A stretch of DNA of 64,000 nucleotides, taken from assembly GCA_001643675.2 (NCBI GenBank), contig LSRY02000014.1, positions 310,001-374,000 on the forward strand, written 5' to 3'. The stretch comes from Monocercomonoides exilis PA203 (lineage: Eukaryota; Protista; Preaxostyla). The notes beneath the pieces were generated by a model that was given only the letters and a program-made list of their open reading frames with translations, had not been told where the DNA came from and did no database searches. The translations under genes were made by a program, and so were the position numbers. This document shows, piece after piece, positions 1 to 64,000 of the stretch (its first letter is position 1; every line of letters starts with the position of its first letter).

Positions 1-369
1 CTGCTGGTGAACAAGAAGATGGGAGCGACAAAGGAGTCAGTGGCATTCTCAATTGGGATGATGGTGTGGGAGTGTCTGACGCTGGAGGTTCCGTTTGGGG
101 AGTATGGAGCAGAGGTGGCGGGGCAGAAGATTGTGAATGGGGAGAAGCCGGATGTGAGGAGGGTGTGCGGGAGCAGCTTGGCGGGTGTGGTGAAGGGGTG
201 CCTGTCGCAAGACTGGGGGCAGCGGCCGAGTGTGAACGAGCTGAAGCGGGAGTTTATTGTGCGGTTTCCGAAAGGGGCAGCAATCATGACGATGACAGAC
301 GCGATCTGTGTTCGGGAAGAGTCCATGGCTGGGCTGAACAGAAGCATGATGAGCGAGTCGGAGGAGTGA
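1..369 (+). CDS. 3' end (partial, runs off left edge) of a giant receptor-like protein with a degenerate tyrosine-kinase-like C-terminal domain; paralog of 24627-33590
   Basis: Translation LLVNKKMGATKESVAFSIGMMVWECLTLEVPFGE...CLSQDWGQRPS...SESEE* is almost identical to the C-terminus of the 2987-aa ORF and resembles kinase subdomains IX-XI. Confidence 0.85.
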   Translation: MLVNKKMGATKESVAFSIGMMVWECLTLEVPFGEYGAEVAGQKIVNGEKPDVRRVCGSSLAGVVKGCLSQDWGQRPSVNELKREFIVRFPKGAAIMTMTDAICVREESMAGLNRSMMSESEE

Positions 370-1124
370 GAGGATGTGGATTGGAAATTTGCAAGCAGGA
401 GAGCAAAAGAGCAGGAGAGCAATGAAAATGAGACAATGAAGACAATGCAAGGTGTTTTTGCCATTCACAACAACATCCTCCAAAAATAGAGCATCGAGAG
501 GAATTTGGCAAGAGGAATGCAAAAGGAGGATGATTGAAAGGGAAATGGCTGTTGGGGCAGAAGCCTTTGAGAGGAATGGACATGGTGAAAGGAGGAGAGA
601 TGAAGTGATGCACCCTCTCAAAAAAAGAGTCGGAATGAAAAGATGAGCTGGATTTGTTTGAAGGAAGTGAGCCAACTTTGTGGAATGGAGTTGAGGAGAG
701 TTTTGTTTTTCTGTCAGATTTTCAACACAAATTATTTTATTGTTTTTTCATTTTTCGTTTTTGTTTGCTTTTCAAAGTTTGTTGTGGAGCAGCATGATTT
801 GCGAGTTGTGCTGCCTGTTTGAGTTCTGATGCGATGTTGATTTGAGACAATTAATCTTTGAATATTTCCTTCCACTTTTCTTCTTTTTCTTTGTTGTTGT
901 TATTGCTGTTGTTGTGTTTGAATGGAGTTTGTCACGAAGTGATTTGTGAACAAAAACTGCTGGGCATTGTTCGTTATGGGATGCTTTTTCCTCAATCAGT
1001 TTCTCCTTGTCAGTTTTTGAATGCACATTGATTTTTCGATGGATTTCACAATCCACTTGGCTGATGAGACTCAAAAAATATCCTATCCCATGTCATTTAA
1101 TCCATCATAGAAAACAAAAGAAAA
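1..1124 (+). repeat. Repeat copy 1: receptor-pseudokinase 3' CDS plus ~755 bp of 3' flank
   Basis: Reverse complement aligns by eye to 23976-24995 plus 19451-19585 (copy 2, split by DIRS element B). Similarity ends abruptly after AAAACAAAAGAAAA. Confidence 0.9.
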
Positions 1125-1388
1125 TACTCAGAACAGAGACTTCCAATAATTTTTTTTTCTCAATTCAAAACACAAAAGAAAGAAGCTTCACTGCTTTAAA
1201 GATGAAAATATCTCAACTGTTTTTTATGAATGACTTTTCCCTCACGTTCAAGAAAAATAATCAAATGATTAAGGAAAAAGACAGTTTCGTTTTTTATTGA
1301 CAAACAAAATCCATATTCAAAAAAGATAAAAAATATGAGTTTTCTCGCAATCAAAAGCTAAATAATGTGGTTGTTCCGTTTCGAAATT

Positions 1389-1556
1389 ATTCTTTCGTTC
1401 GAGTTTTGATCAAAATTTTTTCTCAATGGAAACACGTATTTTTGTTTTTCTCTGAAGACTATTTTGAAATTCGTGTTCGTGGGATTTCAGCACTTTTTCC
1501 CATTAATCCCATTGAGAAATAAATTTTTTTTTTGATCAAAACTCGAACGAAAGAAT
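1389..1556. repeat. Inverted repeat / small MITE-like hairpin
   Basis: Perfect 27-bp arms ATTCTTTCGTTCGAGTTTTGATCAAAA (1389-1415) and its reverse complement (1530-1556), plus an inner pair TTTCTCAATGG/CCATTGAGAAA. Confidence 0.8.
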
Positions 1557-1588
1557 GTTTCAAAAAGGAACTGCCAAATATCTTTGAA

Positions 1589-4500
1589 CTACCAACTTAC
1601 TGGCTCAAGCAATTTTCGATCGGGTTGAGTGAGACCTGATATTTTTCCAAACGAAACAACTGAACACTTTGAATCTCTTCCGAACAGATGAAACTACAAA
1701 TGATTTTCGATATAATAACCAAATGATTGTCTAACAAAATTTCTCATTGAAAAAACAAACCCCAAAAACGGTTTCCTTCGGAACATTACATAAATACAGT
1801 TTCTGAAGACTTCCATTAACATAAAAATGTGCCTGCGATACTTTTTCACTGCGGTTGAAGGGGATATCGACTTCAATAGTGATAATGTCTCCTGCATCGA
1901 ATATTTTCATTCCAGGTGTAATATGACCTCGATGTGCAATGCATCCACTGCAAAGAAAAATTTGAGAAATTATAATATTTTAGCAAATTTGAAGTTGGGA
2001 AAAGCAAAACAAAAATAACGTTAATTGAAATTTTTTGAAGAAAAAAAGTGTAAAAAATTTGATCGACGTAATAATAATCAAAGTTTGTGCGTACCTGCTT
2101 TGATATCCAAATGAATTATTATCCTCGCCAAGCCGAAAACGTTTTTCGAGCAGAGAACTCCTTCTCATTAATCCAAAGCCAACAATAATTTGTGGTTTCA
2201 TATCAAAACGTACAGAACTTGCAAAAGAATGAATCCCAAGAAGACAGATTATATTCCATAACGATTATAATAATATTAGAATTAAAATAAACAAACAAAA
2301 TATTTATGAAACAGAAAAGAGAAAAGGCGTATTCATACCACTTCCAGCAGCCCTAAATCAGAGTATCATTCAGAATGGAAATAATGTATTGCATGTCATA
2401 GTTGTTTGAATAAATATCATGAAAATGTTTTGCCGCATAAAAATAAAATTACCGAAAAAAAGAAATTAATAAATGAAAGCTTCAATCAAAATTTGGAAAT
2501 GAATTGTTTTCTTTTTTTCACACCGCTTTTAATGGAACATCAATGATAGTCAAAACGTTCTTGTCAGATGACAAGCAAGTTACTCTGTTTTCATCCAAAA
2601 GAGTCAAAGATGAACAATTTGGATGAGACATTAACTTGAATTCTGAAGATAACAAATTTTGTTGATTCTCTTCGCTATCTTTTGATTCTGATAACTCTTC
2701 AATTTTCTCTTCGTTTCTCAAAAAGTTAACTGATGAAGAAGATGATGAAGGAGAAAAGGTCGGAGTAGAAACTGATTGAGATGATGGGCGATAAATAAAC
2801 TGGGAGGAATCCTTTTTAATTTTTATGGATTGTTTTTTCTGTTTTGCATGTTTCTTTTGCACATTTTCAGGAATTGTGCTTGAAGATGATGAGTCAGAAG
2901 AATTTGCTGTGTTTGAGTTCTTTTTTATTGAATGTCTGAAAGATTCTGATGGTGGAGGTGGTGGAGGAGACAAAGAAGCAGAAGAAAAAGATGGATCTGG
3001 TGAAGAAGAAGAAGAGGAAGAGGAAGAAGAGGAAGAGGAAGAAGAAGATGAGGAAGAAGAAGATGAGGAAGAAGAAGATGAGGAAGAAGAAGATGAGGAA
3101 GAAAAAGATGAGGAAGATGAGGAAGAAGAGGAAGATGATGATGATGATGATGATGATGAAGAGGAAGAAGATGAAGTTGATGAAGCAGCAGAAGAAGGCC
3201 ATGAAAATGGCTGCTTGGTTGCAGAGTCATCACAAAATGACGGCGAAGCCCATTCAACATCAACTGAACTTGAAGAGTCTTCCCATGAAGAAGAAGAGGA
3301 AGAGGAAGAGGAGGAAGAAGAAGGCCATGAATAAGGCTGATGGGAAGCGGAGTTATCGCGAAATGAAGGCGATGCCCATTCAACTTCAACTGTCGAAGTT
3401 TCTTTTGGTTTCTGTTTGGATATCGATTGCTTCTGATTTTTTTCATTCTGAGAGGATTTGCTGGACTTCTTGCTTTTTGGCAGATTGGACTTATCACAAG
3501 GAGAAGCTGATGCGTCTTTAGCAGACAAATATCGCATTGTAGTTAATGTCGACGATGATGATGATGAAGACGATGACGATAATGACAATGATATTGGTGA
3601 ATGTGAAGTCGGCAGAGATAGCAAAGAAGAGGAAGGATTTTCTATGCTCTTTGAGTCATCAGGTTGAGAAGCATTGTTTGATATTGTTTTCGCAGTTGTT
3701 GAACTGGTGGATTGTTTTGGTTTTTTCGAATCTTTCGAATCTTTCACTCCTTTTGATCCTTTTGATCCTTTTGGTTCTTTTTCTGCTTTTGAAACTTTTG
3801 ATTCCTTTGACTCTTTTGATTCTTTTAACCCTTTCTCAGCCTTTACTACTTTTGTATCACTTGATCCTTTAGAATCTTTCAACTCTTTTTGTTCTTTTTC
3901 TGCTTTTTCTGCTTTTGATCCTTTCGAATCGTCAGATTCTTTTGGCTCTTTCGGCTCTTTTGCAGCAGATGCCGATGTTTTGGGTGAATTGTCTGATTTT
4001 TTGTTTGTTTGTTTGTCAGACTGAACATGTGACAAAGGAGAAGGCACAGTCAATCTGTTTAAAGCAGATGAAGAAGCAGACTGTGGAGAGGACGATGAAA
4101 TTGTACTTGCAACTGTTTTCTTTGAAGTTTTAGTGGCTAAAGCATTTGAAAAAGTTGTTGAAAAAGATGAAGCAGATGAAGAAGGCCATGAAAATGGCTG
4201 CTTGGTTGCAGAGTCATCACAAAATGACGGAGAAGCCCATTCAACATCAACTGAACTTGAAGAGTCTTCCCATGAAGAAGAAGAAGAAGAAGGCCATGAA
4301 TAAGGATGATGGGAAGCGGAGTTATCGCGAAATGAAGGCGATGCCCATTCAACTTCAACTGTCGAAGTTTCTTTTGGTTTCTGTTTGGTTGCTGTCTGTT
4401 TTTGCGCTTTTTCATTTTTTGAATCCTTTTTTGGCTTCTCTTTCAACTTTTGGTTTTCTCTTTTGTTGAGAGATTTCGAAGATAAGCTCTTGTCAGTTGA

Positions 4501-6473
4501 GGTTGAGGAGGATGCAGCTGACGTCGATTCAGCTGTTTTATTCTGAGCAGAAGCTGAAGACGAGGAAGAAGCTGAAGATGGAGATAAAGATTGAGTTGCA
4601 GTCATTGCAGCTGATTTCGATTCTGATTGATTTGTTGAAGATGTTGGTATTTGACTATCTTTGCTCTCATCTTCTTCTGTCTTTTCACTTATTTTTGCCT
4701 TTTCTCTTGTCTGTTTTGCAGATGATTCATCATCGCTTGCAAGAGACAATTTTTCTGTTGATTTTTTGGGCGAAGATGACAAGTCTCCAGGTTGCTGTTT
4801 CTTGGACTTTTTTGGCTGGTTTGTCATCTTTTTAACGGAAGCACTCGAATTATTCATTGAAGATTTTTCCTGATTGGGCAGTTGCTTGTTCCGTGAATGC
4901 GATGCAGTTGTTGCAGAGGCAGAAAGCAGAGAAGAAGCAGATGCTGACGCTATTCCCATTTCATTGGATCGAGCTAATTTCAGCATGCCACTCGAACCAT
5001 TAGAACCTTTGAGCATGCATTCTTCAAGTAATATTTCCAGTTCTTTGTTTCTTTCTCTGATGGAATCGTAAAGCTCTTCATACTCTTCAATCAATTCGTA
5101 AGCATATTTCAGTTTATTCTCCAACCTTTCTTGCTCAGCAAGTCTCTCACGCAATTCGTTGTTGATCTGTCGGAGTTTGAATGCTTCTCTGTCTGCTTTG
5201 TTCTTCCGCATCAGCAGAACCTCAACAACATTTTTAATTTCACAAACATCACGAAGTGTTTCGTTTAAGAGGTCGTCACATTTTTCTTCTTTCTGATCTT
5301 TTCCCTCTGTTGTTTCTCCGTTTTCTTCCTCACTTTTTGAGCTTTTTTCTGCAAAATCCTGAGCACAATTAAATCCTTCAGTTTTCAATTTTCTTCCTGT
5401 TGCCAATCTCTCCGTCACACAAGGAAAAGCAAGAATATCGACTAAATCTGTTGAATCACCTGAAGAAGAGGAAAGAAGCATTTTGACAATTGTGATGATG
5501 CTTTTGTCAACAGACGGCGGGAATGCTTTCTCCAAAGATGCTTCGGTTATCTCTTCAAAAGATATGCCCAATTCTTGTGGTGATGAAGAATTCAATGAAC
5601 ACAGCTCAAACAAGACTTTTCCCAGCTGCCTAAGATCGGTCTCATGAGCCAACAATGAAACGGAAGATTCTGAAGATGAAGAGGCAGATGAAAAATTAGA
5701 AAGTTCTTCTGATGCCTCATTCGAATAAAAGCACAAAATTGATCCAAAATCAAAATCTGAATTAGTTATTGATTTCTTGATTTGGAATTCGCCTTTTTCA
5801 TAATTTGGTCAAAGAAAATGCGAATGAAACAACAGGGAAAACCAGATAAAATGAAGTCAATATTTACTGGTTGCACACCTAGTTTAACGTGCCCGTCAGG
5901 CATCATCACAATATTCTTCAAATTTATGTTTTGGTGTTTTAAATCTGCCTTAAAATATTCAAAAAGTGCAAGTATGAGATCAGTTATAATTATCCAAAGC
6001 TCCTAAGCAAGGGAAATTACAAAAATAAGTCATTGAACATCAAATTGAAAATTTGTAATGACTTTCAAAGCTCCAACCTCGTTTGTGTAAAAACGCTTTT
6101 CTTTTTTTCTCTGTTTCATATCGTTGTAAAGGCAAGCTCCGTTGCAGTATTCCATGGCAATGTACAATTCATCGTCATTAACAAAAAATGAATCATATAT
6201 TTTTAAAATGTGTGGGCTTCGAATTCGCTTGGCTTCGGAAAGTTTCCTTCTAACAAGTGTATTTTGGAAAAAGAGCACATTTTCCATATAAAAATGCTTT
6301 AGAATTCGCATTTTCTGGTTCTTTATTTTTAAAGCTTCATAGACAGCACATTCTTCAGAGGAACATAAAAACTTGATATTTGTGTCTAAAGGGATAAAAA
6401 AATTTCAACACATTTCACTCAAAATTCTGGATTATTAAATATTAACAAAATACACACATCCATTTATTTCCAT
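1589..6473 (-). CDS. NEK-like pseudokinase + coiled coil + Ser/Lys-rich linker + C-terminal SPRY/B30.2-like domain; 8 exons (6458-6473, 6078-6385, 5879-6002, 2524-5792, 2339-2352, 2095-2217, 1761-1947, 1589-1693)
   Basis: GT-AG splicing by hand gives a continuous frame: MEINGYTNIKFL...HILKIYDSF...LYIAMEYCNG...KHQNINLKNIV...HVKLGEFQ (kinase fold, HRD and DFG degenerate) ... GCWKCSVRFD...LGEDNNSFGYQSSG...AGDIITIEVD...HFYVNG...NVPKETVFG...VSW* (SPRY-like). Confidence 0.7.
3190..4390 (-). repeat. Intragenic duplicated module (~3190-3418 and ~4180-4388), each with two VEWASPSF...PxSWPSS sub-repeats; KEPKES/KDSK short repeats between them
   Basis: Near-identical nucleotide blocks and peptides KQKPKETSTVEVEWASPSFRDNSASH.PYSWPS...VDVEWASPSFCDDSATKQPFSWPSS occur twice in the ORF. 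Confidence 0.9.
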
Positions 6474-6969
6474 TTTCGATATTTGTTGTTTATCCTTTAA
6501 TAAAAAATTAACATAGTGATCTAATATGTTATTTTTTTATTAAGTGCTCGATTTTCAAGTTTTAACTCATCTCATTTTATGAATCATTTTTGTGATTTTA
6601 CGAATAGTAATGTGTGTGTGATTCAAATGAATGTTAAAAAGAATAGAAATAATTGTCAAGTTCGTTTGAAATTTGAATTTTGTTTCTGTGAACAAAAATA
6701 TTCTTTAAAAACTATTTCCAAATTATTATTAAAGATTTCAAAAATAAAATATCATGTAATTTCCGATTTACGCTCGCATTCTTTCTATATTTATTAACAG
6801 AAAAAGTCAGTGAAAAGAAAAAATTTTACGAAAAATACAAAAAAAATATTTCATTATTTTGAAAAATTTCCAAAGAAAATTTTGAACTTCAAAAACTTGT
6901 CAAAATAAAGTATAATAATCGTATTTTAAATGCTTGTTAAGTTGAAATATTGCCCTCACATTTTATAAT

Positions 6970-6970
<1 letters not shown>

Positions 6971-7018
<48 letters not shown>
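6971..7018. repeat. Poly(T)48 / poly(A) tract
   Basis: Uninterrupted T run seen directly. Confidence 0.9.
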
Positions 7019-7019
<1 letters not shown>

Positions 7020-8888
7020 TGAAAATTTGTTTGAAAAGTCTTTGATAAAATATTTGATCATGGAAATTTGAATCAAAATATGTTTGCCAATGGTTAATTT
7101 GCTGCCCATAATTTTTTGAAAAACAAAATTATTTATGGACAGGGTGATTCTATTTAATTTCATAATTTTTCTGTCAGAAATTTCGAATCAACAACTTGTC
7201 TCAAATTCCGAGAAATTTCTTGAATCTTTTTATGAAAGTCAGAAATTTTTTTCTCTGTATTTCGATGACAACATGCTTTTGACAGACAATAATTTAAAAG
7301 CATTTGTCTCTTCTTTTCAAAATTCTTTTGCAAATAACTGTGAATTAGTAAATAACACAAACCCCGAATACTTATATGATTTCAAAAATAATCACCCAAC
7401 CATTTTTTTGTAAGTCGAAAATGTTGAAATAACAGTTTTTTCTGAATTTCTCATTTATTGATCAGTTTTAATAGACAACTCTTCAAATTATTCCATGGAA
7501 TAAATAAAAACATGTCATCGTTGTTCCCTTGAATTAGTGTGTGCAGAAGAGAAATGGAGAGTGTGCATTGAAAAAATAGATAATAAAATGAGATGTTCAG
7601 TTAAAACAGAAAATATACACATTACGTTTTTCAAAAAGAAAAATGCATTAATGAAAATTTTTTTCGATAGTCATTTATGTATTATTTTCATTTTTTCCTG
7701 AAAATTGAACAAAATGAACTTATCAAAAAAATAAAAGCATGACAAATTATAAAAAAAAATCAAACAAACCAACCATATTTATAAATCAAAATGAAATTTG
7801 TTTTGTTGTTGTCATTAAAATTTAAATATTTTTTGAAATTTCTTTTTTGTATCTGTTTCAAATTCGGAATTTTTGCATTGATTCAATATCGCAATTTTGA
7901 AAATAAGTTAATTGTCAAAATCTGTGTCTCTTGTGACATATCACATTTAAAGAATTTGAACAAATGACCTTGAAACTGATAATTTCGATCAGGAAAAAAG
8001 TTGATAATTGAACCGTTCTTAATAAAAATTATTTTTTGTTACAAAAATCATTTTGTTTTGATAAAACAATAATAAAATCAAAAGTCTTTGGAAATAAATT
8101 TAAATCTTCCAAATTTATTGACATTTCAGCAATGACGCTTTCAAAAAATGGTTTCGTTTTGATTCGAACACAATAACTTTTCCTTATCATTTAAAAATTT
8201 TGGAAATTTTTCTTTGGAGTACTCGTTTTTATTTATAATTTTTAAAAAAATTTTTTATATTGTTCTCATTATCGTTCCACAATTATTCTTTTGAATTCAA
8301 ATAAATGAATAAAAATTAAATGACATACTAATTTTCGCGGAGAAAAATCTATCTACAACACCTCTTTATTAAGGGAGTGAGCTCTGCATTATGGGCTCAG
8401 CCGGTCACAAAAGTGATGTGTTCAAATGGATGAAGTGTTAAAATAACATTACAATAAATATATTCTGTGCCTAATGGCATACTGAGGCGTTGCAGGGATT
8501 GGCAATTGTCTTTGGCTCGGCTTGGGACGTAGTTTTGGCATTTTGTAAACGGCGCTCGATTTAGGCATCGGCAACAGCACACGGCTATCCGCATAGGCTC
8601 TTTGTATTGGCTAGCTGTTCACGTTCTTGGTATTCCTTTGGTGTGGCTTTATCTTTGGCTTGTTCTGTTGATTTCATCAATGATATCTGTGTTATTTTGA
8701 CTCAATTAATTTCATTGTATTTCTTTCTCCTTGAATATCTCTTCCATTATTCCAGGTTGTGAATTATTATTTAAAGGTCTTGGCTTGGGAAAATTACTGG
8801 AATGATTGGACCACGTCCGTTCGGTGGAACATAATTTATTTAAAACACGAAGTGTGAAGCGGAGGGAGGAGCTATGCTCTGGGAGGGA

Positions 8889-8990
8889 AAAGAGGTGTTG
8901 TAGATAGATTTTTCTCCGCGAATTAAAGTACAAAGTACCTTAATTCTAGAGAAAAACCGTTATCTACAACACCTCTTTATTAAGGGAGTG
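8889..8990. repeat. Internal complementary region (ICR) of element A
   Basis: 8889-8922 is the reverse complement of 8334-8367 and 8923-8990 is the reverse complement of 13087-13154, joined as ...CCGCGAA|TTAAAGTAC... Confidence 0.95.
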
Positions 8991-11900
8991 TTCATAGTTG
9001 GGCAAATCTTTGCATTTACATATTTCAGTGCGTATATCAGTCCTATCTGTCTCTGGTTCTCCTCTGGTAATTTCTGGTTCATTCCTCTTTGCAGTATTAT
9101 TGTCCTCTGGCTCTTCAACACTCGTTGGAAATATTATCGCTTGATTAGGCTGTGTCGCTGGAAAAGTTTGCTGCGATGGAAGATCTGGGGAAGGCGCTTG
9201 TGTAGAAAAAGGTTCGGCTGTTGAATCCGCGTGATTAAGTGGTTGAAGCGGAGGAAGACCAAACATTATGGTTGTTGTTTGCTGAGTGGCACAGAAGGGA
9301 ATGCCCTCTATCTGTTTTGAAATGCAGCTCTTCTCAACAACTGTGCTTTCATCTTGTTGGGAGCTATCTTCCTCTGAGGCAAGGAGTGCGCGGGCCATCC
9401 GGTTTGCCAGGTTCGCTTTGTAGTATGATCTGGACGGAGTGTGAGCAGTTGTTGATAGGCGTGCGTGTTTGGCGATGCACACCTCCGGGACACCACTTGA
9501 TGCTAGCTTGGATATCGATGCGTGCTTAATCGTATATGGTCTGTATTCGTCAGGAACTCCTGCTTTCCGCAAACCTATTCTAGCAAGCGTTCTTATCCCC
9601 TTTGCAGTTAACGGTGTATGGTGCGTTGTATTAAGAAGGAACGTATCTCTATTTTCATACGTTGCTTTGACTCTCTCCCAAAGGGTGTGAATAGCTCTTG
9701 CAGGACATATTCGTTTGTGAACCTCCTCCAGGCATGGAACAGTAATGTATTCCCTGGATCTGGAAGTCTTAAGTCTTGTGGATAGATAAATCGCATCACT
9801 TTCGAATATTGAGTTAGCCATTGATATCTGCTCAAGCTCATGGAATCGACATGAAGTGAACAGCATAACAAGCAAACTGCACTTCACAGTCAGGTCAAAA
9901 AAAGAAAGATACTCGTTCAGCCCGTAGTTCTCGTAATATGACAGCACGATGTCGGGGCTCCACATCTTTGTGTACGGCTTTCGATGGGTTTGGGAAAATG
10001 AAAACGATCTGAATATTGTGCTTATTAAACTAACTTTACTCAAGTCCTTACCATATACCGTCTTGGAAAAGAGTGAAATCGCTGACCGTGTAGCACACAG
10101 GCATGAATATTTACCACCTTTGTCTCTCATGGATAGTAGACAATTTGCACAATCCATTGACCATTCATCGAAATATTTCGGGAACGGCCCCAGTTTCAAC
10201 TCTTCCCATTCCCTGCTGAAGTGTGCAAAGCCAAATGTGTATTGATTCCATGTGGACTTTGCTATGCTCTCCTTCGTAACGGAAATGATCCTATCCGGGA
10301 CTCCGCAGATCCTGAGGCTTTTCCACCACCATTCTTCTCCAACTTCTCTTACCAATTGATTGTTACTGCCATGTATCCCCCGGGAGGCAGTGCTGCACCC
10401 GTTCTCCTCAGGCCTGCTCCCGGGATTAAAACCGCTTTCGAGTTCCTCCAAACGTAATGTTGAGACATCATCTCTTCCAGTAAGTTGCTCCATATCTGAT
10501 TCCTCCATGCCGGAAGAAGGATGATTGCTCTCGCTCTCTCTGCTTTTGCTTTCTTGAGACTCGGAAGAATCAACGGAATGGGAGGGTGAATGAGCATTGT
10601 GTTCCTTGTCCAATCTGCCGTGAGACCATCTTGAGCGAACGGACTTCCTGGACCATACCATATCTCCTTCCTCTTGTTTCCTTCGTTTGCGAAACCGTCT
10701 ATCTCTGCTATCACTCCGAGAGCCCTCTCCGCTTCCTTCAGACATTGACTCCTTATCATATAATCTCCTGCGGCCTCCAACCTGGACAATGCGTCTGCGG
10801 TTGTGTTTTTCTCCCCCTGGAATGTGGATTGCTGTCATCGTCAATTTCATCGACTGACATGTGGCCTTGATCTTTCTCAATAACGGCAGGAGGTTGGGTC
10901 CCGCACCCCACCTGTTGATGTTGAACACTACACTGGTGTTGTCGGAACGGAGAAGGATCTTGCACACATGGTTGTGAGTGATTTGTGATGAAAAATTGTT
11001 GAGAGCCAATAAAACTGCAAGGAGCTCCTTGAAATTGGATGTTTGGAGCCTTGTGATGTTGCTGAACTGTTTGTGAAAGTGAAATCTCTCTCCTCCAACT
11101 GCCAAGGTCGCTCCGCAAGCCCAAGGGGAAGCATCTGTCGTTAATATGGCGTCGGGCTTCGAGAAGTCCACCAGTTCTCTGATGTAATTCTCCTTGAGCC
11201 TTTGAATCCAGATGTCCAATTGTCTTTTTATGCTGCTGTTCAAGAGAACCGCTCCTTCCCAGCCATCTTTCTTGACCTGCTTGTTCAGTAAATGGTACAT
11301 TTTGTTCATGTATAAAGAGGCGTCTTTGTACACGAACCGTGCGGCGCTGAGCTGACCTATGAATGAAGCGAAGTCTCTCGTTTTTGCAAAGCTGCTCTTC
11401 CTCACCCTCTTCATCCATTTGATACACTCTTTCCTCAGTTCCCTGCGTCTCTGTTGTTCCATTGAGACAACCATCCGGCTCGTATTCCACGTCCATCCGA
11501 GATAGTTGAAGTTCTTCTTGGGGAAGAACTCGCTCTTCTCCCTGTTGATGATTAAGCCCAACTGTTGAAACCACTCGACAATTTCTTGTGTTGCCAACTT
11601 CAGCTTGACTTGATCTGGATCCAGCAATAGGACATCGTCCAAGTAGGAAATGCACCTCACCTTCCATCTTCTTCGGATTTCTTGCGAAACTTTTCTCATG
11701 ACTTTCGTGAAAATTCTCGGTGCGTCTTTGAATCCGAAGGGCATGCCTTTGAACCCGTAGAATCTCTCTTCGAACTTGAAGGCTAGGAATGGGGTGAATT
11801 CCTTGTGAACTGGGATCAGGAAATAAGCCTGAGATAGATCTAGTGAGGTTGCGAAATCTCCCTTTTGGATCAGTCTCTCCACAGTGCGATGGTCTTCCAT

Positions 11901-12327
11901 TTTGAAATGAATATCTTTCAGTGCGGAATTGAGTGCACGGCAATCGAGGATTTGACGGAACTTCCCTGTCTTTTTCTTTATGAAAAATATGTTGTTCAAG
12001 CAACAGACCTCTCCTTCTTGTAACTGTGTTAATATATCTGTCCTGAGTCCTTCTTGAATCCATTCTGAACAAGCCTCTTTTTCCTCTGTGCCACCCAGGA
12101 AGCCTTTGCCTTTCATCTTTTCCTGTTTCAACCTGTCCCTTGCAGCTCTCCCCTTCCAAATCGGTCTTATCCCGTCTTTTATCCAATTGGTCACTCCGAT
12201 CTTCTTCCATTCCTCGGCAAAGGCTTGGGTGCGGCCCCCTACTTTCTCCGAAAAAAATTGCTTCTTGATGCTGCACGTGTTGATCTTCCAGTTCCCGAGC
12301 TTGTAGATCTAGATTTCCATGAACCAA
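8964..12327 (-). CDS. Element A tyrosine recombinase ORF; long N-terminal part overlaps RT in another frame; broken by the same frameshift
   Basis: The 10756-12327 ORF joins the 8964 frame after the 1-bp correction. YR motifs SCRFHEL, RLKT, CPARA, YTIKHAS, SYY. Confidence 0.8.
10349..12257 (-). CDS. Element A RT - RNase H - Dam-like methyltransferase ORF, interrupted by +1 in the C5 run at 10813-10817
   Basis: VGGR N-terminal motif, LDLSQAY, MPFG, YLDD (RT); TDAS, ELLA, SDN (RNase H). Removing one base gives HIPGEKNTTADALSRLE, joining the 10349-10789 ORF (IDGFA...DGL...HPPIPLI; MT). Confidence 0.85.
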
Positions 12328-13075
12328 TTCTCCTTGTTCTTTGTGACAAGTGTGAAGCAGAGCTTCCCTGTCTCCGCTCTGTTCTGGCCTGCAACATTGG
12401 CTTAATCCTCTCCAGCTGCTCTGTGGTCAATAACGGATCATCCTTTTCTTCTTGAAGTGTTTTGGCGGCCTTGAAACCGAATCTGGCTTGAATGCGCATG
12501 TGGCGAGCCGCTTGGAGAGCTGCGACTGTAAGCATCATTGCATCTTCCTGGTGTTGTTGTGCTTCTTCTGTTGTCCCTCGTGTTGCCATCAACATCGCTT
12601 TCAAAGCGGGCATTAATAAAGATTCCACATTATACGCTCCTTCGTCTAAAGCATCGGAGAACCAACTTTGCGATCGCGAATGTGGATGAGTCGTAGCAGG
12701 CAGGAACTGGGGGACCGATAAGGATTCGTAATCTCGTAATGTCTGGAGTAGATCTCCTTGATCAACACGATAAGCAAATATTGTACTCTGCAAGTTTTCT
12801 CCAAAGTATAATTTAGCTGCCTCTAATAGAGGTTGTGTTGGGGAATGAGGCAAGCCAACTGAACTAGTTGATGTTGAGGTTGTCGAGGTTGTTGAGGACA
12901 TAGCTGACATGGCTGGGAATTGGGATCCTGGGGCCTCTGTTGTTGGAATGGAGATGGGAGGCGCCATTCCCATACCGCCTGTAGGTCCGCTTTGCGGGAA
13001 TATCCCGCTCAGTCCCGACGCAGGTCCTTCCAACAAAGTTGTCATCTTTCGAATTTTGTGATCGGCTGAGCCCAT
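12239..13075 (-). CDS. Element A ORF1, gag-like (278 aa)
   Basis: First ORF of the element, with its ATG inside the 5' ITR. Shares ARxxRIQARFGFxxA and a C-terminal FFR motif with element B ORF1; basic Arg/Ser-rich tail. Confidence 0.8.
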   Translation of the reverse strand: MGSADHKIRKMTTLLEGPASGLSGIFPQSGPTGGMGMAPPISIPTTEAPGSQFPAMSAMSSTTSTTSTSTSSVGLPHSPTQPLLEAAKLYFGENLQSTIFAYRVDQGDLLQTLRDYESLSVPQFLPATTHPHSRSQSWFSDALDEGAYNVESLLMPALKAMLMATRGTTEEAQQHQEDAMMLTVAALQAARHMRIQARFGFKAAKTLQEEKDDPLLTTEQLERIKPMLQARTERRQGSSASHLSQRTRRIGSWKSRSTSSGTGRSTRAASRSNFFRRK

Positions 13076-13474
13076 AATGCAGAGCTCACTCCCTTAATAA
13101 AGAGGTGTTGTAGATAACGGTTTTTCTCTAGAATTAAGGTACTTTGTACTTTAAATTAGAATCATTTCTGTAAGAAAGAGCTTTATCCATTTTTCTCATC
13201 TTATTTAAAAAATTTCAAAAAATTTTTAATATTGAAATATCACTCAATAGTGTTTTTATGAGGAATAATATTTCTATTTATTAAAAAAATCTGAAACAAA
13301 CAACTACAAATTCCTTTTTGTTTTTGCTGTTCAATAATTTTTGATTTTATTTCAAAATTTGATGAGTTTGAAAAAAAAAAAAAAATGATAAACATCCGTG
13401 GACCAAAAACAAATACCAGTTATTTAATTGGTCTTTAAAATTTTTTGGAAATGAATTATATAATATTTTTTTTC

Positions 13475-16400
13475 ATGTTTTCTTTCGCTGATTCAGAAGC
13501 AGAAGATGATCAACTTCACATTCCTTCTGTATGCACATTAACTAATGCATTATTTACGCTTCTTCTATAATTTGCATGGACTAATTTTAAAATGCTGAAC
13601 AAATGTGTTCAGGCTTTTTTCAGAGCTGATTTTGACCTGACGAAAGAAAGAGATTTTGCCTCTGTTTTATCATTGTCACCATCATATTCTTTAGAGGGGA
13701 GCTCAATTGTTTCAGAAAAGGTGTGCAGTGTCTGTGTATTATTTATTTTAGGTTTTAATTTCGTTTCCATATAACTTTGTCTGTTCGTTTAATTACGTGT
13801 AATAAGCTTTTGAATTATATTGATCAGATTGAAGTGAGTATTGTGAAAACTCTTTCGAAGCGGAAAGAGTTTTATTTGTCAACAATGGACAATTTTTCTG
13901 TGTTAGAAGCAGAAATTGCCTCGACAATAAGTTCTCTCTCAACATTTAGGTTGCCTATGATTAATAAACGATTAAAACACGCATTTTCCGTTTCATTTTG
14001 TTTATTAATTTTATGAAAAGACAAACTTTGAAAAAAGCAGATGCTGAACTTTTTCAGGGCGGGATTGACATTGCAAAGTTGCACAAGAGAAAGGCACACA
14101 TGCAACAACTAACTGAAGTGGTTTGACATGCTATTTGATATTTCTCTCCAACTTTTACAAATTTTCTTTTCTTTTCTTTTTCTTTGTTCGTCTCTTTTTT
14201 TCGATTGAAATAGATGTCTCATATGCTGATAGTTAAGAATTCGGTTTATCAAATCGAGAAAAAAAGGCAAGAGGGAGATTACATATCGTTTGCTGATTGG
14301 CATTTTTATTTGTGTTTTTTTTTTCAAGCAGTGTACGTGATTACTAACAACATTCTGTTTAGAGTTATTCATCTTGCAGAATCAACGCGAGATATGATTC
14401 AAGCTGAACTGTTTTCGTGCAATCAGCTTCGTTCAATAACAACAAAAATCGACAAAATTTTGGATGAAATCAGTTCAAATCTTAAGCAGAAAGTTATCTC
14501 AGCATCATTACCTCTGTTTATTCCCTCCGATTTCCGGATTTCTTTTGTGAATCTTCCAACTTTCTTCTTTTCTTCTGAAATGTTTTTTGCTTCTGTCGCC
14601 GAACTGAGGGCAAGAGGTGTCGGAAGTGCGAGCACAGGCGCTGCTTCTGCAACTGTCACGTCAAACGCGTCTTCTTCTTCTTCTCTTCTTTCGCCTCTTT
14701 CAATTTCTTCGCTTCATCTGCCGTCGTCTTTGCCTTCTTCTTCCTCATTCTCTTCCTCCTCTTCTTCTTCGTTCCAACGGGCAGATGCTCTTTCGTCATC
14801 TGCTTCAGCTCAGCTGGCATTGTCTTCACAGCAGATTGTCACAGATGACACTTTGTCTTCCATCATTTCTCTTCTTGTTCAGTTTGCTCCTTCCTCTTCC
14901 TCTTCCTCTTCTTCTTCTTCTTCTTCATCCTCTTCTTCTCCTCTGCCAGTCTTCGTTTCTCAGCTGTTTTCGATGGATGCTCTTCGTCTTTTCCTCACTT
15001 CATTCATTCGCCTTCTTCCAAACACAGATTTTTCTGCAGCGTTCCACAAGTCTGCCTCGCAAGTCGTCAAACAGGACATGACGATGCTGCTGATTGAGGA
15101 GTACAGCTCCTTTCTTCAGGCACACCCGCACTTCAAAGAAGAAATGGAGATGAAGAAGAAGATCGAGGCAGACCAGGCGCGGATGCTGGCTGCGTTGGGG
15201 ACTGCTTCTCCGTCTGGAACACCTTCTGCCTCACAAACATCGCTTTCTGCAAACTCCATTCTGAATGCTTCTTCGCCAACATCCTCTTCTTCTGCTACCA
15301 CTTCGCCTTCTTCTTCTGCTCTTTCTCCTTCTCCTTCTTTTTCGTCTGATGCTTCGTCTTCTGCCGATCGCTACGGCTCGATTTCTTCCACTTCATTGCC
15401 ACGTCACTCAGCACAAGCATCTCTTTCCTCCTCTTCTTCTTCTTCCACTTCCTCTTCAGCAGCTGCAAGCAGCTTGGCTTCTTCGCAGCATTCATCTCAG
15501 AGAGGAAGAGCCAACTCTTCTGCTTTGTCATCATCATCATCTTCTTCTTCTTCTTCTCTTCCCTCTTCTTCTCCTTTTGCAGCTGTTTCTGCTTCGACTG
15601 TCTCGACAGACAGAGTCATCAACAGAGAGCGTTCTTCGTCTCCATCTCTTCGCAACCACTCAAACACAGCCACACCTTCTTCACCTGCTTCTCTTTCATC
15701 ATCATCATCATCATCATCATCTTCCTCTTCTTCCTCTTCCTCTTTGCCTTATTCAACCTCTTCTTCGTCTTCTTCTTCGTCTCCTCCTTCAAACAACGAT
15801 GTGAAGAAGATGATTTCTGCGATGAATTCATCAGAATTCCAGCAGTTTCTGTCGAAAGTGAGTCGCATTTTTATCAATCGGATGACTTTGCTTGTCTTCT
15901 TCGGGAAGCTTGTGAAGGCAGCAGCAGAAGAAGAAGTGATCCGGCGGCTGCTGATTGCGTATGAGAAGAGAAGGAAAGAGATCAGAGAAGAAGAAGAAGA
16001 GAAGATGGAGAGAGAGCGGAAGGAGAGAGAAGAGAAAGAGGAGCTGCGGCTGGCCAATGAGGAGATGCTGAAGATGGAAGGGATGGAGAAGGGGAGAATG
16101 GAGGAAAGAGAAAGAGAAAGAGAAAGAAGCAGAAGAGGAGAGGGAAAGGAAAAGAAGAGCTTCTTTGATGATGCCAATGAGGAAGATGAATATATCAGCA
16201 GAAGAGAAAGAAAAGATTTGGAGAAAACAGCAAAAAGAGAGAAAGAAGATGGGAAGAAGAAAGCGTCAACATCTGGATCGAAAGAAAACACTGAAAAACG
16301 CTCTTTTTTGGAGTCCTTTAAAGAGAGGATGAAGGGATTCTCTAACTCCTCCTCATCAGCCTCAGCTTCGTTCTCGTCTTCTTCATTTGGTGCTTCAAAC

Positions 16401-19174
16401 TCACTTGAACTTTCTTCTTCTTCTTCTTCTTCTCTTTCCTCTTCCTCCTCTTCCTCTTCCATCAACACTTCAGACTCACCTAACAAAGAAAAGCAGAAAT
16501 TGCAGTCAAACGCCCATTCCCGTCCAAAAGCGACCGCATCGTCTTCTCCTTCTTCAAACAGGCGTCTTTCCGCGTCTGCGCCGTCTTCGCTGGAGCAGCT
16601 GCATTCATCTCTTGTCAGTCTCCACTCGTTCCTGATTGCGCTGTCGTCTTCGATCTTGTCGCTGTTTGCTCTCATCAAAGACCGCATCAACACAGTCATT
16701 TCAGCGCGGGAGCCGTATTTCAAAGAGAAGAGGCACGTGAACGAAAGCGGGTTGGCGTCGCTGATTCAGATAGCGCGGTCTGTGCGGATCTTTGAGCGGG
16801 CAGAGAAGAGCGGAAGGGAAGAGATGGAGGAGGTGGAGAAGGGGGTGATGGGGATATACCAGATGACAAGGATGTTTGTGGAGAAGTGGGGCAAAAAGGA
16901 AAACGAGGAAAAGAAAGTCGACTTTGAGAAGACTGATGCTGATGCTGATGCTGATGAGAAGAAGGAAGAGAAGGAAGAGAAGGAAGAGAAGGAAGAAATG
17001 AGCAGAAAATTGGCTGATGACTCGTCTGCTTCCTCTTCTTTGACAGACACTTCTTTGTCTTCAGCTCAGTCATCGTCTTGTCCTTCGTCTTATCTTGTGT
17101 CACTTGTTACTCTTCTTCACTCTTCATTCACTTCAATCTTTCCTCAGCTGTCCTCAATTCGCCAGTCCACTTTTTCCTCATCATCGTCCTATTCATCATC
17201 ATCTCTCCTTTCTTCTTCGCCTTCTCCTTCTTCGCTGCCTTCGCCAACTGCTTCTTCGTCTTCTTCTTCGAATTCTTCCCTTTTTGCCCATCTTCACTCT
17301 GTTGTCACCAACTTCCTGACTGTTATGCATCAGATGCAGCTGAAGGCGCTGACGGAGGCCTTTCGCGAGGACAGATGGGTTCAAGCAGAGGAAATCGAAG
17401 AGGAGACGCAAGAGATGATAAGAGAGATTGTGAAGAATGGAAGAAGCAGCAGCGAAAAGAAGAAGAAGAAGAAGAATAAGAGCAAAAAGAGCAAAGAGAA
17501 GGAGAAGAAAAAGAAGAAGGCAGAAAAAGAAGGAGAAGAAGGAGAGCAACACACAGAAGAAAAAGTACATGATGAGAACGACGATGAGGACGAAGAACAA
17601 GATGAAGACGACGAAGACATTGGTGACGAGTTTTTGGAGTGGCTGAATTCAGGGGAGGCAAAACAGACAGCTGCACCAGCATCTTCATTGGCAAGAGCAT
17701 CAGAATCGCCATCTTTGCCTATGAATTCTTCTCCTTCTTCGTCTTCTCTCACAAAAAAGAGTGTTCGCAGCAAGCTGCTTTTGATTTCTGGAGTGCCATT
17801 TTGTGTCTTCCAGTGGATGCAACAGTTCATCTCATTCGTTTTCATCAATTTGGGAGGACTGGGCTTGTCTTCCTCGTCAGACTCAGCAGCTCTTCCCTCT
17901 GCTGTTTCATCTGCATCGTCTTCTTCTTTTCTGCTGCTTCTTCTTTCGCACATCACAGATTTATTTCTGCTCTCAAACAATCTTCTGCGGCAGGCGATTC
18001 TTCAGGCGCAGATCACTTCACTCGACAAAAGCATCAAACTTGTGTCGACCAGCCACATTGCCATTGCCCACCAGTGTGTCAGTGCAATGAAGATGCTTTT
18101 GCCTTATGTGAGAGTGATTGTGAGGGCAGAATGGCTGAGAGAGAAAAAGAAGGAAAGAGCTCGAAAGACGCAAAAGAGTTCATTGGTGAATAAAAAAGAT
18201 GAGAAAGAGAAAGAGAAAGAGAAAGAAAAGGAGAAAGAAAAGTTGCTGTTCAAGTCATTTGATTCACTGGAGGAGCAGTTGACGAGCCATGCAAATGAAT
18301 TGGAGGAAAAAATCATATTCATCGCTGGAGAGGCTGTGAGACAGCAAATCGTTCAACTAAATGTTTGCAAAGACGATAATGTGATGAATTGAACGATTGA
18401 ATATTTTTATATTTTATTTTTGCTTTTGTTTATTATTCAACTTTTGCTGTGCTTTTGATTCTAATTGTCTCTATTGATTTCTATTGTTATTTCTCGATAT
18501 GTTAAATCGACTAAACAGCTATCGTCTTTATTTCCTGCCTCTTCGAATCGTTTGCTTCCGATTTCAATTGCTCCATCCTCTTCTTCTTCCGCTGCATCAT
18601 CTGCGAATGGAACAACATATCCTGTTGCTCCACCAGAATCAATGGTGATTGCCGTTCAGCGACTGACTGATTTATCCCGCTCGTTGAATGTGATATTGCC
18701 AAAAGATCTGAAAAAGGTATTGACGAAACAGCAAACAACATTCTTTGATTTCAGAATTTTTAATTGTTTCTTTCTTTTCTTTTCTTTTCTTTTTTTTAAA
18801 AATTTTCAAATCATTAATTTTTCAAAACCTCTTCTTTATACTGTTTCTTTCCAATGCTATTATTTATCAGAGCATAATGCATAAATCCACCATTCGAGCA
18901 CTTGAAATTATAACCGAAACAATGCAAAGACAGATTAGTTCAATAAATACTCAACAAAAAAAATCTGCACAAAAATTGTATGAACTGTACTTCATTGCTT
19001 TCGATTTAATTTTTAAAAATTTCCCTTTTTTAAAAAATTCATGCTATTAATGATAGTTTGTCTGATTGCATAGACTATCTGCACATTGCTCTGCAACAAC
19101 ACATGAAGGACGATGATAAAAGGGATGTGAAGAAGGAATTAACAAAAGCATTTTTGTCACAACCAATAGTATAA
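13475..19174 (+). CDS. VPS54: GARP complex subunit Vps54-like protein, multi-exon, expanded by Ser-rich and Glu/Lys-rich insertions; ends approximate
   Basis: N-terminal LLNYIDQIEVSIVKTLSKRKEFYLSTMDNF...GGIDIAKLHKRK and C-terminal NNLLRQAIL...SIKLVSTSHIAIAHQCVSAMKMLLPYVR...FDSLEEQLTSHANELEEKII resemble Vps54 conserved blocks as I recall them. Most of the coding sequence lies in ORF 14214-18392. Confidence 0.65.
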
Positions 19175-19450
19175 TGTTGAAGCATGTTCAGAAAATTCGG
19201 ATATTGCCACTCAAAATAATAAGGAACTCATGAAGAAAAAAATTTCTGGTATCTATTCGTTTTTCTTGGACCACTTTTGATAAATTGAATCCTTGATTCT
19301 CAGCATTTCCCCGAACTTACAACAACATGTTTCAGAACTTTTTATCAACAACTTTTCCATGATTATTAATGCCAAATTTATTTGTTTTGAACTGCTTTCC
19401 ATAAAGAAATGTGCTGTTTTTCAGTAAATCAGAAACTGATGAGCTCCGAT

Positions 19451-19585
19451 TTTTCTTTTGTTTTCGATGATGGATTAAATGACATGGGATAAGATATTTT
19501 TTTTGAGTCTCATCAGCCAAGTGGATTGTGAAATCCATCGAAAAATCAATGTGCATTCAAAAACTGACAAGGAGAAACTTATTGA
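19451..19585 (-). repeat. Distal part of repeat copy 2 (3' flank of the receptor gene), cut off by the element B insertion
   Basis: Reverse complement matches ~992-1124. Confidence 0.9.
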
Positions 19586-19695
19586 TCAAAGCGCAAGCAC
19601 TTTGATTTAAAAGAAAACATTCTCTCACTTCCTTCTCTTCTATTTACGAGAGAGAGATCATCACTTAAGGGTCAGTCACGATCACTGATCTAAAA

Positions 19696-20535
19696 ATGAT
19701 GATCCCTAACAATCCTCTGGGAACAGGACTTGCGGCCGAACCGAGCGCAGCTGCGCTGCCTGGTGGTCCAACAAGCGGGTTTCCGACATTTCCCGGACCC
19801 TTTTCCGCTTCCCAACCTTCTTCTATTTCATCCTCACTCTCCCCACCTTCTACCACCCTTGGCGAAGAAAAAGAAGAAGAAATTACACTGGAAAATTCGT
19901 TTCTTAAAATATTTGGTAGAGCACCGGAATTATCGTTATATGATCTTCCATTACCGGAACAGGAGATAAATGACTTGGTTGCTTCGTTGAAGACAGAAGA
20001 CTTATCCCCTTTCCTCCCTAATGCGCCTCCACCTTTTGTAAGGACTACCAGTCCGTACAAAGACGCCTTAGATCAAGCAGGAGAAAGATGTGAGACGTTT
20101 CTTTACCCCGCAATGAAACTTATTTTATTTGCCCATACGAAAACAAAAGATGATGAAGCTCAGAGTGCCGTAGCGCAAGCATGTTTACTGCTTGCACAAG
20201 CCTTGAAAGAAGCCAGAAACGCTCGCATCCAAGCGAGATTTGGATTTACCGAAGCAGCGAGAATGAAAGAGGATTCAGCATCACCGCTCCTAACGAAAAG
20301 GCAAAGTGATTTATTGGAAGAGGTCAGGAAAACCTCACAATCAACAGCGAAAAGATGGACTTCGTTCTCATTTAATTCCAAATCCTTTGGCAAAAGCAGA
20401 TATGGAAAACATGAAAGCTACCAACGCCCTCGGTTTTTTCGTTCGGGTCCCCGGTCGTGGGCAGGGAGAAAAACCTCAAATACATACCGCAGAAGTCCTT
20501 CTCAAACGCGATCCAGGGGAACGGGAACCAACTAA
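19696..20535 (+). CDS. Element B ORF1, gag-like (279 aa)
   Basis: Position in the element, plus ARNARIQARFGFTEAA and FFR motifs shared with element A ORF1. Confidence 0.8.
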   Translation: MMIPNNPLGTGLAAEPSAAALPGGPTSGFPTFPGPFSASQPSSISSSLSPPSTTLGEEKEEEITLENSFLKIFGRAPELSLYDLPLPEQEINDLVASLKTEDLSPFLPNAPPPFVRTTSPYKDALDQAGERCETFLYPAMKLILFAHTKTKDDEAQSAVAQACLLLAQALKEARNARIQARFGFTEAARMKEDSASPLLTKRQSDLLEEVRKTSQSTAKRWTSFSFNSKSFGKSRYGKHESYQRPRFFRSGPRSWAGRKTSNTYRRSPSQTRSRGTGTN

Positions 20536-23500
20536 GCCAGTCACCTTCAATTGTTGGAGGAAGAACGGAATATTTTCGAGAAGCGTGGAGAATGATAGAT
20601 GGAGAGAAGTTGGTAAAAAGAGGCGTCATTCCAATTTGGAAAAACAGGATAGCCAGGGAGAAATTACTAAACTCAAAAATGGAAACATACAGCCCCCATC
20701 AATCAGGGGAAGCAACCAAAGCGATGGCAAAGCTGATCCAGAATCAGCTCGAAACGAACATAATACAAAAAATACAGAAAAGAAAGGTGAAACATTTAAA
20801 TCCAGTGTTTGTGATAAAGAAAAAACAAGGGGGATGGAGACAAATTATCGATTGCAGAGCGTTGAACAATGCAACGAAGTCAATCCATTTCAAACTGGAG
20901 GATTACAGGTCACTAGAACGAATTATAACAAGAGGAGATTATGCAACAACTTTAGACCTAAGCCAGGCCTACTATTTAGTGAAAGTGGACGACAACTTCA
21001 AGCCGTTTCTTGCGTTCGAATTCAACGAAAATTACTACTGTTTCAACGGAATGCCATTTGGATACAAAGATTCTCCAAGAATCTTTACAAAAATCATGAG
21101 GAAGGTGATACAATTCATCCGGGAGCAATGGAACGTAAGAGCAATCGCGTACCTCGACGATATTATTCTTCTTCACCAAGACCAAAAGAAATTAAAATGG
21201 ATAACTCAGAAAGTCGTTTCTCTTTTCGAAAGCCTTGGTCTTCTGGTAAACACAGAAAAGAGTCATTTGATTCCCTCACAAACTTTCACCTATTTGGGTT
21301 TCGAGTGGAACACGCACCAGTTCAATGTAGCTCTGGAAATGATGAGAACGAAAGAACTTATAAAGGAATGTACCAGATGGAGGAGGAGGTCCCTCAGAGC
21401 GAAAGAAGTGAGAGTAAGAGACCTTGCAGCGTTCATTGGAAAGCTGAACGCTACAAGGTTCGTGGTTCGAGAAGCTTCTCTGTTTCTCTCAGATCTTTAT
21501 CGCACTTTAAACAAAATGGTTTCGATGGTGGGATGGAGAGGGAAGATGAGGATCAACCAGTCCATTCTCCCCAATCTAACCAAATGGATATCGAGGTTGA
21601 AAACCAACACGCCAAGACAACTATGCCCACTCTTTCTTCCAGATGCAACACTTACGACGGATGCTTCCAGAAAAGCTGTTGGAGCTTATTTAAGAATCGG
21701 AAACAGTATTTTGGATTTTCATCGCAGACTCCCCTATTGGCAACGAAATCAAAGTTCAAACTATCGGGAGATGTTCGCAATTTTGTCAGCTCTAACTCAC
21801 TTCTCCCCAATTCTGTTATCCAATCGCATCCACAAACTACTTATCAGATCGGACAACTCAACATCGGTGTTCAACCTGAACAGGTGGCGGGCAGGAGCGA
21901 ATTTGAGAAGACTCCTATTGAAGATTTGGAAACAAACGCACACGATGCAGATTCAAGTGAAAGCGCAACACATCCCCGGTCAAAGAAACGAAAGGGCCGA
22001 TTCTCTTTCCAGGCTAGAAAGGGGAGGCGACTATCAGATAAAGCAAGAATCCTACAAGGAGCTTGTAACGAAGATGAGATTGAACATAACGTTGGACGCT
22101 TTCGCCACAAAACAAAACAAGAAAGTGAGCAGATGGTGCGGGCCAGGAAGCCCGATAAACGAAGACGGTCTGCAGCAGCCTTGGCGAGGAGAGACAGTTC
22201 TTGCTCATCCTCCAATTCCTCTCATTCTTCCGACAATCAGGAAAATGATTCTCGAACGAGCTCGAGGTCTTCTCCTTCTTCCCGATTGGAAGGGACAAAT
22301 ATGGGAGCCGTTGTTGAAAAGAACGACCCATATAGAATGGATGTGGAAGAGCCAGAGCGAACTTCTTACCCCGGGACCATGGATGAAGAGGATGGATGCT
22401 TGCCTGCCACCAGGGAAGCTTCGAGTTGTACTGATGAATCCTTAGCGATCAATGGAGAACACTGGTTCAAAGGAGTTTTGCAAACAAGAGGATTTCCAAT
22501 GGATATATGTGATCTGTGCAAATCCAGTCTTTCGCCTTCGACGTGGCATGGGTACTTACTCAGTTATGCTCATTTCGGAGACCAGTGGACAAACTGCGGC
22601 TATGGTCTTTCTGTTGGAGATTGGTTCAATTGGGTCGTTAGATGTGCCGATGTTTTCCTTAAGCTTTTCAACAAGGGGCTGAAGGAGCAATCCCTTTGTA
22701 AAATACGAGCTGCCATCTCTCTCATTTCTCAATTATTATTCGAGAGAAGTTTGGGAGATTACCCGCTTATGAAGCTTCTCTTCCGATCATTTAAAAGATT
22801 GGAAAGGAGGAAGAAGAAAAATAAGCCTGATATATGGAACCCCAAAATACTTCTTGATTATATATCGGGGCTAGGCGAGAACGCGAACTTATCCTTCACT
22901 ACTCTCACGAAGAAAACAATTTGTCTTTGCATGCTATTCTCCGCCTGCCGGTTCACCGAGCTCGAGCGGATCAGTCTGAAAACATTCTGCAGTGAGAGAA
23001 GATTCAATTGCATTGGATACTTCGCTGAAAACAGGACCCGAAAGAACAGACATTATAATACCGTTTCTCACAGATACTCCTTCAATATGTCCTGCCTCAG
23101 CAGTGTGTGAATTGTGGTCCAGAATAAGCAAACTTCAAGACAACCCTGACCACTTGTTTATTAACGATCGCACAAAGATTCCACTTTCCGCAAGAGTGCT
23201 GAGAAAACTTGTTGCAAATCTCCTTCACGAGACAGGTATACCGAATTATTTTGGTCCTTACTCGATAAAGCATGCTTCAATATCTGCATTGACAATGGCT
23301 GGACTACCAATAGCGCAAGTGGCAAAGTTCGCAAGGCTGTCTCCACGAAGCGATACCATTATTAATTACTATTTTCAAAAGATATCGCCACATCCTGTGC
23401 GAAAGTGATTGCAGATCAAGCGGCTATTAATGCAACTTCCTCCCAGACCCAGTCATCACCTTTAAGTCTGCAAACCCTTCGCAAACCAAAAATTACCTTT

Positions 23501-23875
23501 GATGACAATTCAAGTTCAGAAGATATTGAGGACTCTTCGTCAACTGACGAAGAGCAAGATGAGGAGGACTACAGTCTGAACTCAAAGTCTGACAACATCG
23601 AGAGCGAAAAAGGAATCAGGATCAGGTTGGAAAAACCTAATCTGCAATATGACAACAAAAGCCAAACGATCTACAACGACGAAGAAGAACCATCAAAGCC
23701 AGACTACGTGGAGGAGCCAGACGAGAACAGTCATAAAGAGTATGAAAGAAGGAATTTTCGTGAGAAAAGACTAGTTGGAGAAGTTGTCCAGAAGAAAACA
23801 ATTGAGATAACAATTAAAACCAGAGCGCAAGCCAAACGTGAGCAACTCGAACAATTGCTGAGGGATGACAAATAA
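20306..23875 (+). CDS. Element B tyrosine recombinase ORF overlapping RT; two compensating frameshifts in A4 runs (22979-22982, 23377-23380)
   Basis: ORFs 20306-23110, 22992-23408 and 23405-23875 join as ...ACRFTELERISLKHSAVREDSIAL...CPASA...YSIKHAS...NYYFQKDIATSCAKVIAD..., colinear with element A YR. Confidence 0.8.
20415..22445 (+). CDS. Element B RT - RNase H - Dam-like methyltransferase, intact frame (no ATG before the VGGR motif)
   Basis: VGGR, LDLSQAY, MPFG, YLDD, TDAS, EMFA, SDN, HIPGQRNERADSLSR, LDAFA...DGL..PW...HPPIPLI. Confidence 0.92.
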   Translation, partial: KLPTPSVFSFGSPVVGREKNLKYIPQKSFSNAIQGNGNQLSQSPSIVGGRTEYFREAWRMIDGEKLVKRGVIPIWKNRIAREKLLNSKMETYSPHQSGEATKAMAKLIQNQLETNIIQKIQKRKVKHLNPVFVIKKKQGGWRQIIDCRALNNATKSIHFKLEDYRSLERIITRGDYATTLDLSQAYYLVKVDDNFKPFLAFEFNENYYCFNGMPFGYKDSPRIFTKIMRKVIQFIREQWNVRAIAYLDDIILLHQDQKKLKWITQKVVSLFESLGLLVNTEKSHLIPSQTFTYLGFEWNTHQFNVALEMMRTKELIKECTRWRRRSLRAKEVRVRDLAAFIGKLNATRFVVREASLFLSDLYRTLNKMVSMVGWRGKMRINQSILPNLTKWISRLKTNTPRQLCPLFLPDATLTTDASRKAVGAYLRIGNSILDFHRRLPYWQRNQSSNYREMFAILSALTHFSPILLSNRIHKLLIRSDNSTSVFNLNRWRAGANLRRLLLKIWKQTHTMQIQVKAQHIPGQRNERADSLSRLERGGDYQIKQESYKELVTKMRLNITLDAFATKQNKKVSRWCGPGSPINEDGLQQPWRGETVLAHPPIPLILPTIRKMILERARGLLLLPDWKGQIWEPLLKRTTHIEWMWKSQSELLTPGPWMKRMDACLPPGKLRVVLMNP

Positions 23876-23975
23876 GAGGTCAATCAAATAATAACAACAG
23901 CAGAGTATTCTCCCAATTATGGAACTCTCTCGTAAATAGAAGAGAAGGAAGTGAGATTCACATTTTCTTTTTCAA

Positions 23976-24995
23976 GGAAAAAGCATCCCATAACGAACAA
24001 TGCCCAGCAATTTGTGTTCACAAACCACTTCGTGACAAACTCCATTCAAACACAACAACAGCAATAACAATAACAAAGAAAAAGAAAAAGAAGAAATGTG
24101 GAAGAAAAGTGGAAGGAAATATTCAAAAATCAATTGCTTCAAATCAACATCACATCAGAACTCAAACAGGCAGCACAACTCGCAAATCATGCTGCTCCAC
24201 AACAAACTTTGAAAAGCAAACAAAAACGAAAAATGAAAAAACAATAAAATAATTTGTGTTGAAAATCTGACTGAAAAACAAAACTCTCCTCAACCCCGTT
24301 CCACAACTCCATTCCACAAAGTTGGCTCACTTCCTTCAAGCAAATCCAGCTCATCTTTTCATTCTGACTCTTTTTTTGAGAGGGTGCATCACTTCATCTC
24401 TCCTCCTTTCACCATGCCTATTCCTCCCAAAGGCTTCTGCCCCAACAGCCATTTCCCTTTCCATGTTCTCCTTTTGCATTCCTCTTGCCAAATTCCTCTC
24501 GATGCTCTATTTTTGGAGGATGTTGTTGTGAATGGCAAAAACACCTCACGTTGTCTTCATTGTCTCATTTTCATTGCTCTCCTGCTCCTCTGCTCTCCTG
24601 CTTGCCAACTTCCAATCCACATCTTCTCACTCCTCCGACTCGCTCATCATGCTTCTGTTCAGCCCAGCCATGGACTCTTCCCGAACACAGATCGCGTCTG
24701 TCATCGTCATGATTGCTGCCCCTTTCGGAAACCGCACAATAAACTCCCGCTTCAGCTCGTTCACACTCGGCCGCTGCCCCCAGTCTTGCGACAGGCACCC
24801 CTTCACCACACCCGCCAAGCTGCTCCCGCCCACCCTCCTCACATCCGGCTTCTCCCCATTCACAATCTTCTGCCCCGCCACCTCTGCTCCATACTCCCCA
24901 AACGGGATCTCCAGCGTCAGACACTCCCACACCATCATCCCAATCGAAAATGCTACTGATTCCTTTGTCGCCCCCATCTTCTTGTTCACCAGCAG
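23976..24995 (-). repeat. Proximal part of repeat copy 2 (receptor gene 3' CDS + 3' flank)
   Basis: Reverse complement aligns to 1-991 with scattered substitutions and small indels. Confidence 0.9.
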
Positions 24996-27900
24996 CTCTG
25001 GCGCCTTCCACCTCAAGCACTCCTTCCTGAAATCATCCTCATCCTCAAACGCTGATGAAGGCAGAGAGTCATCATCATCATCATCATCATCACTGGCAGA
25101 TGTCACAACTGTTGTTGATGAGATCGATGATGAATCTGAGTCTGAAGATGAGAAGTCTGAATGCATCACAATGCAGATCACCATGTGTTCGGAGAATAAC
25201 ACAATGTGCGGACTGAGATTGTTGAGAGAAGAAAGAGGATTCTCCATTTCGTCAAATGAATGGAGTGCCAGATTAGCCACCCAGAATAGGATCTGGGCAG
25301 CTGTCTGTTCTCTCTCAGTCAATGTGCCTATCGCCATTTCCTTCTTCTCATTCCTTCCATGAAGCAGCATGAACAGAGAATCCCTCAGATCCACAATCAG
25401 CTTCTCATGTGGAGACGAGCAGGCCATTGCATCCACCAGATTCGACATGGATGAGGTTGTTGGGCACAGATCCTCCCCTCGAACAAAAGTGGATTCTGTG
25501 TCTGAAGTATCTGTGGTTGAAGTGGATGAAATGGAAGGTGATGGCGTTCGCTTTCTTGTCTCTTCCTCAACTTCTTTCTCATCCACCTTCTCCAGCATCC
25601 ATTCTGGAATCTTGTCCGAGTCTCTTCCCAAAATGTATTCAGTGGAGCCACTCTCACTCAGCAAATGCTCTGATGACTCTGAGTGTCCCAAGCTTTTCTC
25701 ATACACCCTCTTCTTTATTCTCTCATCGTTTTTCTTTTCAGCCTCTCTCTCTGCTCTCCTCCACTGCTCCTCAGGCGACATCTCCATCGTCACCATCTCA
25801 AATGCCTTTGGATCTTTTTTCACTGTGTCTTCCACAATCACTTCAAGTTCTTCTGTCCTTCTCTTTTGTTTTCTCCATCGAACAATGAATATAATGGATA
25901 CAATTAACAGTATTACTACAATCACAATGCACACAATTAATGCCCATGAGAATTTTCCTTCTTTCCCTCCTTCAACAATTCTGTCATCTCCTTTTCCTTC
26001 GGTTTCGCTTCTGTTCTTCAGAATGAAAGAATCAGTCGATGAAGGCGAATCAATCTTTCCAAACAGAAGACTCACACTCACTTCTGTCTCTGCTCCCACT
26101 GCTCCCATCTGAACCGATGAAACAACTGCAACAATTTCGTTCTCTGACACACTTTCCTTTTCTCCAATCCCATAGCTCTCAACCACCTCTTCCCTTCCAT
26201 TCCTGAAGCTCAACTTCAACCAAACATCACATGGCAGAAGAAGTCTCCCACTCAGCGTGATGATTGTTCTTCCCTCAGATCCTGTCTCATTCCTCGCCTC
26301 TTCCACAACTGGGATGAATAGTGGTGATGCTCTCTCCTCCATCATCCCGCTCAACTCGCACCCTTCGTTCAACGTCCAAAGTGATGTGCTATCCTTCAAT
26401 CCATCTCCTCCTTTCAAACTCATCACATTCAACGAACCCAAATCAGAACAGATGATATTTCTTCTTAGTGATGGATAATTTGATATCAAGGGATTGTTGT
26501 TCGTGAAATTCCCTGCTTCAATCTCAACACTTCCTCCACAAACAGAAATACCACCATCGGAGCAGTTCACAAAACTCGTGTCCCTTATCTCTGCTGAGCT
26601 CTCCTTCACCTCAACAACTGATCCATTCCATTTGCACACATCCACTTCTTCATTCGATTCCTTTTCATTTGTTTCACCATCAAACAAGCATTGCCTCATT
26701 AGAATATTTCTGCACATCAAAAGAGATATCATCTTCCCTTTTTTTCTTCTCGATGAACACCCACCAAACGAACAGTTCGATAACTCCACATTTCCTTCCA
26801 TCTCCTCAACATCAACCACTCCTGCGCTCTCATCTTCACATGTGATGTTATCAAATGAAGATGATAGAATCGAAAATGGAAATTCATTTTCCTTACTGGT
26901 TTTCATTTCTGCTTCATCGTCATTCGCACAACCCATCCATCCGTTTTCCATTCTCGAATTCCCAGCTCCACTGATCTTCAAGCAGTTTTTTCTTCCCTCA
27001 ATATTTCTGAGCGTCAATCCACTCACGTCAGTATCTCCTTCAATCTGCATCACTGCTTCACTCAAAAATGAAAGCCACATAACACTCACATTTCCCATTG
27101 AGCATTTCCCCCTTTCCACAAAAATCAAACAGAATGGCATTTGCTCCATTTCCCTCTCAGCCGAGCTCACTCCATCAAATGAGCACGTGCTGATCGATGT
27201 CTTTCCTGAACTTATCTTCATGAATGATGAATGTGCGACTGGTGTTTGATTTGTTTCAACTTCTTCAAAGGCAAATTGCATCCATCGCACATACACCTGC
27301 CCACTTGTCTCCACAATCATTTCTTTACTGTGATTCATCCTCCCTTTCACAATCACACGGCTCTGCGCTTCATGAATCCCACTCAGTGTGAGTGTGTCCA
27401 ATCCAATTTCCTCATCAATCACTGACTCCTCATCAACAAACATCTGACTGAGAAAATCGTGTGTCAGATGTCTCAGCCCAAACCCAATCGTAGCACAAGG
27501 AAGTGAAGGCTTTCCACACTGCTGCTCATTGCTTCCCCCTTTCTCTTCTTTGCTCGACACCACAATCGTGTCTGACTGGTATTTCACAATAAGACTCATC
27601 AAGTCCATCGCCTCTTCCTTGTGATAAGCCTCGTCCATCCCGAATATTGCATTCTGCCTGATGAATTCCACATCACGGAAGTCGAGATTGAACTGTGTTT
27701 CGTTGATCTGCCTCTCGATGCAGACACACACAATGAACACATCATTCCCGATGAATGCTGTGTTCCTTCGGAATATCACCCCATCAAACACATAATCCAG
27801 TTCTCCCGTTAATGTTGTCCAAAGATACACCCCGCCTCCTTTGCCTTCGCTCGCAGAGCACCCACACTGCTTCACACTCGTGTTCACAACATCGAACAAT

Positions 27901-30900
27901 CCTCCTTCATTCAACTCAAACAGCATCGCCCCTCCCTTTGTGCTTCTCCCACAACTGCACAGTTCAATCAGCGAATCTTCCACCACAAGCTTCACTCCAC
28001 TTCCACTCTTGCTCGAAATAACACAAGGATCAACTCCTTCCCCTTCAACTGCTCCAATACTACAATTCTTCATCCTCATCTCACCTCCTCCATTTGCTCC
28101 CTCTCCTTCAATTTCAAACAAACTCCCACTTTCCAATGTAGCTTTTATAACTGCGAATTCGTCAATCACACTCACAACTTCTCCACTCGCTACAAACACA
28201 CTTCTCTTCCCAAAATACGAAAGCAGTTTGAACCTCTTCATCTCCAGCTCCCCTTTCTTCACAACGCAAAATGCAACATCCCCCATCCCTTCTCTCTTTC
28301 CCTTCCATGAGATTGAACAGTCTTCCCATTCAACTTTCCCTCCCTCACTCACAATCATTCCTGCTTCTCCACTTTCCAAAACATTCATCACACACATCTC
28401 CAGTGCTCTCAGACTGATCATTCCACTGTTGCGAAGACACACTTTTGTTCCACTTTCTCCTTCACTCCCCAACACAACCGTTCCATATTCCATCTCATCA
28501 TATCCTGCTCCCACTGATTCCACTTCAATCCCACTCAAATCATATTCCCCCTCCACTCTTATTTTTTCCTTCACTCCCACCACTTTTCTCTCTCCTTCTC
28601 TCTCCATGTGCCTCATCCCCATTTCCAATGTCTCACACGGATCCTCTTCACTCCCACATCGAACAACATCATCTCCCTTTTCCCACACCACAATCCTCTC
28701 ACTCCTGTATTCAATCACAAATCGCAATAGATCCGTGTTTGTCCGCTTCTCATCACTTCCAACAAACGCATTCGGATCGTCTTCCATCCCTTCAACAGCA
28801 ATCGCAAATGTCTCACTCCTCACTGTCACATTCAGATCTGAATCCAAAATAAACATGTTCTTCCCCACAAATGCCTCGTTCTCAGCAAACTTCACTTCCT
28901 CAAACTTGAATGGCATCCCTCCCCTCCTTTCACTGCAATTCACATATATCCATCCTCCTTTCCCACCACTCACCTTCTCTGCTGAGCATCTTTCCATCCT
29001 CCCTTCTTTCACATGAATCATCCCTGAATCAAGGATATTCACCCTCAATGCCCCACCACTCATGCTCTTTCCTCCTGTGATGCCACTCATGTTGCTCTGT
29101 TCTATCCTCATCACTCTCCTCACATCTGCACATATCACAGCTGATTCATCTGCACCAACAAGTGACAGGCTCCCAAACGAGCAGTTGCCGATGCTAACAG
29201 ACTCACTCTCTGCTCCATTTTGTTCCATCTCAAGAAGAGCAAGATCCATCAGACACTTTCTTGTCTTGATGTTATTTATTGATATCCACTTCATCCTCAC
29301 AACTTGTCCACTGCTTCTGATGATTCGATATTCAATTGCCTCTTCTTCCCCTTCCTGCATCCCAAACGAACACAATTCCATCTCCAAAACACCACTTCTT
29401 GTTGATGAGCTTATCACCACTTCTCTCCTCTGTTCAAAGGATCCAGGCAATTCAAATCCAACATTCACAAACACACTCAATCCATTCGAATCAAGAACAC
29501 TTCCCCCTTCTCCTTCAATTCCTTTCTCCACAACAACTTTCTTTTTCTTGTTGTCTTTCCCTTCAATCCGAACTCCACTCACATCTCTCACCTTCTCAAT
29601 ACTCGTGCTCCCACTTATCACAATCTTCTTTTCTCCCTCTCCGTCAAGCCTCTCAATGCCATAATCCACACTCCTGCATGGACAGTTCTCCATCCCACAC
29701 CACATTCCATTGTCTCCAGCCTCCCTCCCCACCTCAATGATCGACGAGCTGTAACCATCAATGAATACGATCAGATCAACCTCATTCACAAACTTCTGCC
29801 CATCCTTCCCAATCAGCGAATTCTCTCTCTCGCTAATCTCTCCACTGAACGAGAAACTGCTTCCATTCACAACCCTCCTCAAATCATCACACACAACATA
29901 CACATCCTTCCCACTCCTTGCTCTGTTCTCTTCAAACCTCACTCCTCTCACATCAAACCCATATCTCTCTCCTTCAATCCCTAACCACATCCCTCCTCCA
30001 CATCCTCCTTCATTCATTGTCCCTTCCTCTCCTGCTGCACATTTCTTCATCAGTGTAACTTCTGTTTCGCTCCTGATCTTCAGCTGTGCATCATCTTTCA
30101 ATTCCACTTTCATCACTCCTCCATTCCCTTTCTCTGCCACACACCCCTCAACACTCGTGTTCCACACATCCACCATCCCTCCTTCTCCAACCACTCCATT
30201 CACCATCGCTCCATCTCCTTCACTCACTTGGATATTGCTCCCATTGCATCTCCAAATGGATATTTCCTTTGCTTCACTTCCTCTTATCACCCCAGAATCT
30301 CCCATGTCGAATGAACTCCATTTGCATTCCCTCATCCTCGCAATACAACCGCTCCCTGCCCAAATCAAACTGCTTCTTTTCATTTCACACACACTGATAA
30401 TCACACTTTCTACAGTGAGTGCGCTTCCTCCCTCACAAACAACAAATCCCATTTCTCCTTCAAAAGCGATATCATTCAGCTCCACATTCTTCAACGAGAC
30501 AGATGAGAATCCACTATTCGCTTTTATCACAGGCTTTCCAAACTTCATTGAATCCAATCTCAGTGAAGTAACATTCACCTCTCCCTTTTCCACAACCAGC
30601 AAGCTGTATTCCACAAAATTAACTCCAACTCCAAATCCAACAACACATTCACTCAAGTTCAGTGTTTCGCCTTTCAACTGGAATATCGCTTCATGATGCC
30701 CAAGAACAGATGGCATCACCAGCTCGATCTCACTCATTCTTGTTTCCTTCAGCACCACAAACACTCCCATGCATCCTTCCTCTTCACCTTTGCAACTTGC
30801 CTCACCTCCAATAACAAGTGATCCATCATCCCTTGTTCCTTCAATCACCCTTGCCATTTTCGAAAAGATCACTGTCGAGCCAACCTCAACTCCATTTCCA

Positions 30901-33590
30901 ACTTTGATTGTCGCTGTTGTTGTTCCATCTGCTGGTGTGTTCTCTTCCCTCTCAATCGGACAGTTCAGTGTTCGGCACTCGAAAAATGTGTGTCCACACC
31001 GATGATGATCTGCCCCTGAAACTGAAACACAGATTTCACTCCTTGGAACATCCAAAAGATAGCACACAATCGGAATCACCAGTGTTGCATTGCTGGTATC
31101 TCCCACTCCCTCCACTTCATGCACATCCTTGCTCAAATGAGAAACAAATCCATATCTCCCTTTCGGAACCAATTCCAGCTGATTCGAAGCAATAAATACA
31201 TTTACCCCATGTTCTGCTTGATTATTTTCAAACTCCACATTCACAATCTCAAACACACTTGATGGAGAAGACAACTCCAAATACACCCCTCCTCCTCTTC
31301 CCTTCTCTGCCCCACATTCTCCAATCTCTGTTTCAACATTTCCTCTGCCAATCTTGAATATCCCACTTTGACCAACCTTCCATGCAATGGCACCTCCATT
31401 CCCTTCCTTGCACACACAGTTTCTGAATGTGGTGTTCTCCAGCTCCCATGAATCACTTCTCTCACTTTCAGTGCTGAATATCACCCCATTTCCTCTCATT
31501 CGGCTGATCCTTTGGATCGTCACATTTCCCAGCATCCCTCTTCCAACTCCACTATCCTCCTCTTCCTTGAACAGAGAACAATCTCCCAGTCCAATATCCT
31601 CAATCAAACAGTTTTCCATCTTCGTTTTATCAAATATCACTTTGAACGATGAAACATCAAATGAATGTGTCTGCCCATCTTCTGCCCCTGAAATGATCAC
31701 ATTCTTCAGTTTCAGCATCTGTGCTTCTGTTCTCATCGCAAACAATGAAGATGATGATTCTACACTGTTGTGACGAATTGTCAGCAAAGACAATCCCATC
31801 GATCCCGAATCCAATGTGAACAAATACTCATGAGAATTCAGGAATTTTGTGGAAATGACGCACCCGCTCTCGCCTTCGCCTTTGAACGAAATATCTCCCC
31901 CTCCAATGAACAGGGATATTGAAAGATATGTCGATCGAAGAATATTCACTGTTCCCTCTGCTCCTTTCTCAATCATGTTGTATGCCTGCTCAATCGTGTT
32001 GCATGGGCTGGCCTGTGTTGTCCCACAGACTGGGCCTGCAATTCCATCTGCTTTGGCATATGTTATTTTGTTTGTTGGAAGCCACGCATCGTAATCTGTT
32101 TGGCTGTTATTGTAAAATACTCTCTTTGAGGGGGTTGTTGAGAACGATGATTCAAATGGTGAACCTTTCAAAAGAGAGTTTTTAATTTTGACATCATTGC
32201 CTTCTTCATTTATTGCCTTGTTTCCACTGAATAAGCAAAATGATATCAATTTTGGAGGTGGTTCAGTTTCCATCCAACTTATTGAAAACAAAAATATTCC
32301 TCCACCTCCTCCTTCAAGAACACCTGTTCCTGTTCCATTTACCACATTCCCTTTAAATTCACATTCTGAGATAAAATATCTTCTCTGTTCGTTCTCCATG
32401 AATAATCCTCCACCATATGATCCTGCCCCATTGCGAATAAATTTGCATTTCTCTATTGTTTCATCCTCATTTCCAGAAGATTGGTGAATGCGCAATCCTC
32501 CTGCATAATGATTAATCGCTTTGCATTCAAAAAAGTTGCAACCAGAAATAAAATAGTCTCCATTAAACCTATAAATAATCATTCCACCTGTATTTGTATC
32601 TGCTATACAATTTGTAAAATTACAGCCAGACATTATTACATCTTCTGCTAAAAGGATGAAAACGGCTCCGTCGCTCCCTTGGCTCATATTCTTGAATGAG
32701 CATCTTGTGCATTCAAGAGTTGAACTTCCATTCAAAAAAATTGCGCTTCCACGATCGGCACGTCTCTTATTGCACCATTCACAATCTGCGAAAAAATGCG
32801 TTTCATTTGCCCCAAGTTGTTGCCTTGTCATATTGAGATTGCTCGTTTCGTGAACATTCTTCGTTCTAAAGCAGCATTCAAGCGAGGAGTTTGTTGCTCT
32901 TAACGAGACATATTGGTTGTTCACTGACCTTGCAATGCCCCCATCAATAACATCACAAACACTGAAAAACGAGCACCCCTCAATCGTTGTTTCTGTTCTT
33001 GCTCCAAAATCCATTTCTCTTTGTGCTCCTGTCGCAACAGAAATATTTACCATTATCAGATGAGATGCTTTCACATTGCAACTAACATTCGGTGCTAAAA
33101 ATGGTACTGATATCAGTTCAAATGATGAAAACGATGAATCAGAAAGGATGATTTCTCCAATTCTATTGTTGAAGTTCTTTGGCAAGGACGAGCAAAAAAG
33201 TCTGGGAATATGAGCAAATGGCTTGAATGTGAAGATAGAAAGATTCACAGAATGGATGCTTCCTTCATCAAGAGCAAATGGGCTATTTTTTGATGAAAAT
33301 GAAATCGTATATTCTTTGATGTTTAAATATCCTCCCTTTTTTATCAGAAAACAAGGCTTTCTCTCGGAATGCCACTGCAAAATATCTGAGGCACTCAGAG
33401 ATGAATTTATCACATGAAGAGTCGAGAGAATTGAACAACGTTGAAGAATTTGCTGAGCTCTGATATTATTGTTGAATTGTTGTAACTGCAATATAACTGT
33501 CACATCTATTTGGTTTATTTCTTTGCCAAATGCTTCTTTCGAGTTAAAAATGGCAAAGCAGCTTGCAACAATCAAAAACGTCAGATTCAT
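24627..33590 (-). CDS. Giant intronless type-I membrane protein (2987 aa): signal peptide, pectin-lyase/PMP-like beta-helix repeats, TM helix, degenerate tyrosine-kinase-like domain
   Basis: Hydrophobic N-terminus; repeated GG(A/G)(I/V)Y...F..N.A..G motifs and CGxxxxPCxT(I/L) modules; TM WALIVCIVIVVILLIVSIIFIV followed by RWRKQKRR; LRWKAPE...AFSIGMMVWEC...RPS, but no HRD or DFG. Confidence 0.85.
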   Translation of the reverse strand: MNLTFLIVASCFAIFNSKEAFGKEINQIDVTVILQLQQFNNNIRAQQILQRCSILSTLHVINSSLSASDILQWHSERKPCFLIKKGGYLNIKEYTISFSSKNSPFALDEGSIHSVNLSIFTFKPFAHIPRLFCSSLPKNFNNRIGEIILSDSSFSSFELISVPFLAPNVSCNVKASHLIMVNISVATGAQREMDFGARTETTIEGCSFFSVCDVIDGGIARSVNNQYVSLRATNSSLECCFRTKNVHETSNLNMTRQQLGANETHFFADCEWCNKRRADRGSAIFLNGSSTLECTRCSFKNMSQGSDGAVFILLAEDVIMSGCNFTNCIADTNTGGMIIYRFNGDYFISGCNFFECKAINHYAGGLRIHQSSGNEDETIEKCKFIRNGAGSYGGGLFMENEQRRYFISECEFKGNVVNGTGTGVLEGGGGGIFLFSISWMETEPPPKLISFCLFSGNKAINEEGNDVKIKNSLLKGSPFESSFSTTPSKRVFYNNSQTDYDAWLPTNKITYAKADGIAGPVCGTTQASPCNTIEQAYNMIEKGAEGTVNILRSTYLSISLFIGGGDISFKGEGESGCVISTKFLNSHEYLFTLDSGSMGLSLLTIRHNSVESSSSLFAMRTEAQMLKLKNVIISGAEDGQTHSFDVSSFKVIFDKTKMENCLIEDIGLGDCSLFKEEEDSGVGRGMLGNVTIQRISRMRGNGVIFSTESERSDSWELENTTFRNCVCKEGNGGAIAWKVGQSGIFKIGRGNVETEIGECGAEKGRGGGVYLELSSPSSVFEIVNVEFENNQAEHGVNVFIASNQLELVPKGRYGFVSHLSKDVHEVEGVGDTSNATLVIPIVCYLLDVPRSEICVSVSGADHHRCGHTFFECRTLNCPIEREENTPADGTTTATIKVGNGVEVGSTVIFSKMARVIEGTRDDGSLVIGGEASCKGEEEGCMGVFVVLKETRMSEIELVMPSVLGHHEAIFQLKGETLNLSECVVGFGVGVNFVEYSLLVVEKGEVNVTSLRLDSMKFGKPVIKANSGFSSVSLKNVELNDIAFEGEMGFVVCEGGSALTVESVIISVCEMKRSSLIWAGSGCIARMRECKWSSFDMGDSGVIRGSEAKEISIWRCNGSNIQVSEGDGAMVNGVVGEGGMVDVWNTSVEGCVAEKGNGGVMKVELKDDAQLKIRSETEVTLMKKCAAGEEGTMNEGGCGGGMWLGIEGERYGFDVRGVRFEENRARSGKDVYVVCDDLRRVVNGSSFSFSGEISERENSLIGKDGQKFVNEVDLIVFIDGYSSSIIEVGREAGDNGMWCGMENCPCRSVDYGIERLDGEGEKKIVISGSTSIEKVRDVSGVRIEGKDNKKKKVVVEKGIEGEGGSVLDSNGLSVFVNVGFELPGSFEQRREVVISSSTRSGVLEMELCSFGMQEGEEEAIEYRIIRSSGQVVRMKWISINNIKTRKCLMDLALLEMEQNGAESESVSIGNCSFGSLSLVGADESAVICADVRRVMRIEQSNMSGITGGKSMSGGALRVNILDSGMIHVKEGRMERCSAEKVSGGKGGWIYVNCSERRGGMPFKFEEVKFAENEAFVGKNMFILDSDLNVTVRSETFAIAVEGMEDDPNAFVGSDEKRTNTDLLRFVIEYRSERIVVWEKGDDVVRCGSEEDPCETLEMGMRHMEREGERKVVGVKEKIRVEGEYDLSGIEVESVGAGYDEMEYGTVVLGSEGESGTKVCLRNSGMISLRALEMCVMNVLESGEAGMIVSEGGKVEWEDCSISWKGKREGMGDVAFCVVKKGELEMKRFKLLSYFGKRSVFVASGEVVSVIDEFAVIKATLESGSLFEIEGEGANGGGEMRMKNCSIGAVEGEGVDPCVISSKSGSGVKLVVEDSLIELCSCGRSTKGGAMLFELNEGGLFDVVNTSVKQCGCSASEGKGGGVYLWTTLTGELDYVFDGVIFRRNTAFIGNDVFIVCVCIERQINETQFNLDFRDVEFIRQNAIFGMDEAYHKEEAMDLMSLIVKYQSDTIVVSSKEEKGGSNEQQCGKPSLPCATIGFGLRHLTHDFLSQMFVDEESVIDEEIGLDTLTLSGIHEAQSRVIVKGRMNHSKEMIVETSGQVYVRWMQFAFEEVETNQTPVAHSSFMKISSGKTSISTCSFDGVSSAEREMEQMPFCLIFVERGKCSMGNVSVMWLSFLSEAVMQIEGDTDVSGLTLRNIEGRKNCLKISGAGNSRMENGWMGCANDDEAEMKTSKENEFPFSILSSSFDNITCEDESAGVVDVEEMEGNVELSNCSFGGCSSRRKKGKMISLLMCRNILMRQCLFDGETNEKESNEEVDVCKWNGSVVEVKESSAEIRDTSFVNCSDGGISVCGGSVEIEAGNFTNNNPLISNYPSLRRNIICSDLGSLNVMSLKGGDGLKDSTSLWTLNEGCELSGMMEERASPLFIPVVEEARNETGSEGRTIITLSGRLLLPCDVWLKLSFRNGREEVVESYGIGEKESVSENEIVAVVSSVQMGAVGAETEVSVSLLFGKIDSPSSTDSFILKNRSETEGKGDDRIVEGGKEGKFSWALIVCIVIVVILLIVSIIFIVRWRKQKRRTEELEVIVEDTVKKDPKAFEMVTMEMSPEEQWRRAEREAEKKNDERIKKRVYEKSLGHSESSEHLLSESGSTEYILGRDSDKIPEWMLEKVDEKEVEEETRKRTPSPSISSTSTTDTSDTESTFVRGEDLCPTTSSMSNLVDAMACSSPHEKLIVDLRDSLFMLLHGRNEKKEMAIGTLTEREQTAAQILFWVANLALHSFDEMENPLSSLNNLSPHIVLFSEHMVICIVMHSDFSSSDSDSSSISSTTVVTSASDDDDDDDDSLPSSAFEDEDDFRKECLRWKAPELLVNKKMGATKESVAFSIGMMVWECLTLEIPFGEYGAEVAGQKIVNGEKPDVRRVGGSSLAGVVKGCLSQDWGQRPSVNELKREFIVRFPKGAAIMTMTDAICVREESMAGLNRSMMSESEE

Positions 33591-34488
33591 TTCAGTGCTG
33601 CAGTCCTATTGGTTTTTGATGAAAATGACGATTCGCAGCAATGTTTCAATTTTCTCCATTTCCCATACTGTTCTTTTCGTTGGATCATGAAATCCCACAT
33701 ATGATTTCAAGATTTTGAATTTATGAAATTTTGATCATTTTCAGTGCAATGAATCATCTTTCTTTATCTCAATCGATTATTGTTTTTAAATAATGTTAAA
33801 AGCCCGATTTCGCATGATATTATTTTAATCACTTTTTCAGTTTTTATTTAATCGATGCCAAAAATAATTTGGATTCAATAATTTTTATTGCAATAACTAT
33901 AATAATTTTAATCGAGAAGAAATGAAAAAAAAAAGTCTACAAAGAAGAATGGATAAAATTTTTGAGCAATTCTGTTATTCTTAACGTATTTATTTCTAGT
34001 CAAAATTACACATGGGGGAAAATCGATGGGTTGATGAAAAAAAGGCAATTTGTCTTTAAGTCTAATGGAATTATTTCCGTTAAAGAAATTCGTTCTCAAT
34101 CCAAAATAAGTTGAAAATAATAATAATAAAAATAAAAAATGTGAATAATACAGATTATTCAAAAAGCTCAGCACTTTTCAATGTGTTTCATCCCAAATAA
34201 AAATAAATGAAAAAATATAATTATACTTTGGCAACAATAAATATTTTTTTATAAGTTGTTTTCCATCTTTTATTTCACATTTGAAAAAAAATAGGTTTGC
34301 TTATTAAAATCAATCGTATTGATAAATGTTAATTTACAAATCATCAAGCTTTGTTTCAGCCATATTTAATTAAAACAAAAATTTTGGAACTTATCTTTTA
34401 GAAGGAAAGTCAACACATTATAAATTCGGACATAACACACCAACTTTGCGAAAATATAATCTAAGGAACGCATTGTTTTACATTATAA

Positions 34489-37250
34489 ATGACATTGACA
34501 AGCCAAACTAATTGCATTGATTTCAACGAAAAGATTGGTGCGACTGGGATCGAAAATGATCCTTTATCGTTTATTGTTTTGCCTGATAGCATAACTCATT
34601 TGCATTTATATGTAGATGAAGACAGCCATTCGTCAAAAATGACAATTTCGGACAAGAATGGGAATCACATTCTGAATGACTCTTTCATCAAATTGAACTC
34701 TTCCAAATCCTTAGTGCATGTTAATAATGCACTGAAAGAAGCGTCCAAGCTTATTTCAGAAGAAAGAAACACTGAATTGGCAAATGAATTATATTCAAAG
34801 CAGAAAGAAATATGGAATCGTCATACATCCACGTTTTTTTGCAAGATTGAAAATGAGAAAAAATCAAAAGAATTAGATAATATGAATAATCGTAATGAAG
34901 CTATTATAGGGAAAGGAAAAGTTCCAAATATTCTTCCTGAAAAGGAACTGAATAGAAAATTTGAAACAAACAATGAAAGAAGAAAAAGCTGTGAAGAAGA
35001 AAAACTTAGAAAAAGCGAAGATAAGGATGAAATTAGAGGATTATTTGATGAATACAGTTTTAAAGACAAACGTGAAAGCTCAATATTGAGAGATCAATTT
35101 TGTCAGCCTGCCTTGAAGGAAATCACAAAAGAAAAGCAAACCACTGAAATGGATAAAGTTAAAGATAGAATTATTTATAGCACATCAGTTTTATCTCCAT
35201 CACAACAAAGCGCCTCCTCAAACAAAGAGACATTAATCGCGGCTCGTTTTCCAGCAACAAAAATGCAACAAAATGGATCAGAGGCATATTCTGCTGCAAT
35301 TTTGGTATCCTCATCGTCTGCATTCGCAAAACCTTCATCTGAAAACTCTTTGCCTTCTTTATGGAAATCATCTGCTTCAACAGACAATGTTTTTTCTCCA
35401 AATTTTAAGCCAAACACATCAACTGCCCAGGAAATTCCACAAACTGCCATGTCATCCTTTGGAAGTGGAGAGAATCCTCTTTTGCAAGCATCCAAGCAAA
35501 TGACAAGCAGAAAACTATCTTCTTCCAGACCTGTTTCACCACCGTCTCGCATCTCTTTCACTCCTCCACCTGTCATCTCCTCTGCACTCCAAATTGCTTC
35601 TCAAGATCAGTTTCCGCTGTCCAATCAGCCAACTTCTACGAGCACAGCTCCTTCCTTCTCCAGTTTTGACTCGACTCCTCACAATTTGTCTTCTAATAAT
35701 AGCAGCGACTCTTTTTATGCTCAGACATTTCCGAAGCAACGCCGGATTTCGTTTTCTCCACCGCCTTCATTTCCTTTCACCGAAAAATTGGCATCTTCCA
35801 CATTACCCACTTCATCTTCTCTTTTGTCTTCATCGTTTCGGTACAAGAGATGCCCTTCTCCCGCCTGCGAGCTTCATTCATCATCATTTCAGACCTCTTC
35901 TTTGAACAATACATCTCCTTTTTCAAACATCTCCCTCCCTTCTGCTCCACAAAGACCTTCCTCAACTTCATTGTCCTCTCCTCCTGCTAAATCAAACACA
36001 GACATTTCTCGCTCGCCTTCTCCTTCTTTTTCTCCGCCTCCTCATTCGCCTTCACCTCCTCCATTGCCATCTGCTCTGTCTTCTTCTACCACTCCTCCAC
36101 TGTCTCCGCTACTGTCTCCTCCGCCTCCCTCTCCTCCTTTTGCTGCTCAAAACAGCATTCTTTTCGAGCCTCCTCCTTCTTTGCCACACGAGCAGTCTGA
36201 AAAGCATTCGCTTTCGCTGTATTCTATTCCTCCTCCTCCTCCCTCGTTTTCAGTTGTTGCTTCTGGAGATTCAAAGAAGGAAATTGACCAAAAAAGTTTG
36301 AGCTCATTTCAATCAACTTCTTCTTCCTCTTCTTCTTTTGCTGCTTCCACTGTTTCCGATTCAGCAAAAGCGCCGTCTTCAGCAAAGGTTCATTTGACTC
36401 TTTCGCCTTTGGCTGTTCCTCCTCCTTCGGCGACTCTGAACAGCCAGCCAAAACGCACTTCTTTTTCTCCGCCTCCGCAGATCATTCCGCTGCCAACTGT
36501 TGTTCCTGCTCTCGAGTCTCCTTCTTTGGTCTCTTCATCTTCGACCCCTGCTTCTTCAAATAGAGAAATAGAAAGTTCAGAATTGCTGACTTCTGCAAAA
36601 ACAAGTTCTTCTCCATCCTTTTTGTCTTCTCGTCCGTCTGCTTTGACAAGTTTGCAAATTGGAAGTGACAATGAATATGTCTTACAATCGACAAATCGAT
36701 ACACTTTTTCTCAGCCAAGTTCTTTTTCATCGTTAACTGCACCACCTGGTTTAGCAGGAACTTCAACTCCAATCAGACATTCAATTCAACCTGCTTCTTT
36801 CTTACCTCCTCCAAAAGCTACAAATGCTGTTGATTCTTCTACTCCTCCTTCAAACTCTTCTCTGTCTGTTTTTTCCTCTCCGTCAAAAGACTCTTCTTTG
36901 GAATCTGCCTCGGCTCAATCTAATTCTATTCACTCGTTCAATTCACCTCCAGTTGCAGCTCCGCCTTCTTCGGAAAAGACTCCGCCGCTGCAAATGCCTG
37001 AGAAGCTTCAGCCTTATCGCTCATTCTTCGCATCACGCCCTGAGACAGCAGAGTGTGCTGACAAAGCTGTTATTCTGATGCTTGAAATGGCAGAAATGGG
37101 AATTAGCACAGAAAAGGTTTGATTTATTTTGCTTGTGTATTTTTTTTAACTGTTGTAAATTGAATATTTCAGATTATTCCGGCAATTCTAAAAGCAAAAT
37201 CCGACAAAAACGTTGCTCTAAGCATTGCACGCGGAGATTACAAAGATTAA
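34489..37250 (+). CDS. Ser/Pro-rich protein with C-terminal UBA-like domain; exons 34489-37116 and 37173-37250
   Basis: 877-aa ORF; GT-AG intron 37117-37172 gives MLEMAEMGISTEKIIPAILKAKSDKNVALSIARGDYKD*, with a UBA-type EMG motif and helix pattern. Confidence 0.65.
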
Positions 37251-37804
37251 ACTAATATTATGCTTTTAATTCTGTTTATTCTTAAAATTATTTTTTATTG
37301 ACTTTTGAGGATTTTAAAAATCGATAGTTATGTTTTTTACATTTTTCCTTTTATTTTTGAAATTTTAATTTTCTACATTAGAGAAAATTTTTCATTTTAT
37401 AAACACAACAAAATTGTTTCTTTTCTTTCTTTAATTTTTTGTGGTATTTTAATATTCTTTAATTGCTGTATTCTGGCTTAAGAACGATAAAAATCATAAC
37501 AAAAATATAAAAATTCGTGTAAACTGACGACAAGATTAAAAAACCCTGGAAATGTGCCAGAAGAAGCTCTGAGCCTCAAATACTCAAAATAAAAAAGTTA
37601 CAGAAATAGACTTCAAGCCAACATTTCTTCCAAGAAGACTTAAAAAATATCTAATAAATATATATGCGCTGATTCTAAAATGAAAACAAATAATTCGAAA
37701 TTTTATAACATTAAAGTACTTAAACTTCTGTTCAATCAATCAAACAAACAAACAAACAAAAATTACTCAAAACTCTTTTAAAAAATACTTTAATAAAATT
37801 TCAA

Positions 37805-40800
37805 TCACATTAGTGAAGAGAACGAAGAAGTTAGCAAGTCGCCAAATTCGACATCAAAGAAATCGGGATTGAAGTCGGCTGAAGGAGAGGCAGATCCTCT
37901 TTCGTCAAATTCGTCAAATGGAGTGGACATCTGATAAGGCTGAGTCTCAGAATCTACCGACATCATCCGCAGCTGGCTTTGAGAGAGAGAAGAAGATTGT
38001 TGGAACTGTTGAGAAGGGAACTGAGAAGCTGAGTGTATGGAAGGTGCATACGATAAAGCATTTGAGAAAGACGAGGTGCTTGAAGATGCAGAGGGAAAGG
38101 AAAAATTTTCCAGTCTGCGACTTTCTGATCTGCTATTTGCTTCATTCTCGTATCCTTCTTCAAAGGAGCCTTGCTCATCGCGAGGATTTTCATAACCTTC
38201 TGATTCATATGGGATCAGAGAATAAGAATAGGAAGCATTGTCAGCGGGAATATACGATAAAGGCATTCCAGCAGTGTTTTGCTGCTGTGCAGGTGCATCA
38301 AACATTTGATAAGCAGAAAGCGGAGGCTGAGTTTGAGAGGCCCCAGTGCTTTGTTGATAACCCATTTGAGTGCGAAACAATTTTGGTACTTGCAGAGGCA
38401 CCGGAGGAACATTTGCGGGAATTGAATGAGCTGACAGAGAGGCAGCAGAAGCGATTGAAGGATGAATGTTAGATGGAAAAGAATCAGATTGATTTAAACC
38501 GAAAGATGGCTGACTTTTCGAAAATGATTGAGGGGTTGATTTTTGTTCCAATTGTGAATTTATTTCAGATGCAGGTGAAACAGCAGGCGAGGTTGATGTT
38601 GAAGTTGAAGGTTGAGTTGAATGAAGAACATTTGACTTTTGAAGTTCTTTTGTATGTGAAATCAAGAAAGGTGTGAAAGGTGATGGGGTAAAGGCATTTT
38701 GCGAAAACGATGAAGATGGTCCATTCTTTTGGAGTGTATTATGAGCTGGAAAATCAGGTAGACTTTTAAACTGACTGCTGCTCGACAGAAAAGAAGCATT
38801 AAGATTTGGTGTTGGATATCCGTACATATTCTGGAATGAAAACGGAGACATAGCAGTTGCAATAGATGGGTAGTTAAATGATTCTGCTTTGTCTGTCTTT
38901 TTTCTTGATGCCTTTTTTGATTTTTTGCCTTCACAAGAAGAATTATTTGTTTCGCTTGATGATGATTCTTCACCATTTTGTTGATCATCGGATTCGTCCT
39001 CATCAACTTTTCTTCGTTTCTTATTTACTCTCTTTTCTGAGTACTTCTTCAGCAATTCTCTCAATATCTTCCTCTTCTTCTTTCGCTTCTCTTTTTCCAT
39101 CTCCTCCTTTTCAAATTGCTCATCTTTTTGAAATTCACTATCTTCATCGTCTTCATCAATGCCAGTCAAAGCATCTGCCATTCCTGCCCTCCTATCTTTC
39201 TGATTATCGTCTTCATCTTCCAGCAGTTTCAATATCTCTTCTTCATCACTGTCAAGTCTGAAATCTGAATCTTCTGTCCGACTTTTCTCTTTCTCTTTCT
39301 TTCTCAGTCTCCTGTTGCTCTGCTTTATTCGCAAAATCACAGCTTCCTCGTCTTCCGTTGCATCTTCATCATCATATGGATTTGCCACAGCCGCAACTTC
39401 TTCTCCAACTTCATGCTCTCTGGTATTTTCTCCTTCAGAATTGCTAACTTGATGGCTTGGTTCTGATGAACTTTCATTTAATGTTTGCTGTTCACCTTTA
39501 GTTTGGTTTCCTTCGATTGAATTGGATGCTGAAAACCCGTTTAATGATGACGAAGGAATTGAATCTTTTAGCGTCGTTGGAGTCGACTGTGTGTTTTTCT
39601 GATTTCGCATTAAACTTGCAAAATGAAGAGATGACTCTTCAATCGATCTAGGCAATGTAATCAATGATGCAGAAAATGAACTTGAAGCTGGAGATGGAGG
39701 AAGATGCGAATAACTTTTTTGGGAAAGAAAATTGTTCCTATTAAAGAAAGGAGAATTAGGTGCATTTGCAAACTTCCCATCATTTGACAAGCTGAAAGAC
39801 GCCTTTTGCTCATTTGATTCATTACGCTCCATTCGTTCGTTTCTTTCGATGTTTCTTTTTGGCCCTCTTGCAGGAAATGGGCTTTCTTCCATCACATTCA
39901 GTTTTCCTGTGTGTATCGCAACAATATCGCCTGGCTTCATCACTTCTTCTAATGGCACTTCAGCAGGCACATTTTTGATAACTAATGAGATGTGCTTGTA
40001 GTGATCCAAGTAAAACCTGACAGTGTTCACAAACTTCTGTGAAAGAAGAGAATGAAGAGGAATTGAAGCAAATGGAAGATTGAAAACGCTTTTTTCATCA
40101 CATTCACTGTGTTCGTTCACGCAATTCTTCATTTCTTTCTCTATTTCGTTTTCTTCATCTTCGTAGTCAGATAAGAACTCTTTCCAAAATTCAATTGCAT
40201 TTTCGAAAGATGGACGAATTGCTTGATCTGAACCAAAATGATTCATCAGCTGAGTAATCACAAAAAATGCTTGAAAAGAAGATCGCAATAAAGAATGTGA
40301 TTTTACAAGAAACACGTTTTGGTCAGAGCAAGAGGTTTGCTGTCCATCTTTCTGATCATCCACGTTATGATCAATATCTTGACTTTCCTTGGAATCAATC
40401 TTTAACTTGTTAGAAGCGTCTTTCTGCTCACTTTTCGTATTTCCTTGTTTACGTCTTGTCAAAAGATACCGGAAAACATAAGCAGGGAAGAGAATTGAAA
40501 AGAAATGAACAGGACCCGTTGCAAAGGATAGAATGCCCGTCTGCCTAAGCTTCTTAAGTACAAGCCGAACAACATCAACAGCAGTAACAAGTGCAGCACT
40601 GTATGCATTCACCAATGGAAAGATGACTGAGGAAAATGCAAGACTAGACAAAAGAAACACATTGACTACTAATTTGGGAGAAGGTGCAGTAATCGATTTT
40701 GAAGAAAAGGAAGGCGGAAGCGGAAGATTTTCAGTTGCATCAGAACCTTTGTCAAGATACTGCGTCATTTCAGACAGAAACGAAGAAAATCCAGTGCGAA

Positions 40801-43800
40801 TGAGAGTTGAAAGTGGTGGAAGTTCTATATTTTGAGAATTCGAACTTGAACTTGATGTTGCAGAACTTTCAATTGTGGATATTTTAATTGGATCTTCCGT
40901 TAAAAGTGATTCCGATGATGGAGTTGATGATGACGACTTATTCTTCGTTGGATTAGCATTTATAGATACTGTGTCAGAATTCTCATCTTTTAAATATGAT
41001 AAATGAGTTGAAGCGCTTTCTTTTACATTGTCATCTTCTTTCTTTGCAGAAACCGTAGAACTCTTCTCCTTTGATTCATTTCCAGTTTTTGAATCTTTCG
41101 TTTCTTCTTCTTTATGTTGCTGTTTTTGTTCTGCGTTTTTTCGAATTTGAAAGATAATCCTATCCAAAACCGTTTCCAGACCTTTCAAAGCAACAACAGA
41201 AGAAGGCGACCTTCTTTGGTAATTTGTAACGCTATCAAAAGATTTTTGAACAAACTCAACTGCGCTTGCAGGAGCTGATGGATGAGTTTGTCTCCATTTT
41301 GAAAAGGAAGATAAGTTAATTGGTATGATTGTCCCTGTACTGCCTAGCTCATTTGAAACAACATCTTCCATTTCTTGAGCATCTTCACCTATTGAAATCG
41401 TTGTTTCATCAGAGTTCTTAGCTGATGAAGGAGAATCAGAAGAAAATTCATTTGCGGAGGAATTAGAAACATCAAATTTTCCAGTGAAAATCTCTGGCTG
41501 TTCTATCAAAAAAGAAGCTTCATACATTTCATCATCAAAAGGTATGAAGCAACCACAATCGCATGTGAACCCTTTTTGCTTAGATTTCTGAGAAGAATCG
41601 AAATTGTTATCTTTTCGTTGATAATTTTCAGTTGTTTTTCTTTCATCAAAGTTTGCTGTAGAATCAGTTGCCACGACAGTAGATGATGCATTTGCTTTTG
41701 CAGAGGGTTCTGTTGAATTGATTGAGTTAACTTTTTCAACTTCATTATCCATTTTTTCCACTTTGGGGGAATTGCTCATGTTTTCTGTATGGGAATCAGC
41801 ATTAATCGAAAAAATATCATTTTGATCGTTTGAATCAGGAAATATATCTTCAAACAAACAGATTTCAGCTGTCACTTTTTTACCAACAGGTATTTTTGGA
41901 TCTTTGCAATAAAGAGAAGAAAGAGGATTAAAGCGCAGAGATGTTGACGTTTTTATTGTTTGTTCTTTTTCATGATTACAAGAAGCTCCATCAATAGATT
42001 TTTCTGTCTCATTCTCTGTCTCTGAATCTGAAACACAAGAAATAATGTCAGTATCGCAATCGCTATCTGGTGTATTGTTGATTTTGTCGAGTATTTGCTG
42101 GATAGCATTATATTCCGATCCTTCTTTCATTTTTTCGTTTGAAATCGCATTTTTGAAATCGGCCTCGTCAATTCCTTCGACGTTATCGGCCAAACAAAGT
42201 AAAGTTTGAGTCTTTTTCGCTCCAAATGAAACTAGCAAATCTTGATAGCGTGAAATTGACCTTATAACAGTCACAAGCTTCAGTTTCGAGAAAGTGAACA
42301 AGTCAGATGGGAAATATTCGTACTGACGCGGTAAAATTGATGTGGTTAAAGATTTGGAATACATTTGTCTTTGAGTTTGAGCGGATGATGATTGTGCAGT
42401 TAAGGAATGATGAATGTGTTGCCCAAAAAAATCGGGATGTGCATGGTGATGAATAGGAGGTGAATGAATATGTTCAATCGGAGTTCCAGAATCTTGTTGA
42501 GATTGTACCGCATTTTGAGTGAGAAAAACCGGAAATTTTAAGTCTTCTTGAAAAGAACGGGTTGCTAATTGCTGATCTTCGCAAATGGTTTTTATTTGCA
42601 TTTCTTTTATTTGATTTTCTGTTCCTTGTTTTTGATTCTTATCAGATTTTGCAGAAGAAGAATCCATTTGTTCGTTCAAATGATCAACATTGGAAAATGA
42701 TTCTTCATCGCCTTTAACACTCTTTTCTGAATTCTGATGATAATCAACGACAGAGCTGGCTTGCTGTTGATCAGACTTTGGATTTTCTTCTTTGCCTTTT
42801 GACTTCGATTCATTTTTACCTCTTTCTTCTCCGGGATTATTCTTATTCTTCTTTTCTCCTTTTGTTATATCATTAAGTGTCCTTCTTCTAATTATTGGCT
42901 TCATCATCAGAAGCAGTAGCGGTGCAAACGACACAAGCATATAATAAGTCGAGTTCAATCCTGAACTCAAAGCAGCTGCTGCGGAAATGTTCGGAGATAA
43001 AGAAAACTTAAACATGCGATACGCTGAAATCATGGCGGAACGAGTCAAATTGTCCATTCTGTATTTGCTAAGAAGTCTCAATGGATTTGATGAAAAAGAA
43101 GGGAGAATTGAAGAACGAGGCTGTAATATTGACGGATTTTCACCATGATTGATTTCAAGAGGTGTTGGTAATGGAAAGAGAACATTTGCTTGAGATAAAT
43201 TGTTCAAATCTTTCACCTTTCTTGATTTCGAACTTTGTGTTCGAGATTGATGCTTACCATCATTTTCATCATTATCCATCGCATCTTCCATGTCAGATGC
43301 TCTTTTGTCAGATGTATCCTCTTCGTTGCAGCTATCTGATTCTTCATAAAAGAAAGAGGAATATTTTTCGTCATTCTTCTCATTTGATGGCTCATCTGTT
43401 TTTAATTTCTCTCTCTCTCTTCGTTCATCACTTGTTTTAAGCATTTCAATTCCAAGTTCAAACTTGCCTTGCTTCAAAGGATTCAAAAATGACTCACTCT
43501 CCTTCACAAACGAATCAGAAAGTTCTGCCAAATCTGTGAATGTGGCAGCATTTGCATCTCTCGTTGCTTCTTTAAGCAAAGAATTGACAGAAATTCCATC
43601 AAGAGTCGAAAAAATTGTTGAGAGGACAGACTGCTTTGAATCAAAGGAAGATAATGTTTGCATTGATGTTGAATTGAATGTGGTAGAAGATTTGCATTCA
43701 AGCGAAGAAAGGCTCGACTCATTTGAAACGCAAGTCACACGTTTCCTTTCTTCGGAATCGAATGTTTTAGTTGCTTCTTCGTGACGAGAGCGCTGGTAAA

Positions 43801-46800
43801 ATAGAGTTGGAAAAAGAGCAGTGAAAAATGAGTCTTTGCTCATATCCTCCAAGCGAATATTGGAATTGTGACTGTCAACTTGATGAGTCGGCTTTCCGTT
43901 AGGAACATAATTTAAAAAATCATTTTTGGTTTTTGAAATCTCATGGTTCTTGGAAGCGTCTTGTTCAGCTGCTCCACTTAAATCCATAATTTTCTCTTGC
44001 TCATTTATCTGCACTCTTCCCTTTGCAATCCCTTCATCCCTCAGAGACGAGAAGCCAATTCGTTCTGGCTTCGTAGATATGTTATATCTTTTTTCTTGAA
44101 GGAGAGCAAATGGAAACCCTTGCTTAAGCTTGTCGTTGTGGATTTTGATACAATGCGCGCATTGAGATTGAGTGATTTGATTTGCCACTTGGAAAAAGAG
44201 GTGTAGACGAGAATTCAGCAGCATAGTCTTCGGAGGCTTTGGATTCGAGAAATTTGTAGGAATAGACGAAATTGAGGTGAACGAAGACAAAGAAGGTGGC
44301 ACATTTGAATTTTGTGGCAAAAATGAATTAGGTTGCTTAACATGAAAAGAATTTTTATCAGATTGCACAGATGATGCTTCTTCTGCTCTATTTTCAGGAA
44401 ATTCAACTGAATGAGAATCAGAACTAAGTGGAGATTTCACATCAATTCCTTCAAAATTCTTCGTTGCTTTCTTCATTTTAGCCAACACACGTTTGTTTTC
44501 GATGTTCATTTTTCTTTTCAGCATTTTTTGGTAAAGAGGATCAGAATGATACAGAGGATATGGAGGATGCTCGTTTTGCCTGAATGAAGAGAAAGTTAAA
44601 TCCGAAGATGAGTGGCGAGAATGTGATCGATCCTGTTCCATCGAATATGATGCATCAGATGGATGCGAAGGGGCATATAATGGCTTCTGCGAAAAAAGAG
44701 ATGGTATGCTCTGTGGAACTGAATAGAAAGTGCATGAAGGATCGTACATATGCTGCAATCTCATCAAACTCGAAGACGGTGATTTGCGATAGAAATTTGG
44801 ATGATGGAATTGCGATGCTTGGTGGAAAGGTGGAATTTGCTCTTGAGGCGTTCCCAAGGCGTCACCTTTGCTGAATAGATTCCTTTGATCATTTTTCTGT
44901 TTATGTAAGAACGAATACTCTCCAACAAATATGTTGCTTCTTTGTTGTACTGCTTGTGCATTATCAGCCATATCTTTTTCACTTATCTGTCCACTTTGAA
45001 TCTGCTTCTGCATTTGCTGCTGCTGTTGTTGCTGGTGCTCCTGCTGCTGTTTCAGCTGCATTTGGTTTTCGATTTCATTTGATATTGATGCAAGCGAGGA
45101 GATGACTTCCACCATTTGAAACGGCTCCTTCTGCGGCCATCGCTGTTGATAACTATCTGTACCAGAAAAGCTGTTGTTTTCATTGATCAGATTTGAAAAA
45201 AGAGAGTCAAACGAAATGTTTGAAGGTGTATGAATAGATGAATTGTCGTGATCAAGCAAGCATTTTGAAGAAGAAGCTGATGACTTTTCATTCGAATTAT
45301 GATTCAGTCTTTTCTTTTCTTCAAAGTCAGCTTTTTTTCCTTTCTCATCATTTTCATTTTCATTTGATTTATTTCCTTCGGTTTCAATTTCTTTTCCTTT
45401 CTCATTTTTCTTTCCGATCCTCATTCTGTCCTTCATCATCTTCAGCCATTCCGGACATCTTTCACGTGAAGGAGAAAGGAACAGCACTCTTTCTGTGGGA
45501 TGAGCAGCAAGCGAATGAATGGGAGAAAAGAGAGAATAAAGATGCATCTCAACAGGAGTAGAGGAAGCAATTATTGACGCAAGGTTTCCAACAGGTGATG
45601 TATTTCGTTTTCGTTTGGAGTGAAAAAAGCGAGCTACAAGAAAAAGCCCTTTAATATATTCAATCAAGAAGCAACCTTCAATCATTGATGTGATTGGTGT
45701 CGAAAGGAACAGCTCGACAGATGCTCGGATCGAAAGCTGTTGAACAAAAGACAGAAATGAGATTGAAGAAAATTGCATTTTTCTGGACGCTTTTGGATTT
45801 GAAGAAGATGAATTATTTACAGATGTTTTTCTTGAAGTTTGATTTTCTGAAGCATCTCTATGTCTTTCTTTTTCTGTAAATTTCTCTTTCTTTTCTGAAT
45901 TTTCCGCAGCTTTATCTTTGATCTCGTTGCCTTCATCCACTTCTTTATCGCCTTCTCTCTCCACTTCGTCCCACAGCTGAAGCCACTCAAGTTTCCTGAG
46001 GATTCGCGCTGCTGATCGCTCGTTTCGCATCACAATTCCCTTCAATCGATCGACGCTTATCGGAAAGTATCCCTGCATTGCTTCAGCTGCTGGATCTGCT
46101 AAGATCGAAGCAATAAGCTTTGCTTGCCTAATACACAGAAGAGCTGTTGCAACGTGACCTACATGCTGAGCCGCCAGAGCTATGATGGCATAGAACTGGA
46201 CGTGCAAGGCATCAAAGTAATGCATCAACAAAGACTCAGCCAGAGTGAAAAAGCGATGAGGCATTCGAGGCAAATGCGGATGTGGTGCAGATGCCCGATG
46301 TTCATGCTTAACAGAAGCTTCCGGCTGAAGATGGGAATCTGAAATGTCTGATTTTTGAGGTGTGACCAACTTGTTCATGAAAGGCTGGCCTATTTGTTCC
46401 GCTCCAGGTGATCCTCTTTCGAAATGATGATGATGTCGATGATGAAGATGATTGAATGATTCCGGGTCACCATCTTTCACAACTGACATCCTTTGATTCC
46501 AAATATCAGCGGCTAATCTTCTTTTAGCATCGTTAATGATTTGCTTCGTTTTAAATGGAAATAATGAAAATAGCGTGAAGTCATCATTGAAAAGTCCATA
46601 GTTTGCGTTCAAAAAGCGTCGGTACACTTCAAGATAAAACAATTTTATCTCTCCAATGCGCAAAAATGGAATTGTGATATCAAACAACCGACCAGGATTT
46701 GGAGTTGGTATAAAATAATTTCTTTGCTGAGCTTGTTCTTGATCGCAAACATGATTCATAGGTTGCTGCTTTTCTTGTTGAATACCAACAACAGTATTTG

Positions 46801-47292
46801 TCGCTGATATGCAATTTGTTGCTGAGTTTACACTTTTTTCCCTTTCATTCGAAAGTGTCAAATCAATATTTGAATTATTATCTGATCCTTTTTGCTCTTT
46901 ATCTGATGATGGTTTGCTTGTCTTTGAACATAAATTAAAAGAAGGCACTGTACAATAATAAAATTAGAACTGGAAAATATCAAAACATCCCAACCTTGCT
47001 TCGAAGGCCCTCGTTTCTTGACTTGAATTGTTCTTGTGCATGGTATTTCTTTTATTATGCAAGACATACACGGATTCTTTCTGAAGCGATAAACATGATA
47101 AATTTAAAACGGGCAAATAATGGAGTGCAATTCAATGATAAATACAAACCCGTCGCATTTTATTTTCCTAATTTTTATGAATTTCATCCATAAAGCTATA
47201 ATTTTAAAAAATATAAAGATATTTGCATACTTTTTACGACAGTAATCGCAAGAGTGTGGTAAGTTAGATTTTCCTGTTGGTGGTTCTTTCAT
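37805..47292 (-). CDS. Zn(II)2Cys6 (GAL4-type) zinc-cluster transcription factor, ~3100 aa; exons 47231-47292, 47150-47167, 46995-47080, 37805-46947
   Basis: Three GT-AG introns splice in frame to give MKEPPTGKSNLPHSCDYCRKKKIKCDGKNPCMSCIIKEIPCTRTIQVKKRGPSKQVPSF..., i.e. C-x2-C-x6-C-x5-C-x2-C-x6-C plus KKRGP, continuing into the 3047-aa ORF. Confidence 0.88.
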
Positions 47293-47474
47293 TAAATACC
47301 ATTTATGTTTTATTTGAATTTATAACGGGTAAGGTTTCTTTCATTTCTTTCTTTTGAAACAGCTATTCATGAAATGTAACTATATAATATTAGAAATCTT
47401 TCTTTTTCATTTAATCATTTGGATCATAATTACCGCAATAAAAGTTAAGAATTATTTATTCTTTAAATTAGTGA
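47293..47474. promoter_or_regulatory. Putative bidirectional promoter (182 bp between divergent ATGs)
   Basis: Inferred only from the head-to-head spacing of the zinc-cluster and TRK genes. Confidence 0.5.
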
Positions 47475-50400
47475 ATGAGCCAAAAAAATGATATCTTAAT
47501 TGGCGCAATTCCTAACTTTCAAGAATATAAGCAAGTTATACAAGTTGATAATAAATTCATTGTGCAAGATGCTCCGAAACAAGAAAAAAAGAATTTAATT
47601 GCTCGCCTTTTTCAGCATTTTAATTATTTCGCAATACATTTTTGTTACGTCATTGTATGATTCCTTTTTATAAATAATTTTTATAAATTTAATTCTGTTT
47701 TCATATTTTTCTTATTTTTGAAAACAGTTTATATCATTATTCTTTGCCCTTTTGCTTTTGATTTGGGAAAAGGATCTTTCATTCATCGATAGCTTTTATC
47801 TCACATCATCGTCGTTATGTACTGTTGGGTTTTCGACTCTTACGGTCACTAATTCAAAATTTGCCACTCAAATTGTTCTCACGTTGACATCTCTTCTTGG
47901 TGGGCCTTGCTTACTTTCGTTATTACCGTTATTTCTAAAGCGAAGATATATCAGAAAGCATTTTAATCATCCTGTTATTCGTAAGACTGTCAAAGTTGAA
48001 GAAGAAGACAATTCAAATGAAGATTCATCAACGAATGCAGAACGTGAAGGAATGACTTCGATGAAGGCAACCGAAACTGGAAACTCGGAATCAGATAATC
48101 TTATTGCGTTTCTAGAAAAGCAGAGAATGATCGAAGAGCAAAGAGAACAACTTAAGAAACAGCTCCGAACAATTCCACCATCACCTCTTTTAACAATACA
48201 CTTACCACAGTTTACTGTTTTTTCAGAAAAAAGGAAAAAATCATCTGAACAATTAAATTCTAATGTTGAAAGTTTTCCATCAAGTAAGTTGTCGATCTCA
48301 TCAAATTTACATCGCTTTACAACTCGTCCTCCTCCTTCTTCGTCAGGATTATCTGCTTCTCGATCCAGTGACGATCATAAAAACCTTCCTCCTCGGCCGC
48401 AAAAGGTCTCATTCCATTCATCGACCACTTCATCCACACCTTCATTTGATCATTCTGCTAATGTCAGCATCAGTACATCTTCTGCCATTGCAACCACTCA
48501 ATCAGCACGCGATCAAAGTGAAAGCAGCGCAAGTACAACTTCATCTCTGTCTATCTCTCCTGTCTCTTCTCATGTGAATGCTCAGGATCACACATTTACA
48601 GCCGAAGCTGATTTGCTTCGTCACATGAGAGAAAATGAAATAAGTGAAGTGAGAGGCAAAGAAGACTCTGAAACAGAGGTAACATCAGTTGCTGACGCAT
48701 CTTCAAACACGAGAGACACTTCATCACGTTCTCCATCTCACACAATCACGTCAACTTTCTTCAATCCTCCGCTATCCTCGTCCACATCTTACTCGTCCGG
48801 CGATCCTCTTCTTGTGAAGTCTGAGTGCTCTGCCTCAACAAGCACATCAAATCAAACTTCGACTCCCAGCCGCTCTCACAAAAAACAAAAAACGCACTCT
48901 TCTCGCCGCATCGCCTTTGGCGATTTGCCACCAACTTTCACTTTCAATCCTGCGTTGCATGCATTGCCCACTTCTTTATCTACCAAAAACTCTTCTGCAA
49001 AGGCTTCTCCATTTTCATTTGTGTCTGAAGCTGGTCTTGAAATTCCTTCATCCTCTGAGACTTTTTCAACCTCATTGCTTTCTTCCGCACATTCAAAGAA
49101 TGCAAAAGCGAAGCGGACATCACATCAATTCCAATTGCATGATGGATGGCAAAATTCTTCTGTGTCTACCGTGTCGGCTGTGCATGTGCCGATATCTTTG
49201 AATACAAAGCCAATTCATCGACTTTCCAAGCAATCTTCTGTAAAAAGTGCGACTTCCACTTCCACAGTGTCCGATGCTGAAAAGAGCAGCATGACAACTG
49301 ATGGTCATTCATCTGGTTATTCTTCGACTGTCTTTCCGCTCACATCTGAAGCAACTATCATTTCAGCACATCACACAGTTTCTGGTACGCTAGCACCACA
49401 CGCAGCACAACAGCTCATTCAGATACTCAAGTTGGCAAAGAAAGAGAGCGATAAAGCGAAGAAGAAAGAAGAAAGAGAGAGAAGAAAGAAAGAGGCAGAG
49501 AAGTTGAAGCAACAGGTGGATGAAATCAAAAGAAATCATCTGACGCAATTAGAAATGAACGATGTTGCATATTCTTCGTTCACGTTCCCTCGGCCACAAG
49601 ATATGCAGGAATCTGAAACACTGCCTTCTGCACCAGCTTCTGATCATGACTTATCTATTCCTCCTATTTCATCATCATCTTCTTCTTCTTCTGCTTCTGC
49701 TTCTGCATCTGCGTCTTCTTCTTCTTCTTCTTCTTCTTCTTCCTCATCCTCCTCATCCTCATTTGATTCTAATGTTGCACCCAGCAAGTTATTCAAATCA
49801 GCTTCAACTCCTAGTTTTCCATCTCAAAAGCCGCCTGTTCAGAAGGGCTTACGGAGAAATCGTCGAGCCACAGACGATCGTGGGCAGCGCTCGGGCCAAG
49901 TGATTGCCACAATTATGAATGAAGGCTATGTTGCTCCAGCAACTGATTGCAACCTGAAAGAAAAGGAAGCAATGCCGTTGTACATGTTTTCTCTCGAGTA
50001 TCTTGCAATGGGAGAAATTATCTTTTCGATGTTTGCTTACATTCTGACGTGGTATGTGTTGTGCACAGCTGTTATCACCATTTACGGGCTGTGCACGCCT
50101 TCTGTGAGGCTGATGATGGAGTTGAACATGAAGGATACATTTGGAACATCCGAAGATTCGATTTATTCAGCTGAAATTTCTGCTGGCTGTGTATTCCGTG
50201 CTATCTGGTGGTCGTTTTTCATTGTGGTTTCCTCTTTCAGCACGACTGGATTTTCACTCACAGGAGATTCGCTCGCATCGATATTGGCTGACAATCACTA
50301 TGTCATTGTCATTGTGCTGACGCTTGCAATGATTGGAGGAGGAGCCGGTATTTTCCCATTGCCGTTTTCTCTGTTTATGCGGATGCGAAAATGGTTTGCG

Positions 50401-53400
50401 CAGAAAAAGAAGAAAGTGCAAGTGATCGACTATGTGCTGACTCATCCTCGCGAAATCTATTCGTCGCTGTTTGGAATTGTCGAAGTTGCTGTGCTTTCGC
50501 TGTCATTCTTTGCCATCTGCCTTCTTGAGGTCATATTTGTTGTGGCACTGGACTTCAACAGAAACTCGCTCAACGTGCTGCATCCGGTGGCTCGGATAGC
50601 CGCGGCAATTGTTCAGTCTGTGAGCAACAGAGGATGTGGAGTGTCGTTCGTAGATATGAATAGCATTCAACTGGGCTGTTTGACGTTGTTCTGCATCACA
50701 ATGGTCTTGTCAATGTATCCGTTCACTCTCACACTGAATGCTACGGCAATAAGCGTCGAGCAAATAAAAGTTCAGCGGAAGATTACAGAAGGAATAAAGG
50801 AAGAAAGAGCAAGAAATGAAGAATTGGATGATATGAAAGCTGGCTTTAAAGGGAAAAATGGAAGAAGGAAAAATGAAATGCAAAGTGAAGACTCTGAATC
50901 AGATGAAACAGACGAACTTGAAACTGACAGTGAAAGCGAAGAAAGCACAGAATCTGAAGAGGAATCAAAGCACAAGATTGCAAGCGAAGTGGAGAGTGAA
51001 GATAATTTGTTAGCCAGAAAAGAAAAGAAGCTCCTTTCTTCTGAAATCTCAGATGGAAAAGAAATAATGATGTCAGACAGCAACTTGGAGAGGCCAAGAA
51101 ATAGAAAAAGGCAAACGAAAAAGCAAATAAAACGCAAAACTCGTTCTGTAAATCGTGCAACAGACACATCAAGTGCTTCATTCTCGATATACTCATCTCC
51201 GTCTTCTGGCGCTATTCATTCATACAATTTACCAAATGTACAGCAACAGCAACGTTCGCCTTCTTTGCAAAAGAAGTCATACATAGCTGCGTCTGCCACA
51301 TCTTCGTTGACTCCAATGTATCCGTCTTATCCCTCAAATATCCCTCCTCCCCCTTCTTCTGTTGTCAATCCGTGGAAAAACACGCTTTCGTTCTATCGCC
51401 AGCGAGTTGCGAAGTTAAACGACCCGTCTGATCCACACAGCAGAGGCAGGCTCATTCAACCTATTTTAATGCCGCGGTCGATTCAGAAACCCCCTCCTTC
51501 GATGTTTCCTTCGTTTGTTGTTCCATCTTCAACGGCATCTTCCTTTCCAGTTTCTTCTTCCGCCTCTGATTTGGCCAACGCGTCTGATGCAAAGGCACAA
51601 TCATCACAACAGAATAATAATCCTTCTTCGCCATCTTCAAGCCAACCATTTGTCGAACCTTTTCAGATTGTCAATAGAAAAGAAGTGGAGCAGCTGAGGG
51701 AAAGCGAGACGATGCCTTCTTTCAGCAGTTCCCATCAACAGCTTCAGTCCACAAGCACTTTGAGCGTTGGAACTATTTCTTCTCAGTCGCCAACATCACC
51801 TCAACATTCTCATTCACCTCGATCAAATTCCTTCTTTAAGTATCTCTTCAAACATCCTGCCAACAAGCAAAGTGATATTGAAAAAGGTTTATCTTCATAT
51901 TCAAGCTCAAGTAATAGTGTTGCTGATTCAAGTTCAGGCCTTCAAGAAAGATCCAATTTACAAGCAAATAAAGAGTCAGAGGATAATCAGCCCCTTAGTG
52001 GTGGAACCGAAATGGAAAAAACGAAATCTCATAAACAAAGTTATGAGTCGAAAAATGAATTAAAAGTTGACTCTCAAGAACAAGAAATGGACGATGATCT
52101 TACTGTAAGATCGAGTGCTTCACAACAGTCAAGAGCATCTCAATTGTTATCTCCTCCTTTCATTAGAAAATCTCCGCAGCCAGCTGAAGAGTCATCAGCT
52201 TCGGCTCCACTTCTTTGTGATTCGTCTTCCGAACCATCAGCTGGTTTTACTTCTACAAGCAGTTCTTCTTCGAGTTCTCGCTCAATGGTTGAAAATTCCC
52301 ATATTGTCAAAGGTCCTTCACAAAGGATTAATCAGCATTCTGAAGATGGAAGTTACTCAAATACTGTTAAGCAATCAACAAGAGTCAAAGCTGAAGGAGA
52401 AGACTCGAATCCCTTAAATGCTACAGCTGATGTGAGCCAAGTTTCTGCAGTAGAAGGAAAGCTTCCCCTTTCTCCATTTCTTTCGCGTCATCCAATTATT
52501 AATGCGCTTTACAGGCTTTGTCAGGACGTGGCATCAGTGCAACGGGAGCAGCCTCTTCTTCGTGATCTGCTTTGGATGATAAGCGCATGGATTCTGATCA
52601 TCAGTGTAGAAAATGCACGTGCAACTTACAGTCAAAACTCTTTGTCGTATCTTCCATCATCCATTTACTCAGCAGCTTCAAATAATACAGGGCTTCAAAC
52701 TCAGACGGAGAAATATTCACTTATCGATAAAATGCCTTCTTCAACAACTATGACTACTGGTGCTACAGCCACAATGGTAACTCCAATCATTTTGCTGTAT
52801 GAAATATCCTCAGCATACAGCGGCTGTGGGATCTCTTTGGGATACAATGGCTCGTCTGATTCACTTTCCAATCACTTGACGATGTTCACTAAGATAGCGA
52901 TAATTATTGTGATGGTGATGGGAAAGCATCGAGGCTTGCCAACTGAAGTCGACAGGTCAATTTCTGCAGAGTCATTTGAAGGAGCACCGGAAGAAGTATT
53001 TCGGCTTCTTGCTTGGGATGAAGTGAGGGAGATGGGATATACAAAGGAAGGTAGAAAGAAGAAAGGAAGAAAAGATGATAATGAAGATGAAGAAGGAGGA
53101 AAAGAAGATGAAAATAAAGATGGGAGAGAAGATGAATTTGTGAACGTTACTCGTTCTGATGGAGAAATTCAGGATGGAGAAATTGATACCAATCAAATTG
53201 AAGGTAATAATTCCCAACATATTGGAGGGCATCTGTTATCTTTGAATGATAACGAACATGTTCATATGAAGAGTTCACCATCATCGTATCAGCATCCAGA
53301 TTATGATTATCAACAAACGGATAGCCCATATTTCAATCGCAATAATTCAGCAAATGTTTTGTCAAATAGAGGTAATTCATCTGAAATGATTCAAAGGCAA

Positions 53401-55410
53401 ATGATTGAAAGTGAAACTAATCGAGGAGAGAATGTGAAAGATAAAACAAATTGTCAACAAAGTTCAGCAAATGCCAAAAATACAAGGTCGGACAATGAAT
53501 CATCTGATCAAAGAGAATCGTTGGAGAAACATAAACGAGAGAGAGCAAGAAATAAGGAAACTGATATATTTTATTTACTGAACAAAAAGGAGGAGAAAGA
53601 TTCATTTCAGCAACACAACTCAACTGAAAGGCTTCAATCTTTAGAAAGATCTCCGACACCAATTATTCCTCACTCAAATGGAACAACCTCACGATTGCAT
53701 CAGCAAGATCTTTCTACTGACTCTGAACCATCTGAGCAATCCAAGCTTCTTAGACCAGATGCCCACAGCTATTCGACTTTCTCTTCTTCTGTGCAGCCTT
53801 CATCTAGTATCAATGAACAAGCCCAAAGACATTCTATTGCATCATCATCTTCACCATTGCAATCAAGTTTGACGCAATCACCAAGTGAAAGAAGAGAGTA
53901 CGAATCAATTTTGAAAGAGTTTCCAACATTTCCATCTGCCCTGAACTCAATAAGATCAACGCCAGTCGTTCTGAATTCACCGCGATTTTCATTTCACACA
54001 CCCCCATTTTCATCTTCTTTAACATCCGATTCTTCAACCGATGAATTGTCGTTACACGCCTCTGATTCTCCGCACACTCCTCCTTTTTCATTTGGCTCTT
54101 TTCCTCAGGCTCCACATTCAGCAGACTTAAACAGAAACTCTGCATCTCACTTCACTCCGACCCAGTCTCCGCCTTTGGACTTTTCTTATTCTACTTCATC
54201 TCCTGCAAATTCTGATGAGCGCATTCCTCATTCGTCTTTGTCTTCAATGTCTTCTTTGGATTCTCTTTCTCCAATTTCGTCTGTATTATCGAGTCCATCT
54301 GTTTCTTCATCTCGCAATTCTTCTCATTCATTTGCAACAGAATCCCCAAAACAAACAAGCGGAAATGAAGTTGGTGATGATTTTTATCAGCTATCGCCCA
54401 CTGTTTTTAACAGTAACTCTCCTCATAATAAATCGAGCAGTTTTGAGTTAAGTCTTTATACAGAACCATCTGTCGGAACTGTGCATCATGAAAATTTCTC
54501 TGATGCTAATATCGATGATGAAAATGAGTCAAATAACAATTTTGAATTTAAACAAAACGCAACAGACGAGCAGACGAGAGAACATGAAGAAGCACTTTGG
54601 AAGCAAAATTTTGATAATTCAACAAGTTCAGACGATCAACAAGAAACTTCACGGTTCGATCAACAGTCACGGCCTGGAGAAGAGGTGGAAGCGCTTCAAG
54701 AAAATTCTTCATTTCTTTCGGCGAATAATCCTCCTAAACATTTGCATCCGAATGCTCAGAATACTCCATCAGTTCAACCTTCAACACAATTTCAGGAATC
54801 AACCTGCGACTCTGAGTCAACTTCTTCAACTGCTTTTTCTTTTCAATCTTCATCATTTGGAGCACCGTCAGAAAATGCAAGTGAAGCAAGCAAAAGTGGA
54901 AAAGGAACAAGTTGTTATCAGCCACATACACTGCCTCAGTCATATTCTGGTCCGTTTGACATGTCGCATATTCATTTTTCAATATCTCCATTGACCCACA
55001 GCGAGCTTGCTTCATCTTCGCTTTCTGTTGAGCAGAGTTCTCCCTTTGAAGATAATTCTTCGTTAAGTGATTTGTCTTTAACGGACAAAGTCACAGGCGC
55101 GAATCAATCGACATTTCATCCTTCTGCTTCTCCTATTCGTTTTTCGCATCATCGTACAGTTTCAAATATTCATGGAATGGATCATTCTTTGAAAAGATCT
55201 CAAAATGAAGAAACAGATGAACAAGTTCAAAGCCAACAAGAACAGCCTGAATTTCCGCCAACAGAAGATAGAAAAAGTGGGCTGACACAATCGGATTGCG
55301 CTTCAAAGCATCTGCTTTCATTGTTTATTCCACCAACAGACTGTCCGTCGATTGAACCTACACAAATACAAAAGCCTTCACAACAAGAAAATGGAAATAA
55401 CATCACGTAG
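47475..55410 (+). CDS. TRK: Trk/HKT-family (fungal TRK-like) K+ transporter with very long Ser-rich loops; exons 47475-47654 and 47728-55410
   Basis: FNYFAIHFCY, FIDSFYLTSSSLCTVGFST, SSFSTTGFSLTGDS, QSVSNRGCGVSFVD, YEISSAYSGCGISLGY, MGKHRGLPTEVDRSI: four pore loops and the Trk C-terminal signature. Intron 47655-47727 is phase 0. Confidence 0.9.
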
Positions 55411-56079
55411 TTTTGGAATTGTTTGAACTATTCAAAAAAAAAAAAAAATATCTTTTGATGGATATTTACTCTTATTCATGTGAGCAATTATGAATGACTA
55501 AAAGTTGTTGTGTAATCTTAAAGTTTTCACAATTTTTGAGATGATGAGCCTGATAGCCCAGGAAAGAGCAACCATGGATTTGTTGATCGCCACATAAAGA
55601 ATTGAAAGTGCATGAACAATGAAAAAGAAAAGGGTGATCTATTATTTATTTATGCGCGTATTTTTTCTGTAGGAATTCTCACAAATAGTTGTTAGTGGTA
55701 ATTTGAATTTATATATTATTTTTTTTTCACATCTTTTCAAAAGAATTGAATTGTTTTGCTTGCACAATTTATTGCGGAGTGTTATTTAAATCAAGAATAT
55801 ATTACAATAAAATTTTTTATCGACATTAAAAATGATAATTGCAACCAGATGTTTTGCATTTATTATCATTTTGTCAAATAAATACATAATTAAAACTTTT
55901 CGAAGAATTATTTCTGATATTCGAAATACTGATAATTGTTGTCCTTCATTTTATATTGGACTGGAAACGAAAACACTGTACCAACGAAAACAATCTATCC
56001 TTTTTATTGTTGTTTTTTCTTTTCTTAAGTTGAAGAGCATTGTGTTTTTTCTTTCTGTAAAAATGATTTTTGAACAATG

Positions 56080-56080
<1 letters not shown>

Positions 56081-56115
<35 letters not shown>

Positions 56116-56156
56116 AAAAAAAAAAAAAGAAGAAGAAGAAGAAAAAGAAGAAGAAA

Positions 56157-56187
<31 letters not shown>

Positions 56188-56188
56188 C
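56081..56188. repeat. (AC)n microsatellite followed by A / AAG / AAAAAG simple repeats
   Basis: Seen directly. Confidence 0.9.
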
Positions 56189-56346
56189 TTGTTTTATTCT
56201 TCATTCGTGAAATGAAAAAATGAAAATCCTTTCCACAATAATTAAAGTGTGGGACAATATTATTGCATCTACGATATAAACAACCAATTGCACAAAAAAT
56301 TTTTGTCATTATATTCTTTCATTTCTCACATTCCTATTAAAAAAAT

Positions 56347-57333
56347 GGGTGCGATATGAACTAACAAGCTTTTTTTTGCACAAAGGTCAAAAAAATAGTT
56401 TCACTCATAACTGGACGAACTCTCTCACATTGCAGAATATATTGGATTCTCATATCTATTAACATGTTTCATTAATATTACAACATTATGTTTTGTCACC
56501 TTTCATGAATTTCAAAAAATAAACCAATTTTTTTCATTTTTTTTACACAAAAAGTTAATGAAAAGAACATAATTTTTCAATAAAAAAGCTTGAAATCACA
56601 AAATTACACCCATATATTTTCATATTCAATATATCTGATTTCTTCAAAATGGAAGCTCCTTCAAGTTTCTTTCAGTCGCATATTTAGTGTTATTCCACGG
56701 AATACTTTTAAATGCGGATTGTGAAAATTGATAACAAAATGAGATGTTCAGGAAATCAGAAAAAATAATGGATGCAACTTTTTTTAAAAAGAATAACTTT
56801 GTCAATTTTCGAGAACAGAAAAAATAGCAATTAAAAAAAATTTGGATGAAAATTTTAGAAATCATAATTTTTTTCGTGATGTTAACAATTATAAAAACTT
56901 ATTGTTGTTGAAAATTAATTTATCGTTGATATGTGCAATATCTTTCAAATGCATCAAAAGCTAATATTTGAAGAAAAAAAAAAGAAAGATAGAAAAGAAA
57001 AGAAAAGATATTTTTCAAGGGAATTATCACTTTTCAATGTTCAATAACAAATTTTCAAAACAAATGGGACAAAATATTCCACTTCAGGCATTTTCAGTGA
57101 AAAATTATACATTTTTTATTGACTTTATTATGTCAAAAGACACAATAAAAATATGTTTATTTTTTGACATTCGTAAAATGTTGGAAAACTTATTGTTTTG
57201 ATTTCAACGATGCCTGTTAACGGGAATGAAAAATAAATTTATATCAATATCTGATTAAGTTTAATAATGTTATAAGTGAAGCAATTTTCTCAAACTTTGT
57301 GCAAAAAAAGCTTGAAAGTCCGTATTTTCCCCC
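56347..57333. mobile_element. Degenerate non-autonomous long-TIR DNA element (MULE/foldback-like), ~990 bp
   Basis: GGG...CCC ends. Diverged inverted arms of ~250 bp (about 56347-56600 vs 57083-57333) share colinear blocks CAAGCTTTTTTTGCACAAAG, TTCACTyATAAC, TCAAAAAATAAAC and ATAATTTTTCA. No coding capacity. Confidence 0.7.
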
Positions 57334-57626
57334 AAATACACAATCCGAAAATTTCGTTGGAAATATATTGTTTTGAAAAATAATTCCAAATTTAGTATTA
57401 TTACTGGTATTCAATTTGAAAAAAATTGAGTTAACAAAAAATTCTTCTTTGTGTTTTGACGAGAAACTTTTCTTTACAATGAGGGGTTAAGCAATTCTAA
57501 AAATTATGTGAAACTTTATTTATTAATGTTTTTTTTATAATATGAGAAAAAGAAAAAGAAAAAACTTTTTTGTTTTCCAAAATGATTTATTTGGGAAAAA
57601 ATTTATTTGAGGGTTAGATCTAAAAC

Positions 57627-60600
57627 ATGTGCTCCATTCCAGTTAATCCTGAGAGATATCAGAATTATAGTTTTTTCTTGAGCGATAAATTAGATGCAGA
57701 GCGTTTTAGAACTATTTTATCGAATGAAATAAGTGAATTAACATCACTTTCAGATCTTTACAAAAAGGAAACTGATCTGTTTCAACAACAAGCAATAGAA
57801 AAAAGAAAATTATTACAAACGAAGGTGCACGCATTATATATTAGTTTTAACACGAAAATTTAAGAATATTTATTTTTTTATATTTTTTTATTTCAGACTT
57901 TAGCTCAAACTGTTAATGTTGAAAATTTTCAAAGGGGAAATGTCTCTAAATCTAGACCTCTTACACCGTTTACACTTGAAATTTGCTTAAGTTTAGCAAA
58001 AACTTTATCAAAATCATTACCATCTGAAGTTATGAATTGCTTGAATGACATATGCAAAGCTCTTGAAAGATTAGCTCCTTGCCAGCTACCACCATCAGCT
58101 TTACCACAGTATAAATTAATTGAAGATCTTATAACAGCATCAAAAACAAACAATGATATGCAAATTCAAATCGTGCCAATGTTGCTTTCATTATCACTTT
58201 CAAGTGGAAGATTGAGATATGCTTTACGCGCAGCAAATGAATTTCTAAGGCTTAGTGGTGGAATGTCATCTTTGTTTCCATTATTTGCAAAGAGTCATCT
58301 CCATTCAAATAAGGATAATATTGCAGAACAAAACAAAAAACCTTTATCAATATCTCAACTTCGCAGAGCAATGAATAAAGTTTGGAAATTCTGTGTTGAA
58401 TATCACAGACCTATTATTCCAAATGTCTTTGATTCGAAGGACATGTCAAAAATTGATATTTCGATAAGTTCCGGCGAAGGAGAAGTTTCGATAGAGAAAG
58501 TGCTTTGTGCAGCTTATGATGGAAAATACATTTATGTATTAAATTCTATGGGCCTTCTTCGTCGCATCGGATCTGGCAATTTTGAAACAATGAAAGGAAA
58601 AGAATATCTACTGAAAAATGTTTCTGAAAAGGATAATCAAAATTTCGGTTGTTTTGATCTGAAGAAACAGAACTATATTTTGAAAAATCCACAAGAAGAT
58701 TCAAGAATAATTGGTATCGCATACCCTTCCAGGGCTCTTATCGTAGTACACAGAACAGTTCTAATAAACAACCAACAGTTTAAACATGAAGCACATCGGT
58801 TGAAGGAAAATGTGAAGCTTGGAATGGAGTGGAAAGAAGAAGATTGCATGATGAGCGTATTTATGGGAGAAAGATTGGAGCACAGTCATTTGGTGTTTGG
58901 AAGATGCCCCCATCAAGCAACTGAAGAGAATGAAAGAAACGTTTCGAAGAAGGATCAGCAACAGAACAGTAAACGAGTGTACATTGATATTCCTGATATA
59001 TACAATGAAGTTGAAGTTCTAAGTGGTACATTTGAGTTTGTAAGAAATGAGTTGCGAAAGAAAATGCTTATGGGAGGAGAAACAGACATCGATTCACCGA
59101 GTGCTTCAAACGATAAAACTTCAGCAAATAATTCTTTGTCAAAATCAATGAAATCATCTGAAAGTGATGCGCTGAACAATAATGAACAAGCAAATCAGAC
59201 AAAGGAAGAATCATCTGACGAATCTAGCTCAGATATTGATTTTGAAGAAACGGATGACTCCGAAGAAGAAGAAGATTGTGGTGACATTTTGACTTCTTCA
59301 AAGAAGAAATTTAAAAGCACAAAGCAGAAGAAATCTGAATTCATATCTGCAGAGAGTCTGAAGCAAAATGGAATGAAAGAGATGGCAGTATTCATAAGCG
59401 ATGGGCAATACATATACCGTGTTTCCACACTCGTACACAACGAAAACGAGCACATGAGTTTTCTTCTCATTCATGTGTACGATCCATCGTCTGCCACGTC
59501 AACTACATGGCCTATTATTCGGCGTCATATTGTCAACACTTCTTTCAATAACATTCGTGTAAGATGTTCCGACTGCGGATCGAGCATTGATACAAGCAGG
59601 AACTATCCTTTTTACATAAACGATTCAAACTGCAATCATTGTAACCTACAAGATTATAAGCAGCGCATTCTTTGCCAAAAATGCGCCACGTCTGGTTGTT
59701 ATGCGGACGGCTTTTACGAACGCAATGCATCGCATGCAGTGAAAATTTCAAGAGCAAATTTTGTTAATTTTACATTTAATGACTTGAATAATGGTAGCTG
59801 TTTTGCAGCTGGAAGAAGCTTGGCTGTTCGGCTGGATAATATCTCCAATGACCTTGTGGTGTTTGATTTATGGGAAACACTTGAAGAAGACGGAACCCCT
59901 TCTTTCAGCAGAAGAACCCAACAAAATACTGCTTTTAGAAACAAAACAGACGGAGAAAATAAAAAAGGAAAGTCGAAGTCAAAAGCAATGCGAAAGAATG
60001 AAGAAGACAACGAAGATGAATCTTCATCTGATTCCGATCCATTTGCAGAATATGATTTAGAAATGGAAAGCAGAAAGCGCAAATCTGAAGAAAACGATGA
60101 TGAAGAAGAGGACGAAGAAGACCAGATGAGCTCAAATTATGATGAGCACGTTTGCAAAACAGCAGCGTGCACACCTTTGATTGATAAGCTTGAAGGCTTT
60201 CTTTTATTCGATCGAGCGTCGAACGAGTTGTTTGTTAAATCGAGAAGTATGATGAATTTAACTTATCATGACTGCGGGATTGTTCCGTCGCTTCCATATG
60301 ACCACAATGATCAGACATGGATGTATTTGAACGACGAAAAGAAGGAAACAAAAGATGAAGAAGAGAAAGAGAAAACAAGAAAAGCCAATAACAATGAGAA
60401 AGAGAAAGTTACTTATTTAACCCTTCTTTTTGAGATAGAGAGGGCAATTAACGCACTGAAGACTACCTCTGATGCAGATGAAGCGAAAAAAATAGAGTCA
60501 TATGCACTTTGCTTAATGGGACTGGCATTGTTTATGAAGTGTGAAGAGCTTAATATTTCCCAAGTGTGCAAGACAGGAGCACACATTCCAGATGAATGTG

Positions 60601-63600
60601 CTCTTACACCGTATGTGCCGTTTGCTGTAGATTTGTCTGGTGAATTATTTGACATTCTTTCTCTGTCCATAAAGTGGCTGTCAAAGGCATTTTCAACAAT
60701 AGACGACGAAAATAGCATATCAGTGAAATTGAACAGTACGACAGATTCTCCAGCTTCTTTCCCTTCGATGCTTTCTTCCTCTATTTATTCTGCATTGTCT
60801 TCTGTGCTGACAATTGCACAGACGAATATTCACTATGCAGGCCACAGCACTGTGCCAATAAACGAGACAGGATTTGTGAATCCTCAAAAGAACAGGCTTA
60901 TCGAAAGCGTCGAGAGCCTTCTTTCGAAGAACAAGAAAAATTCAAGTCGCATCAGCAAAATGGCGGAAAAGCTGAAGAGCGAAATCAAACCATCATCTGC
61001 ATGCTATTTGCAGCAGTCTGCCTTGAGAAGTACGACGAAAGAGATTGAACTTTGGCAGCAGGCGTCGAACGATATTGTTGCTTCTGCTACAAAAATTGTA
61101 TTGCTTACAACGTTAGAGTTCAATTCATCGAGTGAATCTTTGAAGTACATATCTGATATTCTTTCACACGAACAGAGTAAATCGACACTCGGTTCATCCG
61201 ATGAAACATCCGGTTTAATGGGAAGCGAGTGCTCTTCTTCTGCATCTGCATCTGTATCTGCATCCGCATCTGCATCTGCATCTGCATCCGCATGTGCATC
61301 TGCATCCAAAATAGTTATTGGCAGCAATTCATTAGACAAGAAATCAGCTTCTGATTATGCTGTTCGCCAGCTGGAGGCGATGCTTTATCCTCTTCGCTCA
61401 AAACTCGAGAATTTGATGCTTTGGATGCTTTCTGAACCCAAAAGGGATGCGTTGGCTCCACTTCCTTCATTCAAGATTCCAAATGCACAGGGAGCTGATG
61501 CAATGCTCTTGCAAACGGTGTCTGAGGCATTTGGAACAGGTACTAATTCAAAGATAACAAGAGAAGCAATCGATCTGATTGACAGAAGGAAAGGAGGGTG
61601 GGCTCATAGGAAAAATTTGATTGTTTTCTGGGACGCTGTGCTGAAAATGGAGCATAAGCAATCAGTTTCAATGCTCTTAAATACCATCAGAAAGAGCAAT
61701 CCTTCAATGGGTGGAATGTTAAGCAGCAGCGAGCAGGAAACAAAATCTGAGGATGAAAAAGAAATGAAACCATCTTCAAAAGAGGCGGAAGCTGCGGATA
61801 CTCTTTCCTTTAAAACGGACAGAGCGAATGAGGATGAAGATTCAGCTCGAAAATTCTTGTCACTCTTTCAAGGGATGCTCTTCTCATTGTTTTATCACAC
61901 AAAAAGAGAGAACAAGGAACAGGACCAATCTGCAAGCGGAGGAGTAAGCAAAAATAAACTAACAAATGCAAATGAAGCAGATGTGAACAAAGAGATGCCG
62001 GAAGATGTTGATGCATCGTTCAACAAAGTTTTCCCATATTTCGTCCATTATGCGTCTCAGCTTCTAACTCTTTCTTCAGATCTTCTTGATTCAGGCATAA
62101 ATGAGCTCTGCAGAATACGATATGAAAGGATACAGCTTATGAAGAAAAGAGTGAAATCAGAAGAAATGCCTGATAACCTCGGTTGCAGCTTCACTTCAAC
62201 AGAAATTGATGATATTCTGATCGTTCTGAAAAAGTCAAGTGTTGGTACGTTGTGTCAATCGTTGATTTTGTTGCTGTCGCTCATCACTTCAAACTCGCCG
62301 TCAGTTGCTTCTCTCATGGTCAAGCCTGTTTCTCGTTTTCTTTCGTCTTACAATAAATTCTTGAATGCATTGCTTGGGAAAGACAACGAAATGAATTTTT
62401 CAGACAGCGACTCAGAGAGCATTAATGAGATTAGCAATGCTTTTGCAAAGCGTAAGTCAGATGAACTGAGCCATTCAGAACTTGCTGTCTTGAAAAAAGT
62501 TACTCAGTCAATAAGTGCACCTAAGCCAACTCGCATAGAAACGAGACATCCATATGACAACGATCAGGATTGGAAGAAAACTGTGAAGGTGGATGAAGCT
62601 GTTGGATACAAGTTGCACTTCAATACAAAATGCGAGACAGAAAATAAGTACGATTGGATTCGAGTATTTGAGGTTGTGCAAAAGCCGAATGGCAAAGATG
62701 GAGAAGGCAGGGAACTGATGATGTGCACTGGAACCAACTTTCCAAAGAAAGACGTTCTTCTTATGAAAAAAGGCTTGGTTTTCCAATTTCACTCTGATGG
62801 AAGTGGTGTTGAGTGGGGCATAGAAATCGATGTGACACCAATAATGGGAGACAAAAAGGTTGTGTCCGAATGGTACGTCCAATTGAGCTATGAAATTGCG
62901 CAAATTCTGTCACTCTGCTTGAAGTGTATATGCAAGTTCGGCGTTGGAGAAAGCGCAAAAAGGGCGCATTTGAAAGGAGAAAAAGAGGAAGAAGAAGAAG
63001 ACGACGACGAAAATGCAAATAAAAAAACCGAAACTGAACCTTCTGATAAACCAGACGAGTCAACTGGCCAAGAAGAGGAAACGAATTCAGATTCTGATGA
63101 TCATTCATCCGAAGAAAGCTCACACTCCAGCCAAAATAATAACTCTGAAGGGAAGGACAAGGGAAAGGAAGAAAGTGCATCACTCTTCAGAACGTCTTAC
63201 ACAGACATCAATTTACTTTTGGAGCAGATGCGTATTGGCTCAAAAGTGAAAGGCAGATGGGAGAATGGAAGATGGCTGTGCTATGAAGATCCGTCCTCCT
63301 CTGCAAAGTCCAATCTGCGTGTTTACGTGTACGGCAAAAACGAGCTGGAAATCTGGGAAGGTTCTTTCTGCAGATCTGCGTTGCTTCTTCCTGAGGTTCA
63401 AGAAGCATGCGCAAGGCAACTATTTAGCAGAGGAGTTTCAGAGGCTGTTATTCAGTCTGTCGAAGCGGCATCGTCTTTGCTAAATAAAAACCTTTCAGTT
63501 TCTGTCGCAAAAGAATATGTCTCATCAATTGTCAAACAAGAACAATTTCTCGAAGGGAGTCGTTTGTGTGCTGAATCGATGCTTCTGAAGGAGATACTTA

Positions 63601-64000
63601 CAATGCCCGACTCCATCATTACAAGTTCATTGGATCTTGTTCGTGATTCAGTGAAAATAGCAGCACCTGCTTTAAAACTTCCTGAGCAGGCTAATTGCGA
63701 CACTCCTTCAACAGAACTTACTGCAAAATTGCTGATCAACAGTCTTCTCTTTGGCCCTTCTCAAACAGAAAAGCTAAAGTCAAATTACTCAAAATTGACT
63801 TCTCTCCCAACATTTGTGCCAGGCGAGCAGTTGGTCGATACGCTTTCTCTTGCTCAACCACCATTCCCAATGGGATCTCAGACAAAAGCAGCAGGAATGG
63901 AACTTCTGGGAATTGTTCTGGGAACAGTTCTTGCAGTTAGTTCGGCTGCATTAAAAGGAGCACTCGAACTCGCAAGAGATATGAGCAAGAAACTTGCGGA
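57627..64000 (+). CDS. 5' part of a giant protein resembling HECTD4/MYCBP2/ZZEF1-type E3 ligases (runs off right edge); exons 57627-57824 and 57897->64000
   Basis: Phase-0 intron 57825-57896. The frame reads sensibly at every point I checked up to the window end. Motifs YDGKYIY...GLLRRIGSGNFETMKG and CUB-like IETRHPYDN...LHFNTKCETENKYDW...FHSDGSGVEWG. The catalytic domain is not in the window. Confidence 0.6.

What the first reader, a model, noticed from the sequence alone, without database searches (positions are those of the whole stretch)
8334..23975. Two divergent DIRS retroelements share a distinctive end architecture: 5'-TYAAAG terminal hairpin ... AA-3'
Seen: the ITR cores of A and B are dissimilar in sequence, yet both 5' ends start with a ~20-nt hairpin (A: TTAAAGTAC-AAA-GTACCTTAA, 13154-13134; B: TCAAAGCGC-AA-GCACTTTGA, 19586-19605), then a ~16-nt A-rich spacer, then the ITR core. 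Both 3' ends lack the hairpin and end in AA. Each stem has one A-C mismatch that becomes a G-T/G-U pair on the complementary strand. Inference: the hairpin is selected on the antisense strand (3' end of minus-strand cDNA, or the ICR copy in the transcript) and could self-prime second-strand synthesis or mark the ligation/recombination site. I do not recall this as part of the standard DIRS replication model.
Basis: partly seen in the sequence, partly recalled or inferred. Interest (0 to 1): 0.8.

Follow-up and report, generated by a model that had tools for sequence, protein, structure and literature searches.

The report
Conserved terminal hairpin of oxymonad DIRS retrotransposons
Two tyrosine-recombinase (DIRS-type) retrotransposons of the protist Monocercomonoides exilis really do begin with a small hairpin, which is kept base-paired by compensating mutations in every family of these elements tested in the genome; the layout of the ends is already known for DIRS elements, but the conserved, strand-biased hairpin gives a concrete handle on their poorly understood replication.

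Summary
Element A (8334-13154, minus) and element B (19586-23975, plus) are DIRS1-like retrotransposons of Monocercomonoides exilis. Each starts with a 20-21 nt stem-loop, followed by a 17-nt purine-rich stretch and then the ITR core. Each ends in AA with no hairpin.

The ends are exact. A's internal complementary region (ICR, 8889-8990) copies both termini at 100% identity. An empty paralogous site (865-1124) brackets B with no target duplication.

The layout itself is known: left extension, divergent ITR, conserved ITR and a short crossover motif (Piednoel 2011). What looks new is what the left extension is:
- It is a 9-bp stem present in all 10 further RT loci (other families) tested.
- Four stem pairs change on both sides, and one pair shows all four Watson-Crick types.
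- Loop length varies.
- Every multi-copy type keeps at least one internal mismatch. This is usually A.C on the sense strand, which is G.T/U on the strand of the ICR in the transcript and of the minus-strand cDNA 3' end.

The hairpin is the apex of the roughly 100-nt junction/ICR palindrome. That palindrome folds better on the ICR strand in all 9 M. exilis families and 5 outside families examined.

Parvovirus-like self-priming with hairpin transfer is not supported, because no flip/flop forms occur. The function is inferred: a cis structure for end regeneration or joining. The scan held no matching earlier finding.

The parts
8334..13154 (-). Element A, a full-length DIRS1-like retrotransposon (4821 nt) with left-extension-only termini
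   Evidence: The ITR and ICR define both ends. The pol ORF carries RVT_1, RNase H and Phage_integrase hits. Five 100%-identical 5' ends lie elsewhere in the genome.
13134..13154 (-). A 5'-terminal hairpin (left extension): 9-bp stem, AAA loop, A.C mismatch at stem position 5
   Evidence: Sequence read. The covariance model scores it at 55.3 bits. Covariation is shown.
13117..13133 (-). A divergent (imperfect) outer part of the left ITR, a purine-rich stretch containing the conserved AGAAAA motif
   Evidence: It pairs imperfectly with 8334-8349 in the junction fold. The motif columns are invariant in alignment A1.
13054..13116 (-). A left ITR core
   Evidence: Inverted repeat I2, 63 nt, 98% complementary to 8350-8412.
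8350..8412 (-). A right ITR core
   Evidence: Inverted repeat I2.
8334..8349 (-). A 3' terminal divergent ITR part, ending in AA with no hairpin
   Evidence: It is the reverse complement of ICR 8889-8904 (I3).
8889..8990 (-). A internal complementary region. 8889-8922 is the reverse complement of the last 34 nt and 8923-8990 is the reverse complement of the first 68 nt. It includes a copy of the hairpin at 8923-8943.
   Evidence: Inverted repeats I1 and I3 are both 100%. It folds as one long hairpin: -52.1 kcal/mol on the element's sense strand against -43.2 on the other strand.
8964..12194 (-). A pol ORF (1076 aa) with RT, RNase H and tyrosine recombinase; it ends inside the ICR
12239..13075 (-). 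A first ORF (278 aa), gag-like by position only
   Evidence: It has no Pfam hit.
19586..23975 (+). Element B, a DIRS1-like copy (4390 nt) that has lost its ICR
   Evidence: There is no ICR in this copy. It is collinear with a 4693-nt full copy, apart from a 303-nt deletion between the ICR's ITR-core copy and the right ITR core.
19586..19605 (+). B 5'-terminal hairpin: 9-bp stem, AA loop, C.A mismatch at stem position 7
   Evidence: The covariance model scores it at 54.2 bits.
19606..19622 (+). B divergent outer part of the left ITR (AAAAGAAAAC)
19623..19654 (+). B left ITR core
   Evidence: Inverted repeat I1, 32 nt, 100%.
23925..23956 (+). B right ITR core
   Evidence: Inverted repeat I1.
23957..23975 (+). 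B 3' terminal divergent ITR part, ending in AA
   Evidence: The same sequence sits next to the hairpin copy in the ICR of full B copies.
20457..22445 (+). B RT / RNase H ORF, with a weak Dam-like hit
   Evidence: RVT_1 at 2.7e-31, RNase H families, and Dam at E = 0.0076, which is below the curated cut-off.
22992..23408 (+). B tyrosine-recombinase fragment. In this copy the downstream ORF 23405-23875 is in another frame.
   Evidence: Phage_integrase at E = 2.9e-4.
865..1124 (-). Empty paralogous target site of B
   Evidence: B's joined flanks align across the insertion point at 93.7% identity.

Best explanation
A and B are DIRS1-like tyrosine-recombinase retrotransposons of Monocercomonoides exilis with 'left-extension-only' termini.

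Shown here:
- The 5' hairpin is the left extension, the one part of the termini that lies outside the inverted repeat.
- When the 3' end is joined to the 5' end (the circle junction, also stored in inverted form as the ICR), the two ITR ends pair. The hairpin then caps them as the apex of an imperfect palindrome of about 100 nt.
- The element's first base is the first paired base of the stem.
- The 3' AA is the short crossover motif. It is shared with the target, because an A or AA precedes almost every insertion and there is no target duplication.
- The stem is maintained by selection for base pairing in a single-stranded (or extruded) nucleic acid. Pairing is best on the strand that carries the ICR in the transcript or plus strand and that forms the 3' end of the minus-strand cDNA.

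Inferred:
- The hairpin acts in cis after first-strand synthesis, in the ICR-guided regeneration and joining of the ends.
- Its built-in asymmetry is one mismatch plus an A-rich loop. This makes the regenerated terminus or junction on the minus strand fold well. The ICR copy on that same strand has the A.C version, folds poorly, and so stays available as template or splint.
For: Identity of the elements:
- RVT_1, RNase H and Phage_integrase hits.
- ITR plus ICR and no target-site duplication.
- The closest named proteins are from M. exilis.

Generality in the genome:
- An RT search gave 459 candidates, with identity to A down to 44%.
- The covariance model gave 136 hits, although only 150 candidates were scored. 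Most fall in opposite-strand pairs about 4.2-4.3 kb apart that flank RT loci.
- All 10 further RT loci chosen without knowledge of their ends carry the module about 1.1-1.3 kb upstream on the sense strand.

Pairing:
- In 55 distinct termini, 84.9% of cells are paired, against 14-42% when the partners are slid.
- 60 cells show a change on both sides, against 18.9 +/- 5.4 in shuffles (0 of 500 shuffles reach it).
- Pair 7 shows UA, CG, AU and GC. Pair 2 shows UA, CG and AU. Pairs 6 and 8 show GC and AU.
- Loops vary in sequence and length: AAA, AGA, GCA, AA, AT, ATAT, ATAA, ATTA, GCAA.

State at insertion:
- The 5' end and the ICR copy of the same element are identical in most subfamilies.

Polarity:
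- The 10 multi-copy types carry A.C in 8, another mismatch in 2, and G.T in none. Decayed single copies show new G.T 10 against new A.C 5, giving p = 0.033.
- In the ITR arms, A.C outnumbers G.T 11 to 3. The ICR strand is the more stable in 9 of 9 M. exilis families and in 5 of 5 outside families.
- The sense strand is only 46% G+T, so base composition does not explain the bias.

Independent instance:
- A GC-rich metagenomic element (L152, RT 36% identical to A) has the junction ...GTAA|TTCCCA-ACAAG-TGGGAA, followed by its ITR.

Literature:
- The ICR is essential, but it acts downstream of first-strand synthesis, and the cDNA intermediates are single-stranded (PMC7192593).
Against: - No direct evidence for any intermediate. 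Only assembled contigs of public runs were available. They show no junction reads and cannot show transcript starts.
- The polarity statistic rests on about four independent mismatch events.
- Types A2 and F (A.A) and type E (T.C) do not give wobble pairs on either strand.
- The outside lE-type element L152 has a perfect stem and almost no strand difference (-65.4 against -66.3 kcal/mol).
- Covariation alone does not separate a hairpin from a palindromic protein-binding site.
- The same strand polarity fits an RNA-level role of the ICR equally well.
Confidence: 0.55

Rival explanations
1. The functional form is RNA. The ICR in the transcript folds into a hairpin of about 45 bp with G.U pairs, and the 'terminal hairpin' is its apex. 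This hairpin would serve as a recognition or packaging signal for RT or Gag, or as a self-primer, as in Tf1-type self-priming or the 3' hairpin that Poulter and Goodwin proposed for DIRS-1. The DNA terminus would then be only a copy of it.
For: - The ICR strand is the transcript strand and always folds better. The gain is much larger with RNA parameters (5-12 kcal/mol) than with DNA parameters (1-4 kcal/mol).
- G.U pairs are well tolerated in RNA.
- If transcription starts inside the left ITR, as it does in DIRS-1, the ICR copy is the only copy of the hairpin in the RNA (PMC7192593).
Against: - In DIRS-1, deleting the ICR did not prevent synthesis of single-stranded cDNA. The authors take this to mean the ICR has no role in initiating reverse transcription (PMC7192593).
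- A long perfect-like dsRNA would be a target for RNA interference.
- The transcript ends of the M. exilis elements are unknown.
Confidence: 0.25
2. The palindrome is a double-stranded DNA site. Two recombinase monomers bind the two 9-bp half-sites at the circle junction, and the 'compensatory' changes are half-sites co-evolving with the protein.
For: - Tyrosine recombinases typically bind inverted half-sites around a crossover region (established knowledge).
- The element end lies exactly at the edge of the palindrome.
- Stem pairs 1, 3, 4 and 9 are nearly invariant.
Against: - The crossover is at the edge of the palindrome, not at its centre.
- The distance between half-sites changes by 2-4 bp among families (loops of 2, 3 and 4 nt, and 6 nt if the innermost pairs are open).
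- One position takes all four Watson-Crick pairs, which is not expected for base-specific contacts.
- The conserved mismatches show a strand bias that is meaningless for duplex DNA.
- The target needs only an A or AA.
Confidence: 0.12
3. The 3' hairpin of the minus-strand cDNA folds back and primes plus-strand synthesis, with parvovirus-like hairpin resolution.
For: - On the minus strand the hairpin is 3'-terminal, blunt, and fully paired with one G.T.
- The plus-strand primer of DIRS elements is unknown (PMC7192593).
Against: - Hairpin transfer would produce flip and flop orientations. None of about 60 independent 5' ends has the inverted loop or the inverted mismatch.
- Mismatches that persist across families show that the arms are not templated from each other.
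- A fold-back product would lack the first 12 nt of the plus strand.
Confidence: 0.06
4. The palindrome has no function of its own. It is shared because all these families descend from one ancestor.
For: The first 35 nt of A-like and B-like termini are alignable, so they share ancestry.
Against: - At least 9 double substitutions keep pairing in a 9-bp stem, while the ITR cores diverged beyond alignment and RT identity fell to about 45-50%.
- Slid-partner controls fall to 14-42% paired.
- An unrelated stem sequence sits in the same position in L152.
Confidence: 0.02

Closest known systems
DIRS1-like elements with left-extension-only termini (AcasDIRS1 of Acanthamoeba, AmDIRS1 of Allomyces; Piednoel et al. 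2011, PMC3266345, Table 3)
   Same: - The order of parts is the same: left extension, divergent ITR, conserved ITR.
- There is no right extension.
- The ICR is made of two adjoining parts (68 + 34 nt in A; 52-36 and 110-39 in the published cases).
- Size is about 4-4.8 kb, and the ORFs overlap.
- There is no target duplication, and a short junction motif is shared with the target.
   Different: - The host is a metamonad (oxymonad). A full-text search found no paper holding both 'Monocercomonoides' and 'DIRS'.
- The junction motif is A/AA rather than the usual NTT trinucleotide.
- That paper does not describe the extension as a palindrome or stem. The words hairpin, stem and palindrome are absent from it.
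Dictyostelium DIRS-1 (Cappello 1985 model; Malicki et al. 2020, PMC7192593)
   Same: - ITRs plus an ICR that equals the circle junction.
- The ICR is essential after first-strand synthesis.
- The cDNA intermediates are single-stranded.
- Poulter and Goodwin noted a small hairpin close to a terminus (positions 4792-4805) as a possible primer.
   Different: - In DIRS-1 the extension and its hairpin are at the 3' end (right extension), so the hairpin would be present at the 3' end of the RNA.
- Here the hairpin is at the 5' end, so its well-paired form lies at the 3' end of the minus-strand DNA and in the ICR of the RNA.
- No covariation evidence was available for DIRS-1.
Right-extension DIRS1-like elements from metagenomic contigs (L124, L125/L126, L128, L129)
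   Same: - The junction/ICR is a long imperfect palindrome with a small apex stem-loop inside the extension.
- The ICR strand folds better than the opposite strand in every family.
   Different: - The apex lies in a 49-82 nt right extension.
- The crossover is therefore on the other side of the apex.
- The apex sequences are unrelated to those of M. exilis.
Folded single-strand recombination sites of tyrosine recombinases (integron attC bottom strand; CTX phage attP(+)); comparison from my own knowledge, not tested here
   Same: - An imperfect hairpin is recognised more by structure than by sequence.
- The loop is variable.
- Conserved unpaired bases give strand choice.
- The crossover is at the base of the stem.
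- The mobile DNA is single-stranded.
   Different: - There is no evidence that a DIRS recombinase acts on single-stranded DNA.
- DIRS recombinases are only distant relatives of IntI and XerCD.
- This is a working analogy, not a claim of membership.
HIV-1 TAR RNA and its minus-strand DNA copy cTAR (PMC3643577, PMC1919501)
   Same: - An RNA hairpin has a minus-strand DNA copy that is also a hairpin.
- That copy must open to anneal during strand transfer.
- Self-priming by the terminal DNA hairpin is a known side reaction.
- That the DNA copy is the weaker of the two is my own knowledge; neither paper was read here.
   Different: - The element class is different.
- The repeats are direct in HIV and inverted here.
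- This is an analogy only.

Membership tests
DIRS1-like retrotransposons (order DIRS) | Reverse transcriptase and RNase H of the Ty3/Gypsy-related type | tested here: met
   A: RVT_1 at 3.4e-32 and RT_RNaseH_2 at 4.7e-4. B: RVT_1 at 2.7e-31 plus RNase H families.
DIRS1-like retrotransposons (order DIRS) | Tyrosine recombinase in place of a DDE integrase | tested here: met
   Phage_integrase in A at E = 9.5e-6 (25.9 bits, just under the curated 27.1) and in B at E = 2.9e-4. No rve integrase hit appeared in the Pfam scans of these ORFs.
DIRS1-like retrotransposons (order DIRS) | Inverted terminal repeats | tested here: met
   A: 63 nt at 98%. B: 32 nt at 100%.
DIRS1-like retrotransposons (order DIRS) | Internal complementary region made of the reverse complements of both termini, adjoining each other | tested here: met
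   A: 8889-8990, both parts 100%. B family: positions 4337-4443 of the 4693-nt full copy. The window copy of B has lost it.
DIRS1-like retrotransposons (order DIRS) | Insertion without target-site duplication at a short motif shared with the junction | tested here: met
   Filled against empty site for B. The 5' flank ends in A or AA in nearly all insertions.
DIRS1-like retrotransposons (order DIRS) | Dam-like methyltransferase domain between RNase H and the recombinase | tested here: inconclusive
   B: Dam at E = 0.0076, 16.4 bits, below the cut-off of 28.1. A: no hit in residues 421-760.
Left-extension-only terminus class (Piednoel 2011) | A 5' extension complementary only to the left ICR, with no 3' extension beyond the ITR | tested here: met
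   A's first 21 nt match only the ICR (8923-8943), and the 3' end stops inside the imperfect ITR. The same holds in 9 families.
Left-extension-only terminus class (Piednoel 2011) | A divergent ITR part (9-36 bp, partly complementary) between the extension and the conserved ITR | tested here: met
   It is 16-17 nt in A and 17-19 nt in B, and imperfectly paired.
Parvovirus-type terminal hairpins (rolling-hairpin replication) | Flip and flop orientations of the terminal palindrome among copies | tested here: not met
   All of about 60 5' ends have the same loop and mismatch orientation.
Folded single-strand tyrosine-recombinase sites (attC-like) | Recombination of one folded strand, with strand choice set by unpaired bases | not testable with these tools
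   Only indirect parallels exist: a conserved mismatch in every multi-copy type, a variable loop, and the end at the stem base.

The most novel reading that the evidence does not exclude
The DIRS recombinase may act on folded single-stranded cDNA, as integron integrases do on attC and XerCD does on CTX phage DNA.
- On the minus-strand cDNA, the joined or splinted termini fold into the fully paired (G.T) hairpin-capped stem, and this is the recombination site.
- The ICR copy on the same strand is the A.C version and is not recognised.
- The obligatory mismatch and the asymmetric loop would then be the device that tells the true junction from its internal inverted copy.
- This would explain why no multi-copy family has a perfect stem.
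- It would also explain why single-stranded linear cDNA is a productive intermediate in Dictyostelium.
Probability: 0.15. Interest if true: 0.85.

Novelty: new variant of a known kind. Interest (0 to 1): 0.55.

Why it matters
How DIRS elements prime synthesis, rebuild their ends and integrate is still largely a 1985 paper model. One recent experimental study shows that the ICR is essential and that the intermediates are single-stranded.

The structure described here is short and sits exactly at the terminus. It is present in all ten further RT loci tested in one genome and is supported by covariation and a strand polarity.

This gives specific mutations to test: disrupt the stem, restore it, swap the mismatch to the other strand, or change the loop. 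It also names the molecule to look for, which is a minus-strand DNA ending or joined at the stem base.

The finding also records a large and diverse DIRS population in an oxymonad. I found no published description of DIRS elements in this host group.

Tried and rejected
- Public reads. Only assembled contigs were on offer. Four DNA runs came from one sample, and one metatranscriptome gave a single 166-nt contig at 12835-13000. There were no joints and no starts, so nothing can be said about transcript ends or circle junctions.
I used short stretches around the 5' ends and ICRs instead.
- ICR partners were not found in the first-guess windows for 8 of the 10 further RT loci, because the offsets were wrong. 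The covariance model later located their 5' modules, and for some their ICR copies.
- The M. exilis covariance model finds nothing in the outside DIRS loci. The sequence module is lineage-specific, and only the architecture recurs.
- The Streblomastix contig (L123) and two short contigs (L151, L153) hold no ITR/ICR pair and were uninformative.
- Poulter and Goodwin 2005, Goodwin and Poulter 2001 and Poulter and Butler 2015 are not held. What I say about them comes only from citations in PMC7192593 and PMC3266345.
- An early guess that the host was a fungus, prompted by a neighbouring note on a Zn2Cys6 domain, was dropped when the protein names gave Monocercomonoides exilis.
- I considered base composition as the cause of the strand bias and rejected it. 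The sense strand is 54% A+C.
- The first Pfam calls on B failed because of a bad frame reference. They were repeated.
Full report
**What is there.**
The window comes from Monocercomonoides exilis. The closest named proteins to A's pol are M. exilis entries at 84-98% identity, and the assembly is 82.3 Mb in 101 contigs.

Element A (8334-13154, minus strand) has a gag-like ORF. Its 1076-aa pol ORF carries RVT_1, RNase H and Phage_integrase hits.

Element B (19586-23975, plus strand) has RT and RNase H with a weak Dam-like hit, and a broken recombinase region. The RT domains of A and B are 52% identical.

**Check of the observation.**

A's ends are fixed by its ICR. Bases 8889-8922 are the reverse complement of the last 34 nt. 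Bases 8923-8990 are the reverse complement of the first 68 nt. Both are 100% identical and adjoin each other.

The window copy of B has no ICR, but full B copies do. The window copy differs from a 4693-nt full copy by a 303-nt deletion. That deletion lies between two direct copies of the ITR core, one inside the ICR and one in the right ITR.

B's ends are confirmed by an empty paralogous site at 865-1124. The filled site reads ...TTGA|element|GGAAAAAGC and the empty site reads ...TTGA|GGAAAAAGC, so there is no duplication.

The 5' flank ends in A in almost all insertions, and mostly in AA for B. The terminal AA is therefore the short crossover motif that is known for DIRS elements.

**What is already known.**
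Piednoel et al. 2011 (PMC3266345) describe DIRS1-like termini as an optional left extension, a divergent ITR of 9-36 bp, a conserved ITR and an optional right extension. Their description includes a junction of about 3 bp and no target duplication.

That paper reports left extensions only in fungi and Amoebozoa. Left-extension-only elements are AcasDIRS1 and AmDIRS1.

A fits this class, with a 21-nt extension, a 16-17 nt divergent ITR, a 63-nt conserved ITR and an ICR of 68+34 nt.

The paper does not contain the words hairpin, stem or palindrome. Malicki et al. 2020 (PMC7192593) show three things for DIRS-1:
- The ICR is essential, but it acts after first-strand synthesis.
- The cDNA intermediates are single-stranded and mostly linear.
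- Poulter and Goodwin saw a hairpin at positions 4792-4805 of DIRS-1 that might prime reverse transcription.

**How general the hairpin is.**
The genome holds a very large DIRS population. An RT search gave 459 candidates, of which 113 were scored, with identity to A from 100% down to 44%.

The first 35 nt of A-like and B-like termini can be aligned. A covariance model of the first 40 nt gave 136 genomic hits, although only 150 candidates were scored. Most hits lie in opposite-strand pairs 4.2-4.3 kb apart around RT loci, which is the expected pattern for a 5' end plus its ICR copy.

I also picked ten RT loci of other families without knowing their ends. All ten have the module on the sense strand at the expected distance upstream.

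In the window the model hits only A's 5' end, A's ICR and B's 5' end.

**Evidence for pairing.**
In most subfamilies the 5' end and the ICR copy of the same element are identical. This gives the state at the time of insertion.

Across 55 distinct termini:
- 84.9% of stem cells are standard pairs, against 14-42% when the partners are slid.
- 60 cells carry changes on both sides, against 18.9 +/- 5.4 in shuffles (0 of 500 shuffles reach it).
- Pair 7 occurs as U-A, C-G, A-U and G-C.
- Pair 2 occurs as U-A, C-G and A-U.
- Pairs 6 and 8 occur as G-C and A-U.

These changes recur on A-like and B-like backgrounds, so I count at least nine separate double substitutions.

Loops differ in sequence and in length, at 2, 3 or 4 nt. 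A variable gap between half-sites, together with a position that accepts all four pairs, fits a stem better than a duplex protein-binding site.

**Polarity.**
Every multi-copy hairpin type keeps at least one internal non-Watson-Crick pair, at stem position 5, 7 or 8.
- The mismatch is A.C on the sense strand in 8 of 10 types.
- It is A.A or T.C in the other 2 types.
- It is never G.T.

One subfamily (B4) repaired the C.A at pair 7 and carries an A.C at pair 8 instead. Another (B3) has two adjacent A.C-type mismatches, which become two G.T pairs on the other strand.

In decayed single copies the new mismatches are G.T 10 and A.C 5. Mutation pressure therefore does not favour A.C. The comparison of 4:0 conserved events against 5:10 decayed events gives p = 0.033.

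The bias extends into the ITR arms, where A.C outnumbers G.T 11 to 3. The ICR strand folds better in 9 of 9 M. exilis families. The sense strand is only 46% G+T, so composition is not the cause.

**The hairpin is the apex of the junction palindrome.**
The joined ends, and equally the ICR, fold into one long hairpin in which the ITR ends pair and the extension caps them. For A the energy is -52.1 kcal/mol on the ICR strand and -43.2 on the opposite strand.

Four unrelated metagenomic DIRS1-like families with right extensions show the same plan, with the apex stem inside the right extension. In every one the ICR strand is the more stable.

A GC-rich metagenomic element (L152, RT 36% identical to A) has the M. 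exilis layout with a different sequence. Its 3' end finishes in ...GTAA, followed by the hairpin TTCCCA-ACAAG-TGGGAA and then the ITR. Its stem is perfect and shows almost no strand difference. The mismatch rule is therefore not universal.

**Mechanism.**
Shown:
- The stem is conserved and covaries.
- It sits exactly at the terminus.
- It is present in both the terminus and the ICR.
- Its pairing is strand-biased.

Inferred: the ICR acts after first-strand synthesis in DIRS-1, and the intermediates are single-stranded DNA. I therefore favour a role in the ICR-guided rebuilding and joining of the minus-strand ends. In this reading the asymmetry keeps the ICR copy (the A.C version) open as template or splint, while the regenerated terminus (the G.T version) folds.

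An RNA-level role of the ICR hairpin remains a serious rival, because the stability gain is largest with RNA parameters.

Parvovirus-like fold-back priming with hairpin transfer is not supported. No flipped loops or flipped mismatches occur among about 60 ends, and the long-lived mismatches show that the arms are not copied from each other.

The most novel reading still open is that the recombinase recognises the folded single strand, as with integron attC sites. The mismatch would then act as the strand and site discriminator.

**Limits.**
- There are no read-level data.
- The polarity test rests on few independent events.
- The key older reviews could not be read.
- The covariance-model search of the genome scored only 150 candidates, so the counts are lower bounds.

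I built no consensus of any whole element and did not single out any copy as intact or active.

Noticed in passing
window 19586-23975, compared with L064:101-4793: The window copy of B lacks the whole ICR. A 303-nt deletion joins the ITR-core copy inside the ICR to the identical core of the right ITR; these are direct repeats. The cause could be either recombination after insertion or a template jump during reverse transcription. Going by the DIRS-1 result that the ICR is essential, this copy should be unable to complete a replication cycle.
   Followed up: partly
window 865-1124 and 19436-24125: The flanks of B have a paralogue about 18 kb away, in inverted orientation, at 93.7% identity and without the element. 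This points to a local segmental duplication that is older than the B insertion.
   Followed up: partly
L124:9541-9589, L125:9275-9345, L128:9287-9368, L129:9230-9309: In four metagenomic DIRS1-like families, the apex of the right-extension hairpin carries a sense-strand motif that looks like a consensus 5' splice donor: CAG|GTAAGT, CAG|GTAAGG, GAG|GTAAGT and CAG|GTTAGT. [quoted passage not shown] I have no explanation. It might bind U1 snRNP or simply be part of the stem.
   Followed up: no
whole genome G000: The DIRS population of M. exilis is very large and diverse. There are 459 RT candidates and many families at 44-57% RT identity. DIRS-like RT and recombinase genes also occur in Streblomastix strix (L123). 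A full-text search found no paper that mentions both Monocercomonoides and DIRS.
   Followed up: partly
L014 / L015 (G000:C6:869361-872737): Two identical A2-like 5' ends face away from each other 3 kb apart, and their upstream flanks are identical. This looks like an inverted duplication that includes the insertion site.
   Followed up: no
L111 / L112 (G000:C75:54900-61180): An inverted match of at least 329 nt links the region upstream of a B4-type element's RT and a region about 5 kb downstream. This is much longer than the usual ITR. It may come from nested or head-to-head copies.
   Followed up: no
window 13117-13133 and 19606-19622; alignment A1 columns 28-34: The most conserved unpaired part of the terminal module is a purine run, A-G-A-A-x-A-A, on the sense strand. 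Its partner in the ICR puts a purine tract right next to the hairpin copy in the transcript. This resembles the polypurine tract that primes the plus strand of LTR elements.
   Followed up: no
window 14214-18392: A single uninterrupted 1392-aa ORF with a Vps54-like domain lies between the two elements. It appears to be a host gene without introns.
   Followed up: no
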